Positions 1-57,108 of a DNA stretch of 57,108 nucleotides are shown here, in pieces. The stretch's first letter is position 1. Each line of letters begins with the position of its first letter. Below the pieces are notes generated by a model, which made no database searches, was not told the origin of the DNA, and saw only the letters and a list, made by a program, of their open reading frames with translations. The DNA lies in assembly GCA_964567085.1 (NCBI GenBank), contig CAZMKU010000002.1:1-57108 (forward strand). The letters are read 5' to 3'. The DNA comes from an uncultured Clostridium sp. Its GTDB lineage: Bacteria > Bacillota > Clostridia > Oscillospirales > CAG-272. The position numbers were made by a program, and so were the translations under genes.

Positions 1-3000
1 ACACCGATAAATGCCTGCTCACCGCCCGACAGCTGCATAAGATTCTTGATGATCTTGCCGGGAGGCGCCGCCTTGATCTCAATTCCGCTTTCAAGCACGT
101 TTTCGGGATCGGTCAGGAAAAGCTCTGCCGAGCCGCCGCCGAAAAGCTCTCTGAAGGTCGTGCCGAAGTTCTCGTTGATCTGATTGAAGGATTCGATAAA
201 CGCCGCCTTCATTTCAACCTCAAGCTTGGAAATAATATCCGTAAGCTCTACCTTTGACTTCTGCAGGTCCTCGATCTGCGCGGACATATAGTCGTATCTT
301 TCCTTGATCTCCTTGTACTTATTCACGGAGTCAAGGTCAACGTTACCGATACTGCGGAGCTTGTTCTTGCACTCGGTCTGAAGCTTTACGTACTCGGCGT
401 GATTTTCGCGTGTAACCTCGGGATAACCGAGAGCCACAGCATCAGCGCGCGTAAGCTCATAATCGTCCCAAAGCTTGCTTGCAAGCTTGTCGTACGCATC
501 GCGGAGATTTGAGAGCTTATTCTCATTTCTCGTATGCTCCTGGAATACGACTTCCTTGTGAGACATCTTTTCTCTGATGAGCGCGTTGATCTCGTTTGTC
601 TTTTTCTCGAATTCAAGGTTGCCCTCGTCGATCTCGGCGCGCTTCGCATTGAGGGAGGCGAGATTTTCGGAGCCCTCGGCATACGAGCGTCTGTTCTCGA
701 TCTGCGCCTGCTCAAGTGCTTCTATCTGCGCCTTATACGTTGCGATTCTGTCGTTGTGGGCAGAAATATCCGCCTCGATTATTCTTATTCTTTCATAAGA
801 TACCTCAAGCAGAGCCTCTGCCGCCTCAATATCCTTGTTCTTTTCACTGTAAGAGATAATGAGCTGTGTCTTGCCCTTTTCGATATCCTCAAGAGAGAAT
901 TCTTTGTCAACCTTCTCGGCGTTCTTCTCCTCGCGGAGCGCCGTTATCTGCTCAATTCTCTTTTCAATTTCCGCCTCGTCAGCAGTAAGAGATACGATAT
1001 CATCATCGTACTGCTCGGCCTTGGAAATAAATTCCTCGTAGTCTGCGCGAAGTCTTGCGATCAGCTGATCGTTTGCTTCGAGCTTCGCGTTGATCTGCTC
1101 GAGCGCCGCCGCCTCGGTATTCTTCAATACCTCAATAAGACTGCGACGGTTGTCAAGATCGTCGATTATGTCGTTTGCGTCGTCGATAGCTTCCTTGATC
1201 TTTTTAAGCTCGACATTATCTGCCTTGATAGCAGCTTCAAGCTCCTCAGCTTCTTTTGTAAGACGCTTGATCTCGTCGGCGCGGGAGAGCACACCGCCGC
1301 CCGTCTTTACAGAACCGCCCGTGAAAGAGCCTCCCGCGTTTATCTGCTGACCGTCGAGAGTAACTACTCTCACCTTATACTTGAGCGCCTTTGCCATAAC
1401 GGTCGCGTTCTCAATGTTGTCAAACACGAGAGTTCTGCCAAGCAAAGAGCTTATCACGTTCGCAAATTTCGCATCGCTTGAGCAGAGCTTGTCCGCCGTG
1501 GAAATGTATCCAGCAAAGCCGCAAGCATCTCTCATCTCGTTCGTTTCGCTCTGGGGTCGCATTGAAGTCAAGGGGAAGAACGTCGCTCTGCCCGCCTGAC
1601 CCTTTTTGAGCGTGAACATAGCCGCCTTTGCGGTCTCCTCGTCGTCAACGACGATGTTCTGCAGATTTGCACCGAGAGCGGTTTCGATCGCGGTTACGTA
1701 TTTGGAATCAACCGAAATAACCTTTGAAAGCGGGCCGTAAATTCGAGAGCATCTCTCGCCCCTCATAGTTGTAACGCGTCCTGCCTCGTATTCCTTCATA
1801 ATGAAGCGAACGCTGTTGGAATAGCCCTCGAACTGCTCCTCCATCGCCTTGATAGTAGCAATTCTGTGGTTGGCAGAATCAAATCTGTGTGTCTTTGCGG
1901 CAATACTCTCGAAAAGCTCGCCGTACTCGGTGTTCCTGCCGACAAGCAGAGTCTTCTGCTCGCTTATCTGCGCGTTTATATTATTGATCTCGTCGGCGTA
2001 CTTGTTGACAGTTCTTTCCTTGACACCGCTCTGCTTCCTGTATTCTGCGGAAACGGTTTCGTATTCCTCGATGTCAGTTAAGATCTGCGCGTTTCTGTCG
2101 CTACCGCTGTTCTTGGCGTTCTCGATTACGGAAATACGAACCTTTATGTCAGTTGCCTCGTCCTCTGCCTTCTTGATATCAACGAGCGCAGTATCGATCT
2201 CCTTGTTAAGAGCCGCGATATCGCATTTAACGGAGAAGATCTCGTCCTCAACCGCCTCAAGCTTTGTCTGTATCTCGTCTCTCTCGCCCGTGAGCTGCGC
2301 TATCTTGTCCTTCTGAGCGGAGCATCTACCCTGCTCGTCAGAAAGATTCTGCTCCAAGGTATCGCGCGTCATAGCCGATGCCGCGCTCATTTCCTTGGCG
2401 TGCGCGAGATTGCTCTCGTTCACCTTGAATTCACCCTCAAGAGAGAAATTCGCGTTTGTCTGCTCGCGAATGAGATTGAGTATCTGCGCGGATGCCATTC
2501 TGCCGCTCTGCGCAGCCTCGAAAAGCTTTGCGCTTCTTGTATCAAGCGCTTCGATCGCGTCCTCCGCGCTCTTTAAGTCAAACGCGGAATGGCGCAGATT
2601 TTCCTCCGCCGCCGCAATATCCGTCTTATATATTTCCGTATCGTAAAGCCAAAGGCTTACGTCTGCCTGCTTTTTTCTATCAAGAAGCTCGATAGCGCGC
2701 TTTGCCTTCTCACTCTCGCGCTGAAGGGGGCCCACCTGCGACTCGACCTCGGTAAATATGTCCATAATACGGGTCATATTGTCCTCGGTCTGCGAAAGCT
2801 TTCTCTCCGCCTCGCTCTTCTTGTGTCTGTATTTTGCAATTCCCGAGGCGTCCTCGAAAATACCGCGGCGCTCGTCGCTCTTTCTCGACACCATATCGGC
2901 AATTCTGCCCTGACCGATAATTGAATATCCGTCACGGCCGATACCCGTGTTCATAAAGAGCTCGTATATATCGCGAAGGCGCACGTTCTTACGGTTGATG

Positions 3001-3364
3001 AAATATTCACTCTCGCCGCCGCGGAAATAACGTCTTGTAACGGTTACCTCGTCGTAAGGACAGTCGAGCTTCGTATCCTCGCCCGTGTTATCAAACGTAA
3101 CCGAAACCTCGGCGTAGCCCATAGGTCTGCGGCTGTCCGCGCCGCCAAAGATAACGTCCTCCATTTTCGTTCCGCGCAGAGTTTTAGAGGATATTTCGCC
3201 CAAAACCCAACGCATCGCGTCGGCAATATTCGATTTTCCGCTTCCGTTAGGTCCGACGATAACGGTAACACCCGTCGCGTTCTCGCCCTCGCCCGCGTCA
3301 AACACGAGCTTCGTTTTATCGGGAAACGACTTAAATCCCTGCAGTTCAATCGACTTTAAATACA
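1..3364 (-). CDS. smc: Chromosome segregation protein SMC (N-terminal ~1120 aa; C-terminus lies beyond the left edge)
   Basis: Reverse-strand ATG at 3364 gives MYLKSIELQGFKSFPDKTKLVF... with Walker A GPNGSGKSN. The frame stays open to position 1, where it reads ...LMQLSGGEQAFIGV (the ABC/SMC signature LSGGE). The long coiled-coil composition fits SMC. It is absent from the ORF track because it runs off the edge. Confidence 0.92.
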
Positions 3365-3414
3365 TCTTTTTCCTTTCCGCCAAAAAGCCTTTTGGCAAGA
3401 TAGCTTTTACATAT

Positions 3415-4452
3415 TCAGGAAAGGCTTGAAAGCCTTATTGCTTCTATATCTCGGCTCTCGGTGATCTTAATTTTCCCGATTCCGTAAAGAGCCTTTATTC
3501 TCTCTCGGTTCTTACCCCTCTGCCCAAGCAGCTTTGAGGTATGCCCCGCGGGTATTTCAAACTCAGCGACCGTAGCGCCTTGATAGTTTCTTGCCTCGAT
3601 CTGCGCGCACATCTGACTAAAATAAAGCTCGCCGTATACAAGCTCGCCAAGCGCCGCGTGGTTTGCGCCGCCCATCACACAGGACTCGTCCGAGAGGTTG
3701 TCCGAGGCGCAAAGCCCTATTCTTATACAGTCGACGTTTCGCTCCGTCAGGCACTCAAGCACCGTCGCCGAGCGAGATACCGCGTCGTCAAGCTCAAGAG
3801 GAGCATATTCTCCGCGCTGTGTCATCTCAGCAAGCTCGGTGTCGTAGAAAACGACCGTGGGATAAATTCTTGCGCCGTCGCAGCCCATATCCGAGATCTT
3901 CTCTGCCGTATAAAGCTCTTTTTCAATATCAGAGCTCGGCAATCCTATCATCATCTGACCGACAAGATAATATCCGCGCGCCTTGATAAGCTTGCACGCC
4001 TCCTCGGCTTGAGCCGCCGTGTGCCCGCGCTTTGAAGCGACAAGCACCTCGTCGTCCATGCTCTGAAGTCCAAGCTCGATCGCGCTTATCGTGTAATTCC
4101 CGAGAATATCGAGTATCTCGTCGTTGATATAATCGGGACGGGTGGACATTCTGATACCCACGATTTTTGCGCGCCCATCGTCATCACGTCTTACAAACTC
4201 CTCCGCTATATCAAGCAGATAGATCATAAGCGAGCGGTCAATTCCCGTAAACGAGCCGCCGAAATACGCGATCTCTACCTCGCACGACGGGTCTATCGTA
4301 TTGAGCGCGGCATTTATTTCTTCCCTTACGCTATCCCGACAAAAGCTCGTTTTTCCCGATATTGAGCGTTGATTACAGAACACGCACATATTCGGGCAGC
4401 CCAGGTGCGGGATAAAAATGGGAATATTTTTATGCTTATTTATCATTGTCAA
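3415..4452 (-). CDS. Radical SAM protein (ELP3/YhcC-like family)
   Basis: 345-aa ORF with a CxxxCxxC cluster near the N-terminus (HLGCPNMCVFCNQ). It overlaps the rnc stop by 4 nt, in the conserved rnc-radical SAM-smc context. Confidence 0.8.
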   Translation of the reverse strand: MTMINKHKNIPIFIPHLGCPNMCVFCNQRSISGKTSFCRDSVREEINAALNTIDPSCEVEIAYFGGSFTGIDRSLMIYLLDIAEEFVRRDDDGRAKIVGIRMSTRPDYINDEILDILGNYTISAIELGLQSMDDEVLVASKRGHTAAQAEEACKLIKARGYYLVGQMMIGLPSSDIEKELYTAEKISDMGCDGARIYPTVVFYDTELAEMTQRGEYAPLELDDAVSRSATVLECLTERNVDCIRIGLCASDNLSDESCVMGGANHAALGELVYGELYFSQMCAQIEARNYQGATVAEFEIPAGHTSKLLGQRGKNRERIKALYGIGKIKITESRDIEAIRLSSLS

Positions 4453-5177
4453 AGACTCTCAACCGAAAAGAGCTTCAAGGCTTCCTTGGCGGCATTCTGC
4501 TCCGCAGCTCTCTTGCTTCTTCCCTCGCCTCTGCCGATGACGTTGGAATTAAGCCTTGCCTCAACGCAGAACGTCTTCATGTGGTCGGGTCCCGATTCGC
4601 TTACAGTCACGTACTCAAGGAAATCGCCCTCCGCCTGCTGAACGAATTGCTGAAGTCTCGTCTTGGCATCTGCGGAAAATCCGCTCGTGCGCAGACTTGC
4701 GATCTCGTCCTTGATAAACGGCATAAGAAAGCCTTCGCAAGCGGCATATCCATTGTCACCCGCGTCTATGTAGATCGAAGCTAAAAGCGCTTCAAATGCG
4801 TCTGCCAAAATGGACTTTCTGTGTCTGCCCTGATTCTTTTCCTCGCCAATGCCGAGCAGGAGATAGTCGCCAAGATTTATTTTTTCGGCATAACCCGAAA
4901 GCGCTCTCTCGCAAACGACCTCCGCTCTCATTCTCGTCAACTCCCCTTCGGGACAATCGGGAAACTCGCGGTAGAGATATCTGCTCGTTATGAGAGACAG
5001 CACGCTATCGCCAAGAAATTCAAGCCTTTCGTTGCAAAGAAGATGATGATTTTTCGCACCCGATTCGTTTGAATAGGACGAATGAGTAAGAGCTCTCTGC
5101 AAAAGCATTTTATCGCTGAATTCGTATTTGATTTTACCTTCAAGCGCATTTGCGCCAAACGGAGTGATATACGACAT
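4449..5177 (-). CDS. rnc: Ribonuclease III
   Basis: RNase III signature ERLEFLGDSVL plus a C-terminal dsRBD (GPDHMKTF...AAEQNAAKEAL). I prefer the ATG at 5177 (MSYITP, AAGGA upstream) over the TTG at 5195 used by the ORF track. Confidence 0.92.
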   Translation of the reverse strand: MSYITPFGANALEGKIKYEFSDKMLLQRALTHSSYSNESGAKNHHLLCNERLEFLGDSVLSLITSRYLYREFPDCPEGELTRMRAEVVCERALSGYAEKINLGDYLLLGIGEEKNQGRHRKSILADAFEALLASIYIDAGDNGYAACEGFLMPFIKDEIASLRTSGFSADAKTRLQQFVQQAEGDFLEYVTVSESGPDHMKTFCVEARLNSNVIGRGEGRSKRAAEQNAAKEALKLFSVESL

Positions 5178-5198
5178 TTCAAATCCTTGTGCCAAGCT

Positions 5199-6557
5199 TT
5201 AGTTGGCATCATTACCTTTTATCTGATATTTTTCAATAATTTCCGAAAGCGCTGTGAGCGCGCGCTCGGCAACCACCTCGTATTTTGCGACCTTGCCGCC
5301 GCGCACCTTATAGCCAAGCGGCTCAATAATTCCGAAGTTCGCATTCATAGGCACGAAGCTTCCGCTCATATTGCCAACGCTTATATATTTCGCCATAGCG
5401 CCGATCATAGTTGTTTCGGGGAATATGATGGGCTCCTCGCCAAGCGCTCGTCTTGCGGCGTTCACACCCGCAACGAATCCCGAGCCCGTGGACTCAATAT
5501 AGCCCTCAACACCCGTCATCTGCCCCGCAAAATATATATCGGGCTTCTCTATCATAGCGTAATCTCTGCCAAGCACACCCGGCGACGAGAGGTACGTGTT
5601 TCTGTGCATAATTCCGTAACGGAGAAATTCCGCATCCTCAAGTCCGGGAATCATGGAGAACACTCTTTTCTGCTCGGGGAAAGCCAAGTGTGTCTGGAAG
5701 CCAACGAGGTTGTACATCGTTCCCTCCTTGTTTTCCTTGCGGAGCTGAACCACGGCGTATGCTTCCTTACCCGTGCGCTTGTCAACAAGGCCTACGGGCT
5801 TTAACGGACCGTAAAGAAGCGTATCGTGTCCCCGTCTTGCCATTACCTCAACGGGCATACAGCCCTCGAACACCTTTAATTCCTTCTGGCTTTCACGGTC
5901 AAAATCGTGAAGCTCCGCCTCACGAGCCGAGATGAGCTCGTTATAAAACGCGTCGTACTGCTCGCGAGTCATAGGACAATTAAGATAGTCCGCGTCGCCC
6001 TTATCGTATCTTGACGCGGCGTAAACTATGTCGTAATTTATGGACTCCGCATCAATGATTGGCGCCGCAGCATCAAAGAAATGAAGCGAGCCTATACCTA
6101 TTTGCTTATCGATATATTCCGCCATTCCCTCGCTCGTGAGCGGACCCGTGGCGATAACCGTAATTCGACCGTCCTCGACCGAGGTGACCTCTTTTTCAAT
6201 AACCTCAATATTAGGGTGGGTTTTTATTTTCTCGGTAATGTAGCCCGAGAAAATATTTCTGTCCACCGCAAGCGCCGAGCCCGCGGGAACACGCGCAAAG
6301 TATGCCGCCTGCATAATGAGTGAGCCCATTCTGTGAAGCTCCTCCTTGAGCAAGCCCGACGCGACGGTCACGCGGTCGGAGCGAAGCGAATTGGAGCATA
6401 CAAGCTCCGCAAAGCTCTCCGAATGATGCGCGGGCGTGAATTTTTGGGGCTTCATTTCAAAGAGTCTGACCTTGACTCCCCTCTCTGCCGCCTGCCACGC
6501 CGCCTCACATCCCGCAAGACCTGCGCCGTATATATCAATAGATTTCTGATTTTCCAT
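5199..6557 (-). CDS. trmFO: Methylenetetrahydrofolate--tRNA-(uracil-5-)-methyltransferase TrmFO
   Basis: 452 aa with an N-terminal FAD fold GAGLAGCEAAWQAAERG and FAELVCSNSLRSD. The dprA-topA-trmFO order matches Bacillus and Clostridia. Confidence 0.92.
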   Translation of the reverse strand: MENQKSIDIYGAGLAGCEAAWQAAERGVKVRLFEMKPQKFTPAHHSESFAELVCSNSLRSDRVTVASGLLKEELHRMGSLIMQAAYFARVPAGSALAVDRNIFSGYITEKIKTHPNIEVIEKEVTSVEDGRITVIATGPLTSEGMAEYIDKQIGIGSLHFFDAAAPIIDAESINYDIVYAASRYDKGDADYLNCPMTREQYDAFYNELISAREAELHDFDRESQKELKVFEGCMPVEVMARRGHDTLLYGPLKPVGLVDKRTGKEAYAVVQLRKENKEGTMYNLVGFQTHLAFPEQKRVFSMIPGLEDAEFLRYGIMHRNTYLSSPGVLGRDYAMIEKPDIYFAGQMTGVEGYIESTGSGFVAGVNAARRALGEEPIIFPETTMIGAMAKYISVGNMSGSFVPMNANFGIIEPLGYKVRGGKVAKYEVVAERALTALSEIIEKYQIKGNDAN

Positions 6558-6574
6558 TAAATTTTACCTTTTGT

Positions 6575-8911
6575 TTATTCCGCGCTCTCTGCCTCGGCAT
6601 TCTTTGTAAATCCGCAGCCGTCGGTATGACAAACGAGCAGACTCTTGCCCTTCTTCCTGAAAAGAAGCTTTGAGCAGTGAGGGCATTTTTCATTCGTGGG
6701 CATATCCCAGGAGGAGAAATTACACGTGGGATATTTCTCACAGCTATAGAACACAGTCTTGTTCTTACCGTGCTTCATAACGACCTTCGAGCCGCACTCG
6801 GGGCAGGCAACGCCGATATCCTTCTGCTTTGCCTTCGTAGTCTTGCAGGCAGGATAATTTACGCAAGCGTAGAAGCTGCCGAAGCGACCCGTGCGCAGAA
6901 CCATATCCGCTCCGCACTTTTCGCATTTGAAGTCTGCAACAATGAGCTTCTTACCCTGCGATTCCTGTTCCTTTTCAACAACGGGAGTCTCCACTACGGT
7001 CTCTTCAACCTCAACCTTTTCCGCCGCCTTGCCGTTATCGGTTACAAAGGGCTTTGTATTGCGGCAACGGGGGTAATTGGGACAAGCCACGAACTTTCCG
7101 TATCTGCCGTTCTTGATAACCATCTTCGAGCCGCACTTCTCACAAGCTATATCGGTTTCCTCGACGGGAACCTCGATAGTCTTTTCCCCGAGCTTGCGCT
7201 CCGCCTCGGAGAGCTGAACCGAAAATCCTCCCCAGAAATCCCCAAGCACCTCGCTCATAGTCACGTCGCCGCGCTCGATCTCGTCGAGCTTGTTTTCGAT
7301 ATCCGCCGTAAACTTATAGTCAACCACGGAATTGAAATTCTCGAGCATAAGGTCGTTCGTTATCTCACCGAGAGCCGTGGGAACGAGGGATTTGCCGTCG
7401 CGCTTTACGTAGTTTCTCTGAATAATTGTCGTAATGATCGACGAGAAGGTACTCGGTCTGCCGATTCCCTTTTCCTCAAGGAATTTGATAAGAGTTGCCT
7501 CTGTATATCTCTTGGGAGCCTCCGTAAAATGCTTTGCGGGAAGCGTCTTTGAGAGCGAGAGAGCATCTCCCTTATTGATTGCGGGGATCTTGCCGTCTCT
7601 TTCCTCGCGAAGCTCGTCTGCATTCTTCGTCTGCTCGTCCTCGCTCTCCTCGTAAATAGCCATATAACCGGGGAACGTCACGGTATAGGACGCCGCTCGG
7701 AAAATATAACCCGAATTTTCAATATCAACCGTAACAGTCGCCAAAGCCGCCGACTGCATCTGGCTTGCAACGAATCTTTCCCAGATAAGCTTATATATCT
7801 TATACTGATCGGGCGTAAGATACGCCTTTATTCTCTGGGGCTCGAGATTTACGTTTGAGGGTCTTATAGCCTCGTGAGCGTCCTGCGCACCCGACTTCGT
7901 CTTATACACTCTGGGCTCTTCCGTATTATACTGCTCGCCGTATCTCTCGCCGATAAATTTGCGCGTTGCCTCCTGCGCCTCCGCGGACACACGGAGAGAG
8001 TCTGTACGCATATACGTAATAAGACCCTGAACGCCGCCGTTCTCCGAGCCTACGTTAATACCCTCGTAAAGCTCCTGAGCCACTCTCATAGTTCTCTGTG
8101 ACTGGAAGGAAAGCTTCTTGGACGCCTCCTGCTGAAGAGTGGAGGTGATAAAGGGGGGTGTGGGCGCCTTGCTTCTCGTTGCCTTCGTAACGTCGAGCAC
8201 CTTGAATTCTCCCGCCTTGATCGCATCCACAACAGCCATTGCCGCCTCACTGCAGGAAAGGTCAACCTTTCCGTTCTCGTCGCCGTAAAACTTCACCGTA
8301 AAGGTCTTGCCATCGGGCGAAAGAAGCTCGACGTCAATAGTCCAATATTCAACGGGAACGAAATTCTTTATTTCATTTTCACGCTCCACGATGATCCTTG
8401 TCGCAACAGACTGAACTCGTCCTGCGGAAAGACCGCTCTTTACGTTCTTCCAGAGGAGCGGAGAGAGCTTGTAGCCCACGATTCTGTCGAGAATTCGTCT
8501 TGTCTGCTGGGCGTTTACTACGTCCATATCAACAGTTCTCGGCTGCTTTATCGCGCTTTTTACGACGCTCTTCGTGATTTCATTAAAGGTAACTCTCATT
8601 GTCTTTTCAAGCGGAATACCAAGCACGTTCGCAAGATGCCAGGCAATCGCCTCACCCTCACGGTCAGGGTCGGTTGCGAGGAATATCTTGTTTGCCGCTT
8701 TTGCTTCCTTCTTGATCTCCTTGATAAGGTCACCCTTACCTCTTATGTTAATATAATGAGCCTCAAAATCGTTTTCAATATCAATACCCAAGGTGGATTT
8801 GGGAAGATCGCGTACGTGTCCTACCGTTGCCATAACCTTGTAGTTCGAGCCAAGATAGCTTTTAACCGTATTGCTCTTCGAAGGAGACTCCATTATTACG
8901 AGATTTGCCAT
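6575..8911 (-). CDS. topA: DNA topoisomerase I
   Basis: 778 aa with a Toprim N-terminus (LVIMESPSKSNTV..ATVGHVRDLP), the active-site region ITYMRTDS, and four C-terminal CxxC...C zinc ribbons. Confidence 0.96.
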   Translation of the reverse strand: MANLVIMESPSKSNTVKSYLGSNYKVMATVGHVRDLPKSTLGIDIENDFEAHYINIRGKGDLIKEIKKEAKAANKIFLATDPDREGEAIAWHLANVLGIPLEKTMRVTFNEITKSVVKSAIKQPRTVDMDVVNAQQTRRILDRIVGYKLSPLLWKNVKSGLSAGRVQSVATRIIVERENEIKNFVPVEYWTIDVELLSPDGKTFTVKFYGDENGKVDLSCSEAAMAVVDAIKAGEFKVLDVTKATRSKAPTPPFITSTLQQEASKKLSFQSQRTMRVAQELYEGINVGSENGGVQGLITYMRTDSLRVSAEAQEATRKFIGERYGEQYNTEEPRVYKTKSGAQDAHEAIRPSNVNLEPQRIKAYLTPDQYKIYKLIWERFVASQMQSAALATVTVDIENSGYIFRAASYTVTFPGYMAIYEESEDEQTKNADELREERDGKIPAINKGDALSLSKTLPAKHFTEAPKRYTEATLIKFLEEKGIGRPSTFSSIITTIIQRNYVKRDGKSLVPTALGEITNDLMLENFNSVVDYKFTADIENKLDEIERGDVTMSEVLGDFWGGFSVQLSEAERKLGEKTIEVPVEETDIACEKCGSKMVIKNGRYGKFVACPNYPRCRNTKPFVTDNGKAAEKVEVEETVVETPVVEKEQESQGKKLIVADFKCEKCGADMVLRTGRFGSFYACVNYPACKTTKAKQKDIGVACPECGSKVVMKHGKNKTVFYSCEKYPTCNFSSWDMPTNEKCPHCSKLLFRKKGKSLLVCHTDGCGFTKNAEAESAE

Positions 8912-8942
8912 TTGATTTTTTCTCCGTTATATATAAATTTTA

Positions 8943-10277
8943 TTATTTTCTTATGTAAAGCGCCCCGGGGAGCGAGGAAATAAGTCCCTTGATCTCGAGA
9001 ATTGTAAGAGACGACATTATCTCTCCCATCGAGAAGCCGAGCTTCATTATTCCGTCCACCGTAATGGGCTTGTCAAGAGGAATTTCTTCAAAAATCCTTT
9101 TCTGTGTGTCGGTCAGAGTATTTATTATCTCCTGACTTCTGTCGGACACGTGAGCTTCCTCTGATTTCGTTATATTTACGTTTTCCTCGGTCTTGGAAGC
9201 CTTCTCATCGCGCCTTTCACCCTGAGACGGCTTCGTTCTCTTCGCGGCGCGCTTCTTCCCCATATCCGAGAGCTCGGTCTCAAGAGAGGTGTTCTCTTCT
9301 TTTACCGAATAATATCTTACGCTTACCTCCATATCCCTCACTGCGCGAAGGTCAATATCGGAATTCTTCTCCGCCTTCGAGAGCGCCGCAGGATTTAAGG
9401 TATCTCTGTAAATATACGTGTAATTCCGGATTATATCTCTGCCGCACAAAACCGCCTGCGCGCCGTCACGTATAAGAGAATTCGTGCCGCTCGTATTCCT
9501 TCCGTCGATATTGCCGGGGACAGCATAGATATCCCTGCCCTGAATTATAGCTTCCTTCGCGGTTATCATAGCGCCGCTGCCCGTATCGGCATCAACCACG
9601 AGCGTACCCTGACAAAGTCCGCTTATAATTCTGTTTCTTACTGGAAATTGTGAGCCCACAGGCTTGGTTGAAGGCGGATATTCGGTAATCACCGCGCCGT
9701 TATGCATAATTATCTTTTCAAGTGTCGCGTGCTCCTTAGGATATACCACGTCAATGCCGCAGCCGAGGACCGCGATGGTTTTTCCACCTGCGGAAATCGC
9801 GCCGCAAGCCGCGATACCGTCAATTCCAAGCGCCATACCGCTGACGATAACAGCGCCCGCGGACGCCATCTCGTATGATATTTTATACGCGTATCTCATT
9901 CCGTATTCGCTCATTTTGCGAGTTCCCACCACCGAAATACAAAGATTACGGTTAAGGTCGGGAAGCTTGCCCGCCACGTACAGAAGTATGGGCGGATTTT
10001 TAAGAGAGCGAAGACTCTTTGGATATTTTTCGTCATCGTAAGCGATCGTCTGCACGTTATACCTTGCGCAATAGCTTATAATCTCACGAGCATACGAGGT
10101 ATTCTTGTCCGTCAAAGCCTCGGCATACTTCTCACCGATTCCCGCGTCAATATACGCGTCATAATCCGCGTCAAAAATCTTGTCGATATCAGCAAATTTT
10201 CCCCAAAGCCCCGAAAACGCAGGGGACGCCGCTCCGAGCTTGAGCGACAACCACATCCATTTTGTACCTCTGTCCAT
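8943..10277 (-). CDS. dprA: DNA-processing protein DprA (Smf)
   Basis: 444 aa. The Rossmann-like DprA core reads SGMALGIDGIAACGAISAGGKTIAVLGCGIDVVYPKEH...GSGAMITAKEA. A strong RBS (GGGAGGAG) precedes the ATG at 10277. Confidence 0.9.
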   Translation of the reverse strand: MDRGTKWMWLSLKLGAASPAFSGLWGKFADIDKIFDADYDAYIDAGIGEKYAEALTDKNTSYAREIISYCARYNVQTIAYDDEKYPKSLRSLKNPPILLYVAGKLPDLNRNLCISVVGTRKMSEYGMRYAYKISYEMASAGAVIVSGMALGIDGIAACGAISAGGKTIAVLGCGIDVVYPKEHATLEKIIMHNGAVITEYPPSTKPVGSQFPVRNRIISGLCQGTLVVDADTGSGAMITAKEAIIQGRDIYAVPGNIDGRNTSGTNSLIRDGAQAVLCGRDIIRNYTYIYRDTLNPAALSKAEKNSDIDLRAVRDMEVSVRYYSVKEENTSLETELSDMGKKRAAKRTKPSQGERRDEKASKTEENVNITKSEEAHVSDRSQEIINTLTDTQKRIFEEIPLDKPITVDGIMKLGFSMGEIMSSLTILEIKGLISSLPGALYIRK

Positions 10278-10304
10278 AGCCTTCTCCTCCCTTTGATCTT
10301 TCTT

Positions 10305-11135
10305 TTACTTACCGAAGAATTCCCACATAAGCACCGATGCCGCAACGCCCGCATTGAGCGACTCGACTCCGTCTGCCATAGGAATGTACACGCTGCCGCT
10401 CGCGGCATCTATCGCCTCACGCGACAATCCGTGTCCCTCGTTACCGATAACGACGACGCTGTTCTTCGGAAAGCTGTCACAACCGAGCTTTTTCGCGCCG
10501 TCGTCAAGCGCCGCCGCATATACCGCTCTGCCGCGCTCCCTTATGCTTTCGATAGCCTGTGGAATACTTTCCACCCTATCTATCTTCATAGCGAAAATAT
10601 TTCCCATAGAGGCTCTTATTGTCTTTGCGCCGTAAATATCCGCGCAGTCAGAGCTCATAATAACTCTGTCAACCGAAAAGGCCCTCGCGCTTCGGATTAT
10701 CGCGCCGACGTTTAACGGGTCACGAACGGATTCGAGCATAAGGATATTCTCGTCAGCGAGCTCAATATCCTCAGCCGAGCTATGCGATTTATGGATATTC
10801 TCCATATATCTTGCCGCCGTTACCACACCCTCGGGAGATCTCTCGTCGGTGAGCCTCTCAAAAACCGACGGCGCAGCGTACAGGATATTTATATCAAGTG
10901 AGAAAATATCAATTCCGTAAAGCGATAAAAGCTTTTCGGCAACGGCATCCGCGCACTCGGAATTGAGCACGACACAGTATATTTCCGCCCCGTTTTTTAT
11001 CGCCTCGGAGAGCAATTTTATACCGTCAAAAACAAATATTTTCTCCTCCTCACGCGCCTTTTTTCTTTGCAGCGACGAGAGAAAGGATATACTTTTATTC
11101 TGTCTTGAAGTAATAATTTCCCTGTTGTTTGCCAT
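10305..11135 (-). CDS. TrmH/SpoU-family RNA 2'-O-methyltransferase
   Basis: SpoU motifs are present: LESVRDPLNVGAIIRSA, VVIGNEGHGLS and IPMADGVESLNAGVAASV. I prefer the ATG at 11135 (MANNREI) over the TTG at 11153. Confidence 0.85.
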   Translation of the reverse strand: MANNREIITSRQNKSISFLSSLQRKKAREEEKIFVFDGIKLLSEAIKNGAEIYCVVLNSECADAVAEKLLSLYGIDIFSLDINILYAAPSVFERLTDERSPEGVVTAARYMENIHKSHSSAEDIELADENILMLESVRDPLNVGAIIRSARAFSVDRVIMSSDCADIYGAKTIRASMGNIFAMKIDRVESIPQAIESIRERGRAVYAAALDDGAKKLGCDSFPKNSVVVIGNEGHGLSREAIDAASGSVYIPMADGVESLNAGVAASVLMWEFFGK

Positions 11136-11180
11136 AAAAATCCCCGTTTTCAAGTGTTTGTAACTACCCCTATGTATGAC

Positions 11181-11209
11181 AAAAACCCAGAGAATATCCT
11201 CCGGGTTTT
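11181..11209 (-). terminator. Rho-independent terminator after rplT
   Basis: The minus-strand RNA reads AAACCCGGA-GGAUAUUC-UCUGGGUUUUUG, a 7-bp stem with one G-U pair followed by a U-run. Confidence 0.6.
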
Positions 11210-11220
11210 ATATGTCAAGC

Positions 11221-11574
11221 TCAAAGAGCAGCCTTTGCCTGTGCCGCGAGTGCTGCGAATGCTTCCTTGTCGGAAACCGCAAGCTCAGCGAGCATCTTTC
11301 TGTTGAGTGTGATACCAGCCTTCTTAAGACCGTTCATGAACGTAGAGTAGTTCATGCCGCAAACCTTTGCCTGAGCAGAGATTCTTGTGATCCAAAGTCT
11401 TCTCATATCTCTCTTCTTCTGCTTGCGTCCTACGAATGCGTAGTTGCCGCTCTTCATTACAGCCTGCTTAGCCATCTTGAAGTGCTTGGACTTTGCACCC
11501 CAGTAGCCCTTAGCAGCCTTTAACATCTTCTTTCTTCTCTTGCGCGTCATAAGCGCGCCCTTAATTCTAGCCAT
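11221..11574 (-). CDS. rplT: 50S ribosomal protein L20
   Basis: 117 aa starting [26 protein letters not shown]..., the canonical L20 sequence. Confidence 0.97.
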
Positions 11575-11684
11575 TTTAATTCCTCCATGCCTCGCGTATC
11601 GCGGGTCTAATCTTTAGTTTTGTTTTTCGTCTTGCGACGAGCCTTTGTGTCCTTTGCGGACGAAAATTAGCTTGAAGCTGTAAA

Positions 11685-11879
11685 TTAGCCCTGGATCATC
11701 TTTCTGATGTTGGGAGCCATAGCCTCACTCACGATACCGCCACCGCGAAGCTGTCTCTTTCTCTTAGCTGTCTTGATGCCGAGCTTATGACGGCGATTTG
11801 TGTGGTTAATCTTAACCTTACCTGTTCCTGTTGTGGAAAATCTCTTAGATGCAGCCTTATGTGTCTTAATCTTTCCCAT
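11685..11879 (-). CDS. rpmI: 50S ribosomal protein L35
   Basis: 64 aa starting MGKIKTHKAASKRFSTTGTGKVK..., the canonical L35 sequence. Confidence 0.97.
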   Translation of the reverse strand: MGKIKTHKAASKRFSTTGTGKVKINHTNRRHKLGIKTAKRKRQLRGGGIVSEAMAPNIRKMIQG

Positions 11880-11950
11880 TTTAATCCTACTTCCTTTCTT
11901 GGCGCAGCTTTTGCGCGCCTGTGCTTATGCTTTTTTAATTGTAACAAATA

Positions 11951-12487
11951 TTATTTTGCCGATTTCTGATTTATCGGAGAAATAACCATACTCATCATTC
12001 TTCCGTCAACCGAGGGCTTCTTGTCAACAGTACCAACTTCAGAGCAGAATTCACCGAATTTGTCGATGATCTCGCGACCGATCGCCAAGTGGCTCATTTC
12101 TCTGTTGCGGAACTTCATAACTACGCGCACCTTGTTTCCAGAGGACAAAAACCTGCAAGCCTGCTTTGCCTTCGTCTCGAAGTCGTGCGTGTCAATTCTG
12201 GGAGATAACTGGATCTCCTTGAGTTCAATTGTCTGCTGCTTCTTCTTGGCCTCCTTCTCGCGCTTTTCACGCTCGAAACGGTATTTGCCAAAATCCATGA
12301 TCTTACATACGGGCGGATTTGCCTGCGCTGACATAAGAACGAGGTCTGAGCCCTTATCGTATGCCATCTGAAGCGCCTTATCCGAGCTCATCATACCGAG
12401 CTGCTCTCCGTCTGAACCTATAACGCGTACCTCGGGGAAATTTATTTCCTCATTAACGAGAGTATCCTTAGAGTTATTCGCTGCTAT
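11951..12487 (-). CDS. infC: Translation initiation factor IF-3, probable non-canonical ATA start
   Basis: The ORF-track fragment starts at an internal Met. The same frame stays open upstream and reads I-AANNSKDTLVNEEINFPEVRVIGSDGEQLGMMS, the conserved IF-3 N-domain. An ATA at 12485-12487 sits 7 nt after GGAGGTG. Confidence 0.88.
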   Translation of the reverse strand: MAANNSKDTLVNEEINFPEVRVIGSDGEQLGMMSSDKALQMAYDKGSDLVLMSAQANPPVCKIMDFGKYRFEREKREKEAKKKQQTIELKEIQLSPRIDTHDFETKAKQACRFLSSGNKVRVVMKFRNREMSHLAIGREIIDKFGEFCSEVGTVDKKPSVDGRMMSMVISPINQKSAK

Positions 12488-12672
12488 GGTCGTTCACCTC
12501 CAAAAACCAAAATTTTTTGATAATATTTGTTCATCGGAACGTCCCTTGAAAACAAAAAACGCACCGAAGCCAAGACTCCCGTGCACACAATTACCGCATT
12601 CTCACGCGGTTAAAGTTATTGACCTATACTCGACTGTTCGGTAAGGTGGAAGCATGGGACTTCGCTTTATTC
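12488..12672 (-). promoter_or_regulatory. Putative L20-responsive leader of the infC-rpmI-rplT operon, with an attenuator hairpin
   Basis: About 185 nt of untranslated leader lies between a consensus promoter and infC. It contains an intrinsic-terminator-like hairpin (RNA GCACGGGAG-UCUUGG-CUUCGGUGC followed by GUUUUUUGUUUUC; plus-strand coordinates 12552-12585). This matches the Firmicute L20-leader attenuation design. The assignment rests on context, not on a covariance-model hit. Confidence 0.45.
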
Positions 12673-12678
12673 CCGAGT

Positions 12679-12707
12679 ATTATATCATATTCCCTCCCTT
12701 TTGTCAA
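12679..12707 (-). promoter_or_regulatory. Sigma-A type promoter of the infC operon
   Basis: The minus strand reads TTGACA-17 nt-TATAAT, a perfect consensus. The -35 is at 12702-12707 and the -10 at 12679-12684. Confidence 0.65.
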
Positions 12708-12843
12708 TAGCCAAAATAAAAAAATTTCTAAAAATTTGCCGTCGTTGCAATATGCACAAAAATCACTACGACATTATAGCAAAAATTTCTATGTGCTATT
12801 TAAAATGCCGAAAATTTCTGACAAAAATCGTTCAATTTGAATA

Positions 12844-12992
12844 TTTACAAACGTCGTTTTTTGATGTATAATAAATCCATGAGGGGTGGATACCCCTCCA
12901 AGGAGATAAAAAGCGCAGTCAATGAACGGTGTCTACGCGGTATCAATCTTATGATACAGAGCAGCGGCCGCATATTTGGCTGTGCTTTTTTT
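12844..12992 (+). ncRNA. Orphan promoter, hairpin and intrinsic terminator unit (candidate ~110-nt small RNA or leader)
   Basis: TTTACA (12844-12849), 17 nt, TATAAT (12867-12872). A 5' hairpin GAGGGGU-GGAU-ACCCCUC follows. The terminator at 12961-12992 has an 8-bp GC-rich stem with one bulge, then TTTTTTT. No credible ORF lies inside the unit. Confidence 0.35.
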
Positions 12993-13041
12993 ATTTTTAC
13001 TTTAAATCTTTCGATAAATTGTAAATATTCTTAAAAAACTA

Positions 13042-13070
13042 TGGAAAAACGCGTATATTTGTGTTATAAT
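13042..13070 (+). promoter_or_regulatory. Probable lon promoter (extended -10)
   Basis: TGGAAA, 17 nt, then TGtTATAAT (the -10 is at 13065-13070), about 100 nt upstream of the lon ATG. Confidence 0.45.
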
Positions 13071-13173
13071 ATTATAATTGAAGGAATATTTTGATCTTCA
13101 ACCACGCGCTTGCGCAAAAAATTACGGAAATCCTTCACACAAAGCAAGAAATTACCCTCGGGAGATATAAATT

Positions 13174-15585
13174 ATGTCAGACATTATCGAAAAAGTGGAA
13201 AAGCTCTCGCTCCCTCTGATAGTTTTGGAGGACATCGTAGCATTTCCGTCGGAAATAATAAATTTTCAACTAAAAAAGGACAGCTACGGCTCTCACGTAG
13301 CCGCAAGCGAGGCGGCAGACGGCTCGCGCTTCGCGTTCGCGCTCCCGCTCGTTGACAACGGCGAGGGCGAGATGATACCCTTCGACGTCGGCACGGTTAT
13401 TAAGATCAAGCAGCTCGTAAAGGCAAACGATGGCACTCAAAGAGTTGTTGCCGAAGGATTTTCCCGCGCTATTATGATGTCGTACAAGGAATCGGGCAAG
13501 CACAACACCGCAGAGGTCATCTGCAAGACTATGGTGCTCCCCGAGGACGGAAGCGTCAAGGGCGAGGCTTACAAGCGCCGTATGATCGAAGCGGTCGAAA
13601 AGATACATAAGCTCGTTCCCTCGATCCCAAAGGAAATAGTAAGCACTGCAAAATCAATCAGAAATCCCGCTCTTCTTGCGGATTTTATCGCGTCGAACGT
13701 ACTCGTAAAGCACGGCGACAAGCTTGAAATCCTCCATATTTTCAATCCATATCAAAGAATGGAGACTCTGCTTGCGCTTCTTGACAACGAAATCGAGATA
13801 TTGACGGTTCAGGCGAGCATTCACAAGAAAACGCAGGCGAGGATCAACAAGACACAGAAGGACTTTTATCTTCGCGAGGAAATGCGCGCCATTCAGGACG
13901 AGCTCGGTGACTCTATGTCCGAGATCGACGAATACAGATACAAGGTCGAGAGGCTTGACGCGCCCGACGAGGTCAAGAAAAAATTGAACCGCGAGATAGA
14001 CAGACTCGCAAAATCCCCCTTCGGCAGCGCCGAGGCAACCGTGCTCTCGAACTATCTCGACACCTGCCTCGAGCTTCCTTGGAACAAAACGACGCGTGAC
14101 CGCGCCGACGTTGACCGCGCTCGCGCCATTCTCGACCGCGACCACGAGGGACTCACAGACGTAAAAGAAAGACTTCTTGAATTTTTAGCGGTAAAGCAGT
14201 TAAATCCTGAGCTTAAAGGACAGATAATATGTCTTGACGGCCCTCCTGGTGTAGGTAAGACTTCCATCGCGTCGTCGCTTGCGCGCGCTATGAACCGAAA
14301 GTACGTGCGCGTTTCTCTCGGCGGAGTAAGAGATGAGGCAGACATTCGCGGTCACAGAAAGACATACGTCGGCGCTATGCCCGGCAGGATCATATCCGCC
14401 ATCATTCAGGCAGGCGTGAAAAATCCGCTCGTGCTTCTCGATGAGATCGACAAGCTCGCAAGCGACGGCCGCGGAGACCCCTCATCCGCTCTTCTTGAGG
14501 TGCTTGACCCCGAGCAAAACAAGGCGTTCCGCGACCACTTCGTCGAAATGCCCTTCGACCTCTCGGACTGCATTTTCATCGCGACGGCGAACACGCTCGA
14601 CACAGTTCCCCGCCCGCTTATCGACAGAATGGAAATTATCCATCTTGAGACGTACACGAAGAGCGAAAAGATCGGAATTGCGAAAAATCACCTCATCCCC
14701 AAGCAGCTTAAGCGCCACGGGCTTACGAAGAGAAATCTCAAGCTCACCGACGCTGCGCTCGAGGAGATAATCGACTCCTACACGCGAGAATCGGGTGTTC
14801 GTAATCTTGAGCGCGAGCTTGGCTCTCTTTGCAGGAAGGTAGCTCTGCGCGTTATCAACGAGGATGCAAGAACTGTTCGTATTGATGCGACAGACGTAAA
14901 GAAATATCTCGGCCCCCAAAAGGTGCTCCCCGAAAAGATCCCGACGGAAAATCAGATCGGCGTGGTGAACGGACTTGCATACACGCAGGTCGGCGGCGAT
15001 CTTCTCAAAATTGAGGTTGCCATTCTCGACGGCACGGGCAAGATAGAGCTTACGGGAAGCCTTGGCGACGTTATGAAGGAATCCGCAAAGGCGGCAATTA
15101 CCTGCGCGCGTCAGCTCTGCGACAAATACGGAATCCCCTCAGATTTCTATCAGAAAAAGGACATTCACATTCACGTTCCCGAGGGCGCTATTCCGAAGGA
15201 CGGCCCCTCTGCGGGCGTTACGATGCTCACAGCGCTCGTGAGCGCGCTTTCGGGCATTCCCGTAAAGCGCGACGTGGCTATGACGGGAGAGATCACTCTT
15301 CGCGGCAACGTGCTGGCGATCGGCGGTCTCCGTGAAAAGACGATGGCGGCGTTCTCCGCAGGCGTCAAGACGGTAATTATCCCCGCCGACAACGTAAAGG
15401 ACATCGAAAAGACCGACGCGCTCGTGCGCGAAAATATTACGTTCATTCCCTGCCGACGCGCAAGCGAGGTTCTTGTAGCGGCGCTTGATATAAAGAGCCG
15501 CGAGACTACTGCGAGCGACGATGCAGTCCCCATATTTATAGGCGAGACCGCTACGGCAAAAATTCACGTAAACACAGGAGCTTAA
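13174..15585 (+). CDS. lon: ATP-dependent Lon protease (endopeptidase La)
   Basis: 803 aa with Walker A GPPGVGKTS, LLDEIDKL, and the protease catalytic region KDGPSAGVTM...MTGEITLRG. Confidence 0.96.
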   Translation: MSDIIEKVEKLSLPLIVLEDIVAFPSEIINFQLKKDSYGSHVAASEAADGSRFAFALPLVDNGEGEMIPFDVGTVIKIKQLVKANDGTQRVVAEGFSRAIMMSYKESGKHNTAEVICKTMVLPEDGSVKGEAYKRRMIEAVEKIHKLVPSIPKEIVSTAKSIRNPALLADFIASNVLVKHGDKLEILHIFNPYQRMETLLALLDNEIEILTVQASIHKKTQARINKTQKDFYLREEMRAIQDELGDSMSEIDEYRYKVERLDAPDEVKKKLNREIDRLAKSPFGSAEATVLSNYLDTCLELPWNKTTRDRADVDRARAILDRDHEGLTDVKERLLEFLAVKQLNPELKGQIICLDGPPGVGKTSIASSLARAMNRKYVRVSLGGVRDEADIRGHRKTYVGAMPGRIISAIIQAGVKNPLVLLDEIDKLASDGRGDPSSALLEVLDPEQNKAFRDHFVEMPFDLSDCIFIATANTLDTVPRPLIDRMEIIHLETYTKSEKIGIAKNHLIPKQLKRHGLTKRNLKLTDAALEEIIDSYTRESGVRNLERELGSLCRKVALRVINEDARTVRIDATDVKKYLGPQKVLPEKIPTENQIGVVNGLAYTQVGGDLLKIEVAILDGTGKIELTGSLGDVMKESAKAAITCARQLCDKYGIPSDFYQKKDIHIHVPEGAIPKDGPSAGVTMLTALVSALSGIPVKRDVAMTGEITLRGNVLAIGGLREKTMAAFSAGVKTVIIPADNVKDIEKTDALVRENITFIPCRRASEVLVAALDIKSRETTASDDAVPIFIGETATAKIHVNTGA

Positions 15586-15586
15586 A

Positions 15587-16192
15587 ATGGCTTTAAATAC
15601 ACAAAACGTAAATCTCAAAATGACCGCAGGTCTTGCAAGCCAATTCCCACGCGATCCCATTCCGCAGCTTGCGCTCTCGGGTCGCTCGAACGTTGGAAAA
15701 AGCTCTCTCATAAACACTCTGCTGGGCAGAAAATCCTTAGCTCGCGTGTCCGCGACCCCGGGTAAGACCATCACGGTAAACTTCTACGAGGTTGACAAAA
15801 AGCTCTTCCTCGTCGACCTCCCGGGCTACGGCTTTGCGGCAAGAAATCCCGCAGACCGCGACAAATGGAGCGCGCTTACCGACGGCTATTTTACCAAAAA
15901 CCCCAATATCGACCTTGTAAAAGGCGTAATTCAGCTTATCGACAGCCGCGCGGGCATCACCAAGGACGACAGAATGATGCTCGAGTGGATGAACGCGACG
16001 GGTATGTACTACATCATAGTTATCACCAAGATCGACAAGCTCAACAAGACCGACAGGGCCGCTTGCATCGAAAAAATCACAAACGATCCGTCGATACATC
16101 CCGACACAAAAATTATTCCTTTCTCATCACTCAAGGGCGAGGGCAAGGCAGAGCTCTGGCGTGAAATTTCTATCTGCTCGGGCGTGAAATAA
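15587..16192 (+). CDS. engB: Ribosome biogenesis GTP-binding protein EngB/YsxC
   Basis: 201 aa with G1 GRSNVGKSS, DLPGYG and TKIDK. It lies immediately downstream of lon, as in B. subtilis lonA-ysxC. Confidence 0.92.
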   Translation: MALNTQNVNLKMTAGLASQFPRDPIPQLALSGRSNVGKSSLINTLLGRKSLARVSATPGKTITVNFYEVDKKLFLVDLPGYGFAARNPADRDKWSALTDGYFTKNPNIDLVKGVIQLIDSRAGITKDDRMMLEWMNATGMYYIIVITKIDKLNKTDRAACIEKITNDPSIHPDTKIIPFSSLKGEGKAELWREISICSGVK

Positions 16193-16315
16193 GTGCAGAG
16201 TTAAGAGTTAAGAGTGCAGAGTTAAGGACGATTTTCGCATAAGCGAAAATCCGCATTTATTTTATTTCAACTCCGCACTCTGCACTTCATCTGCTCTGCA
16301 TTCCGCACTCTGCGC
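16193..16315. repeat. Compound palindromic repeat element, probably serving as the engB terminator
   Basis: GTGCAGAGTTAAG occurs twice on the left (16193-16205 and 16215-16227, where the second copy is preceded by an extra AG at 16213-16214). Its reverse-complement core CCGCACTCTGC occurs twice on the right (16273-16283, 16303-16313). These arms flank a perfect 9-bp hairpin GATTTTCGC-ATAA-GCGAAAATC (16230-16251). Confidence 0.55.
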
Positions 16316-16345
16316 TCCAACAAACTATCAATTAAGGATTAAACT

Positions 16346-17647
16346 ATGATCTTATATCCTCATCTTTCAATAAATGAAAAGGGCCACCTGACGATCGGCG
16401 GGCTTGACACGGTGGAGCTTGCCGCAGAATACGGCACACCCGCCTATATTATGGATGAAACCGTGATCCGCGAAAATATGCGCGAATACAAAAACGCCGC
16501 CGAAAAATATTTCGGAGATGGCGCGCTTCCGCTCTTTGCCTCTAAGGCTCTCTGCTTTGTCGAGATCTACAAGATCGCCGCCGAGGAGGGGCTTGGCATC
16601 GACTGCGTTTCGGGCGGTGAGCTCTACACAGCAAAGACAGCAGGCTTCCCTGCCGAGCGCATTTATTTCCATGGAAACAATAAAACACAACGCGACATCC
16701 AAGACGCTATGGATATGGGCGTCGGCCACTTCGTTGTAGACAACACAAATGAGCTTTACGCGGTAAACTGTGAAGCCGCAAAGCGTGGAATCAAGCAGAA
16801 CATTCTGCTCCGCATCACACCCGGCATCGACCCCCACACTCACAAGGCGGTGGTTACGGGAAGCGTTGACTCCAAATTCGGAAACGCGATCGAAACGGGA
16901 CAGGCTATGGATATTGTAAAGCTTGCGATCTCGCTTGAGAACGTAAATCTTAACGGTCTGCACTGTCATATCGGCTCGCAGATATTCGATATTGAGCCCT
17001 TCGCATCGGCGGCGGAAATTATGACGAGGTTTATCGCCGACATAAAGAGCGAATGCAATTTCGAGATAAATCAGCTCAATCTCGGCGGCGGTCTCGGCGT
17101 CAAATACCTCGACTCCCAGCCAAACGTAAATTATGCGGAATCCATTCGCGAAATAGCCGAGATCGTTAAGGCACAGTGCGACAAGCACGGCGTCAAAATG
17201 CCCGAGGTACGCCTCGAGCCGGGCCGCTCCATCGTTGCCAACGCGGGAATCACTCTCTACACGGTTGGCGGCATCAAGGAGATCCCGGGCTTCCTCAACT
17301 ACATTTCGGTTGACGGCGGCATGCCCGACAATCCCCGCTACGCGCTCTATCAGTCTCCCTATACGTTCATTATCGCAAACAAAGCAGACAAGCCTCGCGA
17401 CTATCTTGCAACCATCGCGGGCAGATGCTGTGAATCAGGCGACCTGCTCGGCGAGAGAGTGGAAATTCAGTCCGCCGAGGTCGGCGACATTTTAGCAACT
17501 CTCACAACGGGAGCATACAATTATTCTATGTCCTCAAACTACAACCGAATCCCCCGACCGCCCGTCGTTTTCGTGCGGAACGGAGAATCCCGCGTGGTAG
17601 TAAGACGCGAAAGCTACGAGGACCTTATCCGAAACGACGTTTTCTAA
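16346..17647 (+). CDS. lysA: Diaminopimelate decarboxylase
   Basis: 433 aa with fold-III PLP decarboxylase motifs: FASKALCF (PLP lysine region), HCHIGSQ, LNLGGGLGV, EPGRSIVA and CESGD. Confidence 0.93.
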   Translation: MILYPHLSINEKGHLTIGGLDTVELAAEYGTPAYIMDETVIRENMREYKNAAEKYFGDGALPLFASKALCFVEIYKIAAEEGLGIDCVSGGELYTAKTAGFPAERIYFHGNNKTQRDIQDAMDMGVGHFVVDNTNELYAVNCEAAKRGIKQNILLRITPGIDPHTHKAVVTGSVDSKFGNAIETGQAMDIVKLAISLENVNLNGLHCHIGSQIFDIEPFASAAEIMTRFIADIKSECNFEINQLNLGGGLGVKYLDSQPNVNYAESIREIAEIVKAQCDKHGVKMPEVRLEPGRSIVANAGITLYTVGGIKEIPGFLNYISVDGGMPDNPRYALYQSPYTFIIANKADKPRDYLATIAGRCCESGDLLGERVEIQSAEVGDILATLTTGAYNYSMSSNYNRIPRPPVVFVRNGESRVVVRRESYEDLIRNDVF

Positions 17648-17669
17648 ACCTATCCGAAAGGAATAAATT

Positions 17670-18389
17670 ATGATCTTAAACACTTTATATCAGTTTGCCG
17701 CGGGAGAATGGAGAAGCGCGGTCATCGAGCTTCTGTTCACCCTGCTCATCGTACTGTTTGCTCTCTCAATTCACGAGGCGGCGCACGGCTACGTAGCTTA
17801 TAAAATGGGCGACCCTACGGCGAAGAACCTTGGCAGACTTACAATAAACCCCACAAAGCATTTAGACCCCGTCGGCTTTATCGCGATGCTCGTATTCGGC
17901 TTCGGTTGGGCAAAGCCCGTGCCGATAAACACAAGAAACTTCAAAAATTCCAAATGGGGCATGGCGCTCACGGGTATTGCGGGCCCCGTCGCCAATCTTC
18001 TCATGGGAATTATCGGCGCTATTCTCTACGGATTCTTGACTCCGTGGTGTATAAAAATGAGCTACTCCGATGGCATTGTCGCAAATCTTGCAAACGTTTT
18101 GCCGCTATTTTTCTACCTTTGGGCAATGTACAATCTTATATTTATGGCGTTCAATCTTATTCCCCTGCCGCCCTTTGACGGCTCGAGATTCTTCTACGCC
18201 TTCCTCCCCGCAAACGTGTATTTCAAGGTTATGAAATACGAGCGCTACATTCTTATCGGAATGTTCGTCGTTCTTTTCGTGCTCTCGAGATTCTTTGACT
18301 TCTCTCCGTTTACGTGGATAGCCGACAAGATCTTCTATTTTATAGCAACACCCTTCTACCGACTCGGCGTAAACTTATTCTTAGTTTAA
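17670..18389 (+). CDS. Site-2 protease family (peptidase M50) membrane metalloprotease
   Basis: 239 aa and polytopic, with HEAAHG (HExxH) in TM1 and FNLIPLPPFDGS (the NxxPxxxLDG-type motif). Confidence 0.82.
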   Translation: MILNTLYQFAAGEWRSAVIELLFTLLIVLFALSIHEAAHGYVAYKMGDPTAKNLGRLTINPTKHLDPVGFIAMLVFGFGWAKPVPINTRNFKNSKWGMALTGIAGPVANLLMGIIGAILYGFLTPWCIKMSYSDGIVANLANVLPLFFYLWAMYNLIFMAFNLIPLPPFDGSRFFYAFLPANVYFKVMKYERYILIGMFVVLFVLSRFFDFSPFTWIADKIFYFIATPFYRLGVNLFLV

Positions 18390-18410
18390 ATTCAAAGGAG
18401 GTCAGACCCC

Positions 18411-19199
18411 ATGGAAGAAATTAAATATCGCATAGGGGACTTTGATGGGCCGCTTGATCTTCTTCTTACCCTGATTCAGAAAAACAAGGTCGAAATACAG
18501 GACATTCCTATCTCCCTTATCTGCGATCAATATATGGCGTATATCAACGAGGCTCAAAAGCTGAATATGGATATAGCCACGGAATTCCTTGTAACCGCGA
18601 GCGAGCTTATGCTCATCAAGAGTAAAATGCTGCTTCCCAAGGTCAAGGAAGACGAGGAGGACCCGAGAGCCGCTTTGGCCGACGCGCTCATTAAGTACGC
18701 GCAGGCAAAGGAAGCCGCAAAGAAAATGGCGCTCCTCTACCCCAAATACAGCGGCAGACTTGAAAAGGATACGGACGAAATTTCCATCGACAAGAGCTTC
18801 GTGGCCGATCAGGAAATTGAGTCTCTGACTCAGGCAATCCGCAGAATTATTACCTACAACGAAAACAGACCCAAGCTTGAAAAGAATATTTTCAAGCCAA
18901 TGATAAGCTCCCCCATAGTTCCCGTTGAGGTAAAGATCGTGGGAATTCTTAATAGAATGGGCGAGGCAACACAGCCCACCAAGATAAAGTCGCTCCTTGA
19001 GGACGCGACCTCGCTTCCCGATATGATAGCGATCTTTTTGGGTATTTTAGAGCTTATAAAGATCCGCAGAATACTTATCTGCGACAACGACGAATTTTCC
19101 ACCATTCTCGACGACGAGGCTACTCTCGTTCTGAATGAGAATTATACAGAGGAAATGTCACGTGACAACGACGCGAAGGAGGACGAAACAAATGAATGA
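18411..19199 (+). CDS. scpA: Segregation and condensation protein A
   Basis: 262 aa. GDFDGPLDLLLTLIQKNKVEIQDIPISLICDQY is the typical ScpA N-terminus. It is followed by an overlapping scpB. Confidence 0.9.
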   Translation: MEEIKYRIGDFDGPLDLLLTLIQKNKVEIQDIPISLICDQYMAYINEAQKLNMDIATEFLVTASELMLIKSKMLLPKVKEDEEDPRAALADALIKYAQAKEAAKKMALLYPKYSGRLEKDTDEISIDKSFVADQEIESLTQAIRRIITYNENRPKLEKNIFKPMISSPIVPVEVKIVGILNRMGEATQPTKIKSLLEDATSLPDMIAIFLGILELIKIRRILICDNDEFSTILDDEATLVLNENYTEEMSRDNDAKEDETNE

Positions 19200-19776
19200 C
19201 GAGATAAAGCCAATAGCCGACGTGACGAGCGCTATTGAAGCCATACTTTTCGCCGCGGGACACCCCGTAGAATACGAAAAGCTTTCAGCCGTTCTGGGCC
19301 TTTCGGTAAAAGACGTCAAGACGATCTGCTCAGAAATGGCAAAGAATTACGAAAGCCCCGCATCCCACAGAGGACTCCTTCTGCTTACGTACCCCGACGG
19401 CTGCCAGCTCGCGACCAAGGAGGATTACCTTCCCTATATACGCGAGGCTCTCGGTATCAAGCGCGGAGGAAATCTTTCAAACTCAACTCTTGAAGCGCTC
19501 GCTATCGTGGCTTACAACCAGCCCGTGACCCGCTCGGACGTTGATAATATACGTGGCGTTGACTCCTCATACGCTATGACCTCCCTCGTGGACAAGGGAC
19601 TTATCGAGGTCTGCGGCAGACTCGAGGCGCCCGGCCGTCCCATGCTTTACGCGACAAGCGACAAATTCTTGCGCGTGTTCGGCATCTCGTCTCTTGAAGA
19701 GCTTCCCGTGACCGAGCTTACGAGCATTCCCGACGAAAACGCGGAAAACACCGACGTCGAGACCGTAACCGTATAA
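19192..19776 (+). CDS. scpB: Segregation and condensation protein B
   Basis: The ATG at 19192 (MNDEIKP) overlaps the scpA stop and has AAGGAGGA 8 nt upstream. The sequence AIEAILFAAGHPV...LEALAIVAYNQPVTRSDVDNIRGV is ScpB. The ORF-track start at 19135 is an overextension. Confidence 0.9.
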   Translation: MNDEIKPIADVTSAIEAILFAAGHPVEYEKLSAVLGLSVKDVKTICSEMAKNYESPASHRGLLLLTYPDGCQLATKEDYLPYIREALGIKRGGNLSNSTLEALAIVAYNQPVTRSDVDNIRGVDSSYAMTSLVDKGLIEVCGRLEAPGRPMLYATSDKFLRVFGISSLEELPVTELTSIPDENAENTDVETVTV

Positions 19777-19807
19777 CAGAGACCTTTTCAAAATTCTTAC
19801 GAAAGGA

Positions 19808-20563
19808 GTGATAGCTATAACCGTTCCGCAGATAATTCTGACGGTATTTTTGAGTCTGCTTGGTCTTATCGTTCTTCTTTTGACGCTGATGATCGCAGTA
19901 AGAGTCAAGGTGAATTTAAAAATACAGGACGAGCTTTCATTGTTTATCTCTTTTTTAGGCGTAAGAATTCAAATATTACCAAAGAAAAAGAAAAAATACA
20001 AATTAAAAAATTACACTCTCAAAAAAATTCGCGCCCGCGAGGAAAAGCAAGCAAAAAAGGACGCGAAAAAGGCGCAAAAGAAGGCTGAGAAGGCCGCCGC
20101 TAAAAAGGCAAAGGGCAAAAAGCCGAAATTGACGAAGGAAGAAAAGGCGGCAAAGCGCGCGGAGAGACCAAGTATTCCAGATATGGCGTCTCTTTTCATC
20201 GAGCTTTTGAACCTGTTGCCCCGCACCTTCCTTGCGCGATTTCATTTCCATATAGCCAAGCTTCATATAACCGTCGGCGGCGACGATGCCTCAAAGTCGG
20301 CTATCACCTACGGCGCAATTTGCGGCGCGCTCTATCCCCTGCTTGAGTTTTTAGACCGACACTCAAATCTCCACAGAAAAAATGCCGACATTCACGTTGA
20401 CGTGGACTACACGGCGGAGAAGATCAAATTCGACGGTGACGTCGCGTTCTCAATGAGCATATTCGGCCTGCTCGCCATAGCGCTCAAGCTGGCATTCAAG
20501 TTCCTTGTCGGCTGGATAAAGATCAAGCCCGACACAAGCGACACAAGCCGCAAGGTAAAATAA
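19808..20563 (+). CDS. DUF2953-type (YtfI-like) sporulation-associated membrane protein
   Basis: An N-terminal TM segment is followed by a Lys/Ala-rich linker. The gene sits directly upstream of ytfJ, as ytfI does in Bacilli and Clostridia. The GTG start and family assignment come from context and composition. Confidence 0.6.
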   Translation: MIAITVPQIILTVFLSLLGLIVLLLTLMIAVRVKVNLKIQDELSLFISFLGVRIQILPKKKKKYKLKNYTLKKIRAREEKQAKKDAKKAQKKAEKAAAKKAKGKKPKLTKEEKAAKRAERPSIPDMASLFIELLNLLPRTFLARFHFHIAKLHITVGGDDASKSAITYGAICGALYPLLEFLDRHSNLHRKNADIHVDVDYTAEKIKFDGDVAFSMSIFGLLAIALKLAFKFLVGWIKIKPDTSDTSRKVK

Positions 20564-20607
20564 AGTAAAATAAAAATTATTAACATAAAAAAGAGAGGAT
20601 TAAAATT

Positions 20608-21045
20608 ATGGCATCCGAAAACAAACTCCAAGAGGTTGTACAGGCAACGTTGGCGCAGATCAGAAATATGATCGATGCAGACACGGTTATCGGCACTCCC
20701 ATTGAAACTGCTCCGGGCACGACTATCATTCCCGTTTCCAAGGTATGTGTAGGCTTTGCGACAGGCGGCGTTGACTACAACGACAAGTCAGGCGGCGCAC
20801 AGGGCAAGCCGCAGAACTTCGGCGCGGGCGGCGGCACGGGCATTACGGTTCAGCCTATCGGCCTTATTTGCATTTCAAAGGACGGCAAGACCGACTTTAT
20901 CAACATAGGCGTTAAGACTCCCGCAGATCCTATCGAGCAGCTCACAGACCTTCTTGACCGCTCTCCCGAGATCATCGCAAAGTTCAAGGCTGTTTTCGCA
21001 AAGAAGTCCGAGGAAGCCGAAGAAGCGCCCGAAACGGCAGAATAA
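20608..21045 (+). CDS. ytfJ: GerW/YtfJ family sporulation protein
   Basis: 145 aa. IGTPIETAPGTTIIPVSKVCVGFATGG...GGGTGITVQPIGLI matches the YtfJ/GerW pattern. Confidence 0.85.
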   Translation: MASENKLQEVVQATLAQIRNMIDADTVIGTPIETAPGTTIIPVSKVCVGFATGGVDYNDKSGGAQGKPQNFGAGGGTGITVQPIGLICISKDGKTDFINIGVKTPADPIEQLTDLLDRSPEIIAKFKAVFAKKSEEAEEAPETAE

Positions 21046-21071
21046 AAATTCAATATCCCCGAATATACGTG

Positions 21072-21119
21072 CCTCCGAGAAAATATAAATAGAACAAGGC
21101 TATCTATATTTCTCGGAGG
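21072..21119 (+). promoter_or_regulatory. Long hairpin whose 3' arm contains the dacB Shine-Dalgarno
   Basis: CCTCCGAGAAAATATA (21072-21087) pairs with TATATTTCTCGGAGG (21105-21119), about 15 bp with one bulged A. The GGAGG in the 3' arm lies 7 nt before the ATG at 21127. Confidence 0.4.
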
Positions 21120-21126
21120 TGACGCT

Positions 21127-22314
21127 ATGCGAAAATCCCTTTGCCGATTTATAAAAAAATGCGTCATTTGGACGCTGATTTTGTCGTGCTCCGCGCTCTC
21201 GTCCTGCTTTGATACGCAAAGCAACGACACCGAGCAAATAAGCAAAATTACGATAAGGGAGATGAGCGCAGTCGCACAAGAATCCCCGACAGTTTCGGCA
21301 AAAGCCGCTATTGGAATCGAGGGCTCGAGCGGTGAGATTTTTTATGCAAAAAACATTGACGAGCAGCTTCCCATGGCGTCAACCACAAAAATAATGACTG
21401 CCATCGTAGCGCTCGAGCGGGGCAACGTATCCGACAACGTCAAAATAGACAAGGCTGCGGTCGGTATCGAGGGCTCGTCGATCTACCTCTACGAGGGCGA
21501 GATCCTGACCCTTGAAAATCTTCTGTACGCGCTTTTGCTCGAATCCGCAAACGATGCGGCGGCAGCGATCGCCATACATATCGGCGGCAGTATAGAAGCC
21601 TTCGTCGCGATGATGAACGAGAAGGCCGACGAGCTTGGACTTACGAACACTCATTTTGACAACCCTCACGGACTTGACGGCGACACGCACTACACAACGG
21701 CTCGCGAGCTTGGAATTATCGCCGCGTACGCTATGAAAAACGAAACCTTCAAGCAAATCGTCGGCACGTACAAAACCACTATCCCGCTCGCAAACGGCGA
21801 GGGCACGCGAGTTCTCATCAACCACAACAAGCTTCTGCGAAACTACGACGGCGCTATCGGCATAAAAACGGGATATACGAAGAAAAGCGGCAGATGCCTT
21901 ACCTCCGCCGCCATGCGCGACGGCGTTGAGCTTATTTGCATAACCCTCTGCGCCCCGTCGGATTGGCAGGACCACGAGAGCATTTTGGACTTTGGATACT
22001 CTATTTACGAGCGCAAAACACTTGCCGAGGCGGGCGAGAGTCCCATTACTCTGCCCGTTATAAACGGAATTAAGAGTGAGATCTCGCTTCAAATTCCAAA
22101 CGATATTAAGGTTACCGCGCTGAGAAACACGGAGATACAAACGGTCATAGAAGCTCCTCGCTTTGTGTTCGCCCCGATTACGAAGAACGCGAGTGTCGGC
22201 AAGATCATATTCCTTCAAAACGGAAATATTATCGCGGAAAGCCCCCTTATTGCCACAGAAAGCATCACAAAGGCAAATAACAAAACGGGACTTTTTGGGT
22301 TTTTCAAAAAATAA
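21127..22314 (+). CDS. dacB: D-alanyl-D-alanine carboxypeptidase (PBP5*/DacB-like, S11 family)
   Basis: 395 aa with a signal/lipoprotein-like N-terminus, the SxxK motif ASTTKIMTA, SAND (SxN) and KTGYT (KTG). The scpAB-...-dacB context matches B. subtilis. The symbol is assigned by synteny. Confidence 0.85.
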   Translation: MRKSLCRFIKKCVIWTLILSCSALSSCFDTQSNDTEQISKITIREMSAVAQESPTVSAKAAIGIEGSSGEIFYAKNIDEQLPMASTTKIMTAIVALERGNVSDNVKIDKAAVGIEGSSIYLYEGEILTLENLLYALLLESANDAAAAIAIHIGGSIEAFVAMMNEKADELGLTNTHFDNPHGLDGDTHYTTARELGIIAAYAMKNETFKQIVGTYKTTIPLANGEGTRVLINHNKLLRNYDGAIGIKTGYTKKSGRCLTSAAMRDGVELICITLCAPSDWQDHESILDFGYSIYERKTLAEAGESPITLPVINGIKSEISLQIPNDIKVTALRNTEIQTVIEAPRFVFAPITKNASVGKIIFLQNGNIIAESPLIATESITKANNKTGLFGFFKK

Positions 22315-22334
22315 AACATCAGGACTTTTTAAAT

Positions 22335-23084
22335 ATGGAAGAAATCAGACTTTCAAAATACTTTACGGACTGTGGAATTATGTCTCGCAGAGCGGCAGAG
22401 GCGGAAATTGTTAAGGGTCTTGTCAAGGTAAACGGCCATATCGCGACGCTCGGGGAAAAAATTGATCCCGAGACCGATATTGTGGAATACCGAGGCAGAA
22501 AAATCAAGCCCACGACGCTTGACAAGATCTGCATTATGCTCAATAAGCCGCGAGGCTACGTCACCACAGCCTCCGATGAAAAAGGCAGAGCCAACGTAAC
22601 CGAGCTATGCGCAAATATCAGGGGAAACGGGGGCAAGCCGTTGCGGCTCTATCCCGTGGGCAGACTCGATATGGATTCCGACGGCTTGCTTCTGCTCACA
22701 AACGACGGCGAGCTTGCAAACCGTCTCACTCACCCCAAGCATAATATCCCGAAAATTTATCACGTTACCCTTCCCTATATTTTCAACGACGAGGAGCTCC
22801 GCGCGCTCGGTCAGTCAATCGTCATCGACGGCAGAAAAACAGAGCCCTGCCGCGTTCGCAAGGTTTGTGAAAATATGCAGGGGTACAATTCCTACACGAT
22901 AGTGGAATTTGAGCTCTACGAGGGCAGAAACCGCCAGATACGCCGAATGTGCGAGGCAAACGGAAGAAAGATAAAGCAGTTGACAAGAGTTGCTATCGGC
23001 AACCTGAAGCTCGGAGATCTCCCCATCGGTAAATGGCGTTATCTGACCGACAAGGAAATAAATTATCTCAAATCAAGCACGTAA
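22335..23084 (+). CDS. rluB: Pseudouridine synthase, RsuA/RluB family
   Basis: An S4 domain (LSKYFTDCGIMSRRAAEAEI) is followed by the catalytic motif GRLDMDSDGLLLLTNDG. Confidence 0.85.
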   Translation: MEEIRLSKYFTDCGIMSRRAAEAEIVKGLVKVNGHIATLGEKIDPETDIVEYRGRKIKPTTLDKICIMLNKPRGYVTTASDEKGRANVTELCANIRGNGGKPLRLYPVGRLDMDSDGLLLLTNDGELANRLTHPKHNIPKIYHVTLPYIFNDEELRALGQSIVIDGRKTEPCRVRKVCENMQGYNSYTIVEFELYEGRNRQIRRMCEANGRKIKQLTRVAIGNLKLGDLPIGKWRYLTDKEINYLKSST

Positions 23085-23230
23085 ATAACAGCGCACGGAG
23101 TCTCAATTCGGATTTTGTGCGCTTTATTCACAAAAAGGTGAAATTCGTACAAAAACTTAATATTTTCTTCTTTACTTTTTGTTATAAATGTGGTAGAATT
23201 ATAATGTCAATAAAAAAAAGAGGACATATT

Positions 23231-24646
23231 ATGTCTAAAAAACAAACGGGCGGCCTTACCAAAAAGCATTGGTTTGGCTATATGTTCGGCGACTGGGGCG
23301 GTTGTATGACCTTTACCCTCATGGCGAGCATTTTCACCATGTACTGTACTAACGCGCTGGGCGTTGACCCCATGCTGCTTGGTACTCTCGTTATTATATG
23401 GACCATCTGGGACGCGATCAACGATCCCCTGATGGGCGCTTTGATGGATAAGGCGTTCGCAAAGCATCACAACAAAAAAGGTAAATTCCGCCCTTGGATC
23501 CTGCGCGCAACTCCCTTGCTGGCAGTAACCGCAATCGCATTGTGGACAGCCCCCACCTTCTTTGACGGAATTCCGCTTATAGTAGTTCTCTTCTCATGCA
23601 AGATTCTCTATGAAGCGGCATACACAATGTTCAACATTCCTATGGGCTCGCTTCTTTCGGCTATGTCCAAGAACGACTCCGAGAGAGCCTCCCTTTCCTC
23701 CGCGCGCGGCGTTGGCTCTATGATCGGTAATATGATCCCCGCCATGGCCGCTCCCTTCATCATCAAGGCATTCGGCGGTGACAGAAGCTCTACGGGATAT
23801 ATGATCGCTGGCATTTCCTGCGCAATTATCGGCTTTGGAATCTGTCTTATGCACTACTTCTGGACAGAAGAGCGCACCACGGTTGGCGAGCAGACTAAGG
23901 CTGACGACATAAAGTTCTCCGACATTCTCACAGTAGTTAAAAAGAACCGTCCCTTCGTTGCTCTTTGCATTCACGGCATATGTATCTGCCTTATGCAGTA
24001 CGCGACGCAGACGCTCGGTATGTATATGTATTCTGCAGTTTATAACGACGTTACATATCAGTCAATAAGCTCTGCTCTCTCATCTCCGTTTATGATCGGC
24101 TCTATGATCGCAGTTCCCTTCATTTGTAAGAAGCTCGGTCTTGAAAAGCTTATCCGTTACTCGTTGCTTATCGGCGGCGGCATTTGCGGTCTTCTCTTCG
24201 TAATGCATCTCGTAATGGACGTGCCTCCCTTGGTTCACGGCGTTATTCTCGGTGTTGGCTCGGGTATGGCAATGGTATCCATCCAGATGCAGTGGGGTCT
24301 CGTTGGCGAGGCCATTGACTATAACGAGCTCGTTACAGGCAAGCGCACGGAGGGCTCGATTTACGGCACGTTCAATCTCTCCCGCCGTATCGGTCAGACG
24401 ATCGGTCAGGGCTTTGCTCTCTACGGCCTTGGTTGGATCGGCTATCAGGGCACTGCAGAGGTTCAGTCAACGGGAACGATTTTCGGATTGAAGGTTCTTT
24501 GCGTACTTATCCCCGCAATATTCATTCTCGGCTCTTGGGCAGCGTTTAAGTTCGTATGGAAGATAACTCCTGAGGAGCGCGCAGCTATGGCGGCTCTCAA
24601 GGAAGCAAAGTCGGACGCTGCACAGATCGAGGAATCAAATTCTTAA
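23231..24646 (+). CDS. Glycoside-pentoside-hexuronide (GPH):cation symporter family transporter
   Basis: About 12 TM segments with GPH-type N-terminal motifs (FGYMFGDWGG, WDAINDPLMGALMD, GKFRPW). The start is set at the ATG at 23231 (AAGAGGA RBS). The upstream part of the ORF-track frame overlaps rluB and is not coding. Confidence 0.85.
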   Translation: MSKKQTGGLTKKHWFGYMFGDWGGCMTFTLMASIFTMYCTNALGVDPMLLGTLVIIWTIWDAINDPLMGALMDKAFAKHHNKKGKFRPWILRATPLLAVTAIALWTAPTFFDGIPLIVVLFSCKILYEAAYTMFNIPMGSLLSAMSKNDSERASLSSARGVGSMIGNMIPAMAAPFIIKAFGGDRSSTGYMIAGISCAIIGFGICLMHYFWTEERTTVGEQTKADDIKFSDILTVVKKNRPFVALCIHGICICLMQYATQTLGMYMYSAVYNDVTYQSISSALSSPFMIGSMIAVPFICKKLGLEKLIRYSLLIGGGICGLLFVMHLVMDVPPLVHGVILGVGSGMAMVSIQMQWGLVGEAIDYNELVTGKRTEGSIYGTFNLSRRIGQTIGQGFALYGLGWIGYQGTAEVQSTGTIFGLKVLCVLIPAIFILGSWAAFKFVWKITPEERAAMAALKEAKSDAAQIEESNS

Positions 24647-24710
24647 TAAACATTTATATCGGCGCGGTAATACCGTGCCGATAGCTTCAAAAACTACGAA
24701 AGGCACATCT

Positions 24711-26048
24711 ATGGACTATACGATCAATACTTCGTGCGGCGCCCTGAAGGGCTGCGCCGGACGCGCTTCGGGCATCGCTGCTTACAAAGGAATTCGATAC
24801 GCCACCGCACGCCGATGGGAATATCCGCAAATAGTAACTCATTGGGAAGGCGTTTACGACGCTACCGAGTACGGCGCGTGCAGCTATCAGCCACGCTCCT
24901 TTTACAATGAAGAGGAAAACCTGAAGAAAATATTTTATTACAACGAATTTCGCAAGGGTGAATCATACGCGTACAGCGAGGACTGTCTTTTCTTAAACGT
25001 ATTCACTCCCGAAAACGCGAAGGACGGCGATGACCTGCCCGTTCTCGTTTATATTCACGGCGGCGGATTTACAGGCGGATGCGGCCACGAAAAGCATTTC
25101 GACTGCCCCGAATGGCCGCGTGAAAATATAATCGGCGTTACTATCAATTACCGCCTTGGCCCTATGGGATTTATGTGTCTGCCCGAGCTCAAGGAAGAGG
25201 CAGGACACACGGGCAACTACGGTCTTTTCGACCAAATGACTGCCATCCGGTGGGTAAAGAACAACATTTCGGCATTCGGCGGTGACCCCGATAATATTAC
25301 TATTATGGGACAAAGCGCGGGCGCGGCAAGCGTCCAGCTTCTCTCAACAAGCCCCCTGACCGAAGGATTATTTCAAAAGGCGGTAATGTCAAGCGGATGC
25401 GGTTTGGGCAGCTTTATGTCCGTGAACGCAGAAAAATCCGCGGAATTCTGGCAGCAGATTATGAAAAGATGCGGCTGTGACACTCTTGAACAATTCCGCG
25501 CCCTCCCTCCCGAGAAGCTTTTCGAGGCGTGGCAGACGGGCAAAAAGGAAATTAAGGGCGGAAATGCCGCGACCTTCCCTGTAATCGACAACTACTTCTT
25601 TTCAAAAGACTTTGTTCCGCGCGACATTCCCTATATGGCAGGCTCGACGAGTGAGGATTTGGCGCCTCCCATATTGCACGGTGTGACGAAAAAGTGGATA
25701 TCAAAAAGAAGCACCCCAAGCTACTCCTGGTATTTTGACCGTCGGCTCCCCGGCGACGACTGTGGCGCATGGCATTCCGCAGATCTTTGGTATTGGTTCG
25801 GCACGCTCGATAACTGCTGGCGTCCTATGGAGCATAAGGATCATTCACTTTCCGAGCAAATGGTCAAATACCTCTGCTGCTTTGCTAAAAGCGGAGATCC
25901 CAACGGAGAAGATTTACCCGAATGGACTCCCTCATCAAAAAAGCAAAAGAGAGTTCTTATGCTCGGTGAGAAAGAAACGCATATGGGTAAGCCTCCCGCA
26001 TTAAAAATGATAAAAACCATGCTTACGAGCAAATCCGTGGGCGAATAA
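24711..26048 (+). CDS. Type-B carboxylesterase/lipase family protein
   Basis: Oxyanion-hole motif VYIHGGGF and the nucleophile elbow GQSAGA. The overall length and pattern fit para-nitrobenzyl-esterase-like enzymes. No signal peptide is evident. Confidence 0.85.
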   Translation: MDYTINTSCGALKGCAGRASGIAAYKGIRYATARRWEYPQIVTHWEGVYDATEYGACSYQPRSFYNEEENLKKIFYYNEFRKGESYAYSEDCLFLNVFTPENAKDGDDLPVLVYIHGGGFTGGCGHEKHFDCPEWPRENIIGVTINYRLGPMGFMCLPELKEEAGHTGNYGLFDQMTAIRWVKNNISAFGGDPDNITIMGQSAGAASVQLLSTSPLTEGLFQKAVMSSGCGLGSFMSVNAEKSAEFWQQIMKRCGCDTLEQFRALPPEKLFEAWQTGKKEIKGGNAATFPVIDNYFFSKDFVPRDIPYMAGSTSEDLAPPILHGVTKKWISKRSTPSYSWYFDRRLPGDDCGAWHSADLWYWFGTLDNCWRPMEHKDHSLSEQMVKYLCCFAKSGDPNGEDLPEWTPSSKKQKRVLMLGEKETHMGKPPALKMIKTMLTSKSVGE

Positions 26049-26090
26049 AAATAAACACCTTCGAAGGATTTTCCTTCGAAGGTGTTTTTC
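26046..26090. terminator. Bidirectional intrinsic terminator between convergent genes
   Basis: A perfect 14-bp stem, ACACCTTCGAAGGA-TTT-TCCTTCGAAGGTGT, is flanked by an A-run and a T-run. Confidence 0.85.
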
Positions 26091-26104
26091 TGTATATCGG
26101 GAAA

Positions 26105-27343
26105 TTACTCTGCGGTAAGACCCGAGCGCTCAATACCTTCAACGAGGTATCTCTGCAAAAATGCGTAAAGCACAACAAGAGGTGCTATTATCATAAGAAG
26201 CGACGTATTTCTGATCGTTTCATTATAAAGCGACTGTCCTACGTAGTCAAGTCTCAAGGAATTGGGGATGTCGGTTGCTATATCCTTCAACAAATAGAGA
26301 TTGTTGGTCGATCCCGACTTCCACGTTCCCGAGGTAGTCAAAAATAGCTTTCCTGTGTAGAACGTATCCGTCCACTGCCAGCAGAATGCAAACAGGAACA
26401 CCGTGATCATCATGGGCACGGACATAGGAAGAATGATCTGGAAGAACGTTCTGAAGTCACCCGAGCCGTCGATGTATGCAGATTCTTCAATGGAATCGGG
26501 GATTCCGCGGAAGAACTGACGAAGCATAAAGATATACAAGCCGTTCTTGAACGCAAGACCCGTCAAGGAAAGAATGATGAACGGAACTCTTGTGTTCAAA
26601 AGATTAATGGCGTTATCCTTTGATATCAAAACGATATTTTGCGCATTCTTGGCGAACATCGGACCGAGAACGCTATTATTCTTAAACGTATTCGCAAAGA
26701 ACATCGCGATGTCGTGTAAAAATCCGCCTTCCTTGAATATGTCGATCTTGGCAAGAACCTTATCAACACCCTCGATGCCAACGGATGCGCCGCCCGAAAG
26801 GAAGTTCACTATGCCAAATATATCGAAGGACTTAAAGCCCGTATAAATAGCATAATAAAGCGTCTTGTGAGGAACGACCATCGTAAATATAACGAGAAGG
26901 AATATGATCTTATTGCCCTTGAACTTATATTTAGCAAGACCGTAAGCGACAAGACAGCAGGTAAACGTCTGGAGTACCGCGCACGTAAACGAAAGCCTAA
27001 ACGTATTCCAGAACGCCTTCAGATAGTGGTTTTCCTTGAATATCGCCTTGTACGTGTCAAGCGTAAAATTTCTCGGAATAAGCCTTACCGTCGCGTCAAC
27101 CAAGTCCTCGGGGGACATAAACGAACCCGTTATCTTTGTAAAGAAGGGATAAAGAACTATGTAAGCAATACCAAGCAAGAATATAAATCTTGCGATCTTG
27201 ATTACTACACCCGAAAGAAAGTAGAAATTGAGGAACTTTGCTTTAAGTCTTTCCTTAAGCGGAGTTCTCTCGAACTCAACCCTGATCTTGTTCTTGGATT
27301 CTTTCTTTATTCTGGGAGCAGAATTTGTGTTTTGAACATCCAT
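26105..27343 (-). CDS. Carbohydrate ABC transporter permease with a large internal insertion
   Basis: 412 aa of BPD_transp_1 type with the EAA loop EESAYIDGSGDFRTFFQIILP. About 100 extra residues (FKSFDIFGIV...NAINLLNTRV) sit between the TM segments, compared with the usual ~290-aa CUT1 permease. Confidence 0.85.
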   Translation of the reverse strand: MDVQNTNSAPRIKKESKNKIRVEFERTPLKERLKAKFLNFYFLSGVVIKIARFIFLLGIAYIVLYPFFTKITGSFMSPEDLVDATVRLIPRNFTLDTYKAIFKENHYLKAFWNTFRLSFTCAVLQTFTCCLVAYGLAKYKFKGNKIIFLLVIFTMVVPHKTLYYAIYTGFKSFDIFGIVNFLSGGASVGIEGVDKVLAKIDIFKEGGFLHDIAMFFANTFKNNSVLGPMFAKNAQNIVLISKDNAINLLNTRVPFIILSLTGLAFKNGLYIFMLRQFFRGIPDSIEESAYIDGSGDFRTFFQIILPMSVPMMITVFLFAFCWQWTDTFYTGKLFLTTSGTWKSGSTNNLYLLKDIATDIPNSLRLDYVGQSLYNETIRNTSLLMIIAPLVVLYAFLQRYLVEGIERSGLTAE

Positions 27344-27359
27344 ATCTCTACCTCCTCTC

Positions 27360-28307
27360 TTAGTCTTTACGCTGATAGAATACGAACATTGACATAATAC
27401 CCGCCACTACGGCAATAATGAGCATTACCATCAAGAAATACATCCATGACATCGCAGCGCCAACCTCGGGCTCCTTCTTATTGATATTATCAATAAACGT
27501 CATAACTGTATTATTTTCAGTCGTAAACGCGTCGATTACCGTATACACCGCATTTACGAGGATCATCGGGCTTATCATCGGGAAGGTGATCTTCCAGAAG
27601 GTTTCCCATCCCGTCGCGCCGTCGATCTTACAAGCCTCGTAAATGGCAGGAGAAATCGACTGAAGACCCGAGAGGAATATAAGCATCTGTACGCCCGAAC
27701 GGTTTACAATGTCGTAAATATTATTTATGATCTGAACAACGTATTCTACAAGCTCCTGTCCGACCTTCATATTGGAGAACAGGGCTTCGATGTCCAACGC
27801 CGATACGATATCGGAGGACGCGCTCGACCCCGCGCCACTGTCAATTCCCACGGAATCCGTGGACATTGATGATTCAGTGGGGGTCATAATACCCGTTGCA
27901 AGTACAACAGGAAGGAAGAATATAGCGCGGAACGCTGCTCTTCCCGCCATCTTCTGATTAAGAAGAATAGCCATAAAAAGTGAAAACAGCAAAATAGCAG
28001 GTATATCGAAGATCATCTCGCCAAGACCCGGCAAGAGAGTTTCGAGAAACGCGTGCTCTGTGAGAGCTGTCTGGTAGTTACGGAAGCCTACAAACTCAGG
28101 CTCAAGTCGGATATCCTCCACGAGCATAAACGTGGACTTGAGCGAGTTTACAATAATAGGAAGGTAAACACAAACAAAACCGATTATAAAGGGGAGGACA
28201 AACCACCAGCCCGCGCGAGCCTTTCGCTTATCGAGAGATGCTATTTTCTTTTTCTTGGGAGCGGCATTTCTGCCGCTCTTACATTTAAGCTTTACTTCGC
28301 TTGTCAT
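27360..28307 (-). CDS. Sugar ABC transporter permease
   Basis: CUT1 MalF-like permease with the EAA loop YEACKIDGATGWETFWKITFP. The ATG at 28307 is correctly spaced from AAGGAGGAG, whereas the ORF-track GTG at 28313 is too close to it. Confidence 0.85.
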   Translation of the reverse strand: MTSEVKLKCKSGRNAAPKKKKIASLDKRKARAGWWFVLPFIIGFVCVYLPIIVNSLKSTFMLVEDIRLEPEFVGFRNYQTALTEHAFLETLLPGLGEMIFDIPAILLFSLFMAILLNQKMAGRAAFRAIFFLPVVLATGIMTPTESSMSTDSVGIDSGAGSSASSDIVSALDIEALFSNMKVGQELVEYVVQIINNIYDIVNRSGVQMLIFLSGLQSISPAIYEACKIDGATGWETFWKITFPMISPMILVNAVYTVIDAFTTENNTVMTFIDNINKKEPEVGAAMSWMYFLMVMLIIAVVAGIMSMFVFYQRKD

Positions 28308-28322
28308 ATTCACATCTCCTCC

Positions 28323-31300
28323 TTATTTCTTTATAACTACAAAATCATATGCGGGGATCGTGTAGCGAACACCGTCGTACACGAGCGTTACCATATAGTT
28401 GTTGTAGTTGAGAAGCATCGTCTTATATGCCTCGCCGTCAAGTGTTCCGTACGTTACGGCAATAATATTATCCGTAGCGTAATGGGATTTTTCTTCCTCT
28501 TCCTCTATGACGGTTTCCTCGTCTTCGATCTCAAGCTCAAGTCTTGCTTGAATTTCTTCTTCAGTTATCTTAAGCTCCTCGGGAATATTGCCCGCAAAGG
28601 ACGCGCTGTCAATATAAGCGTTAACTATAGCTTCGAGCGCGATCTTGCTGTCAGTCATAGACTTCATAAGAGTATACTCGGCACGTGTATTTACGTCTTC
28701 GCCCGAGCGGTACATGATCTCACCGTCAGAGTCAAGAATGTAATTGCCCGCCTCGTCAACGAGAGCGTAGATCGTAACGCCGTCAAGCTCGCCCGCTTCC
28801 TTATACTTGATCGCGGTGTAAACAGAACCGTCAAAGAAGTAGTAATCAGCTATCGAGCCATCTTCATTCTTGGAATAGTAGTAATACTGACCGTTAGCCT
28901 TTCTGCTCATATAAACACCGTTACCGCAATCCTTTTCCTCTGAAGGAACAACGATTACGTTCTGGCCATCCAAATTCCAAGCCTCGTCGTCGCCCGCATC
29001 TGCCGCTACGATATCGTAGTACTTGAAATCCTCGATGCTGTTACCTACGAGCGCAACCTTTTCGTCGTCAATGGTAACTACGTAGTAAACCTGGCTACGG
29101 TAAGAGCCCGTCTTATTGCCGTCGGCATCGTATCCGTAGTAACGGATAATATCGCTTCCCTTTGTGGGAATCTTCGTATCGGATGATACAAAAGCAAATC
29201 TTGCCTCTGTAAGAGCGCTCTCTGCAACCGCGATCTGAGATATAGCCTGTTCAGTAAGCGGAAGCGCAGGATTATCAAGCAGCTCTGCGGCCTTGATAAC
29301 CTCAACCGCCTCGTATGCGGAAGCAACCCTTTCGTTGAGCTCCTCAATGGTAGACTTGATCTGTTCAAGGTCCTTAACGAGCTTAACGATAGCAGAAGTC
29401 AATCTGTTCTTCAAGGACTTAACCTGTGTATAAAGCGTCTCATAGCCCTCATCACCCTCGCTCAGTTGTGCAAGAGCAGCGCAATTACTATTATAAGTTG
29501 CAAGGAACTCGTTGATGAGCGCCTCATCCTCCTTAGCCGTTACGCTAAAGATCTTCCAAACCTCTTCATACTGCTTGTTAGCCCAGATCTGAATATCACG
29601 GCATTCCTGTCTTGCTGCAGAAACCTCATTCAGCTTTTCCTGCTTTTCAATTTCAACGATGTTTTCCTGCATATTCTGGAATTCTTCCATTTCCGCAAGA
29701 ATATCACTCTGAATTTCGTCAAGGTCAGGCACACGCTCTGCATTTTCAACGTACTCGTGTCCGATAATGAACTTATCCTGAACGTCATAGAGAGCATCAT
29801 TGAGCTTGTTGTAAATATCAACTATATCATCCTTCCAGATGTCGTATCTTACGGAGTAGTACTTAGAGAAGAACTCGTTTTCCTTAAGATTCTGTGTATT
29901 CCGGTAGGACAGGATAAAGTAGGGGGACGCTCCGTTTTCAATTGCCTTGAGCATTGCGTATTCCATATTACCCTCCATGTTAAGAGGAGAGCCCGCAAAC
30001 TGAACGGAGCCGTGGAGAACGACGCCCAGGAAAGGAACTGATTCGGAGGAGATGTTATAACGCGAGGAGTCAAGAGCAACACCCAAAATATGGTCAACGT
30101 ACTTCCAAGAGTACGAGTTTCCGCCCTGTGTCATAACCTGATTATAGGTATTGTCAAGATACTCGAGCGCGCTGACGGTATAATCCTTGGAGTCTTCTCT
30201 GTTATAAGGCTCATCCTCATCAAAGTCGGAGTTGAGCGTGTAACCGAGCGACGCTACGGAAATACCAATAACGTTGTCGAACTTTTCTGCATAATTCTTC
30301 GTGATCTTTTCGTAGAATCTCGAGAAATATGCGGGAGAAATTGCAAGCTCGTAGTAGTTTACCATACCCTGCGTTGCAGTGTACGTTCTACGGCTCGCGT
30401 AACGGTCGTCGATGGTCTTAACCACGTGCTTGTTGAGGTTAATGCCGTCGAACATACCCGTATACTTAACGTAAGCGAATTCAAAGTCGGGGAAAATACC
30501 GAGATTCGTATTATCTCCCTCGTTTACCTCAGCGGCGTAGTTAAGAAGCTCCTGGAAGCCGCTCTTGCCGCCAACCGCGCTTTCAATCTTAAATCGGTAA
30601 GGAACCTGTGATTCAAGACCTCCGTTCGCATAGCCCGTAAGCTTGAAGTTTACGTTCGTAATGCCGTCCTCTCCCGCGGAAATATCCTCGTACATCGTCC
30701 TTATATCCTCAAAGGTCGTAAGAGGCGTCATCGTCTTTACGGGAATCGAGAGCACCTTTTCAAGCGTCTCGAGCGCGCCGAAGGTTTCAATGTAAAGCGG
30801 GATATCCTCCGTAAGGTCATCGCTCGTAAGAGGTGTCAGTATAGGATCGTCACCCGACATAAGATAATCTCTGTAAGCAACCGCCATACCGAACCAGGAC
30901 GTATCGTACGTCTCGTATTCAGTACCCTCGGGAGCCTCGTAGTCGGAAAGAAGAACGTATCTTATTCTGTAGCTTCCAACGTACTTCTTATCACACGTAA
31001 CCGTCCATTCGTTGTTTTCCTGATTTACGGAAAGCGAATCGGAAATAGTATACGAGTCCGTAGGTCTGGGAGTCACCTTTATCTGGAGCGAGTTATACTC
31101 GCTCTTTGAGCCGTGATGGTTTGTGGAAAGCTCGGAGAGCGCGTCGCCCTCTTCTATTATCGCCACAAAGCCTCTCTTATCGGTAATAGCCTCCTTCGTC
31201 AGCACCGAGCTATTCAAAATATCCGCATACGTAAGATCGGTTCCCGATACGACGAAGCTTCCTATTCTGTTTCTGATCTTCGCGTTAACGGTTTCATCAA

Positions 31301-32678
31301 GGTACTTGTCGGCAAGACCTGCGTTGAGAACTACCTCGAATTCCTCGCCTGTATTATCGTCAACACCCTTGTACTTGTAATAAACCGTTTCTTCAACCGC
31401 GCCGAATACGGGATAAGAAATCGACTTCTGATATTCTCCCGTAACCGCATGGTATGCATAGTCCTGACCGTATACCTTACCGCTTACCGTTTTCGCGGTG
31501 TTGATATTGAGGTCCTGATAATCAAAGAGCGCGCCCGAGCCGTCGGGGAAGAAGTTGTAGCCCTCGTAAGAGTTGCTGCCCGCGCCCATATAAGGGAGAA
31601 CAGTAACGGATTCAAGTCTGTAGAGAGACTCGTTAAATCTGATACCGTTTGCGGGAAGTCTTACGGAAAGACCGTTCTCATCAATGGTATATTCAAGAGC
31701 CATCTTGAACAAGGGGGGATTTGCGTCCTTTGATACGTACTGAGTCTGAGTATGATCCTCTTCAAGATCCTCATAGGTATAATCGGGAGCATAGCTCTTG
31801 ATTATATTTTCGCATCTTGCGAGCTCGTATTCAGTAGCATTGGGGTCAAACACGTAAACCGCCATAGTCTTTGTAGCAGGATACTGGGAATTGATAAGCT
31901 CCTGCTCCTTCTTAGACATATTGGACGTGTCGTAGAACGTGTAATATGCCTGGAATTTTTCAAGCTCGTGTCTTGCGTCTCTGTCACCGGGGGCAATATT
32001 GCTCTCCATAGTGGCGAGAATTTCCTCGAATCTTGACTTTTCAATAAGCATAGGTACAAGCATCTTCGCCTGTTCACGTCCCATTGTGTATTCTACACGA
32101 ATACCGTTTTTGATATTTTTTATCGTTATCTGATTTCTGTAAGCTGCCTCTCTGAAGCTTAAAAACGTATTCGTAACGTTGTCAGAGATGCTTGTGTACT
32201 TAACGATGATCTGAGAGAGAAGCTCTTCCTTTGTGGAGTTATCGTTCTCATCCGCCTTGGAAGCGCCTACGTCGTAAGGATTGGAGAACAATATCTCATC
32301 CGTAACCTTATTTCTGAAAGCAACCTCACCGCTGTAAGAGTCTACGTAAAGCTCGTAATCGCCAACCGTTCTCCTGAGCTCCATCGTTGCGAGCTTTTCC
32401 TCGGGAGTCGCGTAGATAGTCTCCTTATATAAAGTAGCCTTATCTACCGTGGTTGCCTCCTCGGATTCCTCCTCGTCCTCGGCAACCTCGGAGGTATCAG
32501 TCTCCTCCCCGCCGTCTTCGCTGTCCTCACTGTCAGTGAACTCGTCATCCGCAAATTCATCGTCAAGCTCGTCGTCGAACTCATCTGCGGATACGCCAAT
32601 CGTCATCAAAGCTGTCATTGAACCGAGAATTAACAAAACAGTTAAGAGCAGCGATATTATTCTAATGTAATTTTTCAT
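28323..32678 (-). CDS. 1451-aa secreted or anchored protein, DUF5696-like, with an acidic N-terminal tract and an internal coiled-coil
   Basis: N-terminal signal/anchor (IISLLLTVLLILGSMTALMTIGVSA), then a roughly 45-aa Asp/Glu run. Blocks such as LYVDSYSGEVAFRNKVTDEILFSNP and VLPYMGAGSNSYEGYNFFPDGSGALFDY resemble DUF5696 proteins as I remember them. No HMM was run. Confidence 0.55.
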   Translation of the reverse strand: MKNYIRIISLLLTVLLILGSMTALMTIGVSADEFDDELDDEFADDEFTDSEDSEDGGEETDTSEVAEDEEESEEATTVDKATLYKETIYATPEEKLATMELRRTVGDYELYVDSYSGEVAFRNKVTDEILFSNPYDVGASKADENDNSTKEELLSQIIVKYTSISDNVTNTFLSFREAAYRNQITIKNIKNGIRVEYTMGREQAKMLVPMLIEKSRFEEILATMESNIAPGDRDARHELEKFQAYYTFYDTSNMSKKEQELINSQYPATKTMAVYVFDPNATEYELARCENIIKSYAPDYTYEDLEEDHTQTQYVSKDANPPLFKMALEYTIDENGLSVRLPANGIRFNESLYRLESVTVLPYMGAGSNSYEGYNFFPDGSGALFDYQDLNINTAKTVSGKVYGQDYAYHAVTGEYQKSISYPVFGAVEETVYYKYKGVDDNTGEEFEVVLNAGLADKYLDETVNAKIRNRIGSFVVSGTDLTYADILNSSVLTKEAITDKRGFVAIIEEGDALSELSTNHHGSKSEYNSLQIKVTPRPTDSYTISDSLSVNQENNEWTVTCDKKYVGSYRIRYVLLSDYEAPEGTEYETYDTSWFGMAVAYRDYLMSGDDPILTPLTSDDLTEDIPLYIETFGALETLEKVLSIPVKTMTPLTTFEDIRTMYEDISAGEDGITNVNFKLTGYANGGLESQVPYRFKIESAVGGKSGFQELLNYAAEVNEGDNTNLGIFPDFEFAYVKYTGMFDGINLNKHVVKTIDDRYASRRTYTATQGMVNYYELAISPAYFSRFYEKITKNYAEKFDNVIGISVASLGYTLNSDFDEDEPYNREDSKDYTVSALEYLDNTYNQVMTQGGNSYSWKYVDHILGVALDSSRYNISSESVPFLGVVLHGSVQFAGSPLNMEGNMEYAMLKAIENGASPYFILSYRNTQNLKENEFFSKYYSVRYDIWKDDIVDIYNKLNDALYDVQDKFIIGHEYVENAERVPDLDEIQSDILAEMEEFQNMQENIVEIEKQEKLNEVSAARQECRDIQIWANKQYEEVWKIFSVTAKEDEALINEFLATYNSNCAALAQLSEGDEGYETLYTQVKSLKNRLTSAIVKLVKDLEQIKSTIEELNERVASAYEAVEVIKAAELLDNPALPLTEQAISQIAVAESALTEARFAFVSSDTKIPTKGSDIIRYYGYDADGNKTGSYRSQVYYVVTIDDEKVALVGNSIEDFKYYDIVAADAGDDEAWNLDGQNVIVVPSEEKDCGNGVYMSRKANGQYYYYSKNEDGSIADYYFFDGSVYTAIKYKEAGELDGVTIYALVDEAGNYILDSDGEIMYRSGEDVNTRAEYTLMKSMTDSKIALEAIVNAYIDSASFAGNIPEELKITEEEIQARLELEIEDEETVIEEEEEKSHYATDNIIAVTYGTLDGEAYKTMLLNYNNYMVTLVYDGVRYTIPAYDFVVIKK

Positions 32679-32701
32679 ACTATCCTTCTCCTATCTGTAA
32701 A

Positions 32702-34855
32702 TTAAAGTCGGAACCGAATTTCTGTAACGATATTTGTTACGAGACTCACCATCTTCGAAATAAGCGTCGAGAACAAAATCGCAATAAACATAATAAAGAT
32801 CATCGCAACCGCGGTGCCCGCGATAGTGATTATATTCTTACCCATCGTGTAATCGTGTGTAACCTGCGTACCGAAGAAGATAAGCAATGCAAGCCAGATA
32901 AACGCAAACGTCGTAATAAGGTTGATAATGCTTATTTCCGTAGAGATGCAGAAGTTCGAAAAGATCGTCACGGGGATAATAAGGATCGGCAGGGGAAGCA
33001 AGCTGTAAGAGCAAGCAATGAAGATGTCCTTGAAGCTACCTTCACCCTCAAAAAGCGTGGTAAGACACCAGTTTGCAACTACGAAAAGGAAGAGCGGAAC
33101 GAGAACGCTGAGCGCCTGACCCCAGATAGTTCCGTAATTGCCCTCGGGATTCATAAGATAGCCCGAGCCAACCGACTGGTAGAAGAACGCGATAATTGTA
33201 ACCGCGATATATACGAGCGACGCTCTTATCGAGCCGCGCTTTTCGTGCTTCAGATCCCAGAAGCCGTCAAACGGATGGACCATAACGTAGAAGCCGTATG
33301 CAAGCTCCTCGCCAAATGTCTTCTTTTTACCCGAAACCGCTGCAGCCTTATTGACCTTCGTAATAAACTTATTGAAGAGAACAACGCCTGCGATAATAAC
33401 GCCTATGATCGCGATAAGAACGAGGAAGTAATTTGACATCCATTCCTTTCTTATTTCCTTATAGGAGTTAGACCAGTTTTCCGTGTCGTACGCGGATTCG
33501 AAGTATTCAAGCGACCTTTCATAGTCACCGTTTCTGTACATAGCCTGACCGATACCTACGTAAGCCGCGTCGAAGTTCGAGTTGGACTTAAGCACGTCGG
33601 TCCATTTGTTGATAGCCGTATCGAAGTCCTGATCGTTTTCAGCCGCAATAGCCTCAAGGATCGTATCGCCGTATGGCTCGCGCTTAAATACGGTAAAGTT
33701 ATTTGTTGACTGCGAGGAGTCAAGGACGAGCATCTTGTCGCCCTGATAGGTAATAGCCGTGATTCTCACGATGCTTCCCATCATATTACCCGTTTCGCCA
33801 AAGGCAAAGAGCAGGTTGCCGTTCTTATCGTAGGTGTAGATACGGCTTCTCTTCTGGTCGATGATCGACCATGTTCCCTCTTCTCCCTCCGCAACGTCTA
33901 CGATCTTGGATACGCCGTTGTCATCAGCATCAGCGTCCTTGGAGGCGTTGCTGTAGTCGATCTCACCGACAGGCGGCCAGAATCCGTTACGCGCCATGAT
34001 CTCGTCACCGCTCGTGTTGAGCTTCTTAACGGGCATATACGTACCGTCCGTAGCCTTCGCCAGGATCTGGCTCTGAACCGTAGCCTCGGAAATAGTCGAC
34101 GTGGTTACGTAGATAAATCCGTCGGAGCTGAGCGCGATATTGTTAAACTCGGTAGATACGTTTTCCGTCTGCTGAGACTGCTGCTCTTCTGTACGAAGCT
34201 TTCTCCAGATCTTTTCCCACGCGGAAATTTCAGTTGCCTGCGCGCCGATAAATTTCTGGAACTGACCGTTATCGGTCAATATGATAATACCCTGATAGGT
34301 GGATGCGGATACAACGAAAAGTCTGTTGTATGCGTCAACCGCAAGCGCTATGGGCTCATACTTCGCATCGTCGCCAAAAAGGCTTGATTCGGGCGCTTCG
34401 AGTATTTTCTTGAAGCTGCCGTCGAGATTGAACGCAACTATTCGGGATTTGCCGGTGTCGCACACCCAGATCGTATCGTCGCTTACGAACACGCCCTTGG
34501 GGCCCGAAAGTGTATCGTCGTTGCCGACGCTGTTCTTGAACGTAGAGATCTCGAACTTGAATTCATAGTATCTCGAAAGAACCACGATTCTGTTGTTACC
34601 CGTGTCCGCGATATATACGTTACCTGATTTATCGGTAATAATATCGCTGGGAGAATTCAAGGCAACCTCGAGTCCCATTTTTTCGGAGTCTATCGTATCC
34701 TCAACGTCATACGCGTCAGGAGAAAGAAGCGGATATCCGTCGATAGAATACGTGTACGTCTGATAAGCAGATGATGCCTGAGCTCCTATTATTGCGCAGG
34801 AGGCGATCATAATTACTGCAAATACAACGCACAATATTCTTGTGATGTTTTTCAT
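32702..34855 (-). CDS. Fusion protein: signal peptide, NHL-repeat beta-propeller, TPR, and a Yip1-type 5-TM domain
   Basis: NHL-like repeats (GNVYIADTGNNRIVVL, IWVCDTGKSRIVAFN, NRLFVVSAS...). A TPR-like segment (AINKWTDVLKSNSNFDAAYVGIGQAMYRNGDYERSLEYFE). The Yip1 hallmark HPFDGFWDLKHEKRGS is followed by multiple TM helices. Confidence 0.7.
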   Translation of the reverse strand: MKNITRILCVVFAVIMIASCAIIGAQASSAYQTYTYSIDGYPLLSPDAYDVEDTIDSEKMGLEVALNSPSDIITDKSGNVYIADTGNNRIVVLSRYYEFKFEISTFKNSVGNDDTLSGPKGVFVSDDTIWVCDTGKSRIVAFNLDGSFKKILEAPESSLFGDDAKYEPIALAVDAYNRLFVVSASTYQGIIILTDNGQFQKFIGAQATEISAWEKIWRKLRTEEQQSQQTENVSTEFNNIALSSDGFIYVTTSTISEATVQSQILAKATDGTYMPVKKLNTSGDEIMARNGFWPPVGEIDYSNASKDADADDNGVSKIVDVAEGEEGTWSIIDQKRSRIYTYDKNGNLLFAFGETGNMMGSIVRITAITYQGDKMLVLDSSQSTNNFTVFKREPYGDTILEAIAAENDQDFDTAINKWTDVLKSNSNFDAAYVGIGQAMYRNGDYERSLEYFESAYDTENWSNSYKEIRKEWMSNYFLVLIAIIGVIIAGVVLFNKFITKVNKAAAVSGKKKTFGEELAYGFYVMVHPFDGFWDLKHEKRGSIRASLVYIAVTIIAFFYQSVGSGYLMNPEGNYGTIWGQALSVLVPLFLFVVANWCLTTLFEGEGSFKDIFIACSYSLLPLPILIIPVTIFSNFCISTEISIINLITTFAFIWLALLIFFGTQVTHDYTMGKNIITIAGTAVAMIFIMFIAILFSTLISKMVSLVTNIVTEIRFRL

Positions 34856-34872
34856 TAGATTTCCTCCTAAAA

Positions 34873-35745
34873 TTAGTCTTTCATACCGCTGGATCCCATC
34901 GTTTCAATAATGTTGGACTGGGATACAACGAATACCAGAATAGGTACCATCATCATAATAACCTGAGATGCCGCCGATGCGCCCGCGCGCTTGATACCGC
35001 CCGCGGTGATCTGTCCGATAGCGTAGTTAAAGGACTTGAGCTGCTCGGAGTGAATATACATCGAAGAGCCCTGATTCCAGAGTGACTGGAACGAATAAAT
35101 GATAAGCGTAAGCCAAGCAGGCTTAACCATAGGCATCGCGATCACCCAATAGGTTCGAAGCTCGCCCGCGCCGTCAAGACGCGCGGATTCAAGAACCGTG
35201 TCGGGAACGTTCGTGTCCATAAACTGCTTCATAAGGTAAAGACCGAGCGTAGATGCCCATGCGGGAACGATAATTGCAAGGTAAGAGTCAAGCCAACCGA
35301 ATGCAGACATTATAATAAAGGAAGTAATCGTTGTAACCGTGGAGTTAAACATAAGAGAAGTCTGCACGAGCTGGAACATTCCCTTCGCACCGGGGAACTT
35401 GATCTTTGCAAGCGTGTAGGCTGCCAGGGAAGCGATGAACAGGTGTCCGAACGTTCCTGCAACCGAGGTGAATATCGTGTTGAATATGTATCTTGAGAAC
35501 GGAGCCACCGAAGTATTCATAAGCATAAAAAGTGACTTGAAGTTATTGAGCGTAGGGCTCATAACTATGAATTTCGGAGGATACATCCAAAGCTCGTCAA
35601 GAGGCTTTAACGACTGCATTATAACGTAAAACATCGGAAGGAACATAAACAATCCGAGAATTACGAGTATGACCGTAATGAACGCGTCGCCTCCTGCGGA
35701 GCGGGCAAGTACGACTTTATGTTTTCTGGTTCTGAGCTTTGCCAT
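34873..35745 (-). CDS. Carbohydrate ABC transporter permease (MalG-like)
   Basis: 290 aa with 6 TM segments and the EAA loop LESARLDGAGELRTYWVIAMP. Its start lies 1 nt after the upstream permease stop. Confidence 0.9.
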   Translation of the reverse strand: MAKLRTRKHKVVLARSAGGDAFITVILVILGLFMFLPMFYVIMQSLKPLDELWMYPPKFIVMSPTLNNFKSLFMLMNTSVAPFSRYIFNTIFTSVAGTFGHLFIASLAAYTLAKIKFPGAKGMFQLVQTSLMFNSTVTTITSFIIMSAFGWLDSYLAIIVPAWASTLGLYLMKQFMDTNVPDTVLESARLDGAGELRTYWVIAMPMVKPAWLTLIIYSFQSLWNQGSSMYIHSEQLKSFNYAIGQITAGGIKRAGASAASQVIMMMVPILVFVVSQSNIIETMGSSGMKD

Positions 35746-35746
35746 A

Positions 35747-36691
35747 TTACGTACCTACCTTCGAGAGTATTTTCTTAACGAGAGCATTCGCGCCGATCAT
35801 TATCACGAACAGCACCACGGCAATAGCCGACGCGTAGCCCGTCTCGTATCTCATACCGCCGTAGTCACTCAGATGGTGCATGATCGTGTGACACGAATAG
35901 TTTACAGACGGGAATCCGCAGAGCGCGTCAACGACGCCGCCGAAGCCGAACGAGCCCGTAATCGCCATTACGGCACCGAACATAAGCTGAGGCTTCATGG
36001 ACGGGAGCGTTATGTAATAAAGCTCCTGCCATCTGTTCTTAATTCCGTCAACCGCGCCAGCCTCGTAAAGCGAACGGTCAACGCCCTGAAGTCCCGCGAT
36101 AAAGGACAGGAAGGATGTACCAAGAGACGTCCAGAGCGCAACGACTATACAGAGCGCCATGGCGTATTCTTCTCTTTGGAAGAAGTTGATTTCCTCTTCT
36201 ATGAGGTTATATTCAAGAAGCATAGCGTTTACCCAACCGTAGGAGTCGCCCGAGAAGAGCGTACCCCAGATAAGATATACGTTACCTGAAATAGAGGGGG
36301 CGTAGAATACAAGGGTTACGACCGCTCTTATCTTGGGAGGAAGCTCGTTGATGAACCACGCTACCAGGAAGGACATAAGGTAGGATGCAGGTCCTACTAT
36401 GCAGGCAAATATAAACGTATTCTTGCATGCAGTTAAGAATATATCGTCATCGAAGAACAAAGTTATGTAGTTATCCAAAAATACAAAATCAGGGGCCTGA
36501 AGCATATTGAAGTCCGTAAAGCTAAGCGCTATGGAAAGCAATACAGGAAGCACCGTGAAGATCGTGAAAAGAATCATATAGGGCGCAACCATAACGTATG
36601 CTATCCAGTTACGCTTCATTTCTTTCCAAACCCACTGCGCCATCGTCATATCCTTTCGGGCCGCAGCTTGTTTTTCTGCTTTCTTAAGCAT
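35747..36691 (-). CDS. Sugar ABC transporter permease (MalF-like)
   Basis: 314 aa with the EAA loop YEAGAVDGIKNRWQELYYITLP. The RBS is AAAGGAGAG. Confidence 0.9.
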   Translation of the reverse strand: MLKKAEKQAAARKDMTMAQWVWKEMKRNWIAYVMVAPYMILFTIFTVLPVLLSIALSFTDFNMLQAPDFVFLDNYITLFFDDDIFLTACKNTFIFACIVGPASYLMSFLVAWFINELPPKIRAVVTLVFYAPSISGNVYLIWGTLFSGDSYGWVNAMLLEYNLIEEEINFFQREEYAMALCIVVALWTSLGTSFLSFIAGLQGVDRSLYEAGAVDGIKNRWQELYYITLPSMKPQLMFGAVMAITGSFGFGGVVDALCGFPSVNYSCHTIMHHLSDYGGMRYETGYASAIAVVLFVIMIGANALVKKILSKVGT

Positions 36692-36739
36692 TTGTTCTCT
36701 CCTTTTTTAGATTTTTAATTTATTTAGTTAATCTCAATA

Positions 36740-39700
36740 TCAATACTTTGACATCGCGTTTGCCGCATCGCTGAGCGCTACGGAAAGGAAGTAGAGAACG
36801 TTGTCCTCGCCGAATCTGTTCGTATCAGCGATATCCTTGTTCTGAACCTGCATTGTTTTAATATTCATCGCATCGCCCTTAAGGTCGGTCTTTGCAGACT
36901 CGCCTACAAGAGCCGCAACCTCTTCGGCAGCCTCGCGGATCGTCGTCATATCGTCGCTCTTGATAGCGGATCTCACCTTATTAAGAAGAGCGGTATTTTC
37001 AAATCCTCTTTCTACGAGCGAGTCAACAGCTTTCTGCGCCTGAGAAAGTCGCTTGGATGCAAGTGTTTCACCCTGCTCAAGCGTTTCAAGTCCGAATTCG
37101 GTTCTCTTTCTGGAAATTTCCTTGTTGATCGTGTTAATGTAAGAAAGCAAAGCTTGCTTGGGATCTTCCTTATCGTTATATGCCGACAGGAATGCAAAGT
37201 TTGTATAACGCGCGACAATATACGCGCCGGGATAGTTGGGGATAGCAGCAAGTCCGTCGAGACCTCCGGGGCCGTCGTGACCCTCGATCTGAGCCGAGAT
37301 CTGAGCGAATTCCTCCTGTGTCCAAGGCAAGCTTTCAAGAGCGTCAATGTTTGCCGTGGGGTGCTTTGCGGAGGGACCCATAATAGCAACCATCTCGTTG
37401 GTGTACTCCGTCTGGCAGTCCTTACCCGTATACCACTTCATAAATTCCCAAGCGTCCTCTCTCTGATCCTCCGCGCCCTTAACCATTACGGTTGCGGCAA
37501 CACCCGAGATGGACTGGTTATTTATCACGCCGTCCTCGTTCTCAATACCGGGCAGCGGAACGAATTCCCAAAGGCCCTCGATTTCCGTGGCGAATACCTT
37601 GAGCTGATTGTAAAGACCCGTGTAGTCACCGATCAAGATAGGCATTTCACCCGTTCTGAAACGGTTTGCAGCGTCGTAAACGTAGGGGAACTTATAGTCC
37701 GTAAACAGCTTACACATCTTTTCAAAGGACTCAAGACCCACCTTCGAATCGAGATTGATTCTCATACCGTCATCAGCGAAAAGGTCACCGCCCATCTGGT
37801 AGAGGAACATTCTGTATTCAGTCGTAAGACCGATCTCCATCTCTCTTGCCTGAAGCAGAGGAATGAGCGCCATTACGTCCTCCCACGTTTCGGGAATAAC
37901 ATTTTCGTCGACCTCGTCACCGTCACTCATTTCACTGTAAAGGTCGGCAAGCACGTCCGTACGAACGAACATCATCGCGAATGACTGAACCTCGGGAAGA
38001 CCGTAATAGTGTCTTACACCCTCCGCGTCCTCAATACCGAGAACCAGCATAGCCGCGTTGGTAAAGGATTTCGTTACCTCCTCAAATCCGTCGTTTTCCT
38101 CAATAGGAAGAACCGCCGAACGGATCGCGTAGTTGATAACGTCGTCCTGTCCGAGAGAGAGATACACGTCAGGTCCCTCACCCGCCAAGATCGAGGGAAG
38201 AAGCGTACCGCCCGCTACGAGCTTAAGATCCACCGTTATACCGGTAGAATTTGTAAAGTCATTATTTATAAGGTTACGAACGACCTGGAACTGATCTCGT
38301 CCCGAAGCCATCCAAACCTCGACGCCCTCAACCTCCTCAGTGGTCGTAGCGCCTATCGCGTTATAGTCACGCGTAAAGCTTGCAAAGAAGGATTTCACCT
38401 CATGCCAGAGCGCCTTGAAGAAGCCTGCGCCCGCCTTGGGCATATCCTCCTCGGGAGACTGAATAATAAGGTAGTCCATCTGCAAGGGCTGTGTCTTTGC
38501 ATCCGAGAGGAAGGTACCGAGCGTACCGATATAGGATTTAAGACGGGAGAGATTCTGCGCGATCTCGCTCTCGTCAACAGCCATCGTATGAAGCAGGTCC
38601 GCTATCTTCTGGAGCGTACCGACGTTCGCGGACTTCTGTCCCGCGAGCTCGGTCAATACCTGAGCAACACCCGGCTCGGGATAGGCCTCACTGGGCTCGT
38701 TGTCGAGAATTCTCGACTGCTTGTTCATATCAACGAGCACGTTATACATAATTCTCTTGAAGCCGTAGTCACGGTCAGCGTCGGGAGTCGTACCCGTAAG
38801 CTGAATAATGGAAAGGTAATCGTCGTTGATGCTATCAAGACATTCCTGAACCTTATTTACGATCTCGCCCATCTCGCCGAGGGTAACCTCAAGCTTTATC
38901 GTGTAAACGACGCCTTCCTTGAAGTAGATCTGATAGCCGTCGTCCGAGTCGGAATTTCTTAAGTCCGTAACCTGCCAGTTATCACTGTAATTATATACAA
39001 GCGCCTTCGCTTCCTCGAAGGGAATACCGTTATAATAACCCGCTTCGCCCTCGCTCACGCCTTCGCCGCTGTAAATGTAAAGCGCGCGGTTTACGTACAT
39101 ACCGTCAAGAACGTTCTGTCTGAATCTCGTAACGATATCGTAAAGACCGCTCTCCCCTTCACCGAGCCGGAACTTATAGGTGATAGCCTGACCCGCCGTC
39201 TGCCACTTGGACTCACCTATAGTGTTGAGCAAGGTCACCTCGGGGCTCGAGGGGGACGTTGCCGCGCTGGATCTGTCCTCAAGCGCGTATATCGTCTTGT
39301 CAGTCGTTGTATTCGTAAATTCGGCCTCGATCTTGATGCTGCCCGTTCCGTTGGAAACGTCACCGAGAGCCGCTCTATATTCCTCATACGTAGGAATTTC
39401 TTCCGCGGGACAAAGGGTAATACTCTTTATCGCCATATCCTCGTTCTTGCCCTCGAGAGTAATGGTATTGACCTTACCCGCCTCGAACACGAACTCAAAG
39501 GGTGACGAATAGAAGCCCATGCTGTCCTTGATCTGATATTCGGACCAGATAGGAGCCTGCTCGGCGTCGGGACGAAGCTCGTTGCCCCAAACGTCAACCT
39601 TCATAAATCTGATCGAATACTTCTGGCAGAAATCAGAAGCCGCCTCGGTCCAGATCTCAGGATACTCGAACGCAAGATTTCCGTCGGCGTTGATCTTTGC

Positions 39701-40288
39701 AACAAGACCTGCCGCCTCGCCCTCGCTCCTGACGGTGGATTCATCCTCCTTGCCCGTATAAACGCCATCCTGGTAAAGATTTATCCAGTTTTTCTGGAAC
39801 GCAAGATAGCGAGCCTCCTTGAAAGGAACCTCATCGTTGATCCTGAGCACTCTCTCTATAGCCGCAGGCTTACCTTCAACCGCATAGTACTCAATAACGA
39901 TCGTGTACATTGCGGTCTCGGGAACCTCAAATGCCCAAGTAACAGAGCCCGAACCCGACGTGTAAAGTGCCTCTACGCCGCCGTAGGTGTCGACCTTCCA
40001 ATCGGAGCTCTGCTCGGAAACGAGATCATTTACCGCATCAATGACAACCGTATTCCCAGCCTTTGCGGGCGACACACCAATCGCGCCCGACAAATACTCA
40101 TCGTAGGAAATGGCATTGAGCAGTTCTCTTATTTCCTGAATTTTGCTGGTATTAGCCGTTGAGGAGCTCGAGCTCGATGACGTGGCGGTAGAGCTCTCCT
40201 CGGCAAACGCCGGCAATGAAAAACAACCAATAACAAACATCAAACAAAGCAACATTGCTGTTAATCTTTGAAATTTCGTCTTTCCCAT
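36740..40288 (-). CDS. Giant (1182-aa) extracellular solute-binding protein with N-terminal CBM-like modules
   Basis: The start is set at the ATG at 40288 (MGKTKFQRL..., AGGAGGA RBS, signal peptide ...LPAFAEESS). The C-terminal ~550 aa resemble family-1 SBPs (GPDVYLS, ETWEDVMAL, AWEFMKWYTG). The N-terminal ~600 aa carry two beta-sandwich/CBM6-35-like patterns (SGSGSVTWAFEVPETAMYTIVIEYYA; GSIKIEAEFTN). Confidence 0.8.
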   Translation of the reverse strand: MGKTKFQRLTAMLLCLMFVIGCFSLPAFAEESSTATSSSSSSSTANTSKIQEIRELLNAISYDEYLSGAIGVSPAKAGNTVVIDAVNDLVSEQSSDWKVDTYGGVEALYTSGSGSVTWAFEVPETAMYTIVIEYYAVEGKPAAIERVLRINDEVPFKEARYLAFQKNWINLYQDGVYTGKEDESTVRSEGEAAGLVAKINADGNLAFEYPEIWTEAASDFCQKYSIRFMKVDVWGNELRPDAEQAPIWSEYQIKDSMGFYSSPFEFVFEAGKVNTITLEGKNEDMAIKSITLCPAEEIPTYEEYRAALGDVSNGTGSIKIEAEFTNTTTDKTIYALEDRSSAATSPSSPEVTLLNTIGESKWQTAGQAITYKFRLGEGESGLYDIVTRFRQNVLDGMYVNRALYIYSGEGVSEGEAGYYNGIPFEEAKALVYNYSDNWQVTDLRNSDSDDGYQIYFKEGVVYTIKLEVTLGEMGEIVNKVQECLDSINDDYLSIIQLTGTTPDADRDYGFKRIMYNVLVDMNKQSRILDNEPSEAYPEPGVAQVLTELAGQKSANVGTLQKIADLLHTMAVDESEIAQNLSRLKSYIGTLGTFLSDAKTQPLQMDYLIIQSPEEDMPKAGAGFFKALWHEVKSFFASFTRDYNAIGATTTEEVEGVEVWMASGRDQFQVVRNLINNDFTNSTGITVDLKLVAGGTLLPSILAGEGPDVYLSLGQDDVINYAIRSAVLPIEENDGFEEVTKSFTNAAMLVLGIEDAEGVRHYYGLPEVQSFAMMFVRTDVLADLYSEMSDGDEVDENVIPETWEDVMALIPLLQAREMEIGLTTEYRMFLYQMGGDLFADDGMRINLDSKVGLESFEKMCKLFTDYKFPYVYDAANRFRTGEMPILIGDYTGLYNQLKVFATEIEGLWEFVPLPGIENEDGVINNQSISGVAATVMVKGAEDQREDAWEFMKWYTGKDCQTEYTNEMVAIMGPSAKHPTANIDALESLPWTQEEFAQISAQIEGHDGPGGLDGLAAIPNYPGAYIVARYTNFAFLSAYNDKEDPKQALLSYINTINKEISRKRTEFGLETLEQGETLASKRLSQAQKAVDSLVERGFENTALLNKVRSAIKSDDMTTIREAAEEVAALVGESAKTDLKGDAMNIKTMQVQNKDIADTNRFGEDNVLYFLSVALSDAANAMSKY

Positions 40289-40654
40289 TAAAAACTTTCC
40301 TCCTGCTGATTTTTTCGGCGGATAAGCCGCCATTTAGGTAAAGCTTACGCATAATGCAGCGCGATACACGTAAACCGGATAATAAATAATAGCAATCCCT
40401 TGCGGTAAAAGGAAAAACCACTATAAACGCCGAACGGCGTCCTCTGGCACGCGGCAACAACACTATGCTATGCAATTGACTGTAAATTTCCGACGCCCCA
40501 CGAGTCCGAACCCTCAAGGATAGCGAAAATTCACATTTAAACACGGACAAACGCGAGGTTTCGAAGCCGTTGGCAAAAAATCACACCGTCCGCGCCAAAC
40601 TCAGGTCATCGCATAACAAATTCGTTGCGCACTATGCCCTAAATTTACTCTAAT

Positions 40655-40684
40655 ATAATAACACATTTGGAGTAAAATTGTCAA
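40655..40684 (-). promoter_or_regulatory. Candidate promoter of the 14-kb ABC operon
   Basis: The minus strand reads TTGACA (40679-40684), 18 nt, TATTAT (40655-40660). This implies an untranslated leader of about 360 nt. Confidence 0.4.
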
Positions 40685-41436
40685 GCAAAATATGGCAATA
40701 AAAAACTTACGCGCAAAGGGAAAAGCAGGCAAAAAGCGTTCAAAAACCACACCTGTTTTCAGCCTCAAAATTGTAAAAAAGCCGCCGCGACAAGGCGTTA
40801 ATTTATTAAAAGTCGTAAAGGTAATTTATTTTTACTATTTTTATGGTAATTTCGCAAGTTTTCGGGCGCTTTTGGTTGAATTTACGCTCTTTTTTACACT
40901 AAAAAGCCTCAAAAATATCGCGAGGTAAATTATTTTTACCGCATTTTGTTCAAGAAGCAAATTCAATCAAGCTCCGCTTTGCAGTCACGTGACCGCCTGA
41001 TTTGTGCATTTCCCACAATTTTGAGGACTATTTTTCTACACCCGTCAAAATCAAAAAAGTTTTAATTTTCGGTCAGCTTTAACCCCAAGGGGCTCCGTTT
41101 TTGCGCCCATCGGCGCGCCGAAAGCTTCGTAAAACGAATTTGGTCGTTTTATTTTACAATTATTGCCATTTTTCTTGAAATCCCATTTTACCGAAGAACA
41201 GCGCTTCGCGCAGAAATCAGCCGCGCCGCAGGGAGCGATGATCGCAAGAGCGTCACAGCCCTCTTTTGCGCCGAAAGACAACGCAAAAAAACGTCCCGCA
41301 AAGGTCTCGCGCTCTCCGATCATTCCTCGGCAGTCAAGCCGCATCGCTTCCTTGCTTTCAGCCTCCATTGCGCTCGCCTTGCTATCTACATTTTGTTGTG
41401 TTTTAAACTTGTTGTTAATATTCTAATAATTAAGAG

Positions 41437-41472
41437 CAAAAAATCAGCCTTGACAATAAAATCAAGGCTGAT
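41437..41472 (-). terminator. Intrinsic terminator after the HAD gene
   Basis: An 11-bp perfect stem, ATCAGCCTTGA-8 nt-TCAAGGCTGAT, is followed on the minus strand by UUUUUU. Confidence 0.8.
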
Positions 41473-41489
41473 TTGTATTCATATAATAT

Positions 41490-42131
41490 TTATCCAATAA
41501 TATTTTCCAATTCGGAGAAATCATCAAACACGAAAGCGCCGCAGGCCTCAAGTCTCGCTCTATCCTGATGTCCGCCCGCAAACAGAGCGCAGTCCGCGCC
41601 AAGTATTTGAGAAACCTCGTAATCGTGAGTGGTATCGCCTATATAGAGCGCCCTCGCATCGGGATTGCTTTCGCGCCAAGCCCTCGCAAGCTCTCCCTTA
41701 CCCGCGGCGTGAATGTTGGTAAGACCTATTACCTCGGTGAAATGCTCATAAACGTCAAGCTGGCGCAGTTGATCCGTCAGCATACCTATCTCGCACGCCG
41801 ACAAAACGAGCTGATCTATTCCCCTTCCCCGAATATATTCAAGCAGCTCTCTGACCCCGCGAACGATCTTCGGGTCCCTAGTATGCTCAAGATAAAGCTC
41901 CACCCACTCAACCGCAAGCACGTCGTAAGGCGTTTTGGTAAAATCAAATCCGATTCTCTCGTAGTAATCCTTAACGGGAAATCCGAACGCCCTCCTGTAG
42001 GTATCCGTATCGGGAATTTTCGGCACACCGTACTTTTCGAGCAAAGCATTCACACTAACAATGCCGGGCTCGACGTCATCGAGAATAGTCCCGTTAAAAT
42101 CCCAGATTATATGGGTATATTTATTATTCAT
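41490..42131 (-). CDS. HAD-superfamily hydrolase (phosphoglycolate phosphatase-like) with motif I DFNGT
   Basis: The ATG at 42131 (MNNKYTHIIWDFNGTILDD) has a GGAGA RBS. Motif II is VLSAC, with K...GDTTHD as motifs III/IV. The 97-aa Arg-rich N-terminal extension in the ORF track overlaps the upstream SBP gene and is spurious. Confidence 0.85.
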   Translation of the reverse strand: MNNKYTHIIWDFNGTILDDVEPGIVSVNALLEKYGVPKIPDTDTYRRAFGFPVKDYYERIGFDFTKTPYDVLAVEWVELYLEHTRDPKIVRGVRELLEYIRGRGIDQLVLSACEIGMLTDQLRQLDVYEHFTEVIGLTNIHAAGKGELARAWRESNPDARALYIGDTTHDYEVSQILGADCALFAGGHQDRARLEACGAFVFDDFSELENIIG

Positions 42132-42150
42132 TATTATTTCTCCAAAATAA

Positions 42151-42174
42151 CAGCCCCCACGCGCGTGAGGGCTG
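42151..42174 (-). terminator. Intercistronic hairpin or partial terminator between the SBP and HAD genes
   Basis: The minus-strand RNA reads CAGCCC-UCACGCGCGUGG-GGGCUG followed by UUAUUUU. Confidence 0.45.
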
Positions 42175-42189
42175 TATAAAATCAAATTC

Positions 42190-44184
42190 TTACTGCCTTG
42201 CGTTCCATTCAAGGTAAACCGTGTAAGGATAGTATGCGTCGCCCTCACTGTCAGGCTTATACGTACCCGAGCAATACTTGTAGAGGTCGATCGTCTTATT
42301 GCCAAACTTAACGGTCGTATCCGCGCTATACTTAAGCCTTTCAACGATAGGATCGATAGAAAGCGAGCCCGTAGGACCGTTGATAAGATTCGAATACTCC
42401 TTATAGGTCGTGCACGCCTCAAGCTCTGCCCAAATAGAGCTCGACATCTCCGCGATATTTTTTATCATTGTAACATCAAGCGCCGCGGGCTTGTCAGCAG
42501 ACACCGTGTAGGAATCCACCATTTCGGTAAGATCAAAGCCGAGCAGAGGATCAATGAGCGCCTCGCCGTTCTGATTTCTGACGTTTTCCCAATAATTCGT
42601 GGGCTTGCCCTCCTCGGGGTATGCCAAGAAGCAGTTGCCCGTAACGTCCATATTCATCATATAATCGTTGTTGAGACGTCTGAGCGAGCCCTTCTCCACC
42701 ACGTAATGAACGCCCTCAACTCCGTACTGAAGGATGTTCTTGAGTCCCTTGGTCGTATTAAGCTCCGTGATAACCTTCATAGACTCCGTAAGGTAATCGG
42801 AGAACGAGGTTACCGCAAACATATTTCCGTAAATATCGCTCTCGTCAGCCTGGGGGTATTCAACAACAACGGCATAATACTGCTCGCCGTTCTCGTCCGT
42901 GTAAACGCCGCGGGCGGAATCAGTCCAATCCGCCTTAACGGAATAATCGCCCTTCATAAAGGAGATCGCGCTCTTCTGTCCGTCGGCAGCCTCGCCGTAG
43001 CAATTATCAAACTCGTACTTTTTCAAGGCGAGAAGCGTATTTACGTATTCCTCATCGCCAAAGAGCGAATTGAATCCGAGAGTAATGTCACCTCTGTTGA
43101 TATTAAGAGGAGAACCGTAGAGACAGCCAACCAAGTTGAACTTGTTGTCTCTGTTTATCGTATATTCGTGATCGGCAACTCTGATAGGATCGCCGTCATC
43201 GTCGAGCATTACGTCGCCGTATTCGTCAACGGCGTCGACGTACTGAGTCGCAACGTCGATATTCCAATACCAAACAAGCATATCAAGACACTCGTCAAAG
43301 GAAGACGCAATGGGAAGAACGTATCCGTCGTCCTCGGACGTAAGACCCTTGTTCTCGTGAAGCAGGATATCCTCAACCAAGCTCTGACAGTCTATAATGG
43401 AGGTTACCTTAGTATAATCGAAATAATACTTGTCGCAAATCTCCTTATCGAGAAGCATGTATGTATATTCACCGATCTCGTTATTGTTGGGGATCGCATA
43501 CGTAGCGTCACCGATCTTCGCACCCGAAAGCAGAGGAGTGGAAACGTACGTCGAAAGCTTTGCCGCAGTATCCGCAAGCTCTTCGTCAAGAGGAGCAAGC
43601 CACTCGTTGTCAATATAGCTTATGTACCTGTCACGACCCGCAATATAAATAATATCCACCTGATTGTCCTCAGCCTTGGGATATACGGGCTTGGACATAC
43701 CGTCCACGATCTCAGTCTCAAGCTCGACCGTCTCCGACGCGCCCGAATCGTAAGAATCTCTGTAGGGCTCGTACTCGGGATTTTCCTCAAAGAAATTATT
43801 TATGATCTCTTCCTCGGTAAGCTTACCGCCGCTCGCGTCAGCGATCTTATCGTCAAGCTTTTCCTTGAGCTCGTCAATTATCTTCTGCTCCTCCTCAAGC
43901 TCAACGAGCTTTGCCTCGAGAGTTGAGAAATACTCGTCCTCGGTATAGAAGAAAAGGTCAACGTACACCTTGTATTTTGACACGGTGATCTCCGAAAAAG
44001 CCTCCTCGACGAGCTTCTCGGTTGCCGCGCTTACTTTATTTTCGGAAACTATCCACATGCTTATCGTCGTTACGTCAAGAATTTCCGTTTCATCAAGGTC
44101 GCTACGGTCAGAGCAGCTGACAAGCGCGCCCAAAGACAACAGCATAATCACGGCCAACGCCATGCTTAAGAGTCTCTTATACAT
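42190..44184 (-). CDS. Extracellular solute-binding lipoprotein (large family-1 sugar SBP)
   Basis: 664 aa with a lipobox (LSLGALVSC-SD). The length and pattern are typical of large Firmicute oligosaccharide SBPs. The RBS is AAGGAGGAG. Confidence 0.82.
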   Translation of the reverse strand: MYKRLLSMALAVIMLLSLGALVSCSDRSDLDETEILDVTTISMWIVSENKVSAATEKLVEEAFSEITVSKYKVYVDLFFYTEDEYFSTLEAKLVELEEEQKIIDELKEKLDDKIADASGGKLTEEEIINNFFEENPEYEPYRDSYDSGASETVELETEIVDGMSKPVYPKAEDNQVDIIYIAGRDRYISYIDNEWLAPLDEELADTAAKLSTYVSTPLLSGAKIGDATYAIPNNNEIGEYTYMLLDKEICDKYYFDYTKVTSIIDCQSLVEDILLHENKGLTSEDDGYVLPIASSFDECLDMLVWYWNIDVATQYVDAVDEYGDVMLDDDGDPIRVADHEYTINRDNKFNLVGCLYGSPLNINRGDITLGFNSLFGDEEYVNTLLALKKYEFDNCYGEAADGQKSAISFMKGDYSVKADWTDSARGVYTDENGEQYYAVVVEYPQADESDIYGNMFAVTSFSDYLTESMKVITELNTTKGLKNILQYGVEGVHYVVEKGSLRRLNNDYMMNMDVTGNCFLAYPEEGKPTNYWENVRNQNGEALIDPLLGFDLTEMVDSYTVSADKPAALDVTMIKNIAEMSSSIWAELEACTTYKEYSNLINGPTGSLSIDPIVERLKYSADTTVKFGNKTIDLYKYCSGTYKPDSEGDAYYPYTVYLEWNARQ

Positions 44185-44314
44185 ACAATCTCCTCCTTAA
44201 ATTTCCTTTTGGCGCAACACAAATAAGGACTTATTCGGACAGTCCCGCCGAAGCGCGCGCTCAATACCGCCAAAGAGCAGGCGCACCGCCGCCAAAAGAA
44301 ATACATACACTTTG

Positions 44315-44343
44315 ATTTTACAATAAAAAGCCACTTTTGTCAA
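44315..44343 (-). promoter_or_regulatory. Sigma-A type promoter of the SBP-HAD unit
   Basis: The minus strand reads TTGACA (44338-44343), 17 nt, TAAAAT (44315-44320), about 125 nt upstream of the start codon. Confidence 0.6.
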
Positions 44344-44543
44344 GACGGGATTTTTACGTACAATTTAATATATTATATATAATTACACGTCTTTTTTGCG
44401 CCCGCAGTAATTCGCTTAGTCGTTTTCAACAACGCCAAGTTTTGGGTTTTGTGCAAAGTGATATTTTTATTGTTTGAATTTAACATTTTTAAAACAGTTT
44501 TTTTGGTATGCAAAAACAAAAATATTTACAAATGAAAAGGTTA

Positions 44544-45656
44544 TCAATCAAGGAATCCCTTGAGGTGACGCGCGCGGCTGGGGTGACGGAGCTTACGGAG
44601 CGCCTTCGCCTCGATCTGACGGATTCGCTCACGCGTAATATCAAATTCCTTACCAACCTCCTCAAGCGTTCTCGTTCTGCCGTCGTAAAGACCGAATCTC
44701 AGCTTGATAACGTGCTCCTCACGGGGTGTGAGGGTATGAAGCTCGCGCTCGATGACCTCACGCAAGATAGTGGATGCAGCCGCGTCCGCGGGAGCGGGCG
44801 TATCGTCGTCGGGAATAAAGTCGCCAAGGTGGCTGTCCTCCTCTTCACCGATAGGTGTTTCAAGAGATACGGGGTCCTGCGAAATTTTGAGTATTTCCCT
44901 TACCTTTTCAGCGCTCATACCGATCTTTTCACCGATCTCGTCGGCAGTGGGCTCGCGGCCCAGCTCCTGAAGCATCTGACGGGAATATCTCGTTACGCGG
45001 TGAATTGTCTCAACCATATGAACGGGAATACGGATAGTTCTCGCCTGGTCGGCGATCGCGCGTGTTATCGCCTGTCTTATCCACCATGTAGCGTAGGTGG
45101 AGAATTTATAGCCCTTCTGATAGTCGAACTTATCGACCGCCTTCATAAGACCGAGGTTACCCTCCTGAATGAGATCAAGGAAAAACATACCTCGTCCGAG
45201 ATATCTCTTTGCAATACTTACAACGAGACGAAGGTTGGACTCGACGAGTCTCATCTGCGCCTCCTCGTCGCCGTTCGCCATTCTCTCAGCGAGCTCTCTC
45301 TCCTCCTCGGCATCAAGAAGCGGAATACGGCCGATCTCCTTTAAATACTGACGAACGGGGTCGTCAATGGCAAAGCCCTCCTGCTCGAGGATCTTCTCCA
45401 TATTCTCGCCCGTGCCAAACTTTGACACCTCGTTCTGAATTTCCTCCATCTCGGCGTTTGAAATGTCGTCGGGAAGCGGAATATTATTGTCCTCAAGGGA
45501 TTCGTAGAGCTTATCAAGGCTGTCTATGTCATAGTCCATCTCCTCGAGCGCTTCGTCGAGGTCGTTGTCGGTAAGACCGCTCTTTTTGCCCTTGGCAATA
45601 AGGTCGTCGATCTTATTGCTCTTGTTTTCATTTACGTTCTTCTTTTCGTCTGCCAT
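44544..45656 (-). CDS. rpoD: RNA polymerase primary sigma factor (SigA/RpoD)
   Basis: 370 aa. Region 2 reads [12 protein letters not shown]...[42 protein letters not shown] and region 4 reads [32 protein letters not shown]. Confidence 0.97.
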
Positions 45657-45739
45657 TTTTATGTCCTTTCTGATTCAAAAACAAAATATATCCATTTTTC
45701 TCAACAAACAATTTAAAATTAAATGTACTGTTTTTGTTT

Positions 45740-47518
45740 TTATGCTTTATTCAGCTTATTTCTCTTCGCCTGAAGTATTTTTTCGATCATATCGACCGAG
45801 TCGCCGCTCTCCGTGCTGCTCTTCATAGCCTTTTCGTGCTTTAACGATTCAATGCTCTGCTCGAATACGTTCACACCGTTCTCGGTAAGCGAGCGTCTCT
45901 TCATTTCCATCCGTCCCAGACGCGATATCTCGTTCGTGTTGAAAAATTCACCAAGCACCGAGAAGGCGTAGCCGTCCTCACTCTCAAGCTCCATTATTTT
46001 TTCAAACGCGCGTCGGTTGAACTCGCTCAGGAAATCGTCCGCAGAAAGCTTGAATTTTCCACTTAAAACACCCGCGCGATATTCGGGAAACATAAGTAAA
46101 AGTCCCATAACCGCCTCCTCCGCGGCGTTAGCGCGGATATTCTTCGCGGCGTCGGGATTGACCTTGTCTCCGATTCCCATAGCGTCAAGCTTGGCATTTT
46201 TGCTCTCCGCCCGCTTGTGCTCGTTTATCTTGCTCGCGCGAAGCCTTGCAACGTCATTCTTGATTCCGTCGCGGCTGATACCGAATTTGGCCGCCGCAGC
46301 TCCAATATAAACGTCGCGCTCAACGTCGCTCCATATTTCCGAGATGTATTCGCACATCTCCGCCGCCGCCTTGATCTTCTGGTCGGCAAGAGAGATGTCA
46401 TATTTAAGAAGGAGGTTGTCCATCTTGAATTCAAAGCCCGTACGTCCCTCGCCCAAGATCTTGCGGAAGCTGTCCGCGCCGTATTTTTTAATGTATTCGT
46501 CGGGGTCCTTCGCTCCGCGCATTTTAAGTATCCTTACGTCAAGTCCAACCTCGGAGAGCATCGCAACCGCGCGGTTGGCCGCTCTCTGTCCCGCCTCGTC
46601 CGAATCGTAAGCGATAAGCACCTGCTTCGTATATTTCGCCATCATTCTCGCCTGCTCGTTGGTGAGAGCCGTGCCGAGAGTCGCGACCGCGTTCTCAAAG
46701 CCCGCGGCGTGCAGGGCGATAACGTCCATATAGCCCTCGCAAAGTATAAGCTTGTCCGAGCAATTATGCCGCGCGTAATTGAGCGCAAACAAATTTCTGC
46801 TCTTTTTGAACGCGGGGGTGTCCGACGTGTTAAGGTATTTAGGCTTGGAATCGTCCATAACTCGTCCGCCGAAGCCAATCACGTTGCCCGTAGTATCTAT
46901 TATCGGGAAAATCACTCTATTTCTGAAATAGTCGTAAGTGCGCCCCGTTTTCTGACTTTTTCCGCAAAGGAAGCCTTCGATAAGCTCCGCATCCGTAAAG
47001 CCCTTTTTGTGAAGATGATCGGTAAGTCCGCCAAAGCCGTTCGGCGCAAAGCCAAGACCGAAATGCTTGATCACGGGGAGCGAAAGATTTCTCGCGCCGT
47101 TAAGATAGTCCATTCCGACCTTGCCCAAATTCTCGTCGAAAAGGCAAGCCCTGAAATACTTTGCCGCCTCAAGATTCATCTGAAGGATCCTGCGCCGACG
47201 GCGCGAGGTGTCGTCCTCGCCGTATTCCTTGGAAATGTTGATTCCCGCGCGCTTTGCAAGGGATTCAACCGCGGCTACGTATTCAAGATTTTCGCTCCTC
47301 ATAACGAAGCTTATAGCGTCGCCGCTCTGTGAGCAGCCGAAGCAGTAAAAGGTCTGTGTTGCGGGAAAAACCGTAAACGAAGGGGTTTTTTCGTTGTGAA
47401 AGGGGCAAAGTCCGTTGTAATTCGAGCCCGCCCGCTTGAGATTCACGTAGCCCGAGATAACGTCAACTATGTCGTTTCTTCGGCGAATCTCCTCGACCAC
47501 CTCTTTAGGTATTCGCAT
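45740..47518 (-). CDS. dnaG: DNA primase
   Basis: The ATG at 47518 gives MRIPKEVVEEIRRRNDIVDVI. Zinc finger CPFHNEKTPSFTV...YCFGC and Toprim region LCEGYMDVIAL...AYDSDEAGQRA. The dnaG-rpoD order is conserved. Confidence 0.96.
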   Translation of the reverse strand: MRIPKEVVEEIRRRNDIVDVISGYVNLKRAGSNYNGLCPFHNEKTPSFTVFPATQTFYCFGCSQSGDAISFVMRSENLEYVAAVESLAKRAGINISKEYGEDDTSRRRRRILQMNLEAAKYFRACLFDENLGKVGMDYLNGARNLSLPVIKHFGLGFAPNGFGGLTDHLHKKGFTDAELIEGFLCGKSQKTGRTYDYFRNRVIFPIIDTTGNVIGFGGRVMDDSKPKYLNTSDTPAFKKSRNLFALNYARHNCSDKLILCEGYMDVIALHAAGFENAVATLGTALTNEQARMMAKYTKQVLIAYDSDEAGQRAANRAVAMLSEVGLDVRILKMRGAKDPDEYIKKYGADSFRKILGEGRTGFEFKMDNLLLKYDISLADQKIKAAAEMCEYISEIWSDVERDVYIGAAAAKFGISRDGIKNDVARLRASKINEHKRAESKNAKLDAMGIGDKVNPDAAKNIRANAAEEAVMGLLLMFPEYRAGVLSGKFKLSADDFLSEFNRRAFEKIMELESEDGYAFSVLGEFFNTNEISRLGRMEMKRRSLTENGVNVFEQSIESLKHEKAMKSSTESGDSVDMIEKILQAKRNKLNKA

Positions 47519-47553
47519 ATTTTTTCCTTTCAATATATTTTTATATATTTTTA

Positions 47554-48570
47554 TCAGATACCGCGCCAAAACCTTGGAACGAACAATTCGTTATATGTCT
47601 GAGCGGCGTATCTGTCAGTCATGCCCGAAATAAAGTCGCAAACGCATCTCTCCACGGGCTCGCTTTTAGTGTTTTCATAATAAAAATTCGGCATCCGCTC
47701 GGGATTTTTCACATAATAGCCGAAAAGCTTAACGAGCATCTCCTGCGCCTTTGCATCCTCGCCCTTTACCGTCGGATTGCGGTATACGCGCTCGAAAAGA
47801 AACGCGCGCAGCTCGTTCGTGGCCTCCTGCACCGTCTCGCCCATGGATATGTAGGGCTTGCCGAGACTGTTTTCAATAGTTGCCGACACCATCGTGTTTA
47901 TTCTGTCGCCGTGCTCGTAGCCGAGAACGTCGAGGATGTCCCTCGGTATATCCTCGGTCGAGAGAACTCCCGCGCGGCGCGCGTCGTCGATGTCGTGATT
48001 TATGTACGCTATCCGATCGGCAAATTTAACTATGATTCCCTCGAGCGTGGAAGCAAGATTGCTTCCCGAATGGTTCAGAATACCGTCGCGCACCTCATAA
48101 GTAAGATTGAGTCCTCGGCCGTTATTTTCAAGCCGCTCAACCACGCGCAAGCTCTGCTTGTAGTGTGTGAAATCGCTCGAATAGCACTCCTGCAGCGCCG
48201 CCTCGCCCGCGTGACCGAAGGGCGTGTGACCGAGGTCGTGACCGAGAGCCGCAGCCTCGGTGAGATCCTCGTTCAGGCGAAGCGCCCGCGCGATAATGCG
48301 CGCGATCTGTGTTACCTCAAGGGTGTGAGTAAGTCTCGTTCTGTAATGGTCGCCCGCGGGTGCTAAAAAGACCTGCGTTTTGTTCATAAGCCTGCGGAAC
48401 GACTGCGAGTGAATTATCTTGTCGCGGTCGCGCTGAAACTCGGTACGGTTAACACACGGCTCATACGGATGCTCCCGTCCGCGCGTGTTTGATGTCAAAA
48501 ACGCGAATTCGGATAAATTGTTTTTTTCGTTTTCAAGAAAGAATTCGCAAACGCCCTTGCCGCCCGCCAT
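47554..48570 (-). CDS. dGTP triphosphohydrolase-like HD-domain protein
   Basis: RTRLTHTLEVTQIAR...LGHDLGHTPFGHAGE (HD motif), NHDIDD and DFISGMTDRYA. The ATG at 48570 is preferred over the GTG at 48579. Confidence 0.9.
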   Translation of the reverse strand: MAGGKGVCEFFLENEKNNLSEFAFLTSNTRGREHPYEPCVNRTEFQRDRDKIIHSQSFRRLMNKTQVFLAPAGDHYRTRLTHTLEVTQIARIIARALRLNEDLTEAAALGHDLGHTPFGHAGEAALQECYSSDFTHYKQSLRVVERLENNGRGLNLTYEVRDGILNHSGSNLASTLEGIIVKFADRIAYINHDIDDARRAGVLSTEDIPRDILDVLGYEHGDRINTMVSATIENSLGKPYISMGETVQEATNELRAFLFERVYRNPTVKGEDAKAQEMLVKLFGYYVKNPERMPNFYYENTKSEPVERCVCDFISGMTDRYAAQTYNELFVPRFWRGI

Positions 48571-48740
48571 AAGCTTCACCGCCTCGCCGTAAATTTTCCC
48601 TTTTGCGATATATTTCGCAAAATTCTATCCATATAAATAATATACGAGAAAATTTTCAAAAATACTTTTTTATTTCGACTTTTTCTTAAAATTTTTTTGG
48701 GAATATAAATTTAAAAGCATAATAGCACGAATTTTTCATT

Positions 48741-48778
48741 AAAAAGAAAACGCCGAGAAGTCGACAACCTCACGGCAT
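48741..48778 (-). terminator. Probable terminator of the SPFH/4TM/TIR operon
   Basis: The minus-strand RNA has an imperfect hairpin (GCCGUGAGG...UUCUCGGC) followed by GUUUUCUUUUU, about 65 nt after the stop at 48844. Confidence 0.45.
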
Positions 48779-48843
48779 TTTCGTTTAAATGAAATTATTT
48801 GAAGCTCCATTTAATTCTCAGAGCCTATTCATAACAGGCTTTA

Positions 48844-51573
48844 CTATTTATAATTACAAATAAGAGTTGCTCTCGTCAAATAGTCATTCGCTCTCCCGAT
48901 AGAAATCTTATCCCACTCTTTTTGTGTTCCCGTATAATATACCGTTTTAAGGCTTGTGCAATAAACAAACGCATAATCACCTATGCTTGTTACACTTTCG
49001 GGGATAGTTATGCTCTTAAGGCTCGTGCAACCAGAGAACGCATAATCACCGATGCTTGTTACACTATCGGGGATAGTTATACTCTTAAGACTTGTGCAAT
49101 TATAGAATGCCAAAGAGCCTATGCTTGTTACACTTTCGGGGATAGTTATGCTCTCGAGGTGAGAATATCCATAAAATGCTCGTAGCGAAATACTCGTTCC
49201 ACTCGTAATAACAACTTTTTTCAAGTTGCCCGACGGAATATATTGCATTATTTCCGCGGGGCCCGTTATTGATTCGATGTTACAGTACTTAAACGTATCT
49301 GCATCAATACCTTCTGACGACAATATTGTTATCTCGGTCAACCCACAATCATTTATAGCATATTGATATTGGCCTTCAGCCATAGCCTTATAGGCCTCCA
49401 ACATTAAAACCTGCTCCGAAGTAAGACCCGCAGCCAAGGCCTGTTCATATGCACCCTTATAATCCCCTCTCGACGCTAATTCATTGATTGAAGAAATCAC
49501 CTTTTCATAAATGATATCCATAAGGGAAGTGGAATCTTTATAGTCTTTTATTTCCTTGAATAAAGCATACGCCGATGAATACTGTTGATCATCCATCAGC
49601 TCTATAGCTTCATTGTATTTAAACTCCTTGACTCTATCCTCGCTATCCTTATACCCTTCAAGCTCCTCAAAGATAGATATTGCCTCAGCATATTCGCCCG
49701 CATCCATCAGCGCGATCGCGTCATTATATTTATTGTTAGGAATAATAACGGTGTTCAAAACTATAATAAACACAATAGCCGCAAATACAATAGAGGTTGC
49801 AATAATAACGATTTTTTCGTTGAGCTTTGCTTTCCTTGCTCGCTCTAATTTACGTAGTCTTTCCTTCTCATTTAATTCATCTATCTTTTGCTTGCAATAA
49901 GTAATTAACTCATCGGCGTTTTTATATCCACTAATAGAGGTAAGCAATTTAATAACTTCATAGTAAGAATTAACAGAATTACCGGCGTTCCTTATCTTGC
50001 TTTGAGCCGATGACAAGAAAGCTTCTTTTCTTGCGATTTCGGCTTTTTCAAGGCATTCTTCTACAAGCTCTGCGGAATTCTTGTAGATCAAAATGCGCTG
50101 AAATACAGTAGCCGCCGCCTTGTATGCCGCTTCGCTGTTTGCTATGCTCATTTGTTCCATTGCCGTACTGTATACGCCTTCAAGCTGTGCTTGCTTTGCC
50201 TTCCCAATGCACTCTTCTCTCTTCTCTTTAGCGTCTTTATAATCAATGATAGAGCAAAACTCATCCGCAGCGGCTTTAAAATCAGCCTCCGTCATTGCCG
50301 TATTCATTTTACGGATAGCGACATCATATATAGCATCAAAATTTCTTGTAATTATATAATCTACATATCCACTAAGAGTATTTCTTAATTTCTCATCGCC
50401 AAATCTCATAGCCTTTTGATAATTATTTCTCTTATCAAACGGCTCTCCGCAATCCTTTAATCCATCTTGATTTCGAACGCGCAGCTCCGCCATCAGTTTT
50501 CCGAGATAGGCTTCAGCATTTTCAGGATCCTGATCGAGAACCTTTTCACAATATTCATTGGCAGAATTCCAATCGCCGTCCTCTAAAAACATAAAGACAC
50601 GCTTCAAGAGGGGTGAGACGTTGGCATTCATACTTGAAACAACGGTTTCTTTTACAACGGTAGCAGGCTTAGGTTCATCCTTTTTAACAACTTTCTTTAT
50701 GCCGCGAACGAGGTCATTGATAAAGCCAATCTTTGCCATGTCCTGCGCCTGAAGGTGCGCAAACTCCTCAGGAAGCTCATAAGCATCCATATCACGATAG
50801 CAAGGGATAAGAAGCTTGGAACGATCCTTTTTAATAATCTTCAAGTATCTCGACCACTCGTTCTTTACCCAAACGGCGTTAAAATATTCAGGTCTGGTTC
50901 CAATCGTAAGCATAACCTTTGCAGAATTGAGCGCCGCAAAGATGATAGGCTCGTATGCCGAACCAAGCTTACCCTCAAGAGTTATTGCGGCATAGAATAC
51001 CTTAAATCCCTCCTGCGTAAGCTGATAATAAATATCGTTTGCAATTACGCTGTCCTGCGTCCTTCTTCCGTCAGAATCGGTCTCCTTGTAGCAAATAAAT
51101 ACGTCGTATGCCTCTTCTTTCTGCGCAAGCGCAAGTATCTCCTTCTGTATTCTGTCAATTTCCTTTGCTTGTTCTTCGTAGATAGCACGCTGAGAGAGGT
51201 CTGCATTTTCAATTGCAGACTTATAGTCATCATCAGCTATGATAGAGTCGTAAGATGCTCTGTGACAAGTGGGAATTTTCTTGAACGTAGCGGGATCGTC
51301 AACGTACTCAATACCGTACTTGCAGAGAATAAGACCCCAATATGCCTCGGACTGGGTTGTATCTGCCTGAATTATCTTCTCATAGAGCTTTTCTGCTTTG
51401 TCAAACTCGCTTTTGATACGCAGAGTGTTGGCTCTGTTAAACAAATTCTGAAGATTTTCATCAATAGCCTTCGGCACGGTCTGCTTCGTGCCGCAATAAT
51501 CACATTCCGCAATTGAAACTCCCTCGGCTATTTCGAGGTCTCCACCACACATTTTACATTTAAAAAGTGCCAT
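48844..51573 (-). CDS. 909-aa multidomain protein: N-terminal zinc ribbon, TIR domain, TPR repeats, single TM helix, TPR-like region, BspA-type leucine-rich repeats
   Basis: Zinc ribbon: CKMCGG...CDYCG. TIR-like block (aa ~156-285): YDVFICYKETDSDG...VFYAAITLEGKLGSAYEPIIFAALNSAKVMLTIGT...AVWVKNEWSRYL. TM helix IVIIATSIVFAAIVFIIVLNTVII (nt 49741-49812) is preceded by RLRKLERARKAKLNEK. The C-terminus carries three 23-aa repeats, SITIPxSVTSIGxxAFxxCTSLK. Confidence 0.8.
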   Translation of the reverse strand: MALFKCKMCGGDLEIAEGVSIAECDYCGTKQTVPKAIDENLQNLFNRANTLRIKSEFDKAEKLYEKIIQADTTQSEAYWGLILCKYGIEYVDDPATFKKIPTCHRASYDSIIADDDYKSAIENADLSQRAIYEEQAKEIDRIQKEILALAQKEEAYDVFICYKETDSDGRRTQDSVIANDIYYQLTQEGFKVFYAAITLEGKLGSAYEPIIFAALNSAKVMLTIGTRPEYFNAVWVKNEWSRYLKIIKKDRSKLLIPCYRDMDAYELPEEFAHLQAQDMAKIGFINDLVRGIKKVVKKDEPKPATVVKETVVSSMNANVSPLLKRVFMFLEDGDWNSANEYCEKVLDQDPENAEAYLGKLMAELRVRNQDGLKDCGEPFDKRNNYQKAMRFGDEKLRNTLSGYVDYIITRNFDAIYDVAIRKMNTAMTEADFKAAADEFCSIIDYKDAKEKREECIGKAKQAQLEGVYSTAMEQMSIANSEAAYKAAATVFQRILIYKNSAELVEECLEKAEIARKEAFLSSAQSKIRNAGNSVNSYYEVIKLLTSISGYKNADELITYCKQKIDELNEKERLRKLERARKAKLNEKIVIIATSIVFAAIVFIIVLNTVIIPNNKYNDAIALMDAGEYAEAISIFEELEGYKDSEDRVKEFKYNEAIELMDDQQYSSAYALFKEIKDYKDSTSLMDIIYEKVISSINELASRGDYKGAYEQALAAGLTSEQVLMLEAYKAMAEGQYQYAINDCGLTEITILSSEGIDADTFKYCNIESITGPAEIMQYIPSGNLKKVVITSGTSISLRAFYGYSHLESITIPESVTSIGSLAFYNCTSLKSITIPDSVTSIGDYAFSGCTSLKSITIPESVTSIGDYAFVYCTSLKTVYYTGTQKEWDKISIGRANDYLTRATLICNYK
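48946..49152 (-). repeat. Three tandem 69-nt coding repeats (23-aa LRR units); a degenerate fourth unit extends to about 49215
   Basis: DNA-level near-identity is visible, with ...ATGCTTGTTACACTTTCGGGGATAGTTATGCTCTTAAGGCT... repeated at 69-nt phase. The units encode SITIPESVTSIGSLAFYNCTSLK, SITIPDSVTSIGDYAFSGCTSLK and SITIPESVTSIGDYAFVYCTSLK. Confidence 0.85.
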
Positions 51574-51589
51574 TATTATTGCCCTTCTA

Positions 51590-52285
51590 TTACTTCAAAA
51601 GTTTACATTTTTTATCTCTATCTCCAACCAAGATAACAATCTCATTGGCGATTGTAGCAATATCATCTGTTTCATTCGCTACGGCATCGGCGAGCTTTGC
51701 GAACGTAACGGTAATCTGACCTTCGACAGAAGCGAGCGCTTCGCTGCTCATTGGATCCGAATAACGAATTGCCTCATAGACCTTTTTCGTTGCCGCCTTT
51801 GCTTCGTCGCTCTTGGCTCTTGACATAAGTGTTTCAGCGTCAACGGTCAAGGATTTAATGAAGAAGGTCTGCGCCTTCACTTTTGCATCAACACGCTCGA
51901 TCTCGTCAATAGCGGCAGTTGCCTTGACAACCGAAAGAACGTTAGCCACGAGAACGATAGCGCAAACGATTATGCCAACCCAATATGGAAGAGCGGAGAT
52001 GAGCATACAAAGTCCGCCAACGATAAAGGAAGCGATAAGTCCGATATAACTCGTTCTGATTAAAGAAATATTATAGAACAGCTTCTTTGCGCTATCAGCT
52101 TTAAACGCTATAAAAGAACACGCAAGCTGACCTACGAACATAACAGTGATAAACACGTATCCGATCCAAAAGGACGGTGTGTATTTTTCCTGTCCCGACC
52201 AACCGACGGATACAAATGCGATCACGTTAAAGAGAGCAAGAAGCACCGTCCAAGCTATCGCATATAAACCGAATCTCTTTTTCAT
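51590..52285 (-). CDS. Membrane protein of unknown function (4 TM helices plus a ~100-aa helical C-terminal domain)
   Basis: 231 aa with four clear hydrophobic helices, then an Ala/Lys/Glu-rich soluble tail. A strong RBS (TAGGAGGA) precedes it. Gaps of 15 and 16 nt separate it from the flanking genes, so it is probably co-transcribed with them. Confidence 0.7.
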   Translation of the reverse strand: MKKRFGLYAIAWTVLLALFNVIAFVSVGWSGQEKYTPSFWIGYVFITVMFVGQLACSFIAFKADSAKKLFYNISLIRTSYIGLIASFIVGGLCMLISALPYWVGIIVCAIVLVANVLSVVKATAAIDEIERVDAKVKAQTFFIKSLTVDAETLMSRAKSDEAKAATKKVYEAIRYSDPMSSEALASVEGQITVTFAKLADAVANETDDIATIANEIVILVGDRDKKCKLLK

Positions 52286-52300
52286 TTTATCGTCCTCCTA

Positions 52301-53677
52301 TCAAAGCTTTTCGCCGCATTCAAGGCAGAATTTTGAGCCTGCGGGAATATCCGCGCCGCACTTCGGACAGCTTGTAGCAAACTTATGTCCGCACTCGGGA
52401 CAGAACTTGCCCTTTGCAACCGTCTTGCCGCATTCGGGGCAAACGACGCTGTCTGCGGAAACGACCTTCTCGCCGCACTCAAGACAGAACTTCGCATTTT
52501 GAGGAAGTGTTGCGCCGCACTTCGCGCATTTTGCTTCTACTTCGGTGCTTATGGGCGCGCCAAATCCCTTCATCATACCGCCAAGCTGTGGAGCAACTAC
52601 ACCTGCAGCCGCCATTCCAACGCCAAGCCCTATCATATCCCCTGCAACGCTGCCGCCGCCCGTTATCGTCATATTGCCAAGACCCTCTGCATATGCCTTC
52701 TGAACCTCTGCCTGCATAACGTCCTTTTCGGTATAGCCCTTAGCCCGCATAACCTCGGCTTCCGCAAAACCAGCCATTTTTGCGGCCTGTGCCTCGGTCT
52801 GCGCCTTGATAAGCTCGCGCTCTGCCTCACGCTTTGCGACCTCGGTCTCGGTCGTTTGTCTTTCCATCTCGATCTTTCTGCGAGCCGCCGTAACCTCAGC
52901 CTCGGCATCCGCCTGTGCGGATTTAACAAGAGCCTCTGCCTGAATCATTCTCGTTTGGAAGGAAACCGTGTGCAGCTCCTTCATTCTTCTGAAATTGGGA
53001 TCGTTTTCGGGCAAAGAGATATTTGTTATGTAAAACTCGGGTATTGTTAATCCGTATTCCTCAAAACCGCCCACAATACTCTTCCGCATAATCTCGGAAA
53101 GCGTCTCAAGGCTCTCGTCAATTTCGAGAATATTTATATTATTGGCTTTGATTGCATTTGTCAAGTGGGATTTTACCGCCGTTGAAACAAGAGGACGGAA
53201 TGCGCTTTGAATAGACTTTGTAAAGCCTACGCCATTTTCACCCCAAGCAATACCTCGCATAGTACCAACCAGCTTCAAAAGAAGCTTACGGGAATCCGCT
53301 ACAGCAAGATTCATCTCGCCGCAAGCGCCGATCTCCAATGGAATGCCAAGATTGGGATCGAGAAATCTAACCTTGGAGTCCGTTCCCCATTTCACCGCCA
53401 TCTGCACGGTTTTGTTAATGAAATAGACCTCACAATGAAAGGGGGTCTCTCCACCCGTGGCCTTGTTTATCATCTTACCAAGCTTCGGGATGTTTTGCGT
53501 TTCAAGCGTGTAACGGCCTGCCCCAAACAAATCAAGAGCCTCTCCGTTCATAAAGAAAATCGCCTCTTGTGACTCGTGAACGATAAGCTGTGTAGTCGTG
53601 TTAAAATCCTCGCAAGGATGCTTCCAGATAAACGTGCTGTTGTCGCCCTCGTACTTAATAATGTCAGATATTGCCAT
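52301..53677 (-). CDS. SPFH/Band-7 domain protein of the COG4260 (YdjI-like) type with three C-terminal zinc ribbons
   Basis: The ATG at 53677 (MAISDIIKYEG...) is preceded by GGGAGGA. LIVHESQEAIFFMNGEALDLFGAGRYTLETQNIPKL is the characteristic YdjI-family N-terminus. An Ala/Glu-rich coiled coil follows, then CAKCGATLPQNAKFCLECG, CPECGKTVAKGKFCPECG and CPKCGADIPAGSKFCLECG. The upstream 68 codons in the ORF track are non-coding promoter sequence. Confidence 0.88.
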   Translation of the reverse strand: MAISDIIKYEGDNSTFIWKHPCEDFNTTTQLIVHESQEAIFFMNGEALDLFGAGRYTLETQNIPKLGKMINKATGGETPFHCEVYFINKTVQMAVKWGTDSKVRFLDPNLGIPLEIGACGEMNLAVADSRKLLLKLVGTMRGIAWGENGVGFTKSIQSAFRPLVSTAVKSHLTNAIKANNINILEIDESLETLSEIMRKSIVGGFEEYGLTIPEFYITNISLPENDPNFRRMKELHTVSFQTRMIQAEALVKSAQADAEAEVTAARRKIEMERQTTETEVAKREAERELIKAQTEAQAAKMAGFAEAEVMRAKGYTEKDVMQAEVQKAYAEGLGNMTITGGGSVAGDMIGLGVGMAAAGVVAPQLGGMMKGFGAPISTEVEAKCAKCGATLPQNAKFCLECGEKVVSADSVVCPECGKTVAKGKFCPECGHKFATSCPKCGADIPAGSKFCLECGEKL

Positions 53678-53718
53678 AATTCCTCCCATTTTTCTACATA
53701 AATATCCAAAATTCTTAT

Positions 53719-53777
53719 CTTTAACACAATTATATACTAAAAATATGTTAAAGTCAAGATAAATTCTTAACTTTAAC
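53719..53777. promoter_or_regulatory. Inverted repeat plus a third half-site in the divergent XRE/SPFH promoter region (candidate operator)
   Basis: CTTTAACA (53719-53726), 19 nt, TGTTAAAG (53746-53753), a perfect 8-bp inverted repeat. A further CTTTAAC lies at 53771-53777. All sit within the 120-nt gap between the two divergent start codons. Confidence 0.5.
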
Positions 53778-53797
53778 GATTTTAGGAGGATATAATT

Positions 53798-54040
53798 GTG
53801 AAGATTTACGACTACAACGGCAAGAAAAACATTTGTGGCGACAGAATTCACGAGGCGCGTTGCCGTCACAGGCTCACGCAAAGCGACCTTGCGGCAAAGC
53901 TTCAGGTTGCGGGCATCATTATAGAGCGCGACAGCATATCCCGTATCGAAATCGGCACGAGATTCGTGGCGGACTACGAGCTTCGCGAGCTCGCAAACAT
54001 TCTCGGCGTTACAACCAACTGGCTTTTAGGCTTGGAATAG
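53798..54040 (+). CDS. XRE-family helix-turn-helix transcriptional regulator (80 aa)
   Basis: GTG start with an AGGAGGA RBS. The HTH_3 pattern reads GDRIHEARCRHRLTQSDLAAKLQVAGIIIERDSISRIEIGTR...LRELANILGVTTNWLLG. Confidence 0.88.
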   Translation: MKIYDYNGKKNICGDRIHEARCRHRLTQSDLAAKLQVAGIIIERDSISRIEIGTRFVADYELRELANILGVTTNWLLGLE

Positions 54041-54056
54041 ATCAGCGTATCAATAC

Positions 54057-54084
54057 AAAAAGCAGGCTCACGCCTGCTTTTCTT
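54057..54084. terminator. Bidirectional intrinsic terminator
   Basis: AAAA-AGCAGGC-TCAC-GCCTGCT-TTTC lies between the convergent XRE gene and the 54090-55046 gene. Confidence 0.75.
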
Positions 54085-54089
54085 GATTT

Positions 54090-55046
54090 TCACTCATGAA
54101 TCTGTCTGTTTACGTACGTACATTCGCCGACGGCTTTATACATTGATCTTTCATTATTATTAAACGTGAGTCTGATGCCCATACCACTCGTATAATAATA
54201 AATTTCCTCAATCGCAGTATAAAAATCCTTCTTCGCCGCATCTGCGTCAACGTCAAGCTCATCGGCATTTTCGGCGCACGGCACGCTCGACGCGTCAAGG
54301 GATATAAAGTCACAGGTCTGAAGAATAATTTGCGGCAAATACGATTCGGGATCGCTCACAACAACGTCCTCATAGTCAAGCTCGATACCGATCCTGCAGC
54401 TTCCCACGCCGCTCTTTATATCCGACAAAAACACAAGCACCTCACGAAGATTTTCCTCCGTCACGTCCACGCCCAAAAGCAGAATTTCATCCACTCCCGC
54501 CGCAGCCGCCTCGTGAATCAGCCTGATCTCATACTCCCTTTTCACCTCGGCGATATTGCTCTCGTCAGCGAACGAGCCGACGTACATATAACCGCAAATG
54601 TAACCGCCATACTTATGAATGCTCTGCGCCTCATCCGACAAATCTACACTCTTGTACACACTATCCCAGCCTACCGCCTGCGCGATCTCGGAATTGTAAT
54701 AAAGCGTGCCCTCGGCATCGCGAAGCATAATTGAAAGGTCGGTAATATCCTGACTTAACAAATTGCCGAGCGAATCGGAGAAACGGTAGGTCTGCGCGTT
54801 TACGGGACGCATATCGCCCGACGGCTTGGCTATCTGAATTTCGGGCTCTATATATTCAAACTCCGTGGGTTTCTCGTATTTTTCCGCCTCGGATTTAAGC
54901 TTCAGCCCGACGAGAGTCGCGGCGAGAATTACAAGTCCGATACAGAGCGCCGCAATTAAGCAAATTCCGAGAATTACGGGGATTTTTTTGGAGCGACGGA
55001 TACTTTTCGAGCTTCGTCTGCGATACCGTCTCGTATATTTCGGCAT
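54090..55046 (-). CDS. Membrane-anchored hypothetical protein (basic N-tail, one TM, ~250-aa extracytoplasmic domain)
   Basis: 318 aa. MPKYTRRYRRRSSKSIRRSKK is followed by the TM segment IPVILGICLIAALCIGLVILAATLV. The C-terminal domain might be a TIM-barrel or GHL-like fold (VDEILLLGVDV...), but I cannot assign a family. Confidence 0.55.
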   Translation of the reverse strand: MPKYTRRYRRRSSKSIRRSKKIPVILGICLIAALCIGLVILAATLVGLKLKSEAEKYEKPTEFEYIEPEIQIAKPSGDMRPVNAQTYRFSDSLGNLLSQDITDLSIMLRDAEGTLYYNSEIAQAVGWDSVYKSVDLSDEAQSIHKYGGYICGYMYVGSFADESNIAEVKREYEIRLIHEAAAAGVDEILLLGVDVTEENLREVLVFLSDIKSGVGSCRIGIELDYEDVVVSDPESYLPQIILQTCDFISLDASSVPCAENADELDVDADAAKKDFYTAIEEIYYYTSGMGIRLTFNNNERSMYKAVGECTYVNRQIHE

Positions 55047-55065
55047 ATCCGTCCCCCTCTCTTTT

Positions 55066-56220
55066 TTAGTCTGCGATATTTACGATATCAAGACTCTTGT
55101 AATAATCGTTAGGCTCAAATTCAACCGTTGCGATGATCTCGTTTTTGTAATCAAAATAAACCTTTTCGTGATAGTAGCTAATTATATTATCGTAATTATT
55201 CTTTACGTCATCGATGCTCTTGGGCATTCTCATGATCACGAAATATTCATAATCGGTCTCGACAAGCGCGACTCCGTATTCTTCAATGCTATTCGCCGCC
55301 GCATCGTACTCGTCGCCCATAACGCCGCAGGTTATATAAAATCCCGCAAGAGTATCGGTAACGTAGCCCGATTTATAGTCGCCGTTGTGACCTATATAAT
55401 ACTTCATTTCGTTGTATCTCTCGTCGGTATCGGTTATGCCGTTCAGCTCGGAGATTATAGCCTCGGCCTCGTCAAGCTTCGCCTTATCCGCCGCCTCGTC
55501 GCCCGTCTTTTCATAATAAATATGAATGGTTCTGAAAAAATCGTCGCTTGAGAGCACGTAATTTATAAAATCCTGCGCGTTGGCGTCGGTGTATTTTATT
55601 CTCTCGTTACCGTCGGTTATCATCTTATTCTTTGCCTGAAGATCAAGATAAAGAGTTTTCGTCTTAAATCTCATAAACGCGTCGGTAAGATTGTTTTTCG
55701 CAAGATAATCCTTATACGCGTCAAAATCTCCCGAGAAGTCCTTCGCCACGATGTCCTCGAGCTGAGCCTGAACGTAGTCCTTCGCATCCTGATTGTTTTC
55801 CTTAACGCCAACCTCGTCGCAGATAATAAGCGTCGCGTAGATCTCCTTGAGAGCGTCTATAACGTCTGCCTCAAGCTGATCGCGGTATTTCGCCGCACTC
55901 TCCTCGCTATCCCAGATATCGTCACCGTATTTTTCGCGATACTGCTCCTTTATAACGTAGGTTACGTATTTAAGCTCCTCATACTTTACCTTGTGTCCGT
56001 CGATCTCGCCTATAACCCGTCTGTCCTCGGCGGAGCTTCGTATAGCCTTGACCCCTCCCGTGTCAAAAACGCCGCAGATCGCCATAATTACAACCGCCAC
56101 CGTGGAGACAACGCCTACGGCAATGAGGCTTATCGCGATAATTTTATTGCGTTTTTTCTTTTGATTTTTCTTTTGATTTCCCTTTTGATTTTTCTTTCCG
56201 TTTTTGCTTGAACGTGACAT
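55066..56220 (-). CDS. Membrane-anchored protein with a SurA/PrsA-N-terminal-like chaperone region (no PPIase motif seen)
   Basis: 384 aa. A Lys/Asn/Gln-rich tail is followed by the TM segment IIAISLIAVGVVSTVAVVIMAI. The segment VIGEIDGHKVKYEELKYVTYVIKEQYREKYG...YKDYLAKNNLTDAFMRFKTK resembles SurA_N/PrsA N-domains. Confidence 0.5.
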   Translation of the reverse strand: MSRSSKNGKKNQKGNQKKNQKKKRNKIIAISLIAVGVVSTVAVVIMAICGVFDTGGVKAIRSSAEDRRVIGEIDGHKVKYEELKYVTYVIKEQYREKYGDDIWDSEESAAKYRDQLEADVIDALKEIYATLIICDEVGVKENNQDAKDYVQAQLEDIVAKDFSGDFDAYKDYLAKNNLTDAFMRFKTKTLYLDLQAKNKMITDGNERIKYTDANAQDFINYVLSSDDFFRTIHIYYEKTGDEAADKAKLDEAEAIISELNGITDTDERYNEMKYYIGHNGDYKSGYVTDTLAGFYITCGVMGDEYDAAANSIEEYGVALVETDYEYFVIMRMPKSIDDVKNNYDNIISYYHEKVYFDYKNEIIATVEFEPNDYYKSLDIVNIAD

Positions 56221-56333
56221 TTATATACTCCGTGGAAATAAATATTCTTATCTAATTATACATTATTTTTATGACCGATGTGTGAATACGGGAAAGTTTT
56301 TTGACGTAGACATACAATTTTTTCAATTTATTA

Positions 56334-56362
56334 TTGAAAAAAGCGACAATATGTGTTAAAAT
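56334..56362 (+). promoter_or_regulatory. Probable hprK promoter
   Basis: TTGAAA (56334-56339), 17 nt, TAAAAT (56357-56362), with TGt immediately upstream of the -10 (extended -10). Confidence 0.5.
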
Positions 56363-56392
56363 CATTATATAAAAGTCTATTTGGAGGCAAAT

Positions 56393-57108
56393 ATGCAAGA
56401 AATTTATAGCATTCCTCTGTCAAAGCTTGCCGAGGAATTTAATCTTAAGCCTGTTTTTATTCCCGATAATTATGAAAACATTCTCGTTCAGAGCCCCGAG
56501 GTTATGCGCCCGGGTCTCAATCTCGCGGGATTTTATGAAATTTTTGACGCCGAAAGACTCCACCTCATCGGTAACGCCGAGCATCTTTATCTTTCCCAGC
56601 TTCCCGCAGAAGAAAGACGCCAAAAGATACAGCGGTTCGTTTACGCCCAGCCCAACGCGGTAATATTCACGTCGGGACTCGAGGTGTTCCCCGAATTTAT
56701 TGAATACGCAAGGGAAAAGAACGTACCCCTTTTTACGACCGAGGAAAAAACGTCTCCCATCGTTGCCGCTCTTATCAGCGCGCTCAATACCTATCTCGCG
56801 CCGAGAATCACGCGCCACGGCGTTCTCGTCGAGGTTTACGGCGAGGGTATTCTCCTCCTCGGTGACAGCGGCGTAGGTAAGAGTGAAACCGCTATCGAGC
56901 TTGTAAAGCGCGGTCACAGACTTATCGCGGACGACGCGGTCGAGATCAAGCGCGTTTCAGCCAAAACACTCGTCGGTTCCGCTCCCGAGATCATTCGTCA
57001 CTACGTTGAGCTTCGCGGTATCGGTATCGTTGACGTACGCCGCCTGTTCGGCATGGGTGCGGTTAAGGAGACCGAAAAGATCGACCTCGTTATCAATATC
57101 GAGCCTTG
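56393..57108 (+). CDS. hprK: HPr kinase/phosphorylase (3' end beyond the window)
   Basis: The ATG at 56393 follows GGAGG. MQEIYSIPLSKLAEEF...GVLVEVYGEGILLLGDSGVGKSETAIELVKRGHRLIADDAVEI contains the HprK P-loop and signature. The frame is open to the window end. Confidence 0.93.
   Translation, partial: MQEIYSIPLSKLAEEFNLKPVFIPDNYENILVQSPEVMRPGLNLAGFYEIFDAERLHLIGNAEHLYLSQLPAEERRQKIQRFVYAQPNAVIFTSGLEVFPEFIEYAREKNVPLFTTEEKTSPIVAALISALNTYLAPRITRHGVLVEVYGEGILLLGDSGVGKSETAIELVKRGHRLIADDAVEIKRVSAKTLVGSAPEIIRHYVELRGIGIVDVRRLFGMGAVKETEKIDLVINIEP

Follow-up and report, generated by a model that had tools for sequence, protein, structure and literature searches.

A strictly conserved seven-gene cassette of gut and soil Firmicutes resembles a CUT1-type carbohydrate importer and encodes a DUF5696 protein of predicted glycosidase fold

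CUT1-type ABC importers, exemplified by MalEFGK2 of E. coli and the Firmicute systems that share MsmX/MsmK, comprise MalF/MalG-type permeases with EAA loops, an SBP_bac_1/8-class binding protein and a MalK-type ATPase. In Bifidobacterium, an extracellular GH101 endo-alpha-GalNAc-ase releases a small sugar that is taken up by the SBP-dependent GNB/LNB ABC importer, the enzyme and the transporter being encoded at separate loci. In Gram-positive polysaccharide utilization loci (gpPULs), carbohydrate ABC transporter genes adjoin glycan-active enzymes (Sheridan et al. 2016, PMC5320581), and an accessory membrane protein of the Yip1 family, YknW of the Bacillus YknWXYZ system, modulates ABC transporter complex assembly (PMC4887032). 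Here we describe a cassette in a 57-kb window (the whole stretch of DNA analysed) from an uncultured Clostridium sp. We propose, with a probability of roughly 55%, that its products make up the extracellular and membrane parts of a multi-component, CUT1-type ABC importer for carbohydrates, which processes its substrate on the cell surface as well as importing it.

The cassette is organized as seven co-directional minus-strand ORFs (26105–40288) forming one unit in the ORF list, which places the tightly packed genes exactly where the initial annotation had them (Table 1). Intergenic gaps from the SBP gene to permease B2 are 48, 1, 17, 23, 15 (or 9) and 16 nt, with alternative starts for the SBP (40333 or 40288) and permease B1 (28313 or 28307). 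For the SBP, 40288 appears the better start, since it is preceded by AGGAGG 8 nt upstream, the RBS is invariant in orthologous leaders and the predicted N-terminus (MxKTKFQRL) is shared. The unit is bounded by a strong promoter-like site, whose -10 region and next 60 nt are kept in orthologous loci, and by a bidirectional terminator. The leader between promoter and SBP gene gave a folding z of -2.3 with a weak consensus fold, and matched no Rfam family. Pfam searches assigned domains to all seven proteins and supported every domain assignment made earlier. The 57-kb window encodes no regulator, no ABC ATPase and no further GH: the flanking ORFs scanned contained neither a regulator nor a recognised GH, and the only pairing of an LSGG signature with a Walker A motif is in an SMC-like gene at the window's left end. 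The regulator and nucleotide-binding subunit reported missing by the initial annotation are indeed absent from this stretch.

Table 1. Coordinates of the cassette genes and of the elements bounding them
Feature	Positions	Strand	Basis
Promoter-like site	40655..40684	-	TTGACA, 18-nt spacer, TATTAT; extended -10 TG; 11/12 matches
5' leader, roughly 365 nt	40289..40654	-	Conserved sequence islands; hairpin directly 5' of RBS (alignment)
Giant extracellular SBP, 1182 aa	36740..40288	-	Pfam SBP_bac_1/SBP_bac_8, residues 682-979
Permease A1, MalF/UgpA-type, 314 aa	35747..36691	-	BPD_transp_1; NCBIfam UgpA, MalF; intact EAA loop
Permease A2, MalG/UgpE-type, 290 aa	34873..35745	-	BPD_transp_1; NCBIfam; intact EAA loop
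NHL/TPR/Yip1 protein, 717 aa	32702..34855	-	Pfam NHL, TPR, Yip1
DUF5696 protein, 1451 aa	28323..32678	-	Pfam PF18952, E 5e-126
Permease B1, MalF/UgpA-type, 315 aa	27360..28307	-	BPD_transp_1; inserted extracellular loop; intact EAA loop
Permease B2, MalG-type, 412 aa	26105..27343	-	BPD_transp_1; large inserted loop; intact EAA loop
Intrinsic terminator hairpin, bidirectional, 16 bp	26053..26087	.	Closes unit

Each of the 71 evaluable related loci, all from gut Clostridia MAGs, has all seven genes in identical order. The remaining 12 of the 83 related loci are all interrupted by a contig end, and the conserved arrangement therefore far exceeds chance; at locus L084, only the immediate neighbours Yip1 and permease B1 are visible. 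Eight distant cassettes, including those of Butyrivibrio fibrisolvens, Paenibacillus cellulosilyticus, P. mucilaginosus, Neobacillus kokaensis and Cohnella luojiensis, keep the seven genes and their order, with DUF5696 identity down to about 25%. The linkage of DUF5696, Yip1 and permease genes, as suggested by the initial annotation, thus extends through all loci examined, whether in gut Clostridia MAGs or in Butyrivibrio, Paenibacillus, Cohnella and Neobacillus, and is conserved well outside this genome. These findings establish the cassette as a real seven-gene module that is strictly conserved across many Firmicutes from gut and soil. Full-text literature searches retrieved no paper containing "DUF5696" or "PF18952" and no experimental or published data on the cassette, in line with its earlier description as functionally undescribed.

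The genomic setting of this module differs between lineages. In cultured lineages, its neighbours comprise GH43 with a histidine kinase and response regulator; LacI with GH26, GH113 and GH9; LacI with GH30 and GH35; or GH2 with GH38. Gut-clade cassettes (84 loci) are flanked by housekeeping or sporulation genes, often including PBP5/DacB-like, Spore_YtfJ, SpoIIGA and SpoVT, and are accompanied by no other enzyme gene; these flanks vary between loci, the commonest neighbour being common to at most 20 of 84. Under the gpPUL definition (Sheridan et al. 2016, PMC5320581), the window offers a transporter and a candidate enzyme only, and lacks both a regulator and a CAZy-classified enzyme, whereas the Butyrivibrio, Cohnella and L091 loci containing the cassette, with their regulators and classical GHs, qualify as gpPULs. 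The seven-gene core behaves as a fixed chassis recurring with varying GH sets. The substrate probably differs between lineages. To our knowledge, such a fixed chassis with changing GH sets is undescribed for gpPULs.

The transport components conform to the CUT1 type. All four permeases match Pfam PF00528 (BPD_transp_1), carry the motif EAA-x3-G-x9/10-I-x-(L/F/M)-P as read from sequence, and partially match MalF/MalG, UgpA/UgpE and GlcT/GlcU in NCBIfam; the CUT1 combination of two MalF/MalG-type subunits with EAA loops is therefore found twice, as pair A and pair B. Across loci, median identity reaches 78% for A1 and 83% for A2, the highest of all cassette genes. Permeases are orthologous position by position (A1–A1 43–56%, B1–B1 34–43%): B1 is 43% and 34% identical to its Butyrivibrio and Paenibacillus counterparts, and B2 41% and 33% to distant B2, whereas A and B permeases share only ~22–33% over partial lengths. 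Because the second pair occupies the same position in all distant cassettes, the seven-gene form is canonical, and the initial view of an expanded version of a conserved system has to be dropped.

An SBP_bac_1/8-class extracellular binding protein, another CUT1 feature, was identified by both Pfam (E 7e-18 and 4e-16) and Foldseek. Following a signal peptide with a possible lipobox (VIGC), the AF2 model (pLDDT 68, moderate confidence) displays two beta-sandwich domains (residues about 80–295 and 315–470), a helical bundle (473–598), an oligosaccharide-type SBP fold (about 650–1065) and a clade-specific helical tail. Foldseek matched this model to oligosaccharide SBPs (e.g. 5ysf) and MBP at E 1e-10. 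Residues 1–1067 are homologous to the Butyrivibrio SBP, and orthologues give weak CBM_35/Golvesin_C matches, with CBM_35-like signals in the N-terminal region. The earlier remark that one SBP serves two permease pairs holds for this operon; in several cultured lineages, however, an ordinary-size SBP gene adjoins the cassette. A MalK-type ATPase is the first cassette gene in P. cellulosilyticus (annotated UgpC), P. mucilaginosus and Neobacillus, with ABC_tran, OB_MalK and TOBE_2 domains in these Bacilli. Cassettes starting with a MalK-type gene point to a CUT1-type importer, and the lack of an ATPase here is lineage-specific; we propose that it is encoded in trans. The cassette differs from CUT1 importers in that a single conserved operon carries two permease pairs that are not identical, in its SBP, which is ~3x the usual size and has two beta-sandwich domains plus a helical bundle ahead of the SBP fold, and in two extra obligatory partners, NHL/TPR/Yip1 and DUF5696. 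We know of no characterised CUT1 system with such partners.

The DUF5696 protein scores 422 bits against PF18952 (cutoff 25.6), and its Butyrivibrio and Paenibacillus homologues 615–623 bits across the full Pfam model. Its N-terminus contains a signal or anchor followed by an acidic linker, and its C-terminal part is a clade-specific, 450-aa extension composed of a coiled coil and a beta-rich region. In between, the core (residues 75–1000; window 29679–32456) is predicted to form an N-terminal beta-sandwich and a (beta/alpha)8 barrel, an architecture shared with the retaining alpha-glycosidases of GH129, GH101 and GH31. The AF2 model of the core is of moderate confidence (pLDDT 71), with the D818-bearing loop below pLDDT 50. 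Foldseek matched it to GH129 (E 1e-12), GH101 (E 1e-9) and GH31 (E 1e-6), each with probability 1.0, and the glycosidase matches (E 1e-12 to 1e-5) span nearly the entire 926-residue core; representatives of these families include ZgGH129 5opq, NagBb 5wzn, EngBF 2zxq, SpGH101 5a59 and YihQ 5aed. No GH family HMM in Pfam matched the protein even at E <= 10, PDB sequence and profile searches returned no matches, and hhalign against E. coli GH31 YihQ and YicI was not significant. The initial annotation's "no hydrolase" is thus accurate at the sequence level but does not extend to the fold, which points to a glycoside hydrolase that may have hydrolytic activity. DUF5696 differs from GH129, GH101 and GH31 enzymes in lacking a detectable sequence relationship to them, in bearing a signal or anchor and, in this clade, the C-terminal extension, and in always being encoded within a transporter operon. 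The idea of an undescribed system had been staked on the large proteins falling outside well-characterised families, and it stands, since DUF5696 falls into no defined GH family of known substrate. Counted against the importer-plus-processing reading were the moderate model confidence, the conservation of D731 within the gut clade only, the non-significant GH31 profiles, the failure of GH family HMMs to match, the window devoid of regulator, ATPase and further GH, and the housekeeping or sporulation flanks of the 84 loci.

Whether this fold is catalytic bears on the strongest rival explanation, in which the importer is the same and the glycosidase-like fold of DUF5696 is kept for binding, gating or docking instead of catalysis; DUF5696 might, for instance, stand in for a classical SBP by offering long oligosaccharides to pair B, with the giant SBP serving pair A. 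We consider this rather unlikely. D379, D406 and D818 are kept in 16 of 17 aligned sequences, E914 in 17 of 17, and the polar residue N900 throughout or almost throughout the family, near-universal conservation that is typical of an active site and speaks against this alternative. In the moderate-confidence model, however, D818 follows predicted strand 4, the conserved residue after strand 5 is an Asn (N854), and D379, D406 and E914 are found at other positions; no canonical pair of nucleophile and acid/base could be mapped; D731, the Asp ending barrel strand 3, is conserved only within the gut clade. The non-catalytic alternative also draws on the SBP-A1-A2 / Yip1-DUF5696-B1-B2 split of the gene order in every lineage, and on DUF5696 being the least conserved component (median identity 48% vs 78–83% for pair A). 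Varying classical GHs next to the cassette could supply catalysis, but gut-clade cassettes have no such enzyme gene, and the extra ordinary SBP of several cultured lineages could itself serve pair B. Because the adjoining GH families vary between genomes, DUF5696 is in any case probably not the principal substrate-specific depolymerase.

An improbable alternative is that the cassette remodels or recycles glycopolymers that the cell itself places in its envelope or spores, re-importing their fragments, rather than acting on nutrients. The gut-clade core-genome setting without regulator or GH, often among cell-wall or sporulation genes, and the very high conservation of the permease sequences are consistent with such a role; yet the flanks vary, with no neighbour in more than 20 of 84 loci, and the plant-polysaccharide GHs and LacI or two-component regulators of cultured lineages argue for nutrient use.

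The 717-aa protein is ordered as a signal peptide, an extracellular NHL beta-propeller, TPR, one TM helix and a multi-pass Yip1 domain. Yip1 (PF04893) scores 51.6 bits against a cutoff of 28.6 and covers profile positions 2–172 of 173; overlapping hydrophobic segments at residues 541–711 in the hydropathy profile mark this multi-pass membrane domain. PDB sequence matches were NHL propellers and TPR proteins, and NHL and YIP1 are separate genes in Butyrivibrio and Cohnella. As in YknWXYZ, the gene for a Yip1-domain membrane protein accompanies ABC transporter genes; YknYZ, however, is an exporter of the MacB type that has a membrane-fusion protein, whereas the cassette is a type I importer whose Yip1 domain is fused to or beside an extracellular NHL propeller and TPR. 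That the cassette exports or assembles an extracellular glycan is very improbable, because the large extracellular proteins and the exporter affiliation of YknW, the bacterial Yip1 precedent, are outweighed by the type I importer hallmarks (EAA-loop BPD_transp_1 permeases, SBP_bac_1 and TOBE-domain MalK-type ATPase), and the cassette has no linked gene for a glycosyltransferase or polymerase.

Under the favoured importer-plus-processing reading, the giant surface SBP would capture glycan through its two CBM-like beta-sandwiches, helical bundle and oligosaccharide-type binding fold, and the secreted or membrane-anchored DUF5696 protein would cleave or trim it extracellularly. The NHL-propeller/TPR/Yip1 protein would hold the extracellular parts at the translocators; the two MalF/MalG-type heterodimers A and B, which differ from each other, would import the products, powered by a MalK/MsmX-type ATPase encoded elsewhere in the genome. 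We infer hydrolytic activity of DUF5696, a scaffold role for Yip1, distinct tasks for pairs A and B, and a substrate that probably varies with the lineage. The Bifidobacterium GH101 and GNB/LNB system follows a similar logic, pairing a surface enzyme of this fold with an SBP-dependent importer, although enzyme and transporter loci are separate there and joined here; by this analogy, mucin O-glycan use is only one possibility.

A more speculative arrangement, which we regard as doubtful, is a supercomplex in which the Yip1 scaffold and its extracellular propeller couple the glycosidase-fold protein to the second MalFG-type translocator, combining depolymerisation and uptake in one assembly. If true, one translocator would receive its substrate from the giant SBP with its CBMs, and the enzyme itself would supply the other. 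Such an assembly would parallel, in Firmicutes, the Sus "utilisome" of Bacteroidetes as a fixed chassis reused for different glycans, and would represent a previously unrecognised kind of Gram-positive ABC importer.

The cassette consists of seven co-directional minus-strand ORFs with gaps of 1-48 nt in the ORF list, in agreement with the coordinates and tight packing reported in the initial annotation. The domains assigned there to all seven products were likewise recovered by Pfam, which placed SBP_bac_1/8 in the C-terminal half of the 1182-aa SBP, BPD_transp_1 in each of the four permeases (A1 and A2, pair A; B1 and B2, pair B), NHL, TPR and Yip1 in the 717-aa protein, and DUF5696 (E 5e-126) in the 1451-aa protein. 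NCBIfam models for MalF/MalG, UgpA/UgpE and GlcT/GlcU matched the permeases partially, and no NCBIfam model was found for either of the two large proteins (the Yip1 and DUF5696 proteins). The SBP start is placed at 40288, because AGGAGG lies 8 nt upstream, this ribosome-binding site (RBS) is invariant among orthologous leaders, and orthologues share the resulting N-terminus. The 57-kb window encodes no ABC ATPase; its absence from the operon had been noticed at first reading. Among the scanned flanking ORFs that Pfam recognised, most are housekeeping genes (ScpA/B, PBP5-type carboxypeptidase, pseudouridine synthase, sigA, dnaG, Lon, topoisomerase I and others).

Coordinates of the cassette, its boundaries and neighbouring features (window positions unless a locus is named; identities are tblastn medians in related loci)
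Feature	Position	Strand	Remarks
SBP	36740-40288	-	52% identity
Permease A1	35747-36691	-	78% identity
Permease A2	34873-35745	-	83% identity
Yip1 protein	32702-34855	-	63% identity
DUF5696 protein	28323-32678	-	48% identity
Permease B1	27360-28307	-	63% identity
Permease B2	26105-27343	-	57% identity
SBP C-terminal tail	36740-37090	-	~115 aa, helical; gut clade only
DUF5696 C-terminal extension	28323-29678	-	~450 aa, coiled coil and beta-rich domain; gut clade only
Promoter-like site	40684-40655	-	11/12 matches, extended -10; best in region; upstream unit boundary
5' leader	40289-40654	-	between conserved promoter and SBP start; 365-500 nt across loci
Bidirectional terminator	26053-26087	both	16 bp; downstream unit boundary
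MFS_2 (GPH-type) sugar transporter and COesterase-family carboxylesterase	23033-26048	+	converge on cassette, use its bidirectional terminator
HAD hydrolase ORF	41490-42422		TTG start
664-aa protein	42190-44184	-	upstream of HAD hydrolase
TIR/TPR/LRR gene cluster	48844-53881	-	encodes 909-aa protein
Ordinary-size SBPs (Butyrivibrio, Neobacillus, Cohnella)	L086 16534-19964; L089 17-1369; L090 1555-2931		450-540 aa, directly beside cassette
Sporulation-gene flanks (examples)	L002/L003 21006-22612; L026 19481-20521; L033 17874-18488

A clustered protein collection contains more than 1,897 homologues of the DUF5696 protein, and its family comprises 4,146 representative clusters at E <= 1e-3 (about 4,100 at 50% identity). 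When one genome per GTDB species was scanned for the pattern, 386 stretches encoding close relatives emerged for the gut-clade subtype alone; apart from Clostridium sp. CAG:448, the best 80 of these 386 are MAGs of gut Clostridia, Eubacteriales or Oscillospiraceae with human, ruminant, horse or other animal hosts. When the seven window proteins were compared by tblastn with these 80 loci and three further relatives (L001-L003), all seven genes occurred in identical order in 71 of the 83, the remaining 12 all being broken by a contig end. L001 carries the cassette at the same chromosomal position as the window.

A tblastn search of annotated plasmids disclosed DUF5696 homologues of ~25% identity on Butyrivibrio fibrisolvens pNP243 and on a Paenibacillus cellulosilyticus megaplasmid. 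Both plasmid cassettes run in the order large SBP (~980 aa), permease, permease, NHL/Yip1, DUF5696, permease, permease, with NHL/Yip1 divided between two genes in Butyrivibrio. The pattern fits six further lineages, five with the full arrangement (P. mucilaginosus, Neobacillus kokaensis, Cohnella luojiensis and two MAGs); the sixth is a 4.3-kb contig (L084) on which DUF5696 has Yip1 upstream and permease B1 downstream as its only visible neighbours. The Paenibacillus-type subfamily alone spans dozens of named Paenibacillus and Cohnella species. The linkage of DUF5696, Yip1 and permease genes, in the same order, is thus conserved outside this genome, and the SBP-permease-permease-Yip1-DUF5696 clusters that the initial annotation described for Paenibacillus and Clostridia were found in both. 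Each window protein is closest to the same-position protein of the distant cassettes: A1 shares 56% and 43% with their A1 and B1 shares 43% and 34% with their B1, and A-versus-B permease similarity is 22-33% over partial lengths only. Because position-by-position similarity exceeds that between A and B, sequence comparison indicates that the two permease pairs are an old, fixed feature of the module. The proposal that the window holds an expanded version was not borne out, as the second pair sits at the same position in the distant cassettes and is orthologous by position.

The DUF5696 protein is by sequence a member of no glycoside hydrolase (GH) family: Pfam at E <= 10 returned DUF5696 alone, and phmmer and profile searches of the PDB found no relevant solved structure. 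A few database entries of the Paenibacillus-type subfamily already name it 'glycoside hydrolase'. Residues 75-1000 were modelled with AlphaFold2 on the basis of 33 homologues (mean pLDDT 71, pTM 0.61), and in the model a beta-sandwich leads into eight alternating strand/helix units. Foldseek comparison of this model with the PDB gave GH matches that all had probability 1.0 and spanned nearly the whole core, namely GH129 (ZgGH129, E 1e-12; NagBb, E 1e-9), GH101 (EngBF and SpGH101, E 1e-9 to 1e-7) and GH31 (YihQ and alpha-xylosidases, E 1e-6 to 1e-5). On the basis of these matches, a hidden GH fold is present in the predicted structure. The fold search suggested earlier was therefore productive, and the accompanying statement that the locus lacks a recognisable GH holds for Pfam families and fails for the modelled fold. 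Alignment with the E. coli GH31 enzymes YihQ and YicI by hhalign was not significant and joined different short fragments in each run; 'VMTQGGN' was therefore dropped as a counterpart of the YihQ acid/base motif 'MMWAGD'.

Residue conservation was evaluated in 263 gut-clade and 113 Paenibacillus/Butyrivibrio-type sequences, and in 17 diverse members aligned with MAFFT. D379 (in PDGSG), D406 (in YGxD) and D818 (in (S/T)D(F/Y), past predicted barrel strand 4) are each conserved in 16 of the 17, E914 (in IExGA) is invariant (17/17), as is N900, and R827, N854 and H889 are nearly invariant. This conservation pattern is compatible with an active site and is no proof of one. D731, the Asp of 'FPDFDF' where strand 3 ends, is conserved in the gut clade only and was ruled out as nucleophile by its lack of conservation in the Paenibacillus and Butyrivibrio subfamilies. 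We favour, with a probability of about 0.55, the reading that the cassette would act as a surface machine for glycan capture, processing and import. The main rival posits the same importer and takes the glycosidase-like DUF5696 protein to serve pair B in docking or gating, without catalysis, which we regard as a serious yet rather unlikely alternative.

In the SBP model (pLDDT 68), a signal peptide that may contain a lipobox precedes two beta-sandwich domains, after which come a helical bundle, the SBP fold and a helical tail. Whole-chain Foldseek matched the SBP fold alone, to oligosaccharide-binding proteins and MBP, with no match to the N-terminal domains; in SBP orthologues, the first beta-sandwich gave weak CBM_35 and Golvesin_C matches. 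The N-terminal extension is homologous to the Butyrivibrio SBP up to residue 1067. The Butyrivibrio and Paenibacillus versions are without the C-terminal extensions of DUF5696 and SBP, and the co-occurrence of both in one clade might reflect an interaction. In the Yip1 protein, the signal peptide is followed by an NHL propeller and TPR (both predicted extracellular), then by one TM helix and a multi-pass Yip1 domain. YknW, a bacterial Yip1-family protein that modulates assembly of the YknXYZ ABC transporter, provides a bacterial precedent for such a protein acting with an ABC transporter (PMC4887032). EAA loops occur in all four permeases, which should therefore all engage an ATPase; B1 and B2 also have enlarged extracellular loops.

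Across 84 gut-clade loci, no conserved regulator, ATPase or GH was found beside the cassette. Recurrent flanks are housekeeping or sporulation genes (RlmI-like methyltransferase, SpoIIGA, SufBD, AlaRS, SpoVT), the most frequent being a housekeeping methyltransferase in 20 of the 84, a number exceeded by no other flanking gene. Sporulation genes adjoin the cassette in many gut-clade genomes (SpoIIGA in 14 loci, SpoVT in 6); a sigma-factor gene lies near it in 15 loci, one of them the window, and adjoins SpoIIGA in L002/L003. The window cassette is close to PBP5/DacB-like and ScpA/B genes. Such neighbours are probably mere core-genome context, yet they provide the sole hint of an envelope or sporulation link. 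Recycling of the cell's own envelope or spore glycans, which draws on this hint, is weakened by the variation among gut-clade neighbourhoods, and we consider it improbable.

In cultured lineages the cassette lies inside typical sugar-utilisation loci with differing enzyme sets. Cassette neighbours are GH43, a histidine kinase and a response regulator in Butyrivibrio, LacI, GH26, GH113 and GH9 in Cohnella, LacI, GH30 and GH35 in L091, and GH2 and GH38 in Neobacillus. As part of the favoured capture and import machine, the cassette would be a fixed chassis that lineages pair with different GHs and regulators. The window locus falls outside the published definition of a Gram-positive polysaccharide utilisation locus (gpPUL; PMC5320581). 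Ordinary-size SBP genes often adjoin the cassette in cultured lineages, with none directly beside it in gut-clade loci; their products could be cognate binding proteins for one of the two permease pairs.

A MalK-type ATPase is the first gene of the operon in P. cellulosilyticus, where it is annotated UgpC, and in P. mucilaginosus and Neobacillus, where Pfam detects ABC_tran, OB_MalK and TOBE_2. Because this ATPase opens three Bacilli operons, the system is classed as a CUT1-type importer. Firmicute sugar importers commonly use a trans-encoded, shared MsmX ATPase, and by analogy this arrangement would explain the ATPase missing from the window. Export instead of import is at odds with the hallmarks of type I importers and is highly improbable.

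The leader upstream of the SBP gene recurs in L001, L004-L006, L008, L035 and L036. Its conserved islands are AGTAAATTTAGGGCATAGTGCGCA...TTGTTATGC.ATGACCTGAATTT directly past the -10 and, further on, AATTGCATAGC.ATAATGCTG, with a GGCGG...CCGCC hairpin ahead of the RBS. The first two islands base-pair together in a single-sequence fold (z = -2.3), the RNAalifold consensus fold of the alignment is weak, and Rfam matched no family in the window or the leader. The region may serve as a cis-regulatory leader or contain several operator sites. At the opposite end, the MFS_2 transporter and carboxylesterase genes are absent from the otherwise syntenic L001 and were therefore ruled out as parts of the system; they appear to be a lineage-specific insertion outside the unit.

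Two other neighbourhoods deserve mention. The 909-aa protein contains a TIR domain, TPR repeats and BspA-type leucine-rich repeats, and lies beside two further proteins, one of 231 aa without family and the other an SPFH/Band-7 protein carrying double zinc ribbons. As a cluster they would be candidates for defence or signalling; PADLOC gave no match. The 664-aa protein belongs to no Pfam, NCBIfam or PADLOC family and is found at the corresponding position in 5 related loci, L001 (674 aa) among them; its gene is overlapped by the listed HAD ORF, which was probably called too long.

The building blocks come from known families (CUT1 permeases and SBP, Yip1, NHL and the Pfam family DUF5696). To our knowledge, no characterised ABC importer has an obligatory combination of two permease pairs, a CBM-extended giant SBP, or an NHL-Yip1 membrane protein with a glycosidase-fold protein. 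Full-text searches for 'DUF5696' or 'PF18952' found no paper, and the literature on Yip1 with sugar ABC transporters held nothing relevant besides the YknW and gpPUL papers; together with the strict synteny, this upholds the original description of the system as conserved but functionally undescribed. The module is widespread, among uncultured Clostridia of human and livestock guts and in cultivable, tractable Paenibacillus, Cohnella, Neobacillus and Butyrivibrio, and the strict seven-gene synteny and in-operon ATPase of Bacilli make the question directly testable. If the parts do form a coupled machine for capture, processing and import, ABC importers would gain a new architecture in which a Yip1 scaffold and an embedded enzyme accompany four membrane subunits. 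Such a machine could also establish a new family of glycoside hydrolases, and it would shed light on the uptake of complex glycans by Firmicutes that lack an outer membrane.

Follow-up and report, generated by a model that had tools for sequence, protein, structure and literature searches.

Gene and domain architecture

The window, that is the whole stretch of 57,108 nucleotides analyzed here, contains on its minus strand an operon headed by the gene of a giant SBP. The open reading frame at 32702-34855, described in the initial annotation as an unusual fusion of an NHL propeller and a TPR pair to a Yip1 membrane domain inside an ABC operon, is real and lies on the minus strand (34855..32702), as derived from the list of open reading frames and the translation. 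Its 717-residue product, an NHL-propeller/TPR/TM/Yip1 protein, will be referred to as NTY. The start codon, an ATG at 34855, is separated by 17 nt from the stop codon of the permease gene before it and has AGGAGG 7 nt ahead. The proposed position between two permease pairs was confirmed, with two BPD_transp_1 permeases on each side and a DUF5696 protein (E 5e-126) encoded directly downstream. The features of the locus, and of NTY within it, are the following:

36740..40333, minus strand: giant SBP, 1197 aa, with the SBP fold at residues 682-972 (Pfam); operon head
34873..36691, minus strand: permease pair A, MalF/UgpA-type (35747-36691) and MalG/UgpE-type (34873-35745) (BPD_transp_1)
32702..34855, minus strand: whole NTY gene, 717 aa (open reading frame, translation, AGGAGG, Pfam domains)
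34775..34855, minus strand: signal sequence, residues 1-27, with n-region K2/R6, hydrophobic core and AQA/SS (hydropathy; modelled helix 2-26)
33680..34765, minus strand: extracytoplasmic six-bladed NHL beta-propeller, residues 31-392 (Pfam, PDB sequence matches, AF2 and Foldseek)
34148..34243, minus strand: helical insertion between blades 3 and 4, residues 205-236, WRxFxTxEQ...PTEFNN (conserved in alignments; modelled)
33485..33679, minus strand: two TPR-like helical hairpins, residues 393-457 (Pfam below cut-off, PDB TPR matches, modelled helices)
33374..33430, minus strand: TM1, residues ~476-494, outside to inside (hydropathy; stays with the propeller half in split forms)
33233..33316, minus strand: Lys-rich cytoplasmic segment, residues 514-541, two amphipathic helices and the near-invariant HPFDGFWDLKHEKRG motif (composition, alignments)
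32780..33289, minus strand: Yip1 domain (PF04893), residues 523-692, five TM helices (Pfam, genome-level search, hydropathy, model, conservation)
28323..32678, minus strand: DUF5696 protein, 1451 aa, N-terminally anchored, GH129/GH101-like fold (Pfam E 5e-126; directly downstream of NTY)
26105..28313, minus strand: permease pair B, 27360-28313 and 26105-27343 (BPD_transp_1)

NTY is built, in this order, of a signal peptide, an NHL propeller with six blades, a pair of TPR-like hairpins, a single TM helix, the cytoplasmic HPFDGFWDLK segment and a five-TM Yip1 domain; the motifs quoted earlier for it, GNVYIADTGNNRIVVL, IWVCDTGKSRIVAFN and HPFDGFWDLKHEKRGS, are all found in the translation. Hydropathy and a modelled helix support the signal sequence that had been proposed, which is probably cleaved after export. 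Cys20, within an IASC stretch resembling a lipobox, is not kept among relatives.

Profile searches bear out both the NHL and the Yip1 assignment, without which the initial proposal could not stand. Yip1 (PF04893) matches with an E value of 1.4e-13 and 51.6 bits (cut-off 28.6) over profile positions 2-172 of 173, and a genome-level search places it at the same site. Hydropathy and the model show the five TM helices after a cytoplasmic N-terminal segment that are typical of the family; as described before, these hydrophobic helices, located between residues 545 and 700, follow the HPFDG motif. NHL (PF01436) matches with an E value of 1.3e-11 and 44.4 bits (cut-off 20), and a sequence search of the PDB returns six-bladed NHL propellers of the PknD and Pizza types at E values from 1e-24 to 7e-11, TRIM NHL propellers also being among the matches. 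By Foldseek, the AF2 model, with a mean pLDDT of 79.5, resembles the NHL propellers of TRIM71, Brat, Thin and Pizza6 (E 3e-15, target-normalised TM 0.75-0.79). Pfam, PDB sequences and model agree on a six-bladed propeller of the PknD/TRIM-NHL fold, in which an N-terminal YxTYTY strand probably closes blade 6; the insertion between blades 3 and 4 is modelled at low confidence (pLDDT 54-64).

The TPR pair was only partly sustained. TPR_16 (E 1.4e-6, 29.0 bits) and TPR_2 (E 2e-4, 21.5 bits) both fall under their Pfam gathering scores (32.7 and 27, respectively), but residues 409-460 match consensus TPR proteins of the PDB with an E value of 4e-14 (phmmer), and four antiparallel helices are modelled at residues 394-454. 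For these reasons the hairpins are called here a TPR-like pair. In the AF2 model they pass unbroken into the helix that becomes TM1, forming one long helix (458-507), and the propeller is therefore kept near the outer face of the membrane. The following loop, residues 495-544, has 10 K/R against 5 D/E and is thus assigned to the cytoplasm by the positive-inside rule. The outward topology proposed for the propeller and TPR part is upheld. TM1 itself, an additional helix at ~476-494 between the TPR part and the HPFDG motif, was absent from the earlier description.

Concerning conservation, the HPFDGFWDLKHEKRG motif is invariant in two alignments of NTY relatives, and among 170 sequences of the family P528 is conserved in 98% and G531 in 92%. 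Within the Yip1 part the NWCLTTLxEGEG loop, P621, E640, H667 and E712 are also conserved. Conservation of the EGEG loop and of the cytoplasmic motif equals that of the ectodomain, which argues that the Yip1 part is more than a mere anchor. In the ectodomain, the residues conserved in at least 90% of the 170 sequences are Gly, Pro, aromatics and the structural blade Asp.

This pattern bears on whether the propeller may be an enzyme of the SMP-30/gluconolactonase or Vgb-lyase type that would act on the glycan alongside DUF5696 as a lactonase, lyase or esterase. Such a function is what the database names carried by NTY sequences imply ('sugar lactone lactonase YvrE' and 'gluconolactonase', others being 'YncE' or 'hypothetical'); there is a weak match to SGL (SMP-30/gluconolactonase/LRE, PF08450; E 3e-5, 24.1 bits), and the lower-ranking Foldseek matches include virginiamycin B lyase. 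The SGL score, however, lies under the Pfam cut-off of 26.3 and does not support membership in that family, the best Foldseek matches are non-enzymatic NHL domains, and in the 170 sequences no ectodomain His, Glu or Cys is conserved at 90% or more, nor is there a Glu/His/Asn cluster. On these three grounds the catalytic reading of the propeller was set aside, and we consider an enzymatic NTY highly improbable.

A conserved twin-importer cassette

Related loci were searched with a 9-sequence alignment of the NTY family as the query. The order SBP-PermA1-PermA2-NTY-DUF5696-PermB1-PermB2 is found in every locus with enough flanking DNA (100+ loci): it is kept in 80 loci at 49-77% identity and in 19 of 20 loci from other families of the class at 25-37% identity, the twentieth being a decayed copy, and it recurs in C. 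bescii, Paenibacillus and another Bacillota lineage. The window thus holds a twin-importer DUF5696 cassette by gene order; distant cassettes carry a second SBP, which is missing from this one. A second SBP hidden in the giant SBP and serving permease pair B was considered and rejected: no second SBP fold was detected in its N-terminal 600 residues by hhalign (probability 1%) or by a relaxed Pfam search.

In one sample of about 400 genomes, 84 have NTY, 80 full-length DUF5696 and 79 both; in the five genomes with NTY only, DUF5696 is matched in part or not at all, and several of these cases lie at contig ends. The DUF5696 protein has no PDB sequence homologue, by single sequence or by profile. 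Its AF2 model (pTM 0.80) matches 5wzp/5opq in Foldseek with an E value of 5e-16, and its likeness to GH129, GH101 and GH31 is one seen by fold comparison only.

The initial annotation had suggested an accessory membrane component of the transporter that might dock substrate or organise the complex. Gene order, strictly conserved in over 100 loci at identities as low as 25%, and the near one-to-one co-occurrence with DUF5696 speak for the accessory part of this proposal. A shared function is what co-occurrence and a common operon demonstrate; a role as scaffold goes beyond them.

The fusion is in turn anything but unusual. The family comprises at least 150 end-to-end clusters, down to 30% identity; relatives are found in 84 of the 399 sampled genomes of the class, i.e. 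about one fifth of the sampled Clostridia, and also in Caldicellulosiruptor and Paenibacillus. Carriers of the cassette include many uncultured fibre degraders of gut and rumen as well as the biotechnological genera Caldicellulosiruptor, Thermoclostridium and Paenibacillus. Throughout this very large family the propeller-Yip1 fusion is the main form. In roughly 30 of the 84 carrier genomes, i.e. about one third, NTY is instead split into two adjacent genes, the first encoding propeller, TPR-like pair and TM1 and the second Yip1. Carriers of the split form with finished genomes include T. stercorarium, in whose locus the two genes overlap by 4 nt, as well as F. sanguinis and Paenibacillus. This natural fission into neighbouring genes implies that the two halves act together.

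A survey of fused against solitary forms, suggested earlier, thus returned a prevailing fusion and an adjacent two-gene form, and no independent stand-alone close relatives. A word-based search with residues 470-717 gave mostly short-contig fragments of the full-length family, and the apparently solitary Yip1 halves are contig-edge genes, frameshifts or in-frame stops, always within the cassette, hence not independent genes. Longer relatives (760-998 aa) were considered as possible permease fusions and dismissed, their N-terminal extensions having no Pfam match and no BPD_transp_1.

Relationship to described proteins

To our knowledge, hardly any bacterial protein with a Yip1 domain has been given a function, and the one precedent is an exporter accessory subunit. 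This is YknW of B. subtilis, a Yip1-family protein presented as an accessory subunit of the YknXYZ ABC exporter in passages of PMC4887032 and PMC4338810 that cite Yamada et al. 2012; it is reported to associate with the transporter complex and to modulate its assembly. Our literature search returned no other bacterial Yip1 protein with a described role. Like NTY, YknW is a polytopic Yip1-family protein encoded within an ABC transporter operon. YknW, however, is small and has no ectodomain, whereas NTY has a 460-residue propeller/TPR ectodomain and an extra TM helix. The systems served also differ mechanistically, YknW belonging to a MacB-type exporter with a membrane-fusion protein and NTY to a type I (CUT1) importer cassette, in whose operon Pfam detects neither a membrane-fusion protein nor an FtsX/MacB permease. 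The likeness considered here is one of shared Pfam family and operon context.

The closest described locus is that of Caldicellulosiruptor (Anaerocellum) bescii, where Athe_0177, annotated as an NHL repeat-containing protein, lies in the xylan degradation locus and is the 'X', with no function stated, of the xylan-induced operon xloEFG-X-GH129-axoFGE (Rodionov et al. 2021, PMC8579813). It aligns end to end with NTY (28% identity, E 3e-100) and occupies the same cassette position. The cassette of C. bescii includes a second SBP, AxoE, and xylanase genes come after it; that of the window has no second SBP and no recognisable CAZyme beside it, and its DUF5696 and SBP are much larger than those of C. 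bescii. According to the RNA-seq supplements of PMC8579813, xylan and Avicel induce Athe_0177 together with the 'GH129' gene and the two importers. The initial annotation knew of no description of a role such as the one it proposed: for the family at hand this holds, Athe_0177 being listed without a function, and it needs correction in view of YknW. The literature search found no mention of DUF5696, nor main-text mention of Athe_0177/0178 or Csac_2415/2416, and no hits for NHL repeat with Caldicellulosiruptor, Yip1 with stercorarium, or 'YIP1 family protein' with SBP and permease.

TPR modules are common among chaperone-like proteins, and NTY invariably comes with two large proteins, an SBP of about 1000 residues and a DUF5696 protein with an N-terminal anchor. 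These facts would fit a biogenesis factor that aids the export, folding or anchoring of the two large partners and stays outside the working transporter, as would the modulation of assembly ascribed to YknW in the passage of PMC4887032 mentioned above. On xylan, however, the transcript counts of Athe_0177 are similar in magnitude to those of the structural genes (PMC8579813 supplements), which does not point to a chaperone present in catalytic amounts, and neither domain searches nor Foldseek reveal similarity to known insertases or foldases; such a role appears very unlikely to us.

Two further comparisons concern single domains. The eukaryotic Yip1/YIPF proteins have PF04893, five TM helices and a cytoplasmic N-terminal segment in common with NTY, but they are Rab-interacting ER/Golgi proteins with no NHL/TPR ectodomain, and bacteria have neither Rab GTPases nor vesicle traffic; what is shared is only a fold, not a pathway. 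The sensor domain of M. tuberculosis PknD (PDB 1rwi) is also an extracytoplasmic six-bladed NHL propeller tethered by one TM helix (sequence match E 7e-11), and among bacterial NHL relatives of solved structure it is the closest. PknD couples its propeller to a cytoplasmic kinase and NTY to a Yip1 bundle, and unlike PknD and the TRIM-NHL proteins retrieved by Foldseek, NTY carries a TPR stalk and, after blade 3 and before blade 4, the conserved helical insertion.

The PknD parallel raises the idea of a transmembrane sensor or gate, in which binding to the propeller would be relayed via TM1 and Yip1 to the cytoplasmic face, modulating the ATPase or permeases, or allotting the ATPase between the two importers. 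The operon contains no ATPase or regulator gene, MalK-type ATPases being encoded elsewhere in the genome, and the cytoplasmic surface formed by HPFDGFWDLK, EGEG and H667 is conserved, which would both suit such a device. NTY, however, has no known signalling domain, and the HPF segment is part of the general Yip1 profile, where it takes up positions 2-20, and may therefore be a structural feature of the whole family. We regard this possibility as quite unlikely.

A putative scaffold for glycan uptake

Beta-propellers often bind carbohydrate, and the cassette occurs in glycan-utilisation contexts: the C. bescii xylan locus, and other loci with GH31 or RGL11-like neighbours, the cassette of the window having no recognisable CAZyme next to it. 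NTY could accordingly be a glycan receptor, its propeller acting as a lectin-like module that binds poly- or oligosaccharide at the surface and hands it over to the SBP or DUF5696, with Yip1 as a mere anchor. The ectodomain diverges about as fast as the SBP fold, which is expected for a domain tracking its substrate; NTY as a whole evolves at a rate close to those of this fold and of permease pair B, and above that of pair A, so that conservation fails to favour a protein partner over a glycan ligand. Several observations argue against a receptor: domain searches return no CBM or lectin family match, the nearest folds in Foldseek are protein- or RNA-binding NHL domains, and one TM helix would be enough as an anchor, yet the five-TM Yip1 domain and its cytoplasmic motif are strongly conserved and Yip1 is retained as a gene of its own in the split forms. 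Hence, we hold the receptor to be unlikely.

The reading we prefer, with a probability of about 0.45, is that NTY may be a non-catalytic scaffold or adaptor coupling a surface enzyme and a binding protein to two importers, as a fixed accessory of the twin-importer glycan cassette; it draws on domain architecture and topology, gene order, co-occurrence with DUF5696, the natural fission, the co-induction of Athe_0177 and the analogy with YknW. As predicted, exported NTY displays its propeller on a short TPR bundle running directly into TM1. In the membrane, the Yip1 bundle and TM1 would pack against the permease dimers, much as YknW is reported to associate with YknXYZ, while the propeller/TPR platform would bind one of the cassette's proteins, the DUF5696 ectoenzyme or the giant SBP. 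Capture, trimming and import of an oligosaccharide could then proceed within a single surface complex, and the conserved cytoplasmic face may contact cytoplasmic loops of the permeases or a shared MsmK-type ATPase encoded elsewhere. Such a complex can be likened to the SusCD 'utilisome' of Bacteroidetes, as a Gram-positive counterpart.

A more ambitious version of the scaffold is a stable supercomplex at the surface in which one Yip1/propeller protein would hold a GH129-like ectoenzyme and one or two SBPs over two different ABC importers, the two products of a trimmed oligosaccharide being imported side by side and the cytoplasmic face of Yip1 coordinating the shared ATPase. We consider this version conceivable, if somewhat doubtful. 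If it is true, the ancient Yip1 fold would receive a molecular role in bacteria, the organisation of multi-protein membrane complexes.

NTY is an obligate part of a widespread Gram-positive sugar-uptake cassette. C. bescii, with this cassette, genetic tools and expression data already in print, allows the question to be tested directly. Should NTY indeed unite an enzyme and two importers, the picture of Gram-positive glycan capture would change, and a gene now annotated as 'gluconolactonase', 'YncE' or 'hypothetical' would gain an explanation.

Architecture of the NTY protein and its operon

The NHL-propeller/TPR/TM/Yip1 protein (NTY) is encoded by a single open reading frame of 717 codons on the minus strand (34855 to 32702), as obtained by translation of the window, with an ATG start codon and an AGGAGG 7 nt upstream. 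A 17-nt gap separates it from the stop codon of the permease gene ahead of it, and 23 nt lie between its end and the following gene, for which a separate Shine-Dalgarno site is present; it is the fourth of seven genes in a close-packed run. This gene order (SBP-PermA1-PermA2-NTY-DUF5696-PermB1-PermB2) is referred to as the cassette.

Genes of the cassette in the window
Gene 1, minus strand: SBP, solute-binding protein heading the operon, 1197 aa, SBP fold at residues 682-972
Genes 2-3, 34873-36691, minus strand: PermA1 and PermA2, MalF/UgpA-type and MalG/UgpE-type permeases (pair A)
Gene 4, 32702-34855, minus strand: NTY
Gene 5, directly downstream of NTY, minus strand: DUF5696 protein, 1451 aa (Pfam, E 5e-126)
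Genes 6-7, 26105-28313, minus strand: PermB1 and PermB2, second MalF-type and MalG-type permease pair (pair B)

Profile-profile comparison identifies the two pairs as parallel copies, A1 corresponding to B1 and A2 to B2. There is no ATPase gene within the operon; MalK-type ATPase genes are located elsewhere in the source genome (1.66 Mb, 88% complete), which has one Yip1 gene and one DUF5696 gene. Upstream of the cassette (41490-44184) lie the genes of a 664-aa membrane-anchored protein, with no significant Pfam match, and of a HAD-family hydrolase, both conserved at this place in none but the nearest relatives (L019, L020 and L024).

Concerning the protein itself, the initial annotation proposed a signal peptide, an NHL propeller, a TPR pair and a Yip1 domain, a description borne out, with the TPR as a TPR-like pair, by Pfam, PDB matches, AlphaFold2 with Foldseek and charge-based topology; only the strand and an extra TM helix between TPR and Yip1 (TM1) had been overlooked. 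The Yip1 profile is covered in full at residues 523-692, well over its Pfam cut-off (E 1.4e-13), and NHL also exceeds its own (E 1.3e-11); TPR_16, TPR_2 and SGL (gluconolactonase) score under their respective cut-offs. The ectodomain is modelled as set directly on TM1 and looks non-enzymatic, and among the roles considered for NTY that of an enzyme is the least probable. A sequence search of the PDB yields PknD- and Pizza-type six-bladed NHL propellers, as well as consensus TPR proteins for residues 409-460. The AlphaFold2 model, with 50 homologues as input, has a mean pLDDT of 79.5 and a pTM of 0.64, and Foldseek relates the ectodomain to the NHL propellers of TRIM71, Brat, Thin and Pizza6 (E 3e-15, target-normalised TM 0.75-0.79).

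Parts of NTY in the AlphaFold2 model
Residues 2-26: signal helix
Residues 33-392: six four-stranded blades, with an N-terminal YxTYTY strand free to complete the last one
Residues 205-236: helical insertion between blades 3 and 4, conserved in sequence, of low model confidence
Residues 394-454: four TPR-like helices
Residues 458-507: single unbroken helix including TM1 (about 476-494)
Residues 514-537: two amphipathic helices bearing HPFDGFWDLKHEK
C-terminal part, after the HPFDGFWDLKHEK helices: five TM helices

Because the loop past TM1 carries 10 Lys/Arg against 5 Asp/Glu, it is predicted to be cytoplasmic, which would leave the propeller, the TPR and the Yip1 C-terminus outside. Conservation among 170 sequences is about equal over all domains. 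In the ectodomain, the positions that reach 90% conservation are Gly, Pro, aromatics and the blade residues D71, D84, D133, D333 and D379, while those of the Yip1 half include P528, G531, N595, W596, G604, G606, P621, E640, H667 and E712. Two sub-threshold Pfam matches were also seen, DUF7485 in NTY residues 322-349 (33809-33892, E 0.003) and DUF7484 in the N-terminal half of SBP, residues 342-454 (38972-39310, E 0.1); as their accession numbers are consecutive, one common protein set may be the source of both profiles.

Distribution of NTY and conservation of the cassette

The fusion had been taken as unusual, yet it is no isolated case. Of 8000 candidates scored in a word-based search, 4367 are relatives, and the top 120 all share the length and domains of NTY; HMMER, run exhaustively against representatives at 50% identity, gives 1475 clusters at E < 1e-30, at least 150 of them matching end to end, down to 30% identity. 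With the HPFDGFWD motif, relatives are located in over 580 genomes at species level. NTY is present in 84 of 399 genomes and 49 of 217 genera when the class is sampled evenly, and in about 33 of 401 genomes phylum-wide, these genome-search counts being lower bounds with two candidates scored per genome. Named carriers are Mahella australiensis (two copies), Mageeibacillus indolicus, Caldicoprobacter guelmensis, Caldicellulosiruptor bescii, C. kronotskyensis, Thermoclostridium stercorarium, Fastidiosipila sanguinis, a Butyrivibrio sp. and many Paenibacillus species. Their database names differ ('YIP1 family protein', 'NHL repeat-containing protein', 'gluconolactonase', 'YvrE', 'YncE'). Some members of 880-1000 aa (P0130, P0132, P0179) have a 200-300-residue extension N-terminal to the propeller, in which Pfam finds no match.

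Every one of the 80 loci at 49-77% identity with enough flanking DNA keeps the cassette order, as do 19 of 20 loci at 25-37% identity that belong to other families of the class (the remaining one is a decayed copy), C. bescii, two Paenibacillus species and a further lineage of Bacillota. Of the genomes in the even class sample (400), 80 encode full-length DUF5696 (E < 1e-80), and 79 of these also carry NTY. DUF5696 matches are partial or none in the five NTY-only genomes, several at contig ends, and the single DUF5696-only genome is 73% complete. Judged by gene neighbourhood, the linkage of NTY to DUF5696 and two permease pairs is obligate, and in this respect the proposed connection with an ABC transporter is upheld, the initial interpretation as a whole being supported in part.

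A second SBP of normal size follows PermB2 in 7 of the 10 distant loci tested (Mahella, M. indolicus, T. stercorarium, Butyrivibrio), and none does so in the window or its close relatives. Since the gene next to PermB2 in the window is a convergent carboxylesterase (24675-26105), pair B is without a dedicated SBP in this clade. NTY, the SBP fold and pair B diverge at similar rates, pair A being much more conserved. This difference between the pairs suggests unlike constraints on the two importers. Identities for pairs A and B are 47-53% vs 33-37% in distant cassettes and 75-77% vs 52-58% in close ones. The finished T. stercorarium genome has a second copy (L103, G257:C1:733000-753000) with SBP, NTY, DUF5696 and PermB1 each split or truncated, apparently a decaying paralogous cassette.

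Split forms and the DUF5696 partner

About 30 of the 84 carrier genomes, as counted from the table of the 400-genome sample, have two adjacent genes instead of one: a gene for propeller-TPR-TM1 (about 490-560 aa) followed by one for Yip1 (about 205-250 aa). The break point is the loop past TM1; the two genes overlap by 4 nt in T. stercorarium (L102), and finished genomes of cultured strains also show the split. This is a classic fusion/fission pair, a pattern showing that the ectodomain and Yip1 halves work together, with covalent linkage dispensable. Sporadic frameshifts and in-frame stops in close relatives were treated as errors or decay. Two independent assemblies (L084 and L085, both at 9960-10010) have stops at adjacent codons of the short linker before TM1, TAG for an Asn codon and TAA for the next Ser codon, each giving a 458-aa secreted propeller-TPR protein and a TM1-Yip1 protein of 245 or 246 aa; chance or a sequencing error could explain these, as could selection that repeatedly favours fission in this linker.

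The DUF5696 protein has no sequence homologue in the PDB, and we found no paper mentioning it. The AlphaFold2 model of its core (pTM 0.80) most resembles GH129 enzymes, followed by GH101 and then GH31 and GH36; NagBb (5wzp, E 4.7e-16) and ZgGH129 (5opq) are both matched. Apart from an N-terminal signal or anchor sequence it has no TM helix, and from fold and anchor the cassette is predicted to combine an outward-facing glycosidase-shaped protein with two importers. In many genomes without NTY, proteins of about 570-600 aa match only the C-terminal two-thirds of the profile of DUF5696 (positions about 190-612, E about 1e-40; e.g. G103:C3:183893-185176); they probably form a paralogous, glycosidase-like family that is not part of the cassette.

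Known systems and the proposed role of NTY

In C. bescii, Rodionov et al. (2021) described the xylan degradation operon xloEFG-X-GH129-axoFGE, which is regulated by XynR and AraR and responds to xylan and Avicel with induction (PMC8579813); X is Athe_0177, an 'NHL repeat-containing protein' given no role in the supplements (PMC8579813). The C. bescii cassette has the order of the window, the gene after NTY being annotated DUF5696, and ACM59329, the NTY of C. bescii, matches that of the window over the full length (28% identity, E 3e-100). This orthologue is co-expressed on xylan. NTY might be a glycan receptor, which we rank directly behind the role proposed below; a transmembrane gate would be less probable, and a biogenesis factor less so again.

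Our preferred reading, put at slightly under even odds (about 0.45), is that NTY would act as a scaffold or adaptor subunit of the cassette. Beside the obligate linkage and the ectodomain on TM1, its putative cytoplasmic face is conserved. Three earlier accounts deal with Yip1 proteins: B. subtilis YknW is reported to be an accessory of the exporter YknXYZ and to modulate assembly of the complex (PMC4887032, PMC4338810), Yip1 genes have been noted adjoining ABC transporters in bacteriocin clusters, and an archaeal Yip1 cassette is on record. Neither an importer nor a propeller fusion is the subject of these accounts. Whereas YknW serves an exporter, NTY is a propeller fusion encoded between importer permease pairs. 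The gene in the window is an ordinary member of a large, biologically uncharacterised family, and this family is a variant of the Yip1 ABC-transporter accessory, new in form.

Follow-up and report, generated by a model that had tools for sequence, protein, structure and literature searches.

A conserved operon of SPFH, four-helix membrane and TIR receptor genes in gut and rumen Clostridia

Results

Gene order and control region

The window, a stretch of 57,108 nucleotides analysed over its whole length, contains three closely spaced minus-strand genes facing a small XRE gene, with housekeeping genes on either side (Table 1). A preliminary description of this DNA had read the four genes as one module ending in TIR activity, and we checked all three conditions under which that reading could be refuted: the TIR fold, the co-localisation of the operon genes and a match to a characterised system. 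ORF calls and Pfam searches recovered the four reading frames with the domains it had described. The low-GC composition that it had attributed to the largest gene was also found: the TIR gene has a GC3 of 0.36-0.45 (0.40 in the segment encoding the LRR_5 ectodomain), compared with 0.56-0.65 in the flanking housekeeping genes.

The two gaps within the operon measure 15 and 16 nt and hold ribosome-binding sites (AGGAGG and GAAGGG). The SPFH reading frame is open to 53881, but a GGGAGG ribosome-binding site precedes the ATG at 53677. The operator-like repeat seen earlier was located as a palindrome that overlaps the -35 of the promoter reading into the operon, with a third half-site nearby. The XRE protein (HTH_31/HTH_3 in Pfam) starts at a GTG codon, 7 nt after an AGGAGG ribosome-binding site, and is probably a repressor of the operon.

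Table 1. Features of the locus, in window coordinates.
Feature	Position	Strand	Detail or basis
TIR protein gene	48844-51573	-	ORF, 909 aa
BspA-type LRR_5 ectodomain, aa 783-885	48919-49227	-	Pfam LRR_5
Single transmembrane helix of TIR protein, about aa 588-611	49741-49812	-	Kyte-Doolittle peak 3.24
TIR domain, aa 158-295	50689-51102	-	Pfam TIR_2, Foldseek
E239 codon of W235xxxE239 motif	50857-50859
N-terminal zinc ribbon of TIR protein	51478-51573	-	CxxC...CxxC; C6, C9, C24, C27
4-TM protein gene	51590-52285	-	ORF, 231 aa
SPFH protein gene	52301-53677	-	ORF, 458 aa
Three zinc ribbons of SPFH protein	52304-52528	-	CxxC...CxxC; DZR/Zn_Ribbon matches (Pfam)
Band_7_1 domain, aa 26-225	53003-53602	-	Pfam, 1.3e-37
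Divergent promoter/operator region	53678-53797	.	
Third half-site of palindrome	53713-53725		
Promoter TTGACT-17-TATAAT, reading into operon	53757-53729	-	
Palindrome GTTAAAGTCAAGA/TCTTAACTTTAAC	53747-53777		Overlaps -35 of minus-strand promoter
17-nt direct repeat	Copies at 53709 and 53761
XRE gene	53798-54040	+	ORF, 80 aa
Terminator after XRE gene	54058-54081

The SPFH and 4-TM proteins

The SPFH protein runs from a Band_7_1 domain through a coiled-coil and a Gly-rich, hydrophobic low-complexity linker to three C-terminal zinc ribbons, and it has no TM anchor. It has more than 8000 homologues, and the close ones share this architecture without exception. The 4-TM protein consists of four hydrophobic helices and a helical tail that AlphaFold2 models at pLDDT 84-92, and is predicted to carry a cytoplasmic helical bundle. 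It belongs to no Pfam family and its AlphaFold2 model found no Foldseek match (best E 0.11); across Pfam, NCBIfam and Foldseek, no relation to a known family was detectable. None of its 3371 homologues is named. In alignment, the motif R.KKCKLLK near its C-terminus is conserved.

The TIR protein is a putative single-pass receptor

TIR domains are used by Toll-like receptors and by bacterial anti-phage systems. In the window protein, Pfam reports TIR_2 (2.4e-9, aa 158-280), LRR_5 (5.1e-34, aa 783-885) and TPR_19. In the AlphaFold2 model (pLDDT 79.7), the TIR domain matched those of SARM1, plant NLR, AbTir, SPARTA and MyD88 with a Foldseek probability of 1.0, so that profile and structure both support the proposed fold. 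W235 and E239 of the WVKNEW motif do not vary in the family alignments, and E239, the putative catalytic residue for which a point mutant had been suggested earlier, aligns with the canonical alpha-C Glu, which in TLRs closes the motif 'WCxYE'. Animal TLRs whose TIR domains lack NADase activity keep this glutamate too, and its conservation is therefore no proof of catalysis.

The protein has one strong transmembrane helix, with seven K/R residues in the 15 aa before it and one after it. It is predicted to cross the membrane once, its N-terminus inside and its C-terminus outside. The predicted cytoplasmic order is a zinc ribbon (MALFKCKMCGG...CDYCG), a helical/beta-hairpin module, the TIR domain and TPR-like repeats; outside, juxtamembrane helical repeats would precede the LRR_5 ectodomain. 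Of the four ribbon cysteines, C9, C24 and C27 never vary in the family alignments, and C6 hardly does. The TIR protein has more than 8000 homologues. Its N-terminal module recurs in 2507 clusters (50% identity, E<=1e-30), always at residues 1-154, and the N-terminal 360 aa are 61-89% identical across families. The cytoplasmic part with the TIR fold is the best-conserved region of the protein. Such strong N-terminal conservation is atypical for fast-evolving immune proteins, and a housekeeping interaction could underlie it.

Ectodomains vary and, at several loci, are retroelement targets

A helix of the same kind is present in 70 of 88 TIR-family members, whose ectodomains have a median length of 291 aa. 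Among these 70, DUF6273 is found in 39, RCC1-like domains in 15 and LRR_5 in 3; RHS and FNIP also occur in relatives. The LRR_5 ectodomain of the window protein is thus a minority type, DUF6273 being the commonest. DUF6273 is a C-lectin-like retroelement target in gut-phage receptor-binding proteins (PMC10743442). At one related locus (L014), the TIR gene carries a variable repeat at its 3' end; the template repeat lies between a bAvd-like gene and the reverse transcriptase, and template adenines account for 24 of the 26 core mismatches between the two repeats. Two further loci (L010, L053) have similar repeat pairs. Judging from these repeats, the ectodomain of several TIR proteins is a target of diversity-generating retroelements. 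The part outside the membrane is predicted to be a variable ligand-binding domain. An ectodomain of about 300 aa may fall short of the surface in a thick-walled monoderm. Pfam found neither a sortase signal nor a cell-wall-binding module in the window TIR protein.

Three of the four genes form a conserved unit

In a set of 79 species-level loci anchored on the TIR gene, the SPFH and 4-TM genes adjoin it in 48, with strand and order constant, and in 28 of those 48 the TIR gene begins less than 150 nt past the 4-TM gene. The reverse comparison used metagenome loci selected by the 4-TM gene, counted only where the flank exists: 31/31 have SPFH upstream of it, and 30/30 have TIR downstream. This linkage, which the preliminary description had left to a neighbourhood survey, is far beyond chance. 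The module is widespread in gut and rumen Clostridia, the cultured Ruminococcus sp. FC2018 (locus L045) among them, and the window holds one copy of a conserved SPFH, 4-TM, TIR receptor membrane module. The comparison across loci revealed no further gene family conserved around it.

The XRE gene does not belong to this unit. It had no match in any of 127 loci (tblastn, E <= 1e-5), and its position is taken elsewhere by an RHH gene, an XRE gene or nothing; in two loci (L001, L029) unrelated XRE-like genes lie divergently upstream. By these comparisons it is genome-specific, and of the four-gene module first proposed, the three-gene operon stands.

The TIR gene is present as 2-5 paralogues in 21 of the 79 loci, and the TIR family exceeds the 4-TM protein in clusters (more than 8000 versus 3371). 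Both observations can be read as one scaffold serving several receptors.

Genomic surroundings

In about a quarter of the modules a further gene is intercalated in the operon: HEPN-type at 6 loci, DUF2971 at 4, small TIR at 2 and SIR2_2 at 2. Flanks differ from locus to locus, and integrases and resolvases often adjoin the module in a raw neighbour tally that has no background control. Given the unrelated contexts, the integrases nearby and the deviating GC3, the module looks accessory rather than core. It is almost absent from the viral contig, phage and plasmid sets searched, which therefore offer no mobile-element support of that sort. The defence-island setting suggested earlier did not hold up: related loci are not clean defence islands, their neighbours being a mixture of mobile-element, defence-type and metabolic genes. 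The ordinary metabolic genes in this mixture count against an immunity reading.

Relation to named systems

PADLOC matched neither the SPFH nor the TIR protein of the window, so neither has a validated relative there, a point against the immunity reading, and PADLOC, NCBIfam and the literature yielded no named system for the cassette. A weak NCBIfam match (E 7.4e-5), to ThcB4 of type III Thoeris, scored 21.8 bits versus a cutoff of 220. No PspA was found in or beside the operon (window genes, Pfam), nor did Pfam and a survey of flanking genes find ThsA, a cyclase, an Argonaute or a reverse transcriptase in the window. The cassette is thus unlike characterised systems, as had been supposed, and the three-gene operon is apparently new to the literature.

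The operon has a likeness to SamGHI (YdjGHI) of Bacillus subtilis. SamI/YdjI combines Band_7_1, a low-complexity linker and a C-terminal zinc finger without an anchor, and it requires two membrane partners and restrains both; one of these, YdjG/SamG, begins with a zinc ribbon (PMC8581546; bioRxiv 10.64898/2026.02.06.704340). The window SPFH protein shares that layout, and its operon pairs it likewise with a zinc-ribbon-first membrane protein and a second membrane protein.

Discussion

What does the module do? We place about half of our confidence in a surface-sensing TIR module of conflict or immunity. Intercalated effector-type genes, integrases and resolvases, differing flanks, low GC3 and small XRE or RHH regulators upstream suggest a conflict flavour. 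The earlier proposal, in which surface or membrane sensing leads through a TIR NADase to abortive infection, is compatible with the evidence and somewhat strengthened by the retroelement-diversified ectodomains and the intercalated HEPN, SIR2 and TIR genes.

A fairly unlikely alternative is a SamGHI-type complex for envelope stress or membrane homeostasis, in which the SPFH protein would monitor the membrane or wall together with both membrane partners; the TIR domain would then, no more probably, pass regulatory or NAD-linked signals to the cell's physiology and not serve defence. The SamI-like layout (PMC8581546) and partner logic, the very strong conservation of the cytoplasmic N-terminal module and the housekeeping genes around the window module all fit such a complex. 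However, no PspA lies in or beside the operon, its 4-TM protein shows no detectable relation to a known family, and its unrelated contexts, integrases and GC3 suggest an accessory module. Multiple receptor paralogues, hypervariable ectodomains targeted by retroelements, and HEPN, SIR2 and TIR genes inside the operon are hard to square with simple stress sensing. A surface apparatus for adhesion or colonisation, its variable ectodomains binding host, dietary or neighbouring-cell ligands, seems to us rather unlikely, and we would say the same of its corollary that TIR, SPFH and 4-TM proteins only cluster or anchor adhesins in membrane microdomains or signal attachment. Many bacterial retroelement targets are thought to be adhesins, and the diversified surface proteins could equally serve adhesion, which counts against immunity. 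LRR_5, DUF6273, RCC1-like propellers, RHS and FNIP are typical of surface and phage receptor-binding proteins (PMC10743442), and SPFH proteins organise membrane complexes (bioRxiv 10.64898/2026.02.06.704340). Yet the best-conserved part of the protein has a complete TIR fold whose putative catalytic Glu is invariant, which would be superfluous for a mere anchor; nor do the missing sortase and wall-binding signals, the effector-type genes inserted in the operon or its predicted tight repression by XRE or RHH regulators suit an adhesin.

Membership of a named TIR system is very improbable. The weak ThcB4 match and the Foldseek similarity to SPARTA and AbTir TIR domains point that way, but the ThcB4 score lies tenfold under its cutoff, PADLOC is blank for the SPFH and TIR proteins, and no ThsA, cyclase, Argonaute or reverse transcriptase was found in the window, which speaks against Thoeris, CBASS and Pycsar effectors, retron-TIRs and SPARTA-like systems alike. 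No named system is known to have the conserved SPFH and 4-TM partners of the window module. That unrelated genes adjoin by chance is hardly credible at all, and is refuted by the order, strand and adjacency kept in 48 species-level loci together with the complete linkage seen from the 4-TM side.

How might a surface-sensing TIR module work? By analogy with SamI, which acts as a brake on the SamGH sensor in B. subtilis, the SPFH scaffold may restrain the TIR module: an SPFH oligomer, tethered to the membrane by the 4-TM protein, would keep one or several TIR receptors inactive. An external ligand on the ectodomain or a membrane disturbance, for example by a phage, would release or cluster the receptors, whose TIR domains would self-associate and become enzymatically active, either cleaving NAD+ or producing a signal. 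A HEPN, SIR2 or TIR gene within the operon may sometimes supply an additional effector that assists, and the outcome for the cell would be growth arrest or abortive infection.

A three-gene operon opposite a variable regulator

An ORF check placed all four ORFs of the preliminary description where it had put them: a minus-strand series of SPFH, 4-TM and TIR protein genes and a divergent XRE regulator gene (table). The minus-strand genes are separated by gaps of 15 and 16 nt, inside which lie AGGAGG and GAAGGG ribosome-binding sites, and GGGAGG precedes the SPFH ATG at position 53677. The public call of the SPFH protein (record P0241, 462 aa) starts four codons upstream of this ATG (53678–53689), and that of the TIR protein (record P0001, 902 aa) starts at M8 and loses the first zinc-ribbon cysteine (51553–51573). 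Pfam recovered the domains predicted earlier (TIR_2, Band_7/SPFH with zinc ribbon, LRR_5 and HTH_3): Band_7_1 (1.3e-37) and DZR/zinc-ribbon matches in the SPFH protein; TIR_2 (2.4e-9), TPR and LRR_5 (5e-34) in the TIR protein; and HTH_31/HTH_3 in the XRE protein. The 4-TM protein had zero Pfam matches.

The 120-nt divergent region contains a near-consensus minus-strand promoter (TTGACT-17-TATAAT). A palindrome with 13-nt arms overlaps its -35 element and a third half-site lies close by; together they form a plausible candidate for the XRE operator. At its other end, the XRE gene converges with a 318-aa ORF that has an N-terminal TM segment and falls in no Pfam family, and a strong, bidirectional-looking terminator (10-bp stem, then a T run) lies between the two. 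The TIR, 4-TM and SPFH genes have GC3 values of 0.36–0.45, 0.46 and 0.54, respectively, all lower than those of the flanking dgt-like, dnaG and other genes (0.56–0.65), which suggests that the cassette was acquired horizontally. Inside the TIR gene GC3 is itself a mosaic (0.45 for the conserved N-terminal module, 0.36 for the central part, 0.40 for the ectodomain part), consistent with domain shuffling or recent acquisition.

Positions of module genes and associated features in the window and in related loci (L numbers)
Feature	Locus	Position	Strand	Remark
TIR protein gene	window	48844-51573	-	909 aa
4-TM protein gene	window	51590-52285	-	231 aa
SPFH protein gene	window	52301-53677	-	458 aa
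XRE regulator gene	window	53798-54040	+	80 aa
Terminator	window	54058-54081		
Neighbour ORF	window	54090-55046	-	318 aa
HEPN-type insert	L012	7659-8267		
HEPN-type insert	L053	9408-10001		
HEPN-type insert	L035	6544-7020		
HEPN-type insert	L040	8904-9593		
HEPN-type insert	L056	1999-2589		
HEPN-type insert	L126	9528-9986		
Small TIR insert	L047	9515-9967		
Small TIR insert	L067	9552-9977		
SIR2_2 insert	L030	13065-14024		
SIR2_2 insert	L032	6500-7372		
DUF2971 insert	L007	8418-9086		
DUF2971 insert	L045	12994-13869		
DUF2971 insert	L050			
DUF2971 insert	L072			
Full module	L126	3836-6908		
TIR ORF without TM helix	L024	2456-4339		
TIR ORF without TM helix	L045	5552-7420		
TIR ORF without TM helix	L009	5867-7900		
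TIR ORF without TM helix	L032	4156-6483		
4-TM fusion protein	L055	11376-12728		450 aa
Zinc-ribbon TM protein	L055	12710-13432		240 aa
Variable repeat	L014	6520-6646		
bAvd-like gene	L014	6787-7185		
Template repeat	L014	7213-7339		
Reverse transcriptase	L014	7529-8572		
Repeat pair	L010	2676-2798 / 3383-3505		
Repeat pair	L053	12422-12540 / 13129-13247		

The three genes are co-localised across genomes

More than 8000 homologues of the TIR protein were retrieved. We scanned one genome per GTDB species with an alignment of 21 of them, which returned at least 570 relatives, and kept 79 loci, in which partners were detected by tblastn with the window proteins. In 48 of these 79 loci, homologues of both SPFH and 4-TM were present, without exception on the strand of the TIR gene and with SPFH ahead of 4-TM. 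The TIR gene started less than 150 nt past the 4-TM gene in 28 loci, lay farther downstream in 12 and was found only upstream in 8. One member of the SPFH/4-TM pair was found in five further loci, often at a contig edge, and neither in 26, of which 7 lacked the upstream flank; in at least one metagenome-assembled genome (JAFTHJ01), an orphan TIR locus (L008) coexists with a complete module (L023). When a 4-TM alignment was searched in reverse against metagenome contigs, many of them near-duplicates from one human-gut lineage, SPFH lay upstream in 31/31 cases and TIR downstream in 30/30 where the flank existed. The gene combination is therefore real, and chance adjacency is effectively excluded. 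In a test for co-evolution, identity-to-window values were not significantly correlated among the three proteins; the design was uninformative and the test was discarded.

When all ORFs of the 79 loci were clustered, only a gene for a ~66-aa RHH (CopG) protein recurred besides the module (13 loci). The window XRE had no tblastn match in any locus, and the XRE-like genes that lie divergently upstream in L001 and L029 are unrelated to it. Since XRE is not conserved and the regulator slot varies, the core consists of three genes with a variable regulator position, and the four-gene unit proposed earlier has to be given up.

About a quarter of the modules carry an extra gene inside the operon, either in the 4-TM/TIR interval or in the TIR/SPFH interval, and these inserts include HEPN-type, small TIR, SIR2_2 and DUF2971 genes (table). 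The flanks of the module differ from locus to locus in the ORF clustering of the 79 loci. A PADLOC and Pfam survey of 150 neighbouring ORFs found integrases, resolvases, HTH regulators, Schlafen/AlbA_2, SoFic and PADLOC candidate-system (PDC) genes together with ordinary metabolic genes; because the neighbours are mixed and the survey had no background control, we do not claim defence-island enrichment. The TIR N-terminal module had no tblastn match in annotated plasmid and phage collections, and a scan of viral contigs yielded only two loci. In one of the two, L126 (IMG/VR UViG_3300031555_010668), a full module sits beside a GH25 lysozyme-like gene and a resolvase; this locus could represent the edge of a prophage or a different mobile element. 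Modules 60–80% identical to those of Clostridia also occur under Bacteroidota labels (L029, Sodaliphilus sp.; L077, Alistipes sp.; records P0005, P0194 and P0315, 'Bacteroidales bacterium'), reflecting either binning error or inter-phylum transfer.

The TIR protein is a predicted single-pass receptor

The first ~360 aa of the TIR protein are 61–89% identical across families, with long invariant runs that include C9, C24 and C27, and W235 and E239 are invariant in two alignments of 21 and 30 homologues. The N-terminal module (aa 1–155) matches 2507 clusters (50% identity, E<=1e-30), always at residues 1–154 of the match. In the AlphaFold model (pLDDT 79.7), the CxxC...CxxC zinc ribbon that opens the protein is followed by a short helical module, a beta-hairpin (GIEYVDD), a long helix, a TIR fold (aa 158–295), a disordered linker and TPR-like repeats. 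Foldseek matched the TIR domains of SARM1, plant NLRs, AbTir, SPARTA and MyD88 with probability 1.0 (rmsd ~3 Å to SPARTA TIR domains; TM-score 0.72 to AbTir), which together with the Pfam TIR_2 match bears out the TIR fold that had been read from the sequence. The sole TIR-domain match in a PDB sequence search was the TLR15/TLR2 TIR domain (E 0.003), and E239 aligns with the glutamate of the TLR alpha-C 'WCxxE' ('WCxYE') motif. TIR NADases use the WxxxE glutamate as their catalytic residue; the non-NADase TIR domains of TLRs retain it as well.

A single strong TM helix spans about aa 588–611, preceded by seven K/R residues and followed by one, and by the positive-inside rule the protein is predicted to have its N-terminus inside and its C-terminus outside the cell. 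Such a helix is present in 70 of 88 family members across the loci, and the median length of their ectodomains is 291 aa. The 18 ORFs that lack it are often the copy upstream of a long (~620–670 aa) SPFH variant (examples in the table), and the 4-TM partners of this variant share only 25–30% identity with the window 4-TM protein. Together, these features suggest a second subtype with the order soluble TIR, long SPFH, 4-TM, membrane TIR.

The predicted architecture of the window protein, with an extracellular LRR, a single TM helix and a cytoplasmic TIR, resembles that of animal Toll-like receptors (TLRs). However, the polarity is opposite, the TIR being N-terminal and the ectodomain C-terminal (type II), and the LRR is of the BspA-type LRR_5, most relatives having non-LRR ectodomains instead. 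Homology to TLRs is confined to the TIR domain and thus provides no evidence for common descent of the whole receptor.

Ectodomains are variable and some are diversified by retroelements

The ectodomains of the family are variable. Among the 70 TM-bearing members, DUF6273 was found in 39, RCC1-like propellers in 15, LRR_5 in 3, RHS in 2 and FNIP in 2, the LRR_5 of the window (aa 783–885) being a minority form. Some are diversified by retroelements. A bAvd-like gene lies downstream of the TIR gene in four loci (L010, L014, L019 and L053), with a reverse transcriptase next in the first three. In L014, a 127-nt repeat at the extreme 3' end of the TIR gene is matched by a template repeat that lies after the bAvd-like gene and before the reverse transcriptase. 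At 24 of the 26 core mismatches the template has an adenine, the signature pattern of diversity-generating retroelements. The repeat pairs of L010 and L053 are 83–84% identical. The retroelement cassettes stand directly downstream of TIR-family genes and target the C-terminal DUF6273 ectodomain; in L019 and L053 the targeted gene belongs to a full SPFH, 4-TM, TIR module. The window copy has no reverse transcriptase or Avd-like gene.

DUF6273 is a C-lectin-like retroelement target in the receptor-binding proteins of gut phages (PMC10743442; bioRxiv 10.1101/2024.10.15.618418). Thus, retroelement targeting and the identity of the target both indicate that the ectodomain binds ligands and is under pressure to diversify. 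Retroelement-targeted TIR proteins are known from multicellular bacteria, in STAND or CHAT contexts (PMC10907252). As in these putative antigen sensors, some of which have a TIR, a diversified C-lectin-type region is fused here to a conflict-type effector. Most of the published sensors are cytoplasmic systems of the STAND-NTPase or MoxR-vWA type in multicellular bacteria, whereas the target here would be the extracellular domain of a single-pass TIR receptor that is encoded with an SPFH/4-TM pair in unicellular gut Clostridia.

The SPFH and 4-TM partners

The 4-TM protein has 3371 homologues, none of them named, and no relative in Pfam, NCBIfam or PDB. It has four TM helices, a cytoplasmic bundle of helices that is modelled with confidence, and a conserved C-terminal R.KKCKLLK motif; a Foldseek search of PDB yielded no informative match (best E 0.11; TRPV and designed helical proteins). 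L055 is a variant in which the 4-TM protein carries an LRR-like ectodomain fused to its N-terminus (the fusion lacks a Pfam match), and a protein with a zinc ribbon and TM segments takes the place of the TIR receptor. The SPFH protein has zero matches among PDB sequences and no strong TM helix; its Band_7_1 domain is followed by a coiled-coil, a Gly-rich hydrophobic linker and three CxxC...CxxC ribbons.

The SPFH cages HflK/C-FtsH and QmcA-YbbJ enclose and regulate membrane enzymes (bioRxiv 10.64898/2026.02.06.704340). The module resembles them in that an SPFH oligomer would be encoded with the membrane protein(s) under its control. It differs from them in its SPFH subfamily (Band_7_1, unanchored), in having neither an NfeD partner nor a protease, and in its client, which would be a TIR receptor. 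An SPFH-NfeD operon was rejected because NfeD is absent, the 4-TM protein matching neither NfeD nor any other Pfam family.

The module belongs to no named defence system

PADLOC returned zero matches for the SPFH and TIR proteins (TIR at E<=0.1) and a marginal '2TM effector' match (1.6e-3) for the 4-TM protein, and the top NCBIfam TIR match, ThcB4, scored 21.8 bits against a cutoff of 220. In agreement with the preliminary description, the cassette therefore matches no characterised system. ThsA (SIR2 or Macro with SLOG) was absent from the Pfam results for the four genes and their flanks, tblastn of a SIR2_2 protein against the window found nothing, and no CD-NTase/PycC nucleotide cyclase was found in the operon genes or flanks. 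Membership in Thoeris, CBASS or Pycsar was rejected because these partners, as well as a curated match of the ThsB type, are missing, and membership in any named defence system is effectively excluded. Our search of the literature on TIR and SPFH proteins, anti-phage defence, retroelements and DUF6273 found no account of an SPFH/TIR module.

The TIR protein shares the TIR fold and the WxxxE glutamate with bacterial TIR immune proteins (ThsB, SPARTA TIR-APAZ, AbTir-type NADases), and SIR2, HEPN and further TIR genes occur in the context of the module. Unlike those proteins, it fits no curated model, its TIR sits in a transmembrane receptor with a sensor predicted outside the cell, and its obligate partners are SPFH and 4-TM proteins rather than ThsA, an Argonaute or a cyclase.

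What could the module do?

The three-gene operon is conserved, abundant and undescribed, and it encodes a genuine TIR fold with a catalytic-type glutamate. We regard it as a combination of TIR-based conflict systems and SPFH-regulated membrane complexes. Of the preliminary description, the observation stands, as a unit of three genes instead of four, and the interpretation, membrane or surface sensing that ends in TIR NADase activity, is retained in part. In the mechanism that we propose, the 4-TM protein would tether an SPFH oligomer, which would restrain one or several TIR receptors. Ligand binding or membrane damage would then free the TIR domains for self-association and enzymatic output (putatively NAD+ cleavage or signal production), and this output would feed a conflict or immunity response. 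We give this scaffold-restrained receptor, taken as a whole, an even chance of being correct.

Alternatively, the module could serve envelope stress as the SamGHI (YdjGHI) proteins of Bacillus subtilis do. We take YdjI to be a member of PF13421, and YdjG, a TF_Zn_Ribbon protein, begins with 'MIISYKCPNC'. SamI/YdjI is soluble and is recruited by the membrane proteins SamG/YdjG, which opens with a zinc ribbon, and SamH/YdjH (PMC8581546), and a 2026 preprint describes SamI as a brake on the SamGH sensor (bioRxiv 10.64898/2026.02.06.704340). In both systems the SPFH protein lacks an anchor, contains a low-complexity linker and carries its zinc finger(s) at the C-terminus, and its gene stands beside two membrane-protein genes, the product of one having an N-terminal zinc ribbon. 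However, the window operon and adjacent genes contain no PspA domain, the genes run in the opposite order, starting with SPFH, the partner with the zinc ribbon also has a TIR domain, TPR-like repeats and a variable ectodomain, and the second membrane protein belongs to a 4-TM family without known relatives. The module is moreover accessory and multi-paralogous, in anaerobic gut Clostridia. Homology to SamGHI is shown for the SPFH protein, the resemblance of the partners being architectural, and we consider a SamGHI-like role unlikely. The other main alternative, a role of the variable ectodomains in adhesion or colonisation, seems to us marginally less likely still.

The scaffold-restrained receptor can be taken one step further. 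Gut Clostridia might own TLR-style surface immune receptors, each with an ectodomain that in many members is rewritten by a retroelement, one TM helix and a TIR enzyme, which an SPFH cage tethered by the 4-TM protein would hold off. TIR activity would be set free once the ectodomain recognised a phage or a foreign cell outside the membrane, either ahead of DNA entry or during it. We put this reading forward tentatively and think it possible rather than probable. If it were true, it would constitute a new class of bacterial immunity, with outside-in sensing, a programmable receptor and scaffold-gated TIR signalling.

To our knowledge, known bacterial TIR systems detect infection inside the cell. 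If functional as we infer, this family of more than 2500 clusters (50% identity) would show outside-in bacterial TIR signalling, with a parallel to animal Toll-like receptors in its cytoplasmic-side TIR, single-pass topology and variable, sometimes retroelement-diversified outer domain. It would also provide a second, genetically tractable client for the poorly understood Band_7_1/SamI class of SPFH proteins and a role for thousands of "hypothetical" 4-TM proteins of the dominant gut and rumen Clostridia. The module is present in the cultured strains Ruminococcus sp. FC2018 and Anaerotignum sp. MSJ-24, and the hypothesis is thus directly testable. What makes the family noteworthy is its outside-in receptor architecture, its link to retroelements, its size and its cultured hosts.

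Follow-up and report, generated by a model that had tools for sequence, protein, structure and literature searches.

The TIR gene of the window, the third of a three-gene cassette, is best explained as encoding an outside-in TIR receptor, a functional analogue of the animal Toll-like receptors that was independently assembled, and this reading is held with modest confidence. The window is the whole stretch of DNA that was analysed, 57,108 nucleotides from an uncultured Clostridium sp. The reading is carried by a TIR module that is strongly conserved across a very large family, by a predicted membrane topology that places a variable domain outside the cell, and by DGRs beside some family members.

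Domain organisation of the TIR protein

The gene and its parts, ordered from the N-terminus of the product, are as follows.

48844..51573, (-) strand: whole gene, zinc-ribbon / TIR / helical-repeat / TM / LRR_5 protein of 909 aa (ORF and Pfam domains)
51478..51573, (-) strand: Cys4 zinc ribbon, aa 1-32, with C6, C9, C24 and C27 (invariant Cys, AF2 strands)
51121..51459, (-) strand: conserved pre-TIR region, aa 39-151 (secondary structure from AF2, mostly at pLDDT 85-96)
50686..51108, (-) strand: TIR domain, aa 156-296 (Pfam TIR_2 and Foldseek)
50857..50859, (-) strand: codon of E239, the Glu of W235-x-x-x-E239 in WVKNEW (invariance and profile alignment)
49813..50616, (-) strand: predicted cytoplasmic linker, aa 320-587, ending in a basic stretch (Pfam TPR_19 and repeat listing)
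49741..49812, (-) strand: single TM helix, aa 588-611, predicted signal anchor, N-in/C-out (Kyte-Doolittle)
49354..49740, (-) strand: predicted extracellular helical stalk, aa 612-740 (TPR_7 at 620-647 and SRP_TPR_like at 652-713, both weak)
48847..49353, (-) strand: predicted extracellular BspA-type LRR_5 domain, aa 741-909 (Pfam LRR_5)

The true start of the gene is placed at 51573 because homologues keep MxxFKCKMCGG from M1; the NCBI copy starts at M8 and is 902 aa long (P0001). The N-terminus, MALFKCKMCGGDLEIAEG, is without a hydrophobic signal-peptide core, which bears out a preliminary description of this DNA that had proposed a 909-aa protein lacking a signal peptide. The zinc ribbon is predicted by AF2 to form four short strands (aa 2-32) and is matched weakly by the LysW and RpoP ribbons; its four cysteines are, together with W235 and E239, invariant among 65 diverse homologues. 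In the pre-TIR region of the AF2 model a TPR motif (39-85) is followed by a beta-hairpin (88-103; GIEYV...PTCHR) and then by long helices (115-151); the TPR motif is also matched by profile to consensus TPR proteins over aa 40-81 and by Pfam TPR_2 at aa 44-71, and residues W79, G87, E89, Y90, T102 and R105 are invariant in the 65 homologues.

Pfam TIR_2 (PF13676) matches aa 158-280 with 38.2 bits against a gathering score of 28 (E 2.4e-9). When the AF2 model (pLDDT 84.8) was used as a Foldseek query, the best PDB matches were TIR domains, with AbTir 7uxu at a TM score of 0.73 and an rmsd of 3.8; further TIR matches include MyD88, SPARTA TIR-APAZ, Roq1, TIR-1, TIR-STING, PdTIR and SARM1-type domains, the filaments of MAL and MyD88 among them. 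At the sequence level, similarity to the TIR of TLR15/2 is marginal (E 0.012), and E239 aligns, in profile alignments of weak significance (E 0.01-0.15), with the WxxxE Glu of Brucella TcpB/BtpA ('WPARE') and of the TLR15/2 TIR ('WCQYE'). In Brucella BtpA, W213 and E217 are catalytic, E217 being a proven catalytic residue (PMC7188309). The conserved WxxxE Glu occurs in non-enzymatic animal TIRs too. Judged from these alignments and from the model, the TIR fold and its catalytic-type WxxxE Glu are intact in the constant module of the family, within which TIR domain identity exceeds 77%. The preliminary description had placed an N-terminal zinc ribbon and TPR repeats around a TIR domain at aa ~156-285, with E239 of WVKNEW at the catalytic position; the AlphaFold, Foldseek and alignment checks that have been run agree with it, in that the four Cys are invariant, TPR_2 and TPR_19 are matched, the block folds as a TIR and E239 corresponds, at the weak E values given, to BtpA E217.

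The linker opens with a TPR (330-358, Pfam TPR_19), continues with degenerate helical repeats that end in Y-K-[DN]-[AS] at aa 445, 497 and 550, and closes with the basic stretch RLRKLERARKAKLNEK. Beyond the TM helix, the stalk carries two 'GYKDS' repeats (aa 641 and 678) and leads into the LRR domain, where Pfam LRR_5 (PF13306) scores 117.3 bits over aa 783-885, PHROG LRR families match at E 1e-23 and the LRR_8 model reaches only 16.5 bits, under its cut-off of 27. Residues 809, 832 and 855 each open a clean 23-aa unit, with degenerate units flanking the three, so the three to four BspA-type repeats first described are recovered, and in the DNA the clean units appear as three 69-bp tandem units (48947-49154) that are ~84% identical.

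Predicted topology

The TM helix, IVIIATSIVFAAIVFIIVLNTVII, has a Kyte-Doolittle peak of 3.24 and contains the sole 19-residue window above 1.4; seven K/R residues lie in the 15 residues before it and one in the 15 after. The protein is thereby predicted to be a type II (N-in/C-out) single-pass membrane protein. Comparison of 104 complete relatives identified 62 with exactly one TM helix, of which 61 have more K/R in the N-flank than in the C-flank (mean 6.3 vs 1.5) and 43 have the stalk-type helical repeat after the helix; wherever a binding domain is recognisable in these single-TM relatives it is distal to the helix (52/52). Both the single hydrophobic helix behind a basic stretch and the orientation that the preliminary description had drawn from the positive-inside rule are therefore retained, the latter as a prediction. 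A further 15 of the 104 have 2-4 terminal TM helices and no sizeable outer domain, and the remaining 27 (~26%) have no TM helix; among the top 120 homologues, 7 likewise lack one.

Given these TM-less relatives, it could be argued that the hydrophobic segment leaves the C-terminus inside and that the protein is a cytosolic sensor of the order TIR / TPR / LRR, with a loose likeness to a plant TIR-NLR that lacks the NTPase. Some of the TM-less relatives do keep TIR, TPR and an LRR_5, DUF6273 or RCC1 domain (12 of the 27 still carry one of these three), from which it follows that the binding domains work in the cytoplasm too, and in the window's protein the same type of helical repeat is found on both sides of the helix. 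However, a cytosolic arrangement is highly improbable here for three reasons: first, the helix is 24 residues long, strongly hydrophobic and flanked by a 7-to-1 K/R bias; second, that bias is kept in all but one of the single-TM relatives, with the binding domains always distal to the helix; and third, LRR_5 repeats of the same type are found at locus L005 of a related genome in one lipoprotein and one signal-anchored protein.

A constant module and variable outer domains

The full-length protein has more than 8000 homologues, and at E<=1e-30 its N-terminal 320 aa match 4145 clusters (50% identity), the C-termini being variable throughout; at least 594 stretches carrying the family were confirmed in a scan of species-representative genomes. 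The family is very large and Clostridia-specific, occurring in gut and rumen Clostridia, and it is apparently undescribed, no description of it having been found in the literature searched. A recurrent but unstudied gut Firmicutes family with variable C-termini, which the preliminary description had put forward, is borne out on both counts. LRR_5 is a minority among the outer domains, DUF6273 (C-type-lectin-like) and RCC1 being commoner and Flg_new occurring elsewhere.

Identity to syntenic orthologues is 90-94% over aa 1-300 and falls to 30-67% for everything after, with the linker at only 35-58%. Genomes hold many paralogues, some in tandem arrays of up to five copies, and no family copies were found in phage and plasmid collections. 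The constant N-terminal 300 residues, the swapped C-terminal domains and the paralogue arrays together point to receptor-like evolution.

A DGR (bAvd, TR and RT) lies just downstream of a family member at three loci, L047, L063 and L074. In L063 and L074 template adenines account for 16/17 and 24/26 of the VR/TR mismatches, RVT_1 and bAvd are nearby, and the DGR rewrites the family member's DUF6273 domain at its end; L047 has homologues of Avd and RT, and of its repeat only the conserved 24-nt ends aligned. These DGRs argue for a ligand-binding role of the outer part. The window's own TIR gene is no DGR target, as it has no RT/Avd homologue and no second copy of its 3' end beyond the internal LRR units.

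The cassette and alternative roles

The TIR gene follows two genes on the same strand, in the order SPFH/Band_7_1 protein, 4-TM protein, TIR protein, and a divergent gene faces their promoter region.

52301..53689, (-) strand: first cassette gene, soluble SPFH (Band_7_1) protein, 462 aa from MGGIMAIS (Pfam Band_7_1 and DZR)
51590..52285, (-) strand: second cassette gene, membrane protein of 231 aa, predicted to have 4 TM helices and a helical bundle in the cytoplasm (ORF and AF2)
53729..53757, (-) strand: promoter-like site TTGACT-17-TATAAT, 11/12, candidate cassette promoter (consensus scan, pattern match only)
53798..54040, (+) strand: divergent 80-aa XRE-family HTH gene (Pfam HTH_31 / HTH_3)

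The SPFH protein (Band_7_1 129.5 bits, DZR 58.4 bits) combines its Band_7_1 domain with a coiled coil, a segment rich in Gly, Ala and Met, and double zinc ribbons at the C-terminus; no PDB sequence match to it was found. The 4-TM protein has 3371 homologues, all unnamed, with no Pfam match and, for its AF2 model (pLDDT 78), no structural match at E<0.1. The genes are separated by 15 bp (SPFH to 4-TM) and 16 bp (4-TM to TIR), the promoter-like site, the best in the consensus scan, is 40 bp upstream of the SPFH start, and the three genes appear to be co-transcribed. The XRE-family HTH gene is a possible regulator of the cassette; it is not recurrent across the 82 related loci.

Unbiased clustering of the 82 family loci identified SPFH and 4-TM as the only recurrent neighbours. 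A same-strand SPFH homologue is found at 49 of them, a 4-TM homologue at 44 and either or both at 51, leaving 31 with no such partner within 8 kb; the linkage was re-found at three further places when the search started from the 4-TM protein. No linked downstream effector (SIR2, SLOG, Macro or nuclease) was recognisable in the 82 loci, PADLOC gave no match for the TIR or SPFH protein, and the window neighbourhood is one of housekeeping genes (dGTPase, DnaG, RpoD), with no defence island. Neither the cassette nor the DGR link had been mentioned in the preliminary description.

It is possible, if unlikely, that the proteins serve in surface adhesion or display, the outer domains attaching to plant fibre, mucus, cells or particles while the TIR module acts as a non-enzymatic anchor or oligomerisation platform on SPFH microdomains and passes no signal inward. 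The surface adhesion modules of Firmicutes typically include LRR_5/BspA, Flg_new, RCC1 and C-type-lectin domains, the housekeeping context, the many paralogues per genome and the lack of a linked effector in 82 loci would suit such a role, and TIR domains can be pure interaction scaffolds, as the MyD88 and MAL filaments among the structural matches illustrate. In addition, most cellular DGR targets are membrane-anchored binding proteins (PMC8144416). Nevertheless, a mere anchor would not require 300 residues to be 90-94% conserved, nor the WxxxE Glu, the Cys4 ribbon and many residues of the surface to be invariant, and one TM helix is enough for anchoring. Furthermore, the TIR module is kept in relatives that lack the TM helix or the ectodomain, and therefore it is the TIR module, not the adhesin, that is the selected core.

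The SPFH gene raises the alternative, somewhat less likely again than adhesion, of an envelope-stress or membrane-integrity module akin to ydjGHI of B. subtilis, in which the SPFH protein and its membrane partners would monitor or repair membrane or wall, the outer domain would contact the cell's own wall and the TIR would be a stress output. YdjI is itself presumably a Band_7_1 member. It reaches the membrane only with the membrane proteins YdjG and YdjH, and YdjG starts with a zinc ribbon, MIISYKCPNC (read from a primer), that resembles the family's MxxFKCKMCGG (PMC8581546). Both systems place the gene of a soluble Band_7-type SPFH protein, which has a stretch of low complexity as well as a zinc finger, beside two membrane-protein genes, and in both one membrane protein runs from zinc ribbon to TM helix to outer part; the chromosomal housekeeping setting and the lack of copies in the phage and plasmid collections also fit. 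However, the gene order is reversed, no pspA-like gene is linked to the cassette or recurs among the 82 loci, and the zinc-ribbon membrane protein of the cassette, unlike that of YdjGHI, has acquired a TIR, a TPR and binding domains that vary. Sensing of the cell's own wall would also leave unexplained why the outer domains are hypervariable, DGR-diversified and freely swapped, and why paralogues stand in arrays of up to five.

Comparison with known receptors and TIR systems

With the animal Toll-like receptors and the IL-1R family the TIR protein shares a single-pass layout that has the LRR ligand-binding part outside, as predicted here, and the TIR inside, and with the Toll-like receptors it shares membership of a large family whose signalling domain is conserved and whose sensor domain evolves fast. 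Toll-like receptors are, however, type I proteins (signal peptide, N-terminal LRR, TM, C-terminal TIR) with TLR-class LRRs between LRRNT/LRRCT caps, whereas the TIR protein is inverted on a type II anchor, has LRRs of the BspA/LRR_5 class and carries in addition a zinc ribbon, a TPR motif and a helical linker of ~270 aa; across its family the LRR is only one among several interchangeable outer domains. A MyD88-like adaptor is not known. The resemblance is almost certainly convergent, architectural only and not one of membership, and in this sense the inverted Toll-like-receptor architecture originally proposed, with the TIR N-terminal and the LRR after the TM helix, stands.

AbTir, BtpA/TcpB, ThsB, TIR-STING and SPARTA TIR-APAZ share with the TIR protein the TIR fold and a WxxxE catalytic-type Glu. 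Enzymatic TIRs are as a general rule activated by oligomerisation, which in the receptor reading clustering would supply. None of these enzymatic bacterial proteins spans the membrane as a receptor that has its sensor outside, and the TIR gene has no ThsA, STING, Argonaute or SAVED partner beside it. Assignment to Thoeris (ThsB) was rejected, given that the neighbours are SPFH and 4-TM and that no ThsA-type SIR2/SLOG or TM-Macro gene recurs in the 82 loci; the NCBIfam model ThcB4 scores 21.8 bits against a cut-off of 220.

DGR-diversified putative antigen sensors are reportedly cytosolic STAND NTPase proteins of multicellular bacteria, whereas the variable domain of the TIR family is predicted to lie outside the cell and its signalling domain is a TIR. 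The relatives at L063 and L074 are bona fide DGR targets too, and they share with those sensors (PMC10907252) and with membrane-anchored DGR targets (PMC8144416) a C-type-lectin-fold variable region fused to a conflict or signalling domain.

BspA-like surface proteins share the LRR_5 array (117 bits in the TIR protein). They are generally exported by a signal peptide or anchor and are without a TIR module, as is seen for the L005 proteins, which have a lipoprotein signal peptide or an N-terminal signal anchor.

A proposed mechanism

For the TIR protein we infer topology, NADase activity and ligand sensing. As an outside-in receptor, it would bind through its outer domain a variable ligand from outside, for instance a phage particle, the surface of another cell or a host or dietary glycan, and ligand-driven clustering, probably organised at the membrane with the help of the SPFH scaffold and the 4-TM partner, would allow the cytoplasmic TIR domains to meet. 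Their self-association would lead to NAD+ cleavage or an ADP-ribose-derived signal, as in all characterised enzymatic TIRs, and this output may alter the physiology of the cell, growth arrest and an envelope response being examples. Counted against this reading are the TM-less relatives that still have binding domains, the ectodomain-less relatives and the helical repeat on both sides of the helix, as well as the absence of a linked effector and of a PADLOC match, the housekeeping context, the 31 partnerless loci out of 82 and the presence of the Glu in non-enzymatic TIRs.

A more far-reaching and decidedly tentative proposal, doubtful as it stands, is that the cassettes form a surface immune or recognition receptor system, the first prokaryotic outside-in TIR receptors, in which a repertoire of paralogues displays swappable, partly DGR-hypermutated outer domains and clustering on a platform of SPFH and 4-TM proteins fires a cytoplasmic TIR that consumes NAD+ or produces a signal. 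To our knowledge, the known bacterial TIR systems (Thoeris, TIR-STING, SPARTA and the CBASS and Pycsar effectors) sense intracellular events. If the proposal is true, phages, competitors or host molecules would be detected before entering the cell, the DGR-linked members would be a pre-emptively diversified receptor repertoire, and outside-in sensing would join the bacterial TIR repertoire as a convergent counterpart of the Toll-like-receptor design that arose independently. Given its size and its abundance in gut and rumen Clostridia, the family probably matters for the ecology of its uncultured carriers, and the DGR-linked members' variable regions can be read directly from metagenomes. Cultured carriers of the family are Ruminococcus flavefaciens MC2020 and Ruminococcus sp. 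YRD2003.

Domain anatomy and TIR fold

The interval 48844-51573 on the minus strand is a real open reading frame of 909 aa. The NCBI entry (P0001, 902 aa) begins at M8 and loses the first cysteine of the zinc ribbon (window 51553-51573); since nearly all homologues begin with MxxFKCKMCGG, which holds the first zinc-ribbon Cys pair, translation likely starts at M1 (51573) and not at M8. The N-terminus has no signal-peptide-like hydrophobic core, and residues 588-611 form the sole 19-residue window above Kyte-Doolittle 1.4 (peak 3.24), with seven Lys/Arg in the preceding 15 residues against one in the following 15. Pfam identifies TIR_2 (aa 158-280; 38.2 bits, cut-off 28), TPR motifs (aa 44-71 and 330-358) and a BspA-type LRR_5 domain (aa 783-885; 117.3 bits). 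The reading frame, hydropathy and Pfam together recover every element of the anatomy in the preliminary description: 909 aa, no signal peptide, one TM helix, TIR, TPR and LRR. There are three clean 23-aa LRR units, encoded by three 69-bp tandem units (48947-49154) that are about 84% identical. The LRR_5 region (aa 783-893, window 48874-49227) resembles two PHROG phage families of unknown function (E 1e-23 and 1e-21); phages of these hosts therefore use this LRR type too. A degenerate helical repeat ending G-Y-K-[DN]-[SA] flanks the TM helix on both sides:

49741-50250 (-), aa 445-575, helical repeats before the TM helix
49470-49740 (-), aa 612-700, helical repeats after the TM helix

Among single-TM relatives, this repeat follows the helix in 43 of 62 and precedes it in 8 of 62.

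An AlphaFold2 model of the N-terminal module (aa 1-320), built from 65 diverse homologues, has a pLDDT of 84.8 and a pTM of 0.76 and comprises:

aa 2-32, four-stranded zinc ribbon
aa 39-85, one TPR motif, three helices
aa 88-103, beta-hairpin
aa 115-151, long helices
aa 158-296, alpha/beta domain

In a Foldseek comparison of this model with the PDB, TIR domains are the top matches (AbTir 7uxu, TM 0.73 on target, rmsd 3.8 Å), and MyD88, MAL, SPARTA TIR-APAZ, Roq1, C. elegans TIR-1, TIR-STING and PdTIR are further TIR matches. A single-sequence search of the PDB with aa 1-320 gave no TIR, only TPR and zinc-ribbon noise, and alignment to TIR structures by sequence therefore needed a family profile, which aligns the region with the TIR of TLR15/2 (E 0.012) and with Brucella TcpB/BtpA (E about 0.1). 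Both profile alignments place W235 and E239 on the Trp and Glu of WxxxE; the corresponding BtpA motif is W213...E217, in which E217 is the catalytic residue shown by experiment to be essential (PMC7188309). Across the 65 homologues neither W235, E239 nor any of the four zinc-ribbon cysteines varies. Within the limits of sequence and predicted structure, both the TIR fold and the catalytic-type glutamate proposed in the preliminary description are confirmed.

Membrane topology across the family

Exactly one strong TM helix is found in 112 of the 120 best full-length matches, with 4-12 Lys/Arg on the N-terminal flank and 0-4 on the C-terminal flank. A less biased sample is provided by the 104 complete ORFs from 82 loci of relatives.

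TM-helix classes among 104 complete ORFs from 82 loci
One TM helix: 62/104; Lys/Arg richer on the N side in 61/62, mean 6.3 vs 1.5
No TM helix: 27/104; DUF6273, RCC1 or LRR_5 still carried by 12
2-4 C-terminal TM helices: 15/104; outer domain little or none

All 52 recognisable domains of the single-TM class (DUF6273 31, RCC1 14, LRR_5 7) lie after the helix, LRR_5 being a minority outer domain. Furthermore, in a related genome (L005) an LRR_5 domain with the same C-terminal cap, CNY, is carried both by a lipoprotein (lipobox LASC) and by an N-terminally signal-anchored protein. The family-wide Lys/Arg bias, the distal position of the binding domains and the export of LRR_5 elsewhere support a predicted N-in/C-out orientation of the window protein, and hence the earlier proposal that the TIR lies inside and the LRRs outside. 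Since roughly one relative in four is soluble, a binding domain need not lie outside the cell, and it might be argued that the LRR domain of the window protein itself is cytoplasmic; set against the charge bias in 61 of 62 single-TM relatives, this is very improbable. Seven close homologues (P0018, P0038, P0041, P0076, P0106, P0118 and P0120) have TIR, TPR and LRR_5 and no hydrophobic helix (maximum Kyte-Doolittle 1.18-1.41), and are apparently cytosolic versions of the window protein.

Family size and carriers

The full-length protein has more than 8000 relatives. A search with aa 1-320 of some 15 billion proteins, reduced to one representative per cluster at 50% identity, matched 7138 proteins at E<=1e-3, of which 4145 reach E<=1e-30; in 150 of the 150 best matches, 436 to 1591 aa in length, the module stands at the protein's own N-terminus. 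The C-termini of relatives vary (LRR_5, DUF6273, RCC1_2, Flg_new, FNIP, LRR_EndoS). At least 594 stretches of the module were confirmed in species-representative genomes. Among the matches listed, the carriers are gut and rumen Clostridia (Oscillospiraceae, Acutalibacteraceae, Ruminococcus, Faecousia, Lachnospiraceae, Erysipelotrichaceae), including the cultured R. flavefaciens MC2020 and Ruminococcus sp. YRD2003, and a few bins are labelled Bacteroidota, which may be binning errors. The preliminary description's view of a recurrent, unstudied gut Firmicutes family with variable C-termini is borne out. An origin in mobile elements was rejected, as searches of 50,697 phage records and 72,556 plasmid records gave no copy of the module.

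A conserved three-gene cassette

In the window, two genes upstream of the TIR gene share its strand, with spacings of 15 and 16 bp:

52301-53689 (-), SPFH gene: Band_7_1 (129.5 bits), coiled coil, Gly/Ala/Met-rich segment, double zinc ribbons
51590-52285 (-), 4-TM gene: 231 aa, no family

In L006, the locus of a 55%-identical relative, the same trio is present and the other neighbours are different. A homologue of the SPFH protein, of the 231-aa protein or of both lies within 8 kb, always on the strand of the TIR gene, in 51 of 82 loci (tblastn); the order SPFH, 4-TM, TIR with gaps under 600 bp is seen in 22, and in others one small extra gene intervenes or the contig end cuts the cassette. 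An unbiased test, in which all ORFs of at least 90 aa from the 82 loci were clustered all against all, returned only three recurrent real families, namely the TIR module (127 ORFs in 82 loci), SPFH (49 loci) and the 231-aa protein (44 loci), every other neighbour family occurring in 7 loci or fewer. The reverse approach, from homologues of the 231-aa protein, found the same flanks in three further places. The third cassette gene may carry any C-terminal type. TIR paralogues often stand in tandem arrays of two to five; in L016:456-15321 and L018:3-13000 a single SPFH/4-TM pair is surrounded by four to five such paralogues that differ in their C-termini, and the window has no paralogue of the TIR gene elsewhere.

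No convincing terminator was found between the three genes in the window, and the best promoter-like site there, a pattern match (TTGACT-17-TATAAT), precedes the SPFH start by 40 bp. This start is probably MGGIMAIS at 53689; the mechanical ORF adds a 64-aa N-terminal extension from a TTG (window 53690-53881), which is unconserved and overlaps a divergent HTH gene. The latter, an 80-aa XRE-family gene (53798-54040, +), diverges from the cassette promoter region and may be a local regulator, but it does not recur in related loci. At L063:7114-8004, L035:7143-7985, L044:12438-13208 and L069:1927-2724 the 4-TM gene is followed by one more gene, of 256-296 aa, which stands between the 4-TM and TIR genes in L063, L035 and L069; the L063 copy only just passes for DUF2971 (22.2 bits against a cut-off of 22). 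Genes for tyrosine or serine recombinases lie just upstream of SPFH at L063:4095-4952, L065:4146-4985, L082:1495-2340, L076:4354-4989, L083:4252-4860, L087:1-536 and L088:13-2250, and the cassette could accordingly be mobile or paralogue cassettes could have recombined.

The 231-aa protein has 3371 relatives, none of them named. Its AlphaFold2 model (pLDDT 78) predicts four TM helices and, after them, a helical bundle in the cytoplasm, with no Foldseek match at E<0.1; no Pfam, NCBIfam, PHROG or PADLOC family was assigned, the only hit being a weak match to the PADLOC '2TM effector' (E 0.0016), which is given no weight. The SPFH protein has no PDB sequence relative at E<0.01. Its layout resembles that of B. 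subtilis YdjI, and YdjG shares the zinc-ribbon start of the TIR family, its N-terminus, MIISYKCPNC, being known from a primer (PMC8581546). YdjGHI is therefore taken as the closest described analogue, likened by layout, and this raises the possibility that the cassette is a YdjGHI-like envelope-stress module; with no pspA gene linked to the cassette in the 82 loci, that reading is judged quite unlikely.

Diversification of the distal domain

Identity to syntenic or closest relatives is 90-94% over aa 1-300 and falls to 35-58% in the helical linker, 30-61% in the post-TM stalk and 48-67% in the LRR domain. This pattern of a constant signalling end and a fast-changing, swappable distal end is the signature of receptor families. 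The variable distal part of the TIR gene (window 48844-50673 vs flanks) is also compositionally distinct, G+C dropping along the cassette from 0.50 (SPFH) through 0.44 (4-TM gene) and 0.43 (TIR module) to 0.39-0.40 (linker/TM/LRR), with a window mean of 0.48.

DUF6273, a C-type-lectin-like fold, is a known target of diversity-generating retroelements (DGRs) in Faecalibacterium phages (PMC10743442, PMC11792537), and three relatives with a DUF6273 outer domain are linked to DGRs. In each, a template repeat (TR) lies downstream of a variable region (VR) at the 3' end, with bAvd and RVT_1 adjacent:

L063:10424-12477, TIR gene with DUF6273 outer domain, DGR-linked
L074:6520-8572, TIR gene with DUF6273 outer domain, DGR-linked
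L047:5625-7799, TIR gene with DUF6273 outer domain, DGR-linked

The gene order in L063 is SPFH, 4-TM, DUF2971, TIR-TM-DUF6273, bAvd, template repeat and reverse transcriptase (RVT_1, 79 bits). Its VR, 127 bp at the end of the TIR gene, has 17 mismatches to the template, 16 of them at template adenines; in L074 the figure is 24 of 26, and L047 has Avd, RT and matching repeat ends. Given that the mismatches sit at template adenines, the distal domains are hypermutated in some members of the family, a strong argument for a ligand-binding sensor in the distal part of these proteins. No DGR was found in the window, which lacks RT and Avd, and no mention of TIR was found among the targets in the main open-access DGR target surveys. 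An odd fusion lies right after the TIR-DUF6273 gene of L087 (9877-11454), a 525-aa protein with a weak bAvd-like (23S_rRNA_IVP) match and LRR_5.

Proposed mechanism and relation to known systems

Computation establishes the domain anatomy, a TIR with a catalytic-type glutamate, a predicted N-in/C-out topology, the cassette and a modular, fast-evolving distal domain. It is suggested that an external ligand would be bound by the outer domain, that the TIR domains would be gathered by clustering, probably on an SPFH/4-TM platform, and that their association may lead to NAD+ cleavage or signal production, as in characterised enzymatic TIRs. Association activates SARM1, plant TNLs, AbTir, ThsB, TIR-STING and SPARTA. 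Counting against such an outside-in mechanism are the existence of soluble and ectodomain-less relatives, a helical repeat shared by the segments before and after the TM helix, the lack of an effector gene linked to the TIR gene in the 82 loci, and a setting outside any defence island with no PADLOC match. The protein could instead be a pure adhesin whose TIR is a scaffold; beside the invariant E239, this is unlikely, and a sensor coupled to a putatively enzymatic TIR is the preferred reading.

The TIR gene lies outside any defence island, its neighbours in the window being dGTPase, DnaG and RpoD. PADLOC gave no match for the TIR or SPFH protein, and given also the lack of a recurrent effector neighbour in the 82 loci, membership of Thoeris was rejected. 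The likeness to Toll-like receptors is one of design, but the window protein is not a member of that family: the domain order is inverted, the LRR class is another, there are extra domains and the TIR similarity is marginal. The resemblance is convergent, and the protein is a TIR superfamily member with a BspA-type LRR_5 domain. In the open-access literature searched, including a TIR survey, DGR target surveys and Aravind-group conflict-system papers, no description was found of the architecture, the SPFH/4-TM/TIR cassette or DGR-targeted TIR proteins, an absence that is no proof; the receptor-like, membrane-spanning, cassette-embedded form of this TIR signalling protein is taken to be new.

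NAD-salvage genes are not recurrent beside the TIR gene in the 82 loci. In L005 (3305-6812), the locus of a close relative, the adjacent upstream gene, co-oriented with the TIR gene, encodes nicotinate phosphoribosyltransferase, and NAD synthase (NadE) is encoded two genes upstream in the opposite orientation, a single case that is suggestive beside a putative NADase.
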